The notes: generated from the letters alone by a model not told the origin. DNA of 32,000 nt from Dictyoglomus thermophilum H-6-12 (GCF_000020965.1 NC_011297.1:1428525-1460524), one strand, 5' to 3'; positions 1 through 32,000 are shown, numbered from the stretch's first letter. Numbers and translations are program-made.

Positions 1-693
1 CTCCACTGGACTCATCCTCAAAGATTCTTTAAAAAGTCTACACAAATAAAATTTACTCATATCAACCTGTCTGCTAAGCTCATCAAGAGATAAGTTTTTG
101 TTGTAATTTTGATTTATATAGTTAAGAACATCTTTAATCCTCTCAATCTTATATCCAAGCCTTCCATCTTGATTTCGTCTTTCAGCATAATACTTAAAAA
201 CTCTCCAGAATATGTCAAATAAGAGACTCTTTATATAAAGCTCATATCCATAACTCTTTTCCTTAAAAACTTCTATTATTCTACAAATATCATTTCTTAT
301 ATGTTCATCATTAAGATTTGAAGGAATATGATATCTCTTATTTATAAGAGGTAAAAAATACTCATGTTTACAATAATCAGGTTCCTCCGAATAAAGCAGC
401 CTTAAATCAAACACGATAGCGTACCCTATGCTCCTTTTAATCATCTCCAAACCTGAATGTATTGAGCCTGAATTTACAAAAAGATACTCTCCCTCATTCA
501 ATTTGTACTCATACCCATCTACATAAAACTTACCTATTCCCCTCTCCATATATAAAATCTCAAATTCATTATGCCAATGAGGATTTACAACTCCATTTCT
601 ATATACGAAAATGTCCTCATGAACAAATAATGGAAAATCTGGAGTTCCGTGAGATACATCCGATTCTATTAATTCTTTCTTTCTTACTCTCAT
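1..693 (-). CDS. AraC-family transcriptional regulator (C-terminus runs off window)
   Basis: Hand translation of the minus strand gives MRVRKKELIESDVSHGTPDFPLFVHEDIFVYRNGVVNPHWHNEFEILYMERG... (cupin-like N-domain) and ...LGYKIERIKDVLNYINQNYNKNLSLDELSRQVDMSKFYLCRLFKESLRMSPVE (AraC HTH). Absent from the ORF track, probably because it is truncated by the window edge. Confidence 0.88.
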   Translation of the reverse strand, partial: MRVRKKELIESDVSHGTPDFPLFVHEDIFVYRNGVVNPHWHNEFEILYMERGIGKFYVDGYEYKLNEGEYLFVNSGSIHSGLEMIKRSIGYAIVFDLRLLYSEEPDYCKHEYFLPLINKRYHIPSNLNDEHIRNDICRIIEVFKEKSYGYELYIKSLLFDIFWRVFKYYAERRNQDGRLGYKIERIKDVLNYINQNYNKNLSLDELSRQVDMSKFYLCRLFKESLRMSPVE

Positions 694-744
694 AATTAAA
701 ATTATAACAAAAATTTAAAATTATTTTGCTAAAATTAATACGAC

Positions 745-1365
745 ATGGGTGAAATATACTTAATAAGACATGGAGAAACAGATTGGAATAAAGAGGCTAA
801 ATTTCAAGGTAGAACTGATATTCCCCTAAATTCCAAGGGGAAAAACCAAGCCGAATTATTATCAAAATATCTTGCTAAAGAAAATTTTGACTATATATAT
901 TCAAGTCCCCTAAAAAGAGCTATTGAAACGGCGATTCCCCTATCTAAAAAGCTAAATAAAGAAATCTTAATTCGAGAAAACTGGATAGAATTTAATTTTG
1001 GTGAATGGGAAGGCCTAACTGTAAAAGAAGTACATGAAAAATATCCTATAGAAAGAGATCTATGGCTTTATCATACTGAAAAGGGAAAAATTCCAAAAGG
1101 CGAAAGCTTCAAAGAAGCTTACGAAAGGTTATCCATTGAGAAAAAGTATATCTTAGAACATCACAAAGATCATAAAATAGCAATCTTTACCCATGGAGCG
1201 ATAATAAGAGCAGCACTATACGTCTTTTTAGATCTTCCCCACTTGGGATTTGGAAAGATCACCATAAGTTCATGTTCTATAACTCACTTCAAGATCAAAG
1301 ATAATAGATTTATACTTGTGAGACTCAATTATCTATATCCTGATGAGATTTTTTCATACTTTTGA
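745..1365 (+). CDS. Histidine phosphatase family protein (phosphoglycerate mutase/CobC-like)
   Basis: N-terminal LIRHGETDWN...GR.D.PLN..G..QA motif, SPLKRAIETA, and H in IFTHGAIIRA. Confidence 0.93.
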   Translation: MGEIYLIRHGETDWNKEAKFQGRTDIPLNSKGKNQAELLSKYLAKENFDYIYSSPLKRAIETAIPLSKKLNKEILIRENWIEFNFGEWEGLTVKEVHEKYPIERDLWLYHTEKGKIPKGESFKEAYERLSIEKKYILEHHKDHKIAIFTHGAIIRAALYVFLDLPHLGFGKITISSCSITHFKIKDNRFILVRLNYLYPDEIFSYF

Positions 1366-1368
1366 TGA

Positions 1369-1463
<95 letters not shown>

Positions 1464-1474
1464 AAGCAAAAAAA

Positions 1475-1503
1475 ATTATACCAAGGAATTAATTTATAAG
1501 CAA
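1475..1503 (-). promoter_or_regulatory. Predicted sigma70-type promoter for tRNA-Ser
   Basis: Minus strand TTGCTT - 17 bp - TATAAT, with extended -10 (TGGTATAAT), 11 bp upstream of the tRNA 5' end. Confidence 0.65.
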
Positions 1504-1505
1504 TA

Positions 1506-1925
1506 TCAACTTTTTATTTCTTTTAATACCTTCTCGATGCTTACACCGTTATCAAGGAGTAGTTTTGAGGCAAAAGAGGTACTCTCTTTAAGTATTCCTA
1601 AAAGAAGATGCTCTGCATCAATTATTTCCTTTCCCATTTCTTTTGCAAAACTCTGTGCATAATCAAGAATTTTAAAGACTTTTTGACTTATAGGAGAAAG
1701 GTCATATTGATTAGTTTTTTGAGCTTTTAGTTCCCTTTCCAATTCTGCTTTTATCCTTCCCAGATCAATTCCAATCTTCTTCAGAATCTTACATGCCCCA
1801 TTGTTTTTATCGTTAATTATACTAAGAAGTAAATGCTCTGCATCCATAGAAGGAGAACTAAAACTCAGTACTAATTCTTCAGCACTTGAAATAATAGACT
1901 CAGACCTAAATTTAAGAGTCTTCAT
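1506..1925 (-). CDS. Stand-alone Clp N-terminal (Clp_N/ClpC-N-like) double-repeat protein
   Basis: Two repeats MDAEHLLLSIIND...ILKKIGID and IDAEHLLLGILKE...LLLDNGVS, typical of Clp_N; no AAA+ module in this 139 aa ORF. Good SD (GAGGGGAGG) upstream. Confidence 0.8.
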   Translation of the reverse strand: MKTLKFRSESIISSAEELVLSFSSPSMDAEHLLLSIINDKNNGACKILKKIGIDLGRIKAELERELKAQKTNQYDLSPISQKVFKILDYAQSFAKEMGKEIIDAEHLLLGILKESTSFASKLLLDNGVSIEKVLKEIKS

Positions 1926-2045
1926 GGAAATATCCTCCCCTCAACCCATCAAGTTTTGGATTATTTTATAATATTTTGAAAATAATTACAAGTATATGTG
2001 AATTAGGTATATAATAATAAAAAAACTATTAGGGGGGAAGGAATA

Positions 2046-2777
2046 ATGAAGAAGATAGTTTTTATATTTTTGATTTTAAGTATCCTATACAGCATTAGCT
2101 TAGCCTTAGAAATTAACTATTATGGACATGCATGCATAAAATTGTCTTTCGAAAATCAATATTCCATAATAATAGATCCCTTCTCTTCAAACTATCCTAT
2201 CTCCTCCACTGACGCAGATTTGATAATAAGTACTCATGAGCATCCAGACCATTTTAATCCAAATTTTTTAAACAAAAAAGTTGAGATAATCGTAGGAACT
2301 AAAAATAATGGAAAGGACTGGAATATAATAAATAGGGAGACCAAAGGGATCAAAATCTGGAATATTCCTGTATATCATGACAACTCGAAGGGTTCTCAAA
2401 GAGGTAAAAACAGTATCATCGTTATAGAAGGAGATGGGTTAAAAATAGTTCATATGGGAGATATAGGGCACCTTCTGAACAAAGAGGAGCTATCAAAACT
2501 CAAAAATGTAGACCTCTTATTCATTCCTGTAGGAGGATTTTTTACTTTAGATATAAAAGATGTAATTACGACAATAAAAGAGATAAGCCCTAAAGTAGTA
2601 ATACCTATACACTATAAAACAGAATATACAAAAGACTGGCCAATACTACCCCTTTCTAATTTCCTGAAAGAAGCAGAAAAAGATTTTAAAATCGTAAGCC
2701 TAAACACCAACAACATCAAGCTATCTCCAAGAGATTTACCTAATAAAACAGAGATCTGGATATTAAATTATAAATAG
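2046..2777 (+). CDS. MBL-fold metallo-hydrolase, UPF0173-like, with N-terminal signal peptide
   Basis: N-terminal MKKIVFIFLILSILYSISLALE signal-like segment; YYGHACIKLSF, DLIISTHEHPDH (HxHxDH) and VVIPIHYKTEY motifs. Confidence 0.88.
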   Translation: MKKIVFIFLILSILYSISLALEINYYGHACIKLSFENQYSIIIDPFSSNYPISSTDADLIISTHEHPDHFNPNFLNKKVEIIVGTKNNGKDWNIINRETKGIKIWNIPVYHDNSKGSQRGKNSIIVIEGDGLKIVHMGDIGHLLNKEELSKLKNVDLLFIPVGGFFTLDIKDVITTIKEISPKVVIPIHYKTEYTKDWPILPLSNFLKEAEKDFKIVSLNTNNIKLSPRDLPNKTEIWILNYK

Positions 2778-2803
2778 CTTTACTGTTATGGTATAATAAA
2801 GCC

Positions 2804-4546
2804 ATGAAAAATAAGGAAGTTGCTCAAATTTTAGATGAAATAGCAACTCTCCTTGAAATAAAAGGAGAGAATAAATATAAAATTGCAGCCTATCAGGAGG
2901 CTGCAAGAAGAATAGAAAATCTTCCCGAAGATATAGAAAAATTATTTAAACAAGGCAAGTTATATCAAATCAAAGGCATTGGAGAAAGCATTGGACAAAA
3001 AATCAAGGAATATCTTACTACAGGTAAAGTAACATATTTAGAAGAATTAAGAAGAGAAATTCCACCAGAAATTCTTGAACTTCTAAAAATACCTGGCATT
3101 GGTCCTAAACTTGCTTATAGATTATATACTGAGCTTGGAATAAAAGACATTGATTCTCTGGAAAAAGCAGCAAGAGAAGGGAAAATAAGATTATTACCTA
3201 GGTTAGGACCTAAAGTTGAGCAAAACATCTTAGAAGCTATAAAAGAATATAGAGAAAAACAAAATGTGCCTGAAAGAATACCTTTAGGAGTAGCTCTACC
3301 ACTTACTGAAGAAATTGTAAATTATTTATCCCAATATCCCTTCATAGAAAATATAGTCCCTGCTGGAAGTTTAAGAAGAAGAAAAGAAACCATAGGTGAT
3401 ATAGATATATTGATCACAACCTCAGACATGGATAAAGTAAATCAGGTTTTAAAGAATCTTCCAATTCTAAGAAATATCCTTGCTGCAGGAACCACTAAAA
3501 CTAGTATCATTGTCGAACCAGGAATTCAAGTTGATTTTAGAGTGGTAGACAAAAGTTCTTTTGGAGCCGCATTGCAATATTTTACAGGCTCAAAACAGCA
3601 CAATATAAAATTAAGAGAATTAGCTATAAAGAAAGGATTAAAGATAAACGAATATGGAGTTTTTAGAATAAGTGACAACAGAAAAATAGGAGGAGAAAAA
3701 GAAGAAGAGGTATATGAGATCCTTGGTCTTCAATATATACCTCCAGAATTAAGAGAAGATCAAGGTGAGATCGAAGCTGCGATGGAAGGAAAACTGCCAG
3801 AACTCATAGAAGAAAAAGACATCTTAGGAGATATGCATGTACATACTGATTGGAGTGATGGAGCTAATACCCTTGAAGAAATGGTGGAAACTGCCTATAG
3901 ACTTGGATATAAATATGTGGTAATTTCAGATCATAGCCAAGCTTTAGGAGTTGCAGGAGGCTTAACTCCTGAACAGATTGAAAAACAAAGACTAAGAATT
4001 CAAGAATTGAATAAAAAATATAGAGATTTCAAAATTCTCCATAGTATTGAGGCAAATATATTAAGTGATGGTGCTATTGATCTTCCCGAAGAAGTACTAA
4101 AAAAATTTGATCTTGTTATTGCAGGACTCCATTCAGGCTTTAAACAACCCAAAGAAAAGATTACAGAAAGACTTATTTCTGCTATTAAAAATCCATGGGT
4201 TGATATTATAAGCCACCCTACAGGAAGATTGATAAATAAAAGACCTGCTTATGAAGTAGACTTGCCAGCTATTCTCTACTGGGCAAAAGAAACAGGAACA
4301 GTTTTAGAAATAAATGCCCAACCTGATAGACTTGATCTTTGTGACATAGATGCCAAAATAGCAAGAGAAAAATACGGAATATATCTTTCAATTGGCACTG
4401 ACAGCCATGATATTAGAAGTTATTCACTAATAAAATATGGAATAGCTGTGGCAAGAAGAGCCTGGCTCAAAAAAGAAGATGTTATAAATACCTATCCCTG
4501 GGAAGAGGCAAAAACTAAACTAAAGAGATATAAAAACCAGAAATGA
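2804..4546 (+). CDS. polX: DNA polymerase/3'-5' exonuclease PolX (family X polymerase + PHP domain)
   Basis: N-terminal helix-hairpin-helix region (IPGIGPKLAYRLY, LPRLGPKVEQNI), nucleotidyl transferase motif GSLRRRKETIGDIDILI, C-terminal PHP motifs DMHVHTDWSDGANTLEEM and ISDHSQ. Confidence 0.95.
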   Translation: MKNKEVAQILDEIATLLEIKGENKYKIAAYQEAARRIENLPEDIEKLFKQGKLYQIKGIGESIGQKIKEYLTTGKVTYLEELRREIPPEILELLKIPGIGPKLAYRLYTELGIKDIDSLEKAAREGKIRLLPRLGPKVEQNILEAIKEYREKQNVPERIPLGVALPLTEEIVNYLSQYPFIENIVPAGSLRRRKETIGDIDILITTSDMDKVNQVLKNLPILRNILAAGTTKTSIIVEPGIQVDFRVVDKSSFGAALQYFTGSKQHNIKLRELAIKKGLKINEYGVFRISDNRKIGGEKEEEVYEILGLQYIPPELREDQGEIEAAMEGKLPELIEEKDILGDMHVHTDWSDGANTLEEMVETAYRLGYKYVVISDHSQALGVAGGLTPEQIEKQRLRIQELNKKYRDFKILHSIEANILSDGAIDLPEEVLKKFDLVIAGLHSGFKQPKEKITERLISAIKNPWVDIISHPTGRLINKRPAYEVDLPAILYWAKETGTVLEINAQPDRLDLCDIDAKIAREKYGIYLSIGTDSHDIRSYSLIKYGIAVARRAWLKKEDVINTYPWEEAKTKLKRYKNQK

Positions 4547-5397
4547 AAATACGGAGAAAAGGAAAAATCTCAGAAGGCGAATGGATTATCCTCTTAGATA
4601 ACAAAAAAAGATACCTAATACAAGTTGAGAGAGAAAAAGTATTTCATTTTCACAAAGGATATATAAAACATGAGGATATCATAGGAATAGAAGAGGGAAG
4701 CATTGTAAAATCCTCTCAAGGGGCAAACCTTCTTGTACTAAGACCTACTTACTCAGATTTTATTCTTGAGATGCCTCGTGGTGCTCAAATAATTTATCCT
4801 AAAGACATAGCAACCATATTAGTCTTTGCAGATATCTATCCTGGAGCAAGAGTTCTTGAGGCAGGAATCGGATCAGGAGCTCTAACTATTGCTCTTCTCC
4901 AAGCTGTAGGTGAAACAGGTACGGTAATATCTTACGAGATAAGAGAAGATTTTGCTAAGAGAGCCTTAGCTAATATAGAAAATTTTTTAGGAAGAAGAGA
5001 AAACCATATATTAAGATTGAAAGACATTTATGAGGAAATTGAAGACGAAAATATAGACAGGATAATTTTGGACTTACCAGAACCATGGAGAGCTATTGAT
5101 AAAGTCTTAAAGGCTTTAAGACCAGGAGGAATATTCTTAGCCTATACCCCTACCATAATTCAAGCTCAAAAAACCGTTGAAGCTCTAAAGACCACAAAAT
5201 CTTTTGTATTAATAGAAACCATTGAAACTCTCCTTAGGCCATGGCAAATTGAGGGTTTATCTGTAAGGCCTTTTCACAGAATGGTAGCTCATACTGCATT
5301 TTTGACAATAGCAAGAAAAATAATTACACAAGAAGAGAGTATATCTCCGATGGTTTTGCCTTCTGAAGAAATAGAAGAAAATTATGAGATTGAGTAA
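4543..5397 (+). CDS. trmI: tRNA (adenine-N1)-methyltransferase, TrmI type
   Basis: PRGAQIIYPKDIATILVFADIYPGARVLEAGIGSGALTIALLQAVGETGTVISYEIREDFAKRALANI; DRIILDLPEPW. Start overlaps the polX stop by 4 nt. Confidence 0.9.
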   Translation: MKIRRKGKISEGEWIILLDNKKRYLIQVEREKVFHFHKGYIKHEDIIGIEEGSIVKSSQGANLLVLRPTYSDFILEMPRGAQIIYPKDIATILVFADIYPGARVLEAGIGSGALTIALLQAVGETGTVISYEIREDFAKRALANIENFLGRRENHILRLKDIYEEIEDENIDRIILDLPEPWRAIDKVLKALRPGGIFLAYTPTIIQAQKTVEALKTTKSFVLIETIETLLRPWQIEGLSVRPFHRMVAHTAFLTIARKIITQEESISPMVLPSEEIEENYEIE

Positions 5398-7798
5398 TAA
5401 AGAAATTCCTCTCTTCTTTTAAAAGATCCATTGCAATCTCTTGAACTTTTTTGTAACTATACACAAAATCTTCTTTTCCAAATAAAAGAATTATATTTTG
5501 TCCAAACTTTGACCACTTTAAAAATTCAACTTCCATTAACGGTGGCTTAAGAAAGATTAAATACTTATATACTCTTAATGGCATCTTATCGGGATAAAAA
5601 TATACATCTTTTCCTTCAAAAAACTGTAGATCTTTTTCCCTACTCTTAGAAAAGCGTGCATCAACAAAAGCAGGATTAAAAGATCTTTTAGGAATTCTTA
5701 AATTTTTAATACCAAGCAAATCTGACAAACTTAGTCTTCTATCCTCCTTTTTAAGGTTAGAGAGGAAAATAGTAGGATTATTTATAGTCTTTACTAATTT
5801 TAAAAACTCTGTGGAAAATTTCTCATCTAAAAACCATTCTGCATCATCCCATATAACAATCTTATCTTTTTCCAGAGGCTTTGTTTTAAGCTCCCAAGGA
5901 GATATAGTCTCTTCGTTCCAATAAAATCTATTCCACCCAGGAGAGACAATAATATACTCTTTGCCTCTCTTTTTAACTTCATCTATAAGAAAGTCCTTTT
6001 CGGATTCATTTTCGAGGAAATAGAGAATTGCCTTTGTTTTTTCTCTTTTAGTTTCCTTTATTGCTTTTTCAGCCTCTCTCCACTCTTCTAAGTAGAAGTT
6101 AAAATACTCTCTTCCCTGATATCCTTCCTTCTCTATTCTCAAAATAATATCTAACGTTTGAGGAGATTCCTTAAAAGCATCTTCCTCAATACCAATAGAG
6201 AAAATAGGAGTTGATAAAACTTTCCCAGAGATATCCCCAATTTTAATCTTATATCTTCCCCCATTACCCATTTTTTCAAAATAAGCAATAACTGTTGAAC
6301 TTATCTTAAACCTTGGCTCCTCATTGCCCGGTCCAAAGGGAGGAAGTAAATCAAGTTCAGAGAGAAATTTACCAATATTCTCACTTTTAATCTTATCCAA
6401 AGATATCTCAGCATCTATTTTAACTTTTGGAGTAAAATCCACGTCTTTCCAAAGTTCATTTGCAAGCTTTATTGCATTAATCTTAAAAATTTCATAATCT
6501 TTTTCGAATAGGGAAAAACCAACTGCGCCTCTGTGTCCACCAAAATTTACCAAGTAGCTTGACAAATTAGATATAAAGTCAAATAAATTTACATCTTCTA
6601 CTCCTCTTCCAGAAAAAACGACAAAATCTCCTTCCTTCCTACCCAGAAAGAAGGGTACGTTATATTCCTCCACAAGCATAGAAGCAACAATTCCCATTAC
6701 CCCTCCCACATCCCTTCCCCACAAAGGATTATATAAAAATACTGCCTTATTATTCTCTATCTCTTCCTCTCTCAACATTTCCTTTGCTATTTCATAAACC
6801 CTCTCTACCTCTTCTCTCCTCTTCCTGTTAAATTCATCAAGCTTTTCACAAAGTATTTCTGCCTCTTCTACATTATCTGTAAGGAGCAGTCTAATTGCTT
6901 CTTCTACCTCTTTAAACCTACCTATGGAATTTATTCTCGGCGTTATATTAAAGATGACATCCTTTGTATTTATAATAGTATTTTTATCAAGCCCTACCTT
7001 TCTGATGAGAGTTTTGATCCCTACTAAGTCGGGATTTAAGAATTTTTCAAGACCAAATTTAACTAAGATTCTATTTTCATCTTTAAGTTCCATTAAATCT
7101 CCTAAGGTTCCTAAGGTTACCAACTCCAATATACCCTTTTCTTCATAAATATCTTTACCTATAAAATCTCCTAAAGCTTTTAAGAATTTAAAGGCAACCC
7201 CAACACCTGCCATATATGGATAAGGGTAATTATTTAAATAAGGATTAAATACAAGTAGGGCTTCTGGGATGTTTCCTTCCTCAGGTATATGGTGATCCGT
7301 CACAATAACCTCTACACCATTTTTCCTTAAATATTCAATCTCTTTTCTGCTTTTAATTCCACAATCCACAGTAATTAAAAGACTTACAAACTCATTTTGA
7401 GAAAGAGCTTTCTTAATACTTTTCTCCTTTAATCCATAACCCTCTTCCAACCTGTGAGGTATATAAAAACTTACATCCCATCCCCAATTAGATAAAACTC
7501 TATACATTATAGTTGTAGCCGTTATACCATCTACATCGTAATCTCCAAATATAAGTACTTTTCTTTTTGAATCTCTAAGCTTGACAAGAAAATTCATTGC
7601 TTTTTCTAAATCAGGAAAGTATAAAAATGGGTCATATAAGTCCTCTATCTTAGGATTTAAGAATCTCTTTGCCTGTAAAGAATCTTTTATTCCCCTATTC
7701 AAAAGGAGACGGGCAAGAAGAGGTGATACTCCAATTTCTTTTGCAAAAACCTCCTCTTGCCCTTTGTTTTCCTCAAAAAGGAGAATCCACCTTCTCAT
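5324..7798 (-). CDS. recJ: Single-stranded-DNA-specific exonuclease RecJ (long C-terminal extension)
   Basis: LIFGDYDVDGITATTIMYR, VDCGIKS, VTDHHIPEEG, FGGHRGAVGFSL; 824 aa with a C-terminal region beyond the OB domain. Confidence 0.95.
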   Translation of the reverse strand: MRRWILLFEENKGQEEVFAKEIGVSPLLARLLLNRGIKDSLQAKRFLNPKIEDLYDPFLYFPDLEKAMNFLVKLRDSKRKVLIFGDYDVDGITATTIMYRVLSNWGWDVSFYIPHRLEEGYGLKEKSIKKALSQNEFVSLLITVDCGIKSRKEIEYLRKNGVEVIVTDHHIPEEGNIPEALLVFNPYLNNYPYPYMAGVGVAFKFLKALGDFIGKDIYEEKGILELVTLGTLGDLMELKDENRILVKFGLEKFLNPDLVGIKTLIRKVGLDKNTIINTKDVIFNITPRINSIGRFKEVEEAIRLLLTDNVEEAEILCEKLDEFNRKRREEVERVYEIAKEMLREEEIENNKAVFLYNPLWGRDVGGVMGIVASMLVEEYNVPFFLGRKEGDFVVFSGRGVEDVNLFDFISNLSSYLVNFGGHRGAVGFSLFEKDYEIFKINAIKLANELWKDVDFTPKVKIDAEISLDKIKSENIGKFLSELDLLPPFGPGNEEPRFKISSTVIAYFEKMGNGGRYKIKIGDISGKVLSTPIFSIGIEEDAFKESPQTLDIILRIEKEGYQGREYFNFYLEEWREAEKAIKETKREKTKAILYFLENESEKDFLIDEVKKRGKEYIIVSPGWNRFYWNEETISPWELKTKPLEKDKIVIWDDAEWFLDEKFSTEFLKLVKTINNPTIFLSNLKKEDRRLSLSDLLGIKNLRIPKRSFNPAFVDARFSKSREKDLQFFEGKDVYFYPDKMPLRVYKYLIFLKPPLMEVEFLKWSKFGQNIILLFGKEDFVYSYKKVQEIAMDLLKEERNFFITQSHNFLLFLQKAKPSEIYSLLV

Positions 7799-7801
7799 AT
7801 T

Positions 7802-8674
7802 CTATTTCTGTAGCTCTCTCCACTCACAAAGTATAGCAGAAGCAATATAAATAGTAGAGTAAGTTCCAATTATTATCCCAAGATATATAGCAAGAATAAA
7901 AGGTCTTAAGACTACACCGCCCCAGAATAAGAGAGGAGTAATTGCAAGCAATGTAGTTAATATCGTATATATAGTTCTTGCTAAGGTCTGGTTAATACTT
8001 CTATTAGCAAGAACTGTAAAATCTTCTTTAGGATATTTTTTAAGATTTTCTCTTATCCTGTCAAAGACTATTATGTTATCATTAATGGCATATCCAAGTA
8101 AGGTAAGAATTGCAGCAATAAAAGACGGGCTAACTTCCCACTGAGATATAGCAAAAATGGAAATAGTAGCAAGTAAAACAAAAGCTTCATTTATAATAGC
8201 AGAAATAGCAAAATCAAATCTAAATCTTATAGTTATGTAAACCAGCATAACTATTATTGCAAGAACCGAAGCCAAAATAGCTTTTTCCCTTAGCTCTTTA
8301 CTTATAGTAGGCTCAATAGTGGTTATTTCTCTGCCTTCATACTTACCAACTACTCTCTCTACTTCAGAAGTTAACTTCTTAAGCTCATCTTCTTCCAAAA
8401 ACTTAGTTCTTATCCATACTTCTTTTCCATTTGATCCAGTTTGGATGGTAGATTTATCATAGAACCTTTTAGCAATGTCTCTCAAGGTTGAAATTTGAGA
8501 AGTGCTCAAAGGAGATGAGAGTTTATAGTAAACTACACTACCACTTTGGAAATCAATACTATAATTTAAACCCTTAGTAAAGAAGAAGTATATTCCAACA
8601 ATGATGAAGATAAGGGATAATAACATAAATGTTCTTCTTACCTTTTTACCCAAAAAATTAATTTCTTTTTTCAC
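7802..8674 (-). CDS. secF: Protein translocase subunit SecF
   Basis: GLNYSIDFQSGS, GYAINDNIIVFDRIRENL, ARTIYTILTTLLAITPLLFWGG. Confidence 0.95.
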   Translation of the reverse strand: MKKEINFLGKKVRRTFMLLSLIFIIVGIYFFFTKGLNYSIDFQSGSVVYYKLSSPLSTSQISTLRDIAKRFYDKSTIQTGSNGKEVWIRTKFLEEDELKKLTSEVERVVGKYEGREITTIEPTISKELREKAILASVLAIIVMLVYITIRFRFDFAISAIINEAFVLLATISIFAISQWEVSPSFIAAILTLLGYAINDNIIVFDRIRENLKKYPKEDFTVLANRSINQTLARTIYTILTTLLAITPLLFWGGVVLRPFILAIYLGIIIGTYSTIYIASAILCEWRELQK

Positions 8675-8691
8675 AAATCTTCCTCCCTTCC

Positions 8692-9891
8692 TTATAAGCC
8701 CAAAAACTTCGTAGCCTTCTTAAAAACAGGTAAAGACAACAAATTTTCAAGAAGAGTACGTGTCACAACTATCTGAGTGAACATTGAAAGAGCTACACCA
8801 AGAGATAATGTCACAGCAAAACCTCTTATAGGACCCGTCCCAAAATAGAATAAAATCAACGCCGCAAGTATAGTAGTTACGTTACTATCAATAATAGCTC
8901 TCAAGGCATTTCTAAAACCAGCATCAAGAGAAGCCATAGGAGTCTTCTTCTGTGCATATTCTTCTCTCATTCTTGTAAATATTAGACAATTTGCATCAAC
9001 GGCCATACCGATTGAGAGGATAATTCCTGCAATACCAGGAAGAGTCAAAGTAGCATTCAGTAACTTCAACACAGCAAGATCAAGAATCACATAAATCAAT
9101 AATGCTATATCCGCTACTAAACCTAAAAATCTAAATACGAGTATCATAAATATTACTACAAGAATAGCTCCAATAACTCCTGCCTTATATGCAGCCTCCA
9201 TAGTATCTTTACCAAGAGTAGGATCAATAGTCCTATTTTCTATCACTTTTACAGGTACAGGAAGAGCACCTGCTCTCAAAAGAATTGCAAGCTTCTGAGC
9301 CTCATCAATAGTAAATCTACCTGTAATTACTCCTGTTCCTTCAGTTATAGGTTCTTTAATTACAGGATTTGATATCACTTTTCCATCAAGTACTATAAAT
9401 ACCTGTTTTCCTACATTCTTGGAGGTAAAATCTGCAAAAATTTTTGCTCCTTCAGGATTCATTTCTACCCTTACCATAGGTTGCCCTACTTGATCAAACT
9501 CAACCTTAGCGCTTTTAAGGGCAGAACCTGTAAGAATAGTCTTTCCTGTTTCATCCTTAAATTCTAAAAGAGCAGTCTGTCCTATAATTTCAAGAGCCCT
9601 TTCTGGATCTTTTATACCAGGAAGCTCCACTACAATTTTGTCACTTCCTTCTTTATATATGGAAGGTTCGGTAACTCCCAACTGATCTATACGATTTCTT
9701 ATAACCTCTATAGTCCTTCTTACAGCATCATCAGTAATTTCTACTCCTTCAGCCTTTTGACACTGTAAAGTTACCCTTATACCGCCTCTTATATCCAAAC
9801 CATATCTAAATGGGACAGTAAGAAGCACCCATATAGCAATTCCTAAGAGAACTACTATAAAGGCTGTTTTAATTTCTGGTCTTATATTCAT
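8692..9891 (-). CDS. secD: Protein translocase subunit SecD
   Basis: YGLDIRGGIRVTLQ, RNRIDQLGVTEPSIYKEGSDKIVVELPG, GMAVDANCLIFTRMREE. Confidence 0.96.
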   Translation of the reverse strand: MNIRPEIKTAFIVVLLGIAIWVLLTVPFRYGLDIRGGIRVTLQCQKAEGVEITDDAVRRTIEVIRNRIDQLGVTEPSIYKEGSDKIVVELPGIKDPERALEIIGQTALLEFKDETGKTILTGSALKSAKVEFDQVGQPMVRVEMNPEGAKIFADFTSKNVGKQVFIVLDGKVISNPVIKEPITEGTGVITGRFTIDEAQKLAILLRAGALPVPVKVIENRTIDPTLGKDTMEAAYKAGVIGAILVVIFMILVFRFLGLVADIALLIYVILDLAVLKLLNATLTLPGIAGIILSIGMAVDANCLIFTRMREEYAQKKTPMASLDAGFRNALRAIIDSNVTTILAALILFYFGTGPIRGFAVTLSLGVALSMFTQIVVTRTLLENLLSLPVFKKATKFLGL

Positions 9892-9915
9892 AAATCTTCC
9901 ATCTCTCCTTTCTCT

Positions 9916-10194
9916 TTAATCTTTCAAAGGATAAGCAACACCTTCGAGAAGCATCTCAAAAACAACACCTTTTGCAAAAGCAACTTGTATAGTTTTTTTC
10001 TGCTTATTAATTGCAACTATCTGCCCTATCAATCCCCCCTTTGTAACAATCTTATCTCCAACCTTCAAAGAGTCGAGCATTTCTTGTCTTCTTTTTGCCT
10101 CTCTCTTTTGAGGAATAACTAGAATAAAATAAAAAACAGCTAAAAATACTCCCCAAACCAAAATTATACTTATTAGATTAACAGCCTGTTCCAT
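9916..10194 (-). CDS. yajC: Preprotein translocase subunit YajC
   Basis: Single N-terminal TM then [37 protein letters not shown]. Confidence 0.93.
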
Positions 10195-11351
10195 ACTTCC
10201 TCCTTCTCCAATCTATTTTCTCGATCATTTGCCAAGTACTGAGTTAAAAACTCTTTCTTAAATTCCTCCAACCTCCCTTCCCTAATACTTCTTCTAACAT
10301 CCTCCATTAATCTAAAAAGAAATCTTAGATTATGAATAGTTAAAAGTCTATAAGAAAAAGTCTCATGCTGCAAAAATAAATGCCTAATGTAGGCCTTAGT
10401 GAATCTCCTACACGTATAACAATCACAATCTTCCTCAAGAGGAGAAAAATCCTCTTTATATTGTGCATTTTTTATATTCCTTCTCCCTGTTTTAGTGTAA
10501 AAAACACCATGCCTCGCAAGTCTTGTAGGTAAGACACAATCAAACATATCTATCCCCATAGAAACTCCCATCACTAAATCCTCTGGAGCTCCAACTCCCA
10601 TGAGATATCTTGGTTTTTCTTCAGGAAGCAAACTCACTGTATAATCTGTTATCTCATACATTTTATCTTTTGGTTCTCCTACGCTTATTCCCCCAAGAGC
10701 AAAACCTGGAAGTTCCATATCAAGCATTCTTTCAACTGCCTCTTTTCTCAACTCTCTATAAAATCCACCTTGAATAATTCCAAAAAGGAGTTGAGTCTCC
10801 ATATTATTATTCTTTTTGTAATCTATACTCCTTTTAAGCCATCTCAGAGTAATCTCAAGAGCCTCTTTGGTTTCCCAATAAGAAGCTCCGTATCCTAGAC
10901 ATATATCTAAAGGCATTATAATATCAGACCCAAGAGCCTTCTGCACCTCCATAACAAGTTCAGGGGTAAAAAAATACTGACTTCCATCAATGTGAGAGTT
11001 AAAATATATACCATCCTCTTCAATCTTTCTTAATCTTGCAAGACTAAATACCTGATATCCTCCACTATCGGTAAGAATGGGTTTATCCCAACCTATAAAT
11101 CTATGAAGTCCACCACCCTTTTTAATAATCTCTTGACCTGGTCTTAAGAAAAGATGATATGTATTAGAAAGGATTATTTCTGCCCCAACCTCTTCTACTT
11201 CCTCTGGAGAAAGGGTTTTTACTGCTCCTTGGGTGCCTACAGGCATAAAAACAGGAGTATTAACTTCTCCATGAAAAGTCTTAAGTCTACCTAATCTTGC
11301 TCTTGTATTTTTATCTCTTTGGATAACTTCAAAACTCATTTTCCACCTCAA
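10173..11351 (-). CDS. tgt: tRNA-guanine transglycosylase (start may be an internal Met, MSFEVIQRD)
   Basis: [44 protein letters not shown], zinc site [11 protein letters not shown]. Confidence 0.97.
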
Positions 11352-12367
11352 TAGATAAACATAGCATCCCCAAAACTATAAAATCTCATTCTCTCCTCAA
11401 TAGCTTTGTTATAAGCCTTTTTCATAAGATCATACCCCATAAAGGCAGCCACAAGCATAAGTAAAGTGGACTTAGGAAGATGAAAGTTAGTTATCAATCC
11501 ATCTATTATCTTAAACTCAAATCCGGGATATATAAAAAGATCTACAAGACCAGATCCAGGTTCTACCTTACCAGATCTTCCTTGAGCCTCTAACACTCTT
11601 GTTACCGTTGTTCCTACAGCTATAACTCTTCTTCTTTCTTCTTTTGCTTTATTTATTCTTTCTGCCACCTCGTCACTTACCTCAAAATACTCAGGATCTA
11701 ATTTATGTTTAGTGATATCCTCCACTACTACAGGCCTAAAAGTTCCAAGCCCTACATGGAGAGTAATATACAAAATTTCAACACCCATTTCCCCTAAAGT
11801 TTTTAAAAGCTCTTCAGTAAAGTGAAGACCAGCAGTAGGAGCTGCAACAGCACCTTCCTTTTGAGCATAAACAGTTTGATATTTATTAGGATCATCAATA
11901 GGCTTTTTTATGTAGGGAGGGAGAGGTATATTCCCAATTTCTGGAAGAATCTTATCTAAATCTTCCTGAGAAAACTTCAGTACAAAAATCCCTTCCTCAT
12001 TCCTCTCTACAACCTCAGCATAAATATCCTCAAGGAAATGTATTTTCGTACCAATCTTCGCTCTTTTGCCAGGCTTTAATAAGGCCTCATATTTTCCTTC
12101 TCCTATCTTTTTGAGAAGTAAGACCTCTATCTTCGCCCCTGTCTCCTTTTTTCCATAAAGCCTTGCAGGTATTACCTTTGTGTTATTTAAAACCAGTACA
12201 TCTCCAGCCTTCAAATAATTTTTAATCTCCCTAAATATGGTAATATTGATTTCACCAGTTTTCCGGTTTACCAACATCAAACGCGATGTATCCCTTGGCT
12301 CAGCAGGTTCCTGAGCAATTAATTCCTCTGGTAAGTAGTAATCATAATCTGACAATTTTAGTACCAT
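11348..12367 (-). CDS. queA: S-adenosylmethionine:tRNA ribosyltransferase-isomerase
   Basis: [65 protein letters not shown]. Confidence 0.97.
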
Positions 12368-13449
12368 TTTGCCACCCCTACTCCCTGATAATAAAACTTT
12401 AAGATTTCTTTATAATTATAACCTTTTTCCGCAAGAAATTTTGCTCCCTTTTGAGAAAGACCTACCCCATGACCATTTCCTCTACCTGAAAAGATTATGT
12501 AATCACCATTTATCACTATATCAAATAAAGTACTGGGAAGGTTAAATAAATTTCTAAAAGTTGTTCCCTTAATGTAATAAATTCCTTCGCTACTCTTAAA
12601 GTACATCATATATATCCTACCTGAGCTTGTCTTTTCAAGCTCTATAGAAAAATTTCCACCAATGTTTATATCCGCAGAACTTAACTTATTAATAAATTCA
12701 GAGAAATTTACCGTCCTACTCCAAGTATCATTCAGTAATTCCTCGGAGTCCTTAACACCCTTTAGATAAGGAAGATCTTCTCCCCAAACGTATTTGCAAT
12801 CTTCTGTGAATCCCCCAGAAGAAGAATGAAAAAAAGCCTTTATAGGTTGATTATTATAAACAACTACTTCACCTATAGTTTCCATAACAGCTCTGGTACT
12901 TCTCTCATTTTCCACCCTCATCCCTTTATAAACTTGACAATGGGTAGTGTTACAAAGATCAAATTCTCCATGCTTCCTTTTATTCACTAAAGCATAAGTT
13001 CTAGATGCTACTGCCTGGGCTTTTAAAGCCTCTAAAGGATAAGATGCTGGCATTTCTGAAGGAACTACCGACATTAGATATTCTTCTATGTTCAAAACAT
13101 TTACTAGCCACCCTGAAGGAAGAATCTCAAAATATCCTCTATAATAATTGGAATTATAGTTTACATAATAGCCATCAGGATAAATTCTCAAAGGTAAAGT
13201 TACTCCTAAAATCCCATTATTTGTCTCTATAAAACCAGATCCATTCTTCACTTTAATCTTAACATAACCTTTGCCCTCAACTTTCATGTCGAGAAAATCT
13301 GTAGCCATTCTCCCTACATTTGAAAAATATGCATCTCCATCAATTTTAGCAATACCTATTCTTATCAAAGGAATATCTTGAGAACGAGAGTTATTTATAA
13401 AAATAAAAAGAAAGACTAAAAATAGGGTAATAACAACTTTTCTAAACAT
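12358..13449 (-). CDS. SpoIID/LytB-domain protein with signal peptide
   Basis: N-terminal signal-like segment; YLMSVVPSEMPASYPLEALKAQAVASRTYAL, GRGNGHGVGLSQKGAKFLAEKGYNYKEILKFYY. Confidence 0.92.
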   Translation of the reverse strand: MFRKVVITLFLVFLFIFINNSRSQDIPLIRIGIAKIDGDAYFSNVGRMATDFLDMKVEGKGYVKIKVKNGSGFIETNNGILGVTLPLRIYPDGYYVNYNSNYYRGYFEILPSGWLVNVLNIEEYLMSVVPSEMPASYPLEALKAQAVASRTYALVNKRKHGEFDLCNTTHCQVYKGMRVENERSTRAVMETIGEVVVYNNQPIKAFFHSSSGGFTEDCKYVWGEDLPYLKGVKDSEELLNDTWSRTVNFSEFINKLSSADINIGGNFSIELEKTSSGRIYMMYFKSSEGIYYIKGTTFRNLFNLPSTLFDIVINGDYIIFSGRGNGHGVGLSQKGAKFLAEKGYNYKEILKFYYQGVGVAKWY

Positions 13450-13450
13450 A

Positions 13451-13672
13451 CTACTTTCTTAATCGAAGGATTATATTAAGTATAATTGTAAGAAGAAGAC
13501 TTAAAAGAATAGACGTGGTTATTGGAAAATAGAATACAAAATTTTTCTTCTCTATCCTTATATCTCCAGGAAGTCTTCCTAAAAAAGGTATCTTGTCTAT
13601 AAAGACAAAGATTAAACCAAGAATTATCAAGATGATTCCAAAAATTATCAACCATTTCCCCATAAAAGACAT
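13451..13672 (-). CDS. DUF2905-family small membrane protein
   Basis: GKWLIIFGIILIILGL...IPFLGRLPGDIRIEKKNFVFYFPITTSILLSLLLTII. Confidence 0.85.
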   Translation of the reverse strand: MSFMGKWLIIFGIILIILGLIFVFIDKIPFLGRLPGDIRIEKKNFVFYFPITTSILLSLLLTIILNIILRLRK

Positions 13673-13678
13673 AAATAT

Positions 13679-14542
13679 CTACCCCCTAATTACTTTTTGA
13701 AACTTTGGAACATTGACAAATTTTATCTCCTTACTCATAATCATTTCTCCATCAAAGCTTATTATAAGTTCATGGTCTGAAACAATCTTAACCTCTCTAC
13801 CTCTATATATTTTAATATGAGGGTTTATAGTATGTTTTCCTACATATACTAAGGGAAAGGTTGCTACTAATTCTAAAGGATGTATTTTTTGAACAATACC
13901 TATATCAAAGTATCCATCCTCAGGATCAGAATTAGGAAGTAATTTCATACCTCCGCCATAATAGGAAGTGTTTCCAAGAGCAATAAGAGTAATTCTACCC
14001 CTCCAAGATACCCCATCAAAGGAAACCTCACATTCTGGATATTTAAAGCCTTTCAAAGTGGTAAAAACTGAAATTATATAACCTTTAAATCCTGTCAAGT
14101 TTAACTTATTTGAATTATAATTTACATCTCCTACAAAGCCAGTACCAGCAATACCTACAAAGTATCTTCCATCAAGAAGCCCCATATCAACTTCCCTTAT
14201 AACTCCATTCTTCAACAATTTTACCGCTCCTCTAAGATCTCTTGGAATTCTATAAGATATAGCAATATCGTTACCCCTTCCCAAGGGAATAATTCCTAAA
14301 ATTCCTCTACCCTTGAGACCATTTACCACTTCATTTATAGTACCATCACCACCTGCTGCAACCACTACATCTGCTCCTTTTTTCAGAGCCTCTTCCACCT
14401 GCCTAATGGTTCCTTCCTTGCCTAAAGTAAACTCAACAGTATAATCAATTTCCTCTTCATTGAGAATTTTAATAAGTTCATTATATTTTTTCTCCGCTTT
14501 TCCGCGGTTTGAGGTTGGATTAAAAAGAATATGGTATTTCAC
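13679..14542 (-). CDS. Diacylglycerol/lipid kinase family protein (YegS/DagK-like)
   Basis: NPTSNRGKAEK, VVAAGGDGTINEVVNGL, GIIPLGRGNDIA. Confidence 0.93.
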   Translation of the reverse strand: MKYHILFNPTSNRGKAEKKYNELIKILNEEEIDYTVEFTLGKEGTIRQVEEALKKGADVVVAAGGDGTINEVVNGLKGRGILGIIPLGRGNDIAISYRIPRDLRGAVKLLKNGVIREVDMGLLDGRYFVGIAGTGFVGDVNYNSNKLNLTGFKGYIISVFTTLKGFKYPECEVSFDGVSWRGRITLIALGNTSYYGGGMKLLPNSDPEDGYFDIGIVQKIHPLELVATFPLVYVGKHTINPHIKIYRGREVKIVSDHELIISFDGEMIMSKEIKFVNVPKFQKVIRG

Positions 14543-15087
14543 TTTTTACCTCCTTTATAATATCTATCTTTCTCACTATATATACAACCACAATATTTTT
14601 GTCTATATAGGCCATACTCCTTAGACAAATTAACTCCCTCTCTATAACCCACTCTGAAATCTTCATAGTAAAACTCTATCTTATATTCATTAGCAAGGTA
14701 ATTTGCAATATCCTTAATAAGGTCGTGCCTCTGATAAGGACTCACAAGCATTGTAGTAGAAAAAAGATTAAATCCAAGCTCTTTTGCTTTTTCTACTGTT
14801 TTCTTTAAACGCATATAATAACACACAGGACATCTTTCTTTTTCTCTATAGACTACCTGCCTTATAAACTCTTCAAGAGCATAGTCATCTTCATAAACTA
14901 CCGGTAAATTTTGGTTCTCAGCAAAATCCTTTAGAGTATTTAAACGCATTGAATATTCTGTATAGGGATGAATGTTAGGATTATACCAAAAACCTGTAAC
15001 ATCAAAATTTTTTTCCCTCAATACCTTAAGAGGATAAGTAAGACAAGGAGCACAACAAATATGAATAAAGATTTTCTTATTGGTCAT
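14539..15087 (-). CDS. queH: Epoxyqueuosine reductase QueH (DUF208)
   Basis: HICCAPCLTYPLKVL, FWYNPNIHPYTEY, ERCPVCYYMRLKKT, YCGCIYS cysteine motifs. Confidence 0.9.
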   Translation of the reverse strand: MTNKKIFIHICCAPCLTYPLKVLREKNFDVTGFWYNPNIHPYTEYSMRLNTLKDFAENQNLPVVYEDDYALEEFIRQVVYREKERCPVCYYMRLKKTVEKAKELGFNLFSTTMLVSPYQRHDLIKDIANYLANEYKIEFYYEDFRVGYREGVNLSKEYGLYRQKYCGCIYSEKDRYYKGGKK

Positions 15088-16081
15088 GATAATACCTCAT
15101 TATATGAGCTAAACCGAGAGGAGTTATAACTCTTCCCCTTGAAGTCCTCTGAATAAAACCAATTCTTAAAAGATAAGGTTCATATATAGACTCAATAGTT
15201 TCAGGAGACTCATTGAGAACTGCTGCCAGAGTTTTCAACCCCACAGGTCCTCCTGAGAATTTATCTTTTAAAGTAAAAAGAATCTTTCTATCTAACTCAT
15301 CAAGACCATTTTCATCAATACCAATTAATTCAAGAACTTTTTTAGTTTCTGTTAAATCAATATTTTTATTATCCCTTAAATCAACATAATCTTTTATCCT
15401 CTTTAAAATCCTATTTGCAATTCTGGGAACACCTCTTGATCTCTTAGCAACTTCATAAATAGATTCATAGGAAAGATTTAATCCAAGAATTTTTTGGGAT
15501 CTTTCAATAATCTTAACCATCTCTTCATGAGTATAAAAGTCAAGAGTTGCTATAAAGCCAAAACGATCTCTCAGAGGAGTACTAAGCAATGCAGGCCTTG
15601 TGGTTGCACCTATTAGGGTAAAGGGGGGAAGTTTTAGACTCAAAACTTTACCGCCTGGACCCTTTCCAGCCACAATGCTTATACTTCCGTCTTCTAAAGC
15701 AGAATAAAGTATTTCTTCCAAGGAAGGACTTAATCTGTGAATTTCATCTATAAAAATAACTCCCTTCTCTTCAATCCCTGTAAGTAAAGCTATCAAGTCA
15801 CCACTTTTTTGTATTGATGGAGCAGATATCATTTTAATCTGAGTATTTTGTTCTTCTGCTATTATCAAAGCAAGGGTAGTTTTTCCTACGCCGGGAGGTC
15901 CTACAAAAAGAATATGGTCTATGGCTTCCTCTCTTTTTTTAGCAGCATTAATTATTAAAGCTAATCTTTCTTTTATCTTTTCTTGCCCTATAAATTCCGA
16001 TAAACTTTTGGGCCTTAAAGCATTATCAAGAGCTGGCTCTCTTTGTACAATAGAAAAATTAGGAAACTTCTTCATTTTCAT
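15077..16081 (-). CDS. ruvB: Holliday junction branch migration helicase RuvB
   Basis: LRPKSLSEFIGQEKIKERL, DHILFVGPPGVGKTTLALIIA, VIFIDEIHRLSP, LIGATTRPALLSTPLRDRFG. Confidence 0.98.
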   Translation of the reverse strand: MKMKKFPNFSIVQREPALDNALRPKSLSEFIGQEKIKERLALIINAAKKREEAIDHILFVGPPGVGKTTLALIIAEEQNTQIKMISAPSIQKSGDLIALLTGIEEKGVIFIDEIHRLSPSLEEILYSALEDGSISIVAGKGPGGKVLSLKLPPFTLIGATTRPALLSTPLRDRFGFIATLDFYTHEEMVKIIERSQKILGLNLSYESIYEVAKRSRGVPRIANRILKRIKDYVDLRDNKNIDLTETKKVLELIGIDENGLDELDRKILFTLKDKFSGGPVGLKTLAAVLNESPETIESIYEPYLLRIGFIQRTSRGRVITPLGLAHIMRYYHDQ

Positions 16082-16668
16082 GGCTCCTGAGATAACCTCT
16101 TTAGAGCAAACTTTATAATCTCTTCAAGATTATCTAAACTTTTAAATTCTTTCCTTATATCTCTCATAACCAATTCTATATCCTTCTTATCATATCCTAA
16201 ATTCAAAAGAGCATTTTTTATTACATTTTCTTCGTCATTATAAACCCTCTTAGGAATAACACCTTTTATTTCAAGAAAAATCTTTTGAGCAATCTTCTTT
16301 CCAATTCCAGGTATATTTAAAAGTGTATTCAAATCTTCTTTTTCAAGCACCTCATAAAACTCTTTAGGAGGAAGCGTAGAAACAATCCTTAAAGCAATTT
16401 TTACCCCAACCCCCGTAATATTTTTAAGACTTTCAAACAAATCTCTTTCTTCTTCAGACAAAAAACCAAAAAGCTTTACATTATCTTTCTCTATAACCTC
16501 TGCCACATAGAGCAATACATTATCACCCAATTTTTCATTAAGCTTTAAAGCCAAATTCTTTCCAATATAAATCTTAAAACCAAAAGCTCCTGTATCAACT
16601 ACAACAAAATCTTCAGCTATCCTTAAAAGTTTTCCATAGATATGGTTTAAAAATACCAAAATCAACAA
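16078..16668 (-). CDS. ruvA: Holliday junction branch migration protein RuvA
   Basis: IGVYIGKNL-type OB N-domain, SLKNITGVGVKIALRILS, LNIPGIGKKIAQKIFLEIK. Confidence 0.94.
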   Translation of the reverse strand: MLILVFLNHIYGKLLRIAEDFVVVDTGAFGFKIYIGKNLALKLNEKLGDNVLLYVAEVIEKDNVKLFGFLSEEERDLFESLKNITGVGVKIALRIVSTLPPKEFYEVLEKEDLNTLLNIPGIGKKIAQKIFLEIKGVIPKRVYNDEENVIKNALLNLGYDKKDIELVMRDIRKEFKSLDNLEEIIKFALKRLSQEP

Positions 16669-17138
16669 CCTTCCTGTTTATAAATGTAAGAAATACATAA
16701 AGCTAAAGCATCGGCTACATCATCTGGTTTAGGAATATCTTTTAATTTCAATACTTCTTTTACCATATACTGTACTTGATCTTTAGTAGCCCTACCGTAA
16801 CCTACCACCGAGAGTTTTACCTCAAGAGGAGTTAATATGGAAACCTCCCTCTGATGTTGTTGAGCTGCAAGAATTATAACACCCTGCGCCTGTCCTATAC
16901 TGATGGCAGTCTTGATATTTTTATTGAAAAAAACCTCTTCCATTACAACAGCATCGGGATTGTATAAATCTAAAAGAGAAGAGACTTGATCAAATAAATA
17001 ATTCAATCTCCTTCCAATACTCCAATTGGAAGGAGTAGTCAAAGCTCCATACTCAATTACAGCTATTTTGTCATCCTCTTTATTCAAAATGCCATAACCT
17101 GTTATTGCTGTTCCAGGATCAAACCCTATAACAATCAT
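16662..17138 (-). CDS. ruvC: Crossover junction endodeoxyribonuclease RuvC
   Basis: VIGFDPGTAITGYGIL, AVVMEEVFFNKN, VKLSVVGYGRATKDQVQYMV, KPDDVADALALAL-like motif. Confidence 0.97.
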   Translation of the reverse strand: MIVIGFDPGTAITGYGILNKEDDKIAVIEYGALTTPSNWSIGRRLNYLFDQVSSLLDLYNPDAVVMEEVFFNKNIKTAISIGQAQGVIILAAQQHQREVSILTPLEVKLSVVGYGRATKDQVQYMVKEVLKLKDIPKPDDVADALALCISYIYKQEGC

Positions 17139-17888
17139 CTATGAGAGAGACTGCAAAATTTCATCGGGTATATCAAAATTAGCATAAGTCTTTTGCACAT
17201 CATCATGATCTTCAAGCTCTTCCATAAGTTTTAGAACCTTTTCAGCGTCGGGCCCATCTACAGGTACTACATTCTTAGGAACTTTTGTTACCTCAGCTTG
17301 GGTAATTTTATATCCCTTTTCCTCAAGTACATTCTTTACCTCAGAAAAGTTTTCAGGACTTGTTATAATCTCAACACTATCTCCGCTTATCTGCACATCT
17401 TCAGCCCCAGCCTCAAGAGCATCCGCTATCAATTGATCTTCATCTTTTACACTCTCTTTTTCAATGAATATACTCCCTTTATCCTCAAAAATCCAAGCAA
17501 CACAGCCTGCCTCTCCAAGGCTTCCTCCATGTTTAGTAAATATCCTTCTTATCTCAGCCGCAGTTCTATTTTTATTATCCGTAACCACCTCTACCATTAT
17601 TGCAACTCCGCCAGGTCCATATCCCTCATAGGTTACTTCCTCATAAGCAACCCCAGGAATAGCTCCTATTCCCCTCATTATAGCCTTCTCTATATTTTCT
17701 TTAGGCATATTTGCCTCTTTAGCCCTTTCAATGGCAGCTCTCAAACGAGGATTAGTCTCAGGATTTCCTCCACCATGTTTTGCTGCTATTATAATTTCCT
17801 TACTCAATTGAGAGAAAAGTTTACCCTTTTTAGCATCCGCTGCTGCCTTTCTATGTTTAATATTTGCCCACTTAGAGTGTCCTGACAT
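17139..17888 (-). CDS. yebC: YebC/PmpR-family DNA-binding/translation protein
   Basis: [32 protein letters not shown]; SD AAGGAGG just upstream. Confidence 0.96.
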
Positions 17889-17956
17889 TATTCCGCCTCC
17901 TTCTTAAGTCAAAGATTTGCTATGTTTCATAAGCATTCTACAACATTTTATTAAGT

Positions 17957-17985
17957 TTGACAAGAATAGCACTTTTAATTAAACT
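17957..17985 (+). promoter_or_regulatory. Predicted promoter for the HAD-family gene, start codon 8 nt past the -10
   Basis: TTGACA (17957-17962) - 17 bp - TAAACT (17980-17985); ATG at 17994; no SD visible. Confidence 0.6.
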
Positions 17986-17993
17986 ATCTTACT

Positions 17994-18707
17994 ATGGATA
18001 TAAAATTGATTCTGACAGATATAGAAGGTTGTATCACAAAAGACAAAGGATATCCTTTAGACCTTTGTTCTCTTCAATGGATAAGAGACAACATTAAAAA
18101 ATTACCTCCCATATCCCTGAATACAGGCAGGTCAAAACCATATATTGAGGCGATACTACAAGCCATAGGAGAGTTTCAAGATTCGATAGGGGAAAATGGA
18201 TGTACTATATTTTTGGTTGACAAAGATGATATTATCTTCCACCCTATGCTAAACGAAGAGATCCTTAAGCAAAAGGATGAACTTAAAAAATTCTTGAAAG
18301 AGAAAATTAAAAATTTAGGTCACATAGAGCCAGGGAAAGAAGTATGTGTATCTATATTTCCAGAAAAGGGAGTTTCAGTAAAAGATCTTGCCGAGTACAC
18401 TCAGGAACTTATTAAAGATAGATTTCCAGAGTTTCATTTAGTATATTCGTCAGTAGCTGTTGATATCACACCCAAGGGCATAGATAAAGGTGCAGGAATG
18501 GATGTACTATTGGAAATAAAGAATTTATCCTATGATGAGGTACTTGGAATTGGAGACAGCCTTGGAGACTATCCCTTCTTGAGTAAATTGAAACACAAGG
18601 CTACTCCTGCCAATGGTCATCCTAAAATAAAAGAGATAGCAACCTATATAGCTAAAGAGGAAGACATAAAGGGATTAATTGAGATATTTAAACACTTTTT
18701 CTTCTAA
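17994..18707 (+). CDS. HAD-superfamily phosphatase (sucrose-phosphatase/MPGP/archaeal phosphoglycolate phosphatase-like) with variant motifs
   Basis: Motif I LILTDIEGC (DxE), motif II LNTGRS, KGIDKGAGMDVLLE, motif IV GIGDSLGDYPFL. Confidence 0.82.
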   Translation: MDIKLILTDIEGCITKDKGYPLDLCSLQWIRDNIKKLPPISLNTGRSKPYIEAILQAIGEFQDSIGENGCTIFLVDKDDIIFHPMLNEEILKQKDELKKFLKEKIKNLGHIEPGKEVCVSIFPEKGVSVKDLAEYTQELIKDRFPEFHLVYSSVAVDITPKGIDKGAGMDVLLEIKNLSYDEVLGIGDSLGDYPFLSKLKHKATPANGHPKIKEIATYIAKEEDIKGLIEIFKHFFF

Positions 18708-20232
18708 TAATCTCCTCTACGGAATAGGGGATCATTTCAACTATATCTAAAGCCTTTAAACCAATATTACCTTTATGCTCTTTCCATAACACCGAAGTAT
18801 ATCCATGAACAAAATTACCCAAGATACAAGCCTCCCTCAAAGTATACCCCTGAGCAACTAAGCCCGCAATTATTCCTGTAAGAACATCTCCTGAGCCAGC
18901 CGTTGCAAGCAAAGAATTGGCAAAAGGATTAACATATACATTACCCTCTTGATCAAAAAATAAAGAATAGGGACCTTTAAGTATCAAGTTTAATTGATGT
19001 TCTTTTACAAATAACCTACCTAATTCAACTCTCTTTCTCATAATTACATCTATACTTTCTCCCGTAACCCTTGACATCTCTCCATAATGAGGGGTAAGTA
19101 CTATACTCTTTTTCGAAATCTCCTTAAGAATGTCCTTTATAAAGGAAAGAGCATCTGCATCCACCACTACACTTTTATCTACTTTTCTCAAAAATTCTTG
19201 AACAAGTTTTTTAGTATCCTCACTTATGCCTATGCCAGGTCCAATAGCTATAGAATCAATACCGTAATCCTCTACTATATTTAAGAGATAATCTAAATTA
19301 TCATAAGAAATATAACCCTCTGTATCTTTTAACGAAATATAGATGATTTCAGGATAATTTCCCCTATATAACATATTAATTTTCTCTGGAACCGCAAGAT
19401 AAACCATTCCTGCACCTATTCTCAATGCTGATAGAGCAGATAGAATAGGTGCTCCAGTATACTTAAAAGACCCTCCAATAATCAGTACTCTGCCCTTTTT
19501 TCCTTTATGAACCCTTTTGGAGGGAATACGAATAATATCCTTTACAAAATTCCAATCAACAAGATTTAAAGAAGATTCCACAATATTCTCAATAACCTCT
19601 TTGGGAATTCCTAAATTACCTACAATAACTTCTCCCACATAATCTACAGCTTCGACCTCAAAAAGACCAATCTTAGGGAGAAACATAGTCAAAACATAGT
19701 TCGCTCTTATAGCTTCCCCCATTACCTCCCCAGTATCAGAATTTATTCCTGAGGGTACATCGATAGAAATTACCATCTTGTTTAAGCCATTAATATATTT
19801 GAAGACCCTCTTTAAATCCTCCTCAATTTCTCTTTTTAAGCCTATTCCAAAAATTCCATCAATTATTAGATCATACTCTTTAAGCTCTAGATAGTTTTGT
19901 AAAAGATTCCTTATCTCAACCAAACTTTGTAAAAGATTTAGTTGAATTTTCAAAAGATCTGATACTTTTCTATTCCACAAATAAGAAAATATAGTAACTT
20001 TCTTAACTCCATTTGTGTACAAATACCTTGCTAAAGCAACCCCATCGCCCCCATTATTTCCTGGACCACAAAGAATGGCAATTCTTTTATTATTTAAATC
20101 ATCAAAATTTTCTTTGATAAAACTAAATAAAAAAGATGCAGCATTCTCCATTAACAATAAGGGTGGTACACCATAATCCTTTTCTAACCTATATTCAAAC
20201 TTTCTAATATCCTCCGAACTTACTAACTTCAC
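18688..20232 (-). CDS. nnr: Bifunctional NAD(P)H-hydrate epimerase / ADP-dependent (S)-NAD(P)H-hydrate dehydratase
   Basis: YjeF N-domain ILCGPGNNGGDGVALARYL, C-domain KGKKGRVLIIGGSFKYTGAPILSA, ANSLLATAGSGDVLTGIIAGLVAQG. Confidence 0.93.
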   Translation of the reverse strand: MKLVSSEDIRKFEYRLEKDYGVPPLLLMENAASFLFSFIKENFDDLNNKRIAILCGPGNNGGDGVALARYLYTNGVKKVTIFSYLWNRKVSDLLKIQLNLLQSLVEIRNLLQNYLELKEYDLIIDGIFGIGLKREIEEDLKRVFKYINGLNKMVISIDVPSGINSDTGEVMGEAIRANYVLTMFLPKIGLFEVEAVDYVGEVIVGNLGIPKEVIENIVESSLNLVDWNFVKDIIRIPSKRVHKGKKGRVLIIGGSFKYTGAPILSALSALRIGAGMVYLAVPEKINMLYRGNYPEIIYISLKDTEGYISYDNLDYLLNIVEDYGIDSIAIGPGIGISEDTKKLVQEFLRKVDKSVVVDADALSFIKDILKEISKKSIVLTPHYGEMSRVTGESIDVIMRKRVELGRLFVKEHQLNLILKGPYSLFFDQEGNVYVNPFANSLLATAGSGDVLTGIIAGLVAQGYTLREACILGNFVHGYTSVLWKEHKGNIGLKALDIVEMIPYSVEEIIRRKSV

Positions 20233-20576
20233 TCTTTTGCCTCCAGAGTAATAATTATTTTATTGGGAAGACAAATAATGCTTTCTTCCTTTTTGTTTAT
20301 AAATCCCTGTTTAACACAAAGTTTATCAGGACAAGGAGAAGAAATCATATGTACCCCTTTACCTTTTACATATTCAAAAATGCTTATCCCCAAAGGACCC
20401 TTAACCTCAAATCTATCTCCATCTTTTATTTCAATTAAAGATTTTGATAAAACTTCTTTATTATTAACATAAACTTTTAGAATAGTACCTTCACCTTTAG
20501 TATAATTAAAATAAAACAACAACAATGCTAGCAAAAGAAAAATCACTATCACTACTATATCATACTTCCTTAGCAT
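20229..20576 (-). CDS. NusG domain II-containing membrane-anchored protein (DUF1312-like)
   Basis: N-terminal TM IVVIVIFLLLALLLFYF; VYVNNKEV, GPLGISIFEYVKGKGVHMISSPCPDKLCVKQGFI. Confidence 0.82.
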   Translation of the reverse strand: MLRKYDIVVIVIFLLLALLLFYFNYTKGEGTILKVYVNNKEVLSKSLIEIKDGDRFEVKGPLGISIFEYVKGKGVHMISSPCPDKLCVKQGFINKKEESIICLPNKIIITLEAKE

Positions 20577-20582
20577 GTTTTA

Positions 20583-20591
20583 AGTATATCA
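20583..20591 (-). promoter_or_regulatory. Predicted extended -10 (TGATATACT) for the NusG-domain-II/nnr operon
   Basis: Minus-strand TGATATACT followed by TAAAAC and the ATG at 20576. Confidence 0.45.
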
Positions 20592-20597
20592 CAATTT

Positions 20598-20606
20598 TGA
20601 TATAAT
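20598..20606 (+). promoter_or_regulatory. Predicted extended -10 (TGATATAAT) for the nitroreductase gene
   Basis: TGATATAAT ends 10 nt before the ATG at 20617. Confidence 0.5.
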
Positions 20607-20616
20607 ATGATGCACT

Positions 20617-21282
20617 ATGGAATGGATAGCAATGTTCATTTTAATAATAATTTTATTAATAAGGTTTACTTATGCTAATAATGGTAAAACCATAAAACTA
20701 CCAAGCCCACTTTTAAAAAGTAGTATTTCAATTGAGGAAGCTCTGCTTTTAAGAAGATCTAAAAGATTTTATAAAGATAACCCTCTCACCCTCCAAGAAT
20801 TGTCCCAAATACTTTGGGCTTCCCAAGGAATATCAGACCCTGATTATAAGTTTAGGACATGCCCTTCTGCTGGAGCCTTATACCCTTTAGAAATTTATGT
20901 CTCAGTTCTAAGGGTAGATGGTATTGAGAGTGGTATTTACAAGTATAATCCAGAAAAACATGAGATAGTACAAATCTATAAAAGTTCCAAAAGAGAAGAA
21001 CTCTACGAAGCATCCTTAAAACAAGAATGGATAAAAAGAGCCCCCGTAGTGATTATAATATGTGCCTCCTTTTATAAAACAAAGGCTAGGTATGGAGAAA
21101 GAGGAATAAGGTACATCTACATAGAAACAGGTCACTGTGCTCAGAATATTTATTTACAATGTGTCTCCTTAAACTTAGGAACCGTAGCTATAGGTGCTTT
21201 TGATGATGATGAAATAAAAAGAATTCTCAACTTACCCAAATTTGAATTCCCTACTTATCTAATGCCTATTGGCAAGATTTAG
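20617..21282 (+). CDS. SagB-type nitroreductase-family protein with N-terminal membrane/signal segment
   Basis: EEALLLRRSKRFYKDNPLTLQELSQILWASQG, RTCPSAGALYPLEIYV, ETGHCAQNIYLQCVSLNLGTVAIGAFDDDEI; N-terminal MEWIAMFILIIILLIRFTYA. Confidence 0.88.
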   Translation: MEWIAMFILIIILLIRFTYANNGKTIKLPSPLLKSSISIEEALLLRRSKRFYKDNPLTLQELSQILWASQGISDPDYKFRTCPSAGALYPLEIYVSVLRVDGIESGIYKYNPEKHEIVQIYKSSKREELYEASLKQEWIKRAPVVIIICASFYKTKARYGERGIRYIYIETGHCAQNIYLQCVSLNLGTVAIGAFDDDEIKRILNLPKFEFPTYLMPIGKI

Positions 21283-21291
21283 TCATCTTTG

Positions 21292-21321
21292 TTGACAAAT
21301 TTTTAATCGTAATGTTAGACT
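21292..21321 (+). promoter_or_regulatory. Predicted promoter for the SIS-...-rad50 operon
   Basis: TTGACA (21292-21297) - 18 bp - TAGACT (21316-21321), with SD GAGGTGA at 21343-21349 upstream of the ATG at 21357. Confidence 0.5.
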
Positions 21322-21356
21322 CTTTTAAAAAATATATAATCCGAGGTGAATAAAAA

Positions 21357-22391
21357 ATGTCCGAAAAGTTTATGATTAAAGAAATAAGAGAAGGGCTCCA
21401 TATAATCAAGAATTACAAAAATCGCTGGGAAGAATTTGTGGAAGTTTCAAATAAAATAAAATCTTTTGAATTTCATAATATTATTTTTGTGGCAAGAGGA
21501 TCGTCAGATAACGCTGCTACATGGGGAAAATATTATATGGAATCCCATTTGAATATTCCTGTATCCTTATGTGCTCCATCTTTATTTACTATCTACAAAC
21601 TCCCTCCTAATCTTAAATCTTCCCTTGTTATTGCCATCTCCCAGTCTGGAGAAAGTGATGACATCTGTGAAGTCGTGAGAAAAGCCAATGAACAAGGAGC
21701 TTTGACTATTGGTATAACCAATAATCCTCAAGGAAAGCTAGCTCAAATAGCCCAAATAAATATTTTTCTAAACTCAGGAGTAGAAAGAAGTGTTGCAGCC
21801 ACCAAAACCTATTTATCCCAATTGGTCTCTATCTATTTTTTAACAAATTCAATTATAGGTAGAAGTGCATTAGAAGAATTTGATAAAATATTAAACGCTA
21901 TGGAAGATATACAAAAGAGAGAAGAGGAAATAAAAGAAAAAGTAAAACCATATAAATACATGGAACACTGTGCAATCCTTGGAAGAGGGTTTAATTTATC
22001 TACAGCTTTAGAAACTGCTCTAAAGCTCAAGGAAACCTCTTATATTATTGCTCAAGCCTACTCCTCAGCAGATTTTATGCATGGTCCCCTTGCTCTTGCC
22101 TCGGAAGGATTTCCTGTATTTTTCTTCGTTCCTAAAGGAGAAAGTATGGAACATTCCTTGGAAGTTTTAGGAACCTTAAAGGAAAAGAGAAGCGATATAT
22201 TTATATTTACCAATGAAGCTGAGCTTACAAAAGAGTATGAGGGAATCTATATAGATTGTGATGTACCAGAATACGTCACCCCTATACCTTTTATTTACCC
22301 AGCTCAAATTTTTGCTTACTATCTTGCTGAGATTAAAGGAAGAGACCCTGACAATCCTAGAAACATAAGAAAGGTTACTATTACAAGATGA
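21357..22391 (+). CDS. SIS-domain protein (GlmS isomerase-domain/glucosamine-6-phosphate deaminase-like)
   Basis: IIFVARGSSDNAATWGKYYME, VIAISQSGESDD, GVERSVAATKTYLSQL, ALKLKETSYIIAQAYSSADFMHGPLAL. Confidence 0.9.
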   Translation: MSEKFMIKEIREGLHIIKNYKNRWEEFVEVSNKIKSFEFHNIIFVARGSSDNAATWGKYYMESHLNIPVSLCAPSLFTIYKLPPNLKSSLVIAISQSGESDDICEVVRKANEQGALTIGITNNPQGKLAQIAQINIFLNSGVERSVAATKTYLSQLVSIYFLTNSIIGRSALEEFDKILNAMEDIQKREEEIKEKVKPYKYMEHCAILGRGFNLSTALETALKLKETSYIIAQAYSSADFMHGPLALASEGFPVFFFVPKGESMEHSLEVLGTLKEKRSDIFIFTNEAELTKEYEGIYIDCDVPEYVTPIPFIYPAQIFAYYLAEIKGRDPDNPRNIRKVTITR

Positions 22392-22861
22392 ACCACATAT
22401 TTCAAATATTAAAAGATTTATCACAAAATCCAATATTCATAATCCCCATATTGGTAGCTATCATCACGCAAGGAATAAAAGGGTTAATAAGAAGTCTTCA
22501 GGAGAAAAAATTCCTCTGGAGAGCCTTTTTTGAGTGGGGCGGAATGCCAAGTTCTCACTCAGCCCTTGTAGTATCACTATCTCTCATAATTGGCATAAAA
22601 GAAGGCTTCAATTCTACTCTATATATTCTTTCCATGTTCTTTGCAGGTATAGTAATAGCAGATGCCATTGGTGTGAGACTTGCCACCGAGGAACAAGCAA
22701 AAGTTATAAACAAAATTATACAAAAGGAATTAAAAGATCCTGAGTTAAAAGAGATCTACTTAAAGGAGTCTATAGGGCATACGCCCATAGAGGCTATAAC
22801 TGGAGGAATTATCGGCCTCATCTTAGCCCATGTTATATACTACACATTTTTTGTAAAATGA
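22388..22861 (+). CDS. Divergent PAP2-family (DUF212) membrane protein
   Basis: QGIKGLIRSLQ, FEWGGMPSSHSALVVSLSLIIG, ADAIGVRLATEEQAKVIN, IGHTPIEAITGGIIG. Confidence 0.93.
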   Translation: MNHIFQILKDLSQNPIFIIPILVAIITQGIKGLIRSLQEKKFLWRAFFEWGGMPSSHSALVVSLSLIIGIKEGFNSTLYILSMFFAGIVIADAIGVRLATEEQAKVINKIIQKELKDPELKEIYLKESIGHTPIEAITGGIIGLILAHVIYYTFFVK

Positions 22862-24057
22862 AAATAGCATTCTTTAGTGATACCTATATTCCTCAGAAGA
22901 ATGGCGTAGCTACCTCTTTAAATTTTCTAAAGAAGACTTTAGAAGAGGAGAATCACTCCATTTACCTTTTTATACCCAATATTCCCAACCTTCCTAAAGA
23001 AAAAAATATATATATCCTTCCATCCATAACATTTCCCTTTCAGAAAGAGCACCGAGTTGCCCTACCCTACTCTCTAAAATATGACTTTATGATAAGAAAA
23101 ATAAATCCTCATGTAATACACACCCACTCTCCTTTTTCTCTCGGAATCTTTGGACTATACGAAGGGAAAAGGATAAAAAGACCAATAATCCATACTTATC
23201 ATACACTTCTTCCAGATTATGCCTATTACATATGGGATCACTTTCCAAATTTTATAAAGCAAAACATAATAGATGAAGAAAAAGCTAGAAAAATAGCTAT
23301 CTGGATAAGCAGAGAATACTGTAATCATTCCGATTTAGTTATTGCTCCCTCAACTAAAATAAAGAGACTTCTTAAAGAATTTGGGGTAAAAAAACCCATA
23401 GAAGTACTTCCTAATGGCATAGATTTGGATAAATTTAGGAAAATTCCTAAAAATGAAGCAAGAAAAGATTTAAATCTCCCCCTTAATGCAGTACTACTTC
23501 TTTTTGTAGGAAGACTTGGAAAGGAAAAAAATATTGAATTTCTCATCGAAGTACTAGAAATTATTAAGAATAATACAGATAAATTGATCTATCTGGTTAT
23601 CGTGGGAGATAATCCCGATAAAAGAGTAATGGAAGAGCTAAAAAATAAAGCTAAGGCTCTAAACGTCTACGATAGGACTATTTTTACTGGATATTTGGAT
23701 TATGATAAAGTTATTAAAGCCTATTACGCCTCTGATATATTTGTATTTTCTTCAATTACAGAAACTCAAGGCTTAGTCATTCTTGAAGCGATGGCATCAG
23801 GACTTCCTGTGGTGGCTATAGAAGATGATGCAATTTCAGATTTTGTTAAAAATGGAATAAATGGTTTTTTAATACCCAATAATCAAGAAGCTAAGAAAAT
23901 ATTTTCAGAAAAAATAATAACCCTCATTGAGAATAGGGATTTATATGAAAAAATGTCTATAAATGCCCTTGATAACTCAAAGCTTTTCCATATAAAAATC
24001 CTTAATAAAAAACTTCTCTCCTTGTATGAATACCTGATAAAAGAATATAATATATAA
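22858..24057 (+). CDS. Glycosyltransferase family 4 protein (diacylglycerol-glucosyltransferase-like)
   Basis: FFSDTYIPQKNGVATSLNFLKKTLE, TYHTLLPDYAYY, FVGRLGKEKNIEFLIE, SITETQGLVILEAMASGLPVV. Confidence 0.93.
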   Translation: MKIAFFSDTYIPQKNGVATSLNFLKKTLEEENHSIYLFIPNIPNLPKEKNIYILPSITFPFQKEHRVALPYSLKYDFMIRKINPHVIHTHSPFSLGIFGLYEGKRIKRPIIHTYHTLLPDYAYYIWDHFPNFIKQNIIDEEKARKIAIWISREYCNHSDLVIAPSTKIKRLLKEFGVKKPIEVLPNGIDLDKFRKIPKNEARKDLNLPLNAVLLLFVGRLGKEKNIEFLIEVLEIIKNNTDKLIYLVIVGDNPDKRVMEELKNKAKALNVYDRTIFTGYLDYDKVIKAYYASDIFVFSSITETQGLVILEAMASGLPVVAIEDDAISDFVKNGINGFLIPNNQEAKKIFSEKIITLIENRDLYEKMSINALDNSKLFHIKILNKKLLSLYEYLIKEYNI

Positions 24058-24059
24058 TA

Positions 24060-25169
24060 ATGCCCGATTTTATATCTCTCTTTATATCCGAAATAAAGAA
24101 AAAAAGACCCATTCTTGAGGAACTTCTTATTAAAAGAAGTCTTAGTGACAAATCTTTTGTTTCAGAGTTTATTGGGAAGATTTGGAATAAACTTTCAGAC
24201 TCCTATCAGTTTACCAACAAACCAACATTTGCCGTAGATGCTTCCCAAAGAACCCTATCCTTCTCTTTAGGACCTTATTTAATAATAACCCAAGCTCTTG
24301 CCATAGGCTCCAATGGATATGAAAAAGCTCTTGTATCTCTCGAGCCTGTATGGGGTTCTATACCAGAAACTCAACTGGGGCTCTTAAGAGACCTTTTAAT
24401 GCAAGATTTGGAAATTAGGCTTGCCCTTCAAATTATTAAAGAAAACAAAGCTCCTTTGATATTATTTATCGATGGCTCTTTATTATCAAGAATCTCATAC
24501 CTTTTGAGGTATTTATACAGTTTTGAAGATGAAAATTACAAAAACCTTGCTCGAGAAGTACTAATAAACACTTTAGATCTTATAAATTCTTCCAAGAACA
24601 ATGTAGATGTCATCTCTATTTCTAAGTCTTCCCGAAATACTTTTCTTTTCCAAATCCTATCTCTTGACAATCCTGATATAGATAAAACAACACCTTACAA
24701 ACCCACTGATAGCGAGATCTTAAGCATATTTACTTCAGAGCCCGGATATACAACTCCACTATTGATAGGAGCAGAGATGGGGCTTGGTCACAAACAATTA
24801 GAGATCATAGAAAAGGACCCAAACCTTCAAAATATTCTTAATAATTCTCCAGCCTTTTATACCTTCTATATAAGACTTATGCCAAGAGATCAGTTCCTAA
24901 GGATAGACTTCCCAGCCAATATGGTAGGAGAAAAGTCGAGTATACTCTCCGTAAATTACTTTTGGGGGAAAGATATAAATATAGATCAAATCTTAGGAGT
25001 ATTAAGAGAAAATTGTGTAAATACGAAGATATATCAAACTCCTTTGTATTTTGTGGACCAAATTGTTAGAATAAAAAGAGAACCTGACTTAGAAAGGTAT
25101 ATAATGATTTTGAAAACTGAATTTCCAGGAATTATTGAACTTGACAGAAGTCAAGGGAGGTTCTACTAA
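24060..25169 (+). CDS. nurA: NurA-domain nuclease
   Basis: TFAVDASQRTLSFSLGPYLIITQALAI and LILFIDGSLLSRI acidic motifs, RIDFPANM; immediately upstream of herA. Confidence 0.85.
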   Translation: MPDFISLFISEIKKKRPILEELLIKRSLSDKSFVSEFIGKIWNKLSDSYQFTNKPTFAVDASQRTLSFSLGPYLIITQALAIGSNGYEKALVSLEPVWGSIPETQLGLLRDLLMQDLEIRLALQIIKENKAPLILFIDGSLLSRISYLLRYLYSFEDENYKNLAREVLINTLDLINSSKNNVDVISISKSSRNTFLFQILSLDNPDIDKTTPYKPTDSEILSIFTSEPGYTTPLLIGAEMGLGHKQLEIIEKDPNLQNILNNSPAFYTFYIRLMPRDQFLRIDFPANMVGEKSSILSVNYFWGKDINIDQILGVLRENCVNTKIYQTPLYFVDQIVRIKREPDLERYIMILKTEFPGIIELDRSQGRFY

Positions 25170-25172
25170 TAA

Positions 25173-26855
25173 ATGGAATTAAAATGTGTAGGATACTTAG
25201 TAGGAGAAAGCTATTGTGATAATTTCCAATTTATTACCAACGAAGAATTAGCTCCTAAAAGGCTCGAATATGTGGTAATCAAAGGGATTGCCTCTTCAAA
25301 TGAGGAAGTAGAAGTATTAGCTCAAGTAGAAAGTCTAAAAGCCTTTTCAGATGTACTCTCAGAAGATCAAGAATACGATGCTACAACAAAACTTTTGGAA
25401 TTAAACTACAAGATTCCTCTAAAACTTATAGCTTCTGCAAGAGTACTAGGATATTTGGACAAAGATGGAAATATTCTTCTTCCTAGATCTGTATCTCTCC
25501 CAGGTTCTCCTGTATACCTTGCCCCCGATGACCTTCTTCAAAGATTCTTTACCCACAATAAAAGCACTGCTATTGAAATAGGTACTCTTCTTTACAGACC
25601 TAACGTAAAAGTTACCCTTGACCCTAACGGCCTTAGAAGGCACCTTGCCATAATAGCTCAAACAGGGGCAGGAAAATCTTATCTCACAGGACTTCTTTTA
25701 GAGAAACTTGTAAAGTTAGGAGCAACTATACTGGTCTTTGATCCTAATAGTGATTATGTACTTTTAAGAAGAAAAAGAAACAATTTAAAAGAATTCTCGT
25801 CTATTGCCCATAATGTCACTATTTATAGAATTCCTAAAGTACAAGGAAGATTTTCCGATGATATGATAGGTGGTGTGGAACCTTACTCCATAAGGTTTAG
25901 CGAATTAGAAAATGAACAAATAGCAGAAATTCTTGGAATATCCGAATATAGCAATATAAGAGATGCCGTTGAAAAAGCAATTGAAGAATTAAGAGAGTCA
26001 AGAATAGATTTCACTCCCAATGAGTTATATGAGAAACTTAAGGATATGGCAGGAATAGAAGAAAAAGATGAAGAAGATTTTAGTCTGGACTTTGATGACT
26101 ACGAAAGAAAAATTATAGAAAAAATGGAAAAAAAGAATAAGAAAAAATATCCTGAGGAAACTATGATTGGAGCAAGGAAGGCACTAAAATATGTAAAATG
26201 GATAAAGGATTATCCTATATGGGGATTTAAAGATATCTCTCCTGAAAAAATATTAAAACCTGCCCACATATCAGTCATTGATCTTGCAGGAATAGAAAAA
26301 AATCTTCAAGATCTTGTAGTTAGTAAACTCTTAAATGATATATGGACAAAAGCAAAGTCTGAGGGTCTTCCCTATCCTTTGTTTATAGTACTCGAAGAGG
26401 CCCATAACTTAGTGCCAAAAGAAAAGGGAGAAAAATTAAAAAGTGCAAGAATAATAAACTCCATCGCTGCAGAGGGTAGAAAATTTAAAGTATTTCTTAT
26501 AGTAGTTACCCAAAGACCTTATAAAATAAGCAGTAATACTCTTTCTCAATGCGGAAGTCAAATCATTATGAGACTCACAAATCCCACTGATCAGACTGCA
26601 GTGAAAGAAGCTTCCGAAGCTCTCTCTGAGAATCTATTCCAGGATCTTCCAGGATTAAATATTGGAGAAGCAATAATTCTAGGAAGATTAACCAAAATAC
26701 CTGTAATGGTAAAGATTGGAGAAAGAGAAACTGCAGAGGGTGGATTTGATATTGACTTAGAAGAAGAATTCCAAAAAGCTTTAGACAACATAGAAAGTAC
26801 TATGATAGAAAAGAATGATACAGAAATTCTACCTGACTTTGGGAGTGAAATCTAA
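25173..26855 (+). CDS. herA: HerA-family DNA translocase/helicase
   Basis: N-terminal HAS-barrel-like region, Walker A HLAIIAQTGAGKSYLTGLLLEKL, Walker B PLFIVLEEAHNLVPKEKG, VVTQRPYKISSNTLSQCGSQIIMRLTNPTD. Confidence 0.95.
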   Translation: MELKCVGYLVGESYCDNFQFITNEELAPKRLEYVVIKGIASSNEEVEVLAQVESLKAFSDVLSEDQEYDATTKLLELNYKIPLKLIASARVLGYLDKDGNILLPRSVSLPGSPVYLAPDDLLQRFFTHNKSTAIEIGTLLYRPNVKVTLDPNGLRRHLAIIAQTGAGKSYLTGLLLEKLVKLGATILVFDPNSDYVLLRRKRNNLKEFSSIAHNVTIYRIPKVQGRFSDDMIGGVEPYSIRFSELENEQIAEILGISEYSNIRDAVEKAIEELRESRIDFTPNELYEKLKDMAGIEEKDEEDFSLDFDDYERKIIEKMEKKNKKKYPEETMIGARKALKYVKWIKDYPIWGFKDISPEKILKPAHISVIDLAGIEKNLQDLVVSKLLNDIWTKAKSEGLPYPLFIVLEEAHNLVPKEKGEKLKSARIINSIAAEGRKFKVFLIVVTQRPYKISSNTLSQCGSQIIMRLTNPTDQTAVKEASEALSENLFQDLPGLNIGEAIILGRLTKIPVMVKIGERETAEGGFDIDLEEEFQKALDNIESTMIEKNDTEILPDFGSEI

Positions 26856-28036
26856 TGATCAAAATCGTGATTACTGCAGACAATCACTTGGGAAAGTATT
26901 ACAAGAAACTGCTTCCAGAAAGATTGCAAGAACGAAGAAAAAGGTTAAGAAATGTCTTTGAGGAAGTAGTAAATTACGCTATAGAAGAAAAAGCAGATAT
27001 CTTTATCCATGCTGGAGACTTATTTGATTCCTCAACTCCCAGGAACCAAGATCTAACTTTTATTGCTCGTGAATTTTCAAAAATGGTAAAAAATAACATA
27101 AAAATATACGCTATTGGAGGAAATCATGATGCTCCAAATATGCTTGAGTCTGACTCTTACCCTATAAGGATTTTTGAAGAAGCAGGATTAATAAAGACCT
27201 TTTCCTCGCAGTCTACAATAAGCTATGAAATCTTCGAAAAAGATAACATAAGTATACTTGTTTCTGGCCTATCTCATGACCCAAGAAAAAAGGGAAAAAT
27301 AGACCCATTAGAAAAAAATGTAATAGTTCCTCCAGATTTCCCTAAGGAAAACAATTTATTCAAGATCCTAATTCTTCACTACTCCTTTGAAAAATTTGCT
27401 CACCCCAAAGCCCAAGAGCCCCAAGTCTCCACTAACACTCTTTACGATTTGCCTTTTGATCTTTATATATTAGGTCACTTACATGAACAAAACACCTATC
27501 GCTTTGCCAACAAACATGTAATTATTCCTGGCAGTACAGAAAGATTTGATTTTGGAGAAGAAAATCTTAAACCAGGATTTTATCTCTTAACTATTGAAAA
27601 GGGAAGGATAAATTATGAACATATAGAGCTGAACGTTCAGCCAATGAAAAATTTAGAAATTAAATTAACAGAAATACCACAAAAAGAACCTACAAATTCC
27701 ATTATAGAGAGAATAATAAAAAACTCCCACAAAGACCTACTTTTAAAATGCAAACTTGTGGGAGAGATTCCACTCTCCATGTATCAGTCTATTAACTTTA
27801 GTAAAATTCTCGAGGCAGGAATAAACTCTAACTTTTTGTTTGATCTTGATACCCAAAACTTAAGAATAAAGGGTGAAGAGATAAATACCCTCCCTGCTCC
27901 AGAGCTTAGTGTTGACAAAAATCTTGAAATAATTACAAAAAAATATATAGAAGAAGTTCCTGAAGACAGAGAGATAATATTAGAGGCTTTGAAATGGATA
28001 AAAGAAGAATTAAAAAGTAGAGAAATAATACTATGA
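26855..28036 (+). CDS. mre11: Mre11/SbcD-like DNA double-strand break repair nuclease
   Basis: VITADNHLGKYY, DIFIHAGDLFDSS, YAIGGNHDAPN, LILHYSFE, DLYILGHLHEQ. Start overlaps the herA stop (TAATG). Confidence 0.92.
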   Translation: MIKIVITADNHLGKYYKKLLPERLQERRKRLRNVFEEVVNYAIEEKADIFIHAGDLFDSSTPRNQDLTFIAREFSKMVKNNIKIYAIGGNHDAPNMLESDSYPIRIFEEAGLIKTFSSQSTISYEIFEKDNISILVSGLSHDPRKKGKIDPLEKNVIVPPDFPKENNLFKILILHYSFEKFAHPKAQEPQVSTNTLYDLPFDLYILGHLHEQNTYRFANKHVIIPGSTERFDFGEENLKPGFYLLTIEKGRINYEHIELNVQPMKNLEIKLTEIPQKEPTNSIIERIIKNSHKDLLLKCKLVGEIPLSMYQSINFSKILEAGINSNFLFDLDTQNLRIKGEEINTLPAPELSVDKNLEIITKKYIEEVPEDREIILEALKWIKEELKSREIIL

Positions 28037-30984
28037 TTAAACTTGTAAGTCTTACTCTTAGGAACTTTAAACAATATCGAACTGCTCATATAAACTTTCC
28101 TGAAAAAGGTAAGATCCTTATCAAGGGAAAAAATGAGGCAGGAAAAAGCACCATATTTGAAGCTATAGGCTTTGCCCTATTTGGGAAACCGGTATATGTG
28201 GGTACCATTTCAAACCTGATAAAGTTTAATACAGAAAAAGCAGAAATTGAACTTGTAGTAAAAACTGAAGATAAAATCTTAACTATAAGCAGAACACTTA
28301 AGAAAAACCCTCAAGGTAGTACCTCTCAGGAAGCTACACTTCGCATAAAGCAAAATAATAATCCAACTCCTATTATCGTAACAAACCCTAGCAGTGTAAA
28401 TCCAAGAATTATAAAAGAAATAGGCATAGACCAAGATATATTCATAAATACCTGCTTCATAGGGCAGAAAAGGTTAGAAACATTAGAGAATTTAGGAGCT
28501 AAAGAAAGACAACAACTTATATCTAAACTATTTAATTTAGATTACTTTGTAAATCTAATAGAAAAGGCAAAAGATACAAGAAAGGAATTTATAAGTCAAA
28601 AAGAGAACTATGAACTTATTAGAAAAGCAGCAGAAGCCAAGAAAGAACTCCCTGAAATTAAGGAAAGAATTAATGAAATAGAAAACAGAATAAAGGAAAT
28701 CGAAAAGATAGAATTATCTCAAAATATTGTAAAAAAAGAGGAACTCTTACATAACTTAGAAGAAGAGATTAAAAAATTAGAGGAAGAATTTGATAAAGTA
28801 AAAAAGGATGTGGAACTATTAGAAAAGTGCAAAGAAGAGGAGAAAATTATAAGCGAAATAAAAAGTATTGAGGAAAAAATCAAAGTACTGGAAAGACAGA
28901 AGAGTGAAAACTTACAAAGAATTAAAAATTTAGAGGAAAGGATAAAAGAAGAAGGAGAGATAAGAGAAAAAATAAGGTTTTTGGAGGAAGTAAAAAATAT
29001 AAAATCTCAAATTGATGAAATCACAAAAACAATAAATGAGGAAAAATTAAAAATCTCAAAACTGGAAGAGATAATCCCAAATCTGTCAGAAAAGGTAGAA
29101 AAATATAAAGAAACAATTAAGGAAATAGAAAAAGAAAAAACTTTATTAGATGAAATTAACAAAGTAGAAAATGAAATCCAGAAACTTGAAGAAAGAAAAA
29201 GAAATCTTGAAAAAAGAAAAGAAAGGTTAGAAAAAATATTAAATAACTTTTCAAATACCAAAGAAATTCTTGATCCTTATAAAAAAGCATTAGAGTACAA
29301 AGAAAAAGAAATCCAAATTTTCTCATTACAAAAAGATTTCTCAAAGGCTAAAAATAGACTAATTCTTACTTCTACCTTAACTATCCTTTCCTTTGTTTTA
29401 TCCTTTGCTTTAAACTACTTTTTCCTAATACCCTCCTTGGTACTCCTAATCTTTAGTTTTCTTACCTATAGAAATTATTCTCAAACCAATAAAGATCTCA
29501 CTAAACAATTAAGCATTTTGGAATTTATAAAAAAAGACATTCCTGACCATCTTAAAGATAAAAATCAAAAAGAGTTAGAACAAGAGCTCCAAAATCTTGA
29601 AAAAGAACTTGAAGCTAAGAAAATTAAAACAGAAAAAATAATAGAATCGTTAAAGACAAAAGCCTCAAGTATAGACACTTTAACCTTAATAGAGGAAAGG
29701 ACAAAGCTAAAAAGAGAAATTGACAACATAAACTCACTAAAAACTGAGGCTGAAAGATTAATCTCCGAGCTTGCCTCAAGGCTTAGTTGTAATAAAGATA
29801 TTAAATCTGTAGAAGAAAAATTACTAAAGGCACAAGAGATCTTAGAAAAGAAAAAGCAAGAACTTAAAGAAAAAGAAACAGAAATGGAAAATCTAAAAAA
29901 ATCCGATCCCCTTCCTGACAAGGAACTTTTAGTTTTAAGCTCTGAAAAAGGCTCTTTGGAAAATAGGCTTAAAAATATAGAGGAAGATAAAAAAGAGTTA
30001 GCTGATAAAGAGAAGAGAAAAATAGAGCTTGAAGAAGATATCAAAAGAGCACAAGATGAAATTGAAAGGCTATCGAAAAAATTACCTTCATTAAGCGAAG
30101 ATTATATAAATAAATTGAAGGATACTATAAAAGACTTAGAGGAAAGAAAGGTAAAAGAAAAATACGACAGTATATCATCCCAACTGAACAATAAGAGGGG
30201 ACAAAGAGAGGCTGTAGAAAAAGAATATACCAAACTTATCGAAGAATTCAAAAATCGTTTTAAGGAAGAAAATTGGAAAGACTATGCTTCAATAAGCATA
30301 GACCCTAAGGAAAAAGAAATGCTTTTGAGTCAAAAAGAAGAACTTATCAAAACCCTCGGAGAAAAGGAGGCTATACTTGAAGAGTATGAGAGCAAAACAG
30401 GACAAAAAAGGGATGACTTGATACCAGAAAAAGTAGAAGAAGACTATAAAGAGATAGAAAGAAAAATACAAAAAATGGATTATGCTATCAAGATTGCTGA
30501 AAGTACAAGAGAAAGCATATTAAAATCTATACTTCCAAGAACCATGGCTTTTATGCAAAGAATATTACCTATCTTAACATCAGATAGATACCATTACGCC
30601 GAGATTGATGAAGATTATAAACTAAGAGTATACACCAGCGATACTAAAGATCCATTAGGAAAAGAAAGATTCAGTGGTGGAACTCAGGACCAGATCTCTT
30701 TAGCTTTAAGGCTTGCTTTTGCTATGGCAACTCTTCCCCAAGATAAAGGAGTACAACCTAAATTCATATTCTTAGATGAACCTTTAGGGTCCTTTGATGA
30801 AGACAGAGCAAAAGGACTATTATATCTCATAACCCAAGGAGAAGTATCAGAATTTTTTGATCAAATATTTGTAGTAACTCACGTACCGATAGACGAAGAC
30901 CTATTCGATGAAGTCTATTACATAGATAATGGACAAATAACAAAAATAGATAATGATAATCCTAATCTAAATTTAGAGTTTTAA
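28033..30984 (+). CDS. rad50: Rad50/SbcC/YhaN-like SMC-type ATPase with a central hydrophobic hairpin and no CxxC hook
   Basis: Walker A IKGKNEAGKSTIFEAIGFALFG, long coiled coils, hydrophobic segment aa 443-479, signature RFSGGTQDQISLALRLAFAMA, Walker B FIFLDEPLGSFDEDRAKG. 4-nt overlap with mre11. Confidence 0.93.
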   Translation: MIKLVSLTLRNFKQYRTAHINFPEKGKILIKGKNEAGKSTIFEAIGFALFGKPVYVGTISNLIKFNTEKAEIELVVKTEDKILTISRTLKKNPQGSTSQEATLRIKQNNNPTPIIVTNPSSVNPRIIKEIGIDQDIFINTCFIGQKRLETLENLGAKERQQLISKLFNLDYFVNLIEKAKDTRKEFISQKENYELIRKAAEAKKELPEIKERINEIENRIKEIEKIELSQNIVKKEELLHNLEEEIKKLEEEFDKVKKDVELLEKCKEEEKIISEIKSIEEKIKVLERQKSENLQRIKNLEERIKEEGEIREKIRFLEEVKNIKSQIDEITKTINEEKLKISKLEEIIPNLSEKVEKYKETIKEIEKEKTLLDEINKVENEIQKLEERKRNLEKRKERLEKILNNFSNTKEILDPYKKALEYKEKEIQIFSLQKDFSKAKNRLILTSTLTILSFVLSFALNYFFLIPSLVLLIFSFLTYRNYSQTNKDLTKQLSILEFIKKDIPDHLKDKNQKELEQELQNLEKELEAKKIKTEKIIESLKTKASSIDTLTLIEERTKLKREIDNINSLKTEAERLISELASRLSCNKDIKSVEEKLLKAQEILEKKKQELKEKETEMENLKKSDPLPDKELLVLSSEKGSLENRLKNIEEDKKELADKEKRKIELEEDIKRAQDEIERLSKKLPSLSEDYINKLKDTIKDLEERKVKEKYDSISSQLNNKRGQREAVEKEYTKLIEEFKNRFKEENWKDYASISIDPKEKEMLLSQKEELIKTLGEKEAILEEYESKTGQKRDDLIPEKVEEDYKEIERKIQKMDYAIKIAESTRESILKSILPRTMAFMQRILPILTSDRYHYAEIDEDYKLRVYTSDTKDPLGKERFSGGTQDQISLALRLAFAMATLPQDKGVQPKFIFLDEPLGSFDEDRAKGLLYLITQGEVSEFFDQIFVVTHVPIDEDLFDEVYYIDNGQITKIDNDNPNLNLEF

Positions 30985-31828
30985 GATATTCTTTAAATTG
31001 TTCTCCAAGTCCTTCTCTTTTAAGAGCAAGCTCTACTGAGGCTATTAAAAATCCAAGTTTACTACCTGTATCATACCTCTTACCTTTAAATTCATAAGCA
31101 TATATGGCTTCTTTCTCCAAAAGCATTTTCAACCCATCCGTAAGCTGTATTTCTCCCCCTCTTCCAGGCTTAACTTTCTCAAGCATAGGAAATATCTCAG
31201 GAGTTAATATATACCTTCCTACAATAGCAAGATCAGAAGGTGCCTCATCTACCGACGGTTTCTCTACAAGATCAGTTACTTGATATATACCCTCATCAAT
31301 CTTCTTACCTGCTATAACCCCATAATTTTTAACCTCGTCTTTTGGAACTCTCTCTACAGCTATGACTGAGCATTTGTATCTTTCATATATCTCTATCATC
31401 TGTTTCATACAAGGCACATCACTTACAATAAGATCATCGCTCAAAATTACAGCAAAAGGTTCATTCTTAACAAGTTCTTTGGTAACCAAAACAGCATGAC
31501 CAAGCCCAAGAGGTTCTTTCTGCCTAATATAATAGACAGTAGCAAGCTCTGAGATCTCCCTTACCTGTCTCAGTAAGTCCAATTCTCCTTTTTTCTGTAA
31601 GAAATATTCCAGTTCAAAAGATATATCAAAATGATCTTCGATCGCCCTCTTATTCCTGCCTGTGACAATAATTATCTCGTCAATTCCAGAATTTACAGCC
31701 TCCTCTACTGCATATTGAATTATAGGCTTATCCACTACAGGAAGCATCTCCTTAGGTTGCGCCTTTGTAGCTGGAAGAAATCTAGTACCAAGACCTGCAG
31801 CAGGAAAGACAGCCTTATTTATAGACAT
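30962..31828 (-). CDS. galU: UTP-glucose-1-phosphate uridylyltransferase
   Basis: KAVFPAAGLGTRFLPATKAQPKEMLPVVDKPIIQYAVEEAVNSGI, VILSDDLIV, KPGRGGEIQLTD, GKRYDTGSKLGFLIA. Confidence 0.97.
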   Translation of the reverse strand: MSINKAVFPAAGLGTRFLPATKAQPKEMLPVVDKPIIQYAVEEAVNSGIDEIIIVTGRNKRAIEDHFDISFELEYFLQKKGELDLLRQVREISELATVYYIRQKEPLGLGHAVLVTKELVKNEPFAVILSDDLIVSDVPCMKQMIEIYERYKCSVIAVERVPKDEVKNYGVIAGKKIDEGIYQVTDLVEKPSVDEAPSDLAIVGRYILTPEIFPMLEKVKPGRGGEIQLTDGLKMLLEKEAIYAYEFKGKRYDTGSKLGFLIASVELALKREGLGEQFKEYLKTLNLD

Positions 31829-31839
31829 AGCAATACCCC

Positions 31840-32000
31840 CTATTCCTCTGGAATCTTTATAATTACAATAGTCAAAGAGCCTTCTTCCACTAAAAGTTGG
31901 TGAGAGGTATTAGCAGGAATAAAAAGTACATCACCACTTTTCATATCAATAGTCTCATAGTTTAAAATATTACACCCTCTAATCTCGTATGGTTCAACTT
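31840..32000 (-). CDS. Cupin-domain protein, C-terminal part (start outside window)
   Basis: Hand translation of the minus strand: VEPYEIRGCNILNYETIDMKSGDVLFIPANTSHQLLVEEGSLTIVIIKIPEE*, a cupin motif 2-like G(D)xxxxPxxxxH. Confidence 0.72.
   Translation of the reverse strand, partial: VEPYEIRGCNILNYETIDMKSGDVLFIPANTSHQLLVEEGSLTIVIIKIPEE

What the first reader, a model, noticed from the sequence alone, without database searches (positions are those of the whole stretch)
28033..30984. Rad50-like ATPase with a hydrophobic (likely transmembrane) hairpin where the zinc hook should be
Seen directly: the 983 aa protein has no CxxC anywhere; its only cysteines are isolated (NTCFIG, EKCKEE, RLSCNK). 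Near the midpoint of the coiled-coil region, aa 443-479 (29359..29469) reads LILTSTLTILSFVLSFALNYFFLIPSLVLLIFSFLTY: two hydrophobic stretches separated by a short N/P-containing turn and flanked by charged, coiled-coil-like sequence. Canonical Rad50/SbcC proteins dimerise at the apex via a CxxC zinc hook or other apex interface. Here the apex appears to be replaced by a membrane-inserting or hydrophobic-pairing hairpin. This predicts an Mre11-Rad50-like complex whose coiled-coil tip is held in the membrane. From memory, Bacillus YhaN (partner of the Mre11-like YhaO) also has hydrophobic segments, so the architecture may not be unique. Its occurrence inside a full NurA-HerA-Mre11-Rad50 operon is the notable part.
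Basis: partly seen in the sequence, partly recalled or inferred. Interest (0 to 1): 0.85.

Follow-up and report, generated by a model that had tools for sequence, protein, structure and literature searches.

The report
Membrane-hairpin Rad50 replacing the zinc hook
This bacterial DNA-break-repair ATPase (Rad50) has, in place of the zinc hook at the tip of its long arm, two hydrophobic helices that look like a membrane anchor, and the same design is found in thousands of unstudied bacterial and archaeal relatives.

Summary
ORF 28033..30984 encodes a 983-aa Rad50-type ABC ATPase with all catalytic motifs, three isolated cysteines and no CxxC. It ends a tight NurA-HerA-Mre11-Rad50 operon on a Dictyoglomota-like chromosome.

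Residues 443-479 form a 37-residue run with no charged residue; about 1e-5 such runs are expected by chance. AlphaFold2 models it as helix, one-residue turn at N461, helix.

The feature is a family trait. All Dictyoglomota orthologues down to 35% identity keep it. Of the 136 best full-length cluster representatives in a 1.84-billion-protein search, 114 have it and none has a central CxxC. It also occurs in Chloroflexota, Bathyarchaeia, Thermofilaceae, Geoglobus, Nitrospira, Armatimonadota, Acidobacteriota and Promethearchaeota, often next to Mre11, HerA and NurA.

Both flanks of the run are strongly Lys/Arg-rich, as expected for a membrane hairpin with both ends in the cytoplasm.

Best reading: the hairpin anchors, and probably dimerises, the coiled-coil tip in the cytoplasmic membrane. 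Membrane insertion itself is inferred, not shown.

The closest described relative is B. subtilis SbcE/YhaN. I found no published description of this clade. It is a new variant of a known kind.

The parts
24060..25169 (+). NurA nuclease gene (369 aa), first gene of the end-resection block
   Evidence: Pfam PF09376 NurA, 3.9e-18; NCBIfam NurA_Sulf, 2e-8, far below its cut-off
25173..26855 (+). HerA hexameric helicase/translocase gene (560 aa)
   Evidence: Pfam PF01935, 1e-37, plus a weak HAS-barrel match below its cut-off. NCBIfam helicase_HerA scores 232 bits, higher than the antiphage HerA models at 128 and 120 bits
26855..28036 (+). Mre11/SbcD-family nuclease gene (393 aa); its stop overlaps the Rad50 start by 4 bp
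   Evidence: Pfam Metallophos, 3.7e-15; NCBIfam Mre11_Sulfo, 3e-29. The phosphoesterase motifs DNH, GDLFD, GNHD and GHLH are visible in the translation
28033..30984 (+). Rad50-like ABC ATPase with a hydrophobic hairpin at the apex (983 aa plus stop)
28126..28149 (+). Walker A / P-loop, GKNEAGKS (aa 32-39), with Glu where hook-type relatives have Gly
   Evidence: Invariant in alignment A1. GxNE[AS]GKS occurs in the large majority of the 172 hairpin-type proteins tallied (all 12 most frequent variants, 151 proteins) versus GxNG[AS]GKS in most hook-type proteins of the same homologue set
28540..29358 (+). N-terminal coiled-coil arm, aa 170-442 (about 40 nm as a helix)
   Evidence: AlphaFold2 DSSP gives helices 170-365 and 367-460
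29359..29412 (+). Hydrophobic helix 1 of the hairpin, aa 443-460, LILTSTLTILSFVLSFAL, preceded by KAKNR
29413..29415 (+). Turn residue N461, the apex of the molecule
   Evidence: It is the only non-helical residue between helices 367-460 and 462-500. Asn is conserved at this column in most Dictyoglomota orthologues
29416..29469 (+). Hydrophobic helix 2 of the hairpin, aa 462-479, YFFLIPSLVLLIFSFLTY, with Pro467, followed by RNYSQTNK
29470..30576 (+). C-terminal coiled-coil arm, aa 480-848, with several short breaks
   Evidence: AlphaFold2 DSSP. Matching low-pLDDT joints at aa 250-280 and aa 680-710 are consistent with antiparallel pairing
30673..30693 (+). ABC signature motif SGGTQDQ (aa 881-887)
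   Evidence: S881, G882, G883, D886 and Q887 are invariant in A1
30769..30783 (+). Walker B FLDEP (aa 913-917), followed by the D-loop and H-loop (H950, nt 30880-30882)
   Evidence: Invariant in A1; Pfam SbcC_Walker_B gives a weak match below its cut-off

Best explanation
The gene encodes a catalytically intact Rad50-family ABC ATPase, the partner of the Mre11 nuclease encoded just upstream.

Its two roughly 270-residue coiled-coil arms are joined by a helix-turn-helix made of two 18-residue apolar helices, not by a CxxC zinc hook. I propose that this hairpin inserts into the cytoplasmic membrane with both ends on the cytoplasmic side.

The ATPase/Mre11 head would then hang about 40 nm into the cytoplasm on a rod whose tip is fixed in the bilayer. 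The hairpins of the two Rad50 subunits of one Mre11(2)Rad50(2) complex would pack side by side in the membrane. That would close the apex as zinc does in canonical Rad50.

The complex would still recognise and cut DNA ends and pass them to HerA-NurA for resection, but it would do so tethered to the membrane. Broken or incoming DNA ends would therefore be held at the cell envelope.

Shown here:
- the intact ATPase motifs, the operon and the absence of a hook;
- the hydrophobic hairpin at the turning point of the rod;
- its conservation, its mutual exclusivity with the hook and the positive-inside flanks.

Inferred: membrane insertion, pairing of hairpins within the membrane, and the biological role.
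For: (1) Rad50 identity.
- Walker A, Q-loop, signature, Walker B and H-loop are invariant in 22 hairpin-type proteins.
- The best solved relatives are archaeal and Thermotoga Rad50 heads (E 4.5e-37 to 2.4e-32), against E. coli SbcC at 1e-12.
- The best NCBIfam matches are Rad50 models.
- Foldseek aligns the whole model to folded SMC and Rad50 rods.

(2) Hairpin at the apex.
- There is one 37-residue uncharged run, with KD19 of 2.23 and a chance expectation of about 1e-5.
- AlphaFold2 places a one-residue turn at N461 between two long helices.

(3) Conservation of the property rather than the sequence.
- All Dictyoglomota orthologues from 98% down to 35% identity keep a run of about 37-42 residues, uninterrupted or split by one Lys.
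- The profile search found 3143 cluster representatives at E<=1e-30. Of the best 136 full-length ones, 114 have a central KD19 of at least 2.0, about 14 more score 1.85-1.99, and none has a central CxxC.

(4) Replacement of the hook.
- Among the 104 homologues from the similarity search, 28 have the hairpin at relative position 0.37-0.50 and no CxxC. Seventy-two have a central CxxC (mostly CPxC) at about 0.5 and no hydrophobic run. None has both.
- A tree built from the heads alone groups 26 of the 28 hairpin-type proteins in one clade apart from all hook-type proteins; the other two (P0020, P0045) branch on their own near the root.

(5) Membrane topology signal in 226 non-identical hairpin-type proteins.
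- In the five residues flanking the run, K+R versus D+E is 436:58 on the N side and 359:82 on the C side.
- The same ratio in their coiled coils is 0.83.
- Tyr or Trp is common at the C-terminal edge.

(6) Analogue. The central domain of B. subtilis SbcE/YhaN lacks CxxC, is hydrophobic with a conserved proline, and is completely insoluble when expressed. SbcE acts in double-strand-break repair and transformation and gathers at the poles of competent cells (PMC2811018).

(7) Modularity of the apex. The Rad50 hook can be exchanged for an SMC hinge (title and abstract of PMC6969161).

(8) Housekeeping context.
- The gene order SIS, DUF212, GT4, NurA, HerA, Mre11, Rad50, GalU is conserved in five Dictyoglomota loci.
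- PolX, RecJ and RuvABC lie in the same window.
Against: - No experiment and no dedicated transmembrane predictor was available.
- Each half is only 18 residues long, and the Hessa sums are near zero (-1.3 and +0.25 kcal/mol). A re-entrant hairpin that does not fully span the bilayer is therefore equally compatible.
- The model coordinates could not be inspected, so packing of helix 462-500 against 423-460 rests on the secondary-structure string and arm lengths.
- The model is a monomer, and pairing of hairpins was not modelled.
- SbcE-YFP was reported as foci on nucleoids as well as at the poles. That does not by itself indicate a membrane protein.
- A Chloroflexota subgroup of the same clade has neither a hook nor a hairpin, so the apex module can be dispensed with or replaced again.
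- I could not establish whether these genomes also carry a hook-type SbcCD/Rad50.
Confidence: 0.72

Rival explanations
1. The hairpin is a soluble hydrophobic dimerisation or oligomerisation module. The two helices of each subunit would bury against those of the partner in a four-helix bundle in the cytosol. This would replace the zinc hook without involving any membrane.
For: The apex of Rad50 is a dimerisation device, and swapping it for another dimeriser works (PMC6969161). The halves are short at 18 residues, and the Hessa sums are near zero. SbcE was seen on nucleoids.
Against: - The run contains 37-61 consecutive residues without any charge and has a low hydrophobic moment of about 0.2, so no polar face would remain for solvent.
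- Lys/Arg enrichment on both flanks (436:58 and 359:82, against a background ratio of 0.83) is a membrane-topology signature and is not expected for a soluble bundle.
- The sequence of the run drifts freely while its hydrophobicity is kept, and its length varies from 37 to 61 residues.
- The SbcE central domain is insoluble.
Confidence: 0.08
2. The operon is an anti-phage or anti-plasmid defence module. A membrane-anchored SMC-like sensor (compare Lamassu LmuB or Wadjet JetC) would work with nucleases to destroy invading linear DNA at its point of entry, rather than serve chromosomal repair.
For: - PADLOC model LmuB PDLC03859 matches at 2.3e-28 over aa 2-470, and HerA defence models match at up to 9e-52.
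- The giant relative P0020 lies next to a BrxL_N gene.
- SbcE acts on incoming DNA in competent cells.
- HerA and Rad50 genes sit beside archaeal DNA-import (Ted) genes (PMC9905601).
Against: - The PADLOC matches are generic SMC and HerA similarity, and no NurA or Mre11 defence model matches well.
- The NCBIfam repair-type HerA model scores higher than the antiphage HerA models (232 versus 128 bits).
- The locus has the same housekeeping neighbours in five Dictyoglomota genomes that differ by up to 65% in protein sequence, which is unlike a variable defence island.
- No close relative was found on viral contigs or plasmids.
Confidence: 0.15
3. The hydrophobic stretch has no functional meaning. 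It would be low-complexity drift in an AT-rich genome, or a gene-call or frameshift artefact.
For: The genome has 33% G+C. This favours Phe, Ile, Leu, Asn, Lys and Tyr codons.
Against: - The ORF is continuous, and 98% to 35% identical orthologues keep the same two-helix run in register.
- GC-rich Chloroflexota and archaeal relatives have the same feature built from Ala, Gly, Leu and Val.
- The rest of the protein is 39% charged.
Confidence: 0.01

Closest known systems
Canonical Rad50/SbcC of the Mre11-Rad50 (SbcCD) complex, e.g. P. furiosus, M. jannaschii and T. maritima Rad50, and E. coli SbcC
   Same: It shares the split ABC ATPase head with all motifs and the long antiparallel coiled coil. 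It has an adjacent Mre11-family nuclease gene and, as in thermophilic archaea, linkage to herA and nurA. The heads are most similar to solved archaeal and Thermotoga Rad50.
   Different: There is no CxxC zinc hook; a 37-residue apolar helical hairpin sits at the apex instead. The P-loop reads GxNE[AS]GKS rather than GxNG[AS]GKS. Scores are far below every NCBIfam Rad50 equivalog cut-off (108 bits against 1000).
Bacillus subtilis SbcE (YhaN) with SbcF (YhaO) (Krishnamurthy et al. 2009/2010, PMC2811018)
   Same: SbcE is an SMC/SbcC-like ATPase with coiled coils of about 300 residues. It has no CxxC, and its 'unique central domain' is hydrophobic, carries a conserved proline and is insoluble. It is partnered with an Mre11/SbcD-like nuclease encoded next to it.
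   Different: The gene context differs: yhaO-yhaN-yhaM there, nurA-herA-mre11-rad50 here. The paper does not interpret the domain as a membrane hairpin. Direct sequence comparison was not possible because no YhaN sequence could be obtained. Pfam AAA_27 matches only the first 90 residues (31 bits) and is weaker than AAA_23 (82 bits).
Archaeal NurA-HerA-Mre11-Rad50 end-resection operon (Constantinesco et al. 2004, cited in PMC9905601)
   Same: The same four gene families lie in one tight operon.
   Different: The host here is a bacterium (Dictyoglomota), and the Rad50 member carries a membrane-type hairpin. Hook-type versions of the operon also exist in bacteria, on Priestia and Pontibacillus replicons.
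Mitofusin/Fzo1-type architecture (from general knowledge; an analogy only)
   Same: A U-shaped hydrophobic hairpin is inserted between two coiled-coil segments, so that both segments face the same compartment.
   Different: The fold is unrelated (a GTPase) and so is the function (membrane fusion); there is no homology.

Membership tests
Rad50/SbcC (ATPase of the Mre11-Rad50 complex) | ABC ATPase head split into N- and C-terminal halves, with Walker A, Q-loop, signature motif, Walker B, D-loop and H-loop | tested here: met
   GKNEAGKS, Q145, SGGTQDQ (881-887), FLDEP (913-917) and H950 are invariant in A1. Pfam AAA_23 scores 9.7e-23. PDB Rad50 heads match at E 4.5e-37 to 2.4e-32.
Rad50/SbcC (ATPase of the Mre11-Rad50 complex) | Long intramolecular antiparallel coiled coil between the two head halves | tested here: met
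   AlphaFold2 gives helices from 170 to 848 with one turn at 461. Foldseek aligns more than 1000 columns to Smc5/6 and C. thermophilum Rad50 rods.
Rad50/SbcC (ATPase of the Mre11-Rad50 complex) | CxxC zinc hook at the coiled-coil apex | tested here: not met
   The protein has no CxxC, and neither do the 28 hairpin-type homologues or the 136 best full-length representatives.
Rad50/SbcC (ATPase of the Mre11-Rad50 complex) | Partner Mre11/SbcD nuclease encoded adjacently | tested here: met
   A Metallophos/Mre11 gene at 26855..28036 overlaps the start by 4 bp. Of 37 related loci with enough upstream sequence, 19 have Mre11 directly upstream and 25 have it somewhere in the locus.
Rad50/SbcC (ATPase of the Mre11-Rad50 complex) | Reaches the curated NCBIfam Rad50 or SbcC equivalog score | tested here: not met
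   The best score is Rad50_Sulf at 107.8 bits against a cut-off of 1000; sbcc scores 48.7 against 478.5.
SbcE/YhaN | SMC-like ATPase without CxxC, with a hydrophobic central domain containing a conserved proline | tested here: met
   The description in PMC2811018 matches aa 443-479 with P467, which is conserved as 'IP' or 'LP' in most orthologues.
SbcE/YhaN | Specific sequence homology to B. subtilis YhaN beyond the generic SMC head | not testable with these tools
   No YhaN sequence could be retrieved; the plasmid search returned only hook-type proteins. The only indirect evidence is Pfam AAA_27: 31 bits over aa 3-92 (cut-off 22), with a best E-value of 3e-11 among 40 diverse clade members.
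SbcE/YhaN | yhaO-yhaN-yhaM gene context | tested here: not met
   Here the context is nurA-herA-mre11-rad50, followed by a convergent galU.
NurA-HerA-Mre11-Rad50 end-resection system | All four gene families encoded in one cluster | tested here: met
   The same four genes accompany hairpin-type Rad50 in L002, L007-9, L011, L018, L023, L025, L027-29, L034, L045, L049, L059, L072, L074, L076 and L078.
Anti-phage SMC-like systems (Lamassu LmuB, Wadjet JetC, PtuA) | Specific model match together with the system's partner genes, in a variable defence locus | tested here: not met
   Only partial, generic matches were found (LmuB 97.8 bits, JetC below 34 bits). No LmuA/C or JetABD partners are present. 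The housekeeping gene order is conserved.
Two-helix membrane hairpin (both ends in the cytoplasm) | Two apolar helices of about 18-22 residues, a short turn, and positive-inside flanks | tested here: met
   KD19 of 2.23, Eisenberg <H> of 0.69 and 0.79, and a turn at N461. Flank K+R versus D+E is 436:58 and 359:82, against a background ratio of 0.83.
Two-helix membrane hairpin (both ends in the cytoplasm) | Physical association with the membrane | not testable with these tools
   This requires fractionation or topology reporters.

The most novel reading that the evidence does not exclude
A large clade of Mre11-Rad50 machines, found in both bacteria and archaea, is permanently anchored in the cytoplasmic membrane through the coiled-coil tip. 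At least 3143 clusters at 50% identity belong to it, from Dictyoglomota, Chloroflexota, Armatimonadota, Nitrospira, Bathyarchaeia, Thermoproteota, Archaeoglobi and Promethearchaeota. A transmembrane hairpin would then be a third kind of SMC-family apex, after the hinge and the zinc hook. In these organisms DNA-end recognition, tethering and HerA-NurA resection would take place at the envelope, on broken chromosomes held at the membrane or on DNA entering the cell.
Probability: 0.55. Interest if true: 0.8.

Novelty: new variant of a known kind. Interest (0 to 1): 0.68.

Why it matters
What the Rad50 apex is for remains an open question: closing one complex, bridging two DNA ends, or both. A natural, widespread variant exchanges zinc-mediated dimerisation for a membrane hairpin. 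It shows that the apex is a replaceable module and gives a ready-made test case.

If the tip is fixed in the bilayer, hook-to-hook bridging between two complexes in three dimensions cannot occur. Whatever these complexes do must then rely on closure within one complex, or on two-dimensional clustering in the membrane.

The variant also implies that double-strand-break processing or processing of incoming DNA is spatially coupled to the envelope in many poorly studied phyla. Finally, it offers an explanation for the old, unexplained 'unique insoluble central domain' of B. subtilis SbcE.

These proteins are currently annotated only as 'AAA family ATPase', 'SMC family ATPase' or 'exonuclease SbcC'.

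Tried and rejected
- Obtaining B. subtilis YhaN for a direct comparison. A tblastn search of the plasmid collection gave only 9 weak matches. The Priestia, Pontibacillus, Haloferax and Thermus loci I examined were all hook-type (CPVC, CPIC, CPKC, CPLC). The SbcE paper has no supplement held as text. The AlphaFold-database fold library was not available.
- Treating the GxNE[AS]GKS P-loop as a marker exclusive to the hairpin type. It holds within the homologue set. It was rejected as exclusive because SMC-like proteins of about 570-760 aa on viral contigs combine GANEAGKS with a central CxxC.
- Defence-system membership. PADLOC gave only generic matches.
- Prior descriptions in the literature. 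Eight searches (Rad50, zinc hook, transmembrane, HerA, NurA, SMC-like, membrane-anchored, YhaN, SbcE and similar terms) and a search for the string 'NEAGKS' found nothing on a membrane-hairpin Rad50. The library covers open-access papers only.
- The genome scan used the peptide patterns [KR]G[KPR]NEAGKS and PxF[IL]FLDEPL, so it was biased towards this clade. For that reason I base the statement that none has a hook on the pattern-free HMMER search.
- A Pfam model for the central domain. None exists among the matches of 40 diverse members.
- The antisense ORF at 29565..30044 was dismissed as the mirror image of Lys/Glu-rich codons.

Full report
WHAT IS THERE

The ORF at 28033..30984 (+) is real and encodes 983 aa. 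It is the last gene of a tightly packed block:
- NurA, 24060..25169, PF09376;
- HerA, 25173..26855, PF01935/DUF87 with a weak HAS-barrel match below its cut-off; the NCBIfam repair-type HerA model scores 232 bits, above the antiphage HerA models at 128 and 120 bits;
- Mre11, 26855..28036, Metallophos; the best NCBIfam models are Mre11;
- the Rad50-like gene, whose ATG overlaps the Mre11 stop by 4 bp.

The closest named relative is from Dictyoglomus turgidum at 66% identity, so the window comes from a Dictyoglomota-like bacterium with 33% G+C. The rest of the window is ordinary chromosome. It is rich in recombination and repair genes: PolX, RecJ, RuvABC and YebC, alongside SecDF, Tgt, QueA and QueH.

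The protein has three isolated cysteines (C141, C266, C586) and no CxxC. Residues 443-479 read LILTSTLTILSFVLSFAL-N-YFFLIPSLVLLIFSFLTY. They are the only long uncharged stretch in a protein that is 39% D, E, K or R. The expected number of such 37-residue runs is about 1e-5.
- Every 19-residue window with Kyte-Doolittle hydropathy above 1.6 lies in this stretch; the maximum is 2.23.
- Summed Hessa insertion energies are -1.3 and +0.25 kcal/mol for the two halves, against a median of +26 for the protein.
- Eisenberg <H> is 0.69 and 0.79 with a moment of about 0.2, so the helices are uniformly apolar and not amphipathic.

IT IS A RAD50, AND THE HAIRPIN IS ITS APEX

An alignment with 21 relatives (A1) shows invariant Walker A (GKNEAGKS), Q-loop Q145, signature SGGTQDQ, Walker B FLDEP and H950. 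A profile of A1 finds archaeal and Thermotoga Rad50 heads as the best solved relatives (4.5e-37 to 2.4e-32). E. coli SbcC follows at 1e-12, and SMC proteins score lower still.

AlphaFold2 (mean pLDDT 80) gives:
- a globular head built from both termini;
- an essentially unbroken helix from 170 to 460;
- one non-helical residue, N461;
- a helix from 462 to 500, followed by a segmented helical arm back to the head.

pLDDT across the hairpin is 77-86. Because the N-arm has no other break, the chain must reverse at or after 461. The N-arm is 272 residues, or about 40 nm. The C-arm has roughly 290-320 helical residues. Paired low-confidence joints at about 250-280 and 680-710 fit antiparallel pairing. 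Foldseek aligns the whole model to folded SMC and Rad50 rods. I could not inspect coordinates, so direct packing of the two apolar helices is inferred.

IT IS A FAMILY TRAIT THAT REPLACES THE HOOK

A similarity search returned 104 homologues.
- Twenty-eight carry a central uncharged hydrophobic run, at relative position 0.37-0.50, and have no CxxC.
- Seventy-two have a central CxxC (mostly CPxC) at about 0.5 and no hydrophobic run.
- None has both.
- A neighbour-joining tree of the head domains alone groups 26 of the 28 hairpin-type proteins in one clade apart from all hook-type proteins. P0020 and P0045 branch on their own near the root. The tree has no bootstrap and is rooted at the midpoint.

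Within this set the P-loop also differs: GxNE[AS]GKS in the hairpin type and GxNG[AS]GKS in most of the hook type. The marker is not exclusive, because proteins on viral contigs combine NEAGKS with a CxxC.

A pattern-free HMMER search of 1.84 billion cluster representatives with the A1 profile gave 3143 hits at E<=1e-30. Of the best 136 full-length hits, 114 have a central KD19 of at least 2.0 and about 14 more score 1.85-1.99. About 7 have nothing, and none has a central CxxC. The mean relative position is 0.45.

A scan of one genome per species placed hairpin-type genes in Dictyoglomota, many Chloroflexota, Nitrospira, Armatimonadota, Acidobacteriota, Bathyarchaeia, Thermofilaceae and Geoglobus. 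This scan was biased towards the clade by its peptide patterns. Other searches add Promethearchaeota and the cultured Armatimonas rosea.

Of 37 such loci with at least 5.5 kb upstream, 25 contain Mre11 (19 directly adjacent), 16 contain HerA, 13 contain NurA and 12 contain all three. Metagenomic examples L002, L005 and L006 show the same operon. Sources annotate these proteins only as 'AAA family ATPase', 'SMC family ATPase', 'exonuclease SbcC' or 'hypothetical protein'.

EVIDENCE FOR MEMBRANE INSERTION

The strongest argument beyond hydropathy is the positive-inside rule. In 226 non-identical hairpin-type proteins, the five residues flanking the run hold K+R versus D+E of 436:58 on the N side and 359:82 on the C side. 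The ratio in their own coiled coils is 0.83. The residue that ends the run is K or R in 199 of 226 cases on the N side and 206 of 226 on the C side. Positive charge on both flanks is what a two-helix hairpin with both ends in the cytoplasm predicts, and the cytoplasmic head requires exactly that topology.

Other features point the same way:
- The turn region nearly always contains P, G or N (198 of 226), and Tyr or Trp is common at the C-terminal edge.
- The sequence of the run is poorly conserved and its composition follows genomic G+C: Phe, Ile, Leu and Ser in Dictyoglomota; Ala, Gly, Leu and Val in Chloroflexota. Its length ranges from 37 to 61 residues. This behaviour is typical of lipid-facing helices with a variable outer loop.
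- In Dictyoglomota the conserved positions cluster at the turn (LSF-x-N ... F-x-I-P).

MOST LIKELY MECHANISM

I propose that the hairpin fixes the coiled-coil tip in the cytoplasmic membrane. The two hairpins of an Mre11(2)Rad50(2) complex would associate laterally and close the apex as zinc does elsewhere. The intact ATPase/Mre11 head, about 40 nm away, would process DNA ends and feed HerA-NurA.

Two consequences follow. Broken or incoming DNA would be held at the envelope. Zinc-hook-style bridging between complexes in three dimensions would be replaced by two-dimensional clustering in the membrane.

Published support for the parts of this idea:
- The hook is a constitutive dimerisation module interchangeable with an SMC hinge (PMC6969161).
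- B. subtilis SbcE/YhaN lacks CxxC and has a hydrophobic, proline-containing, insoluble central domain. It works in double-strand-break repair and transformation and gathers at the poles of competent cells (PMC2811018).
- herA and rad50 genes are linked to membrane DNA-import systems in Thermoproteales (PMC9905601).

Whether the hairpin spans the bilayer or is re-entrant cannot be decided here.

RIVAL EXPLANATIONS
- A soluble hydrophobic bundle is unlikely, given the lack of any polar face and the basic flanks.
- A dedicated defence role is possible but not favoured. PADLOC matches are generic. The locus and its housekeeping neighbours are syntenic in five Dictyoglomota genomes. No close relatives occur on viral contigs or plasmids.
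- Compositional drift or a gene-call artefact is excluded by conservation across lineages of opposite base composition.

COMPARISON WITH KNOWN SYSTEMS AND NOVELTY

The protein works like a Rad50 and shares the head, the coiled coil, the Mre11 partner and the operon. It fails two membership tests for canonical Rad50/SbcC: the zinc hook and the curated NCBIfam scores.

It resembles SbcE/YhaN in every feature described for that protein, but membership could not be tested because no YhaN sequence was obtainable. The gene context differs, and Pfam AAA_27 matches only the P-loop region.

Hook-type NurA-HerA-Mre11-Rad50 operons also exist in bacteria. The operon therefore does not dictate the apex type.

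Nine full-text searches found no description of a membrane-hairpin Rad50 or of this clade. The library is limited to open-access papers, and automatic transmembrane annotations probably exist in sequence databases (from memory).

I rate it a new variant of a known kind, with interest 0.68. The finding is robust as an observation, broad in distribution and directly testable. Its key inference, membrane insertion, is still computational.

Noticed in passing
window 2804-4546 (+), 5324-7798 (-), 15077-17138 (-), 17139-17888 (-): The same 32-kb window also encodes PolX (Pol-beta thumb and palm plus PHP), RecJ, RuvB, RuvA, RuvC and YebC. The Rad50 operon therefore sits in a stretch of chromosome rich in repair and recombination genes.
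   Followed up: partly
window 21357-24057 (+): Genes for a SIS-domain protein, a DUF212 (divergent PAP2, membrane) protein and a GT4 glycosyltransferase run directly into nurA with overlaps or gaps of 1-4 bp. The same order, followed by a convergent galU, is conserved in five Dictyoglomota loci (L007-9, L023, L027). This suggests possible co-transcription of envelope genes with the repair operon.
   Followed up: partly
L032, L033, L036, L042, L043; proteins P0114, P0118, P0129, P0133, P0203: A Chloroflexota subgroup of the same NE[AS]GKS clade, about 980-993 aa long, has neither a central CxxC nor a hydrophobic hairpin. Its mid-region looks like ordinary Ala/Glu/Arg-rich helix, so it may have a third, unknown kind of apex.
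   Followed up: partly
L088-L125 (IMG/VR viral contigs): SMC-like ATPases of about 570-760 aa on viral contigs combine the GANEAGKS-type P-loop with a central CxxC (for example TACGLCGK and GSCATCGQ). The Glu-containing P-loop is therefore not tied to the membrane hairpin.
   Followed up: partly
L004 5049-9773; proteins P0020, P0162, P0250: Giant hairpin-type versions exist, at 1574, 1695 and 1383 aa; P0020 and P0250 are from Promethearchaeota (P0162 carries no name). P0020 follows an Mre11-like gene and is followed by a gene with a BrxL_N domain, a BREX defence component.
   Followed up: no
L028-L030, L063, L072, L076, L078 (Bathyarchaeia, Geoglobus): The archaeal hairpins end in a shared G-G-Y-[LI]-[FYV] motif at the cytoplasmic end of helix 2. 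This small-residue motif could mediate helix-helix packing.
   Followed up: no
window 29565-30044 (-): A 159-aa antisense ORF lies inside the Rad50 gene and is rich in Ser, Phe and Leu. It is the mirror image of the Lys/Glu-rich coiled-coil codons and not a gene.
   Followed up: yes
L015, L020, L026, L038, L040, L048, L050, L051, L054, L055, L061, L066: In 12 of 37 hairpin-type loci, mostly Anaerolineae, no Mre11, HerA or NurA gene was detected in the fetched locus (up to 9 kb on each side). The partner nuclease may be encoded elsewhere or may differ.
   Followed up: no
L086 (Priestia megaterium pFDU301A), L087 (Pontibacillus plasmid): Large Bacillota replicons carry hook-type NurA-HerA-Mre11-Rad50 operons followed by murA. 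The Priestia record has no annotation at this locus in the plasmid collection.
   Followed up: partly
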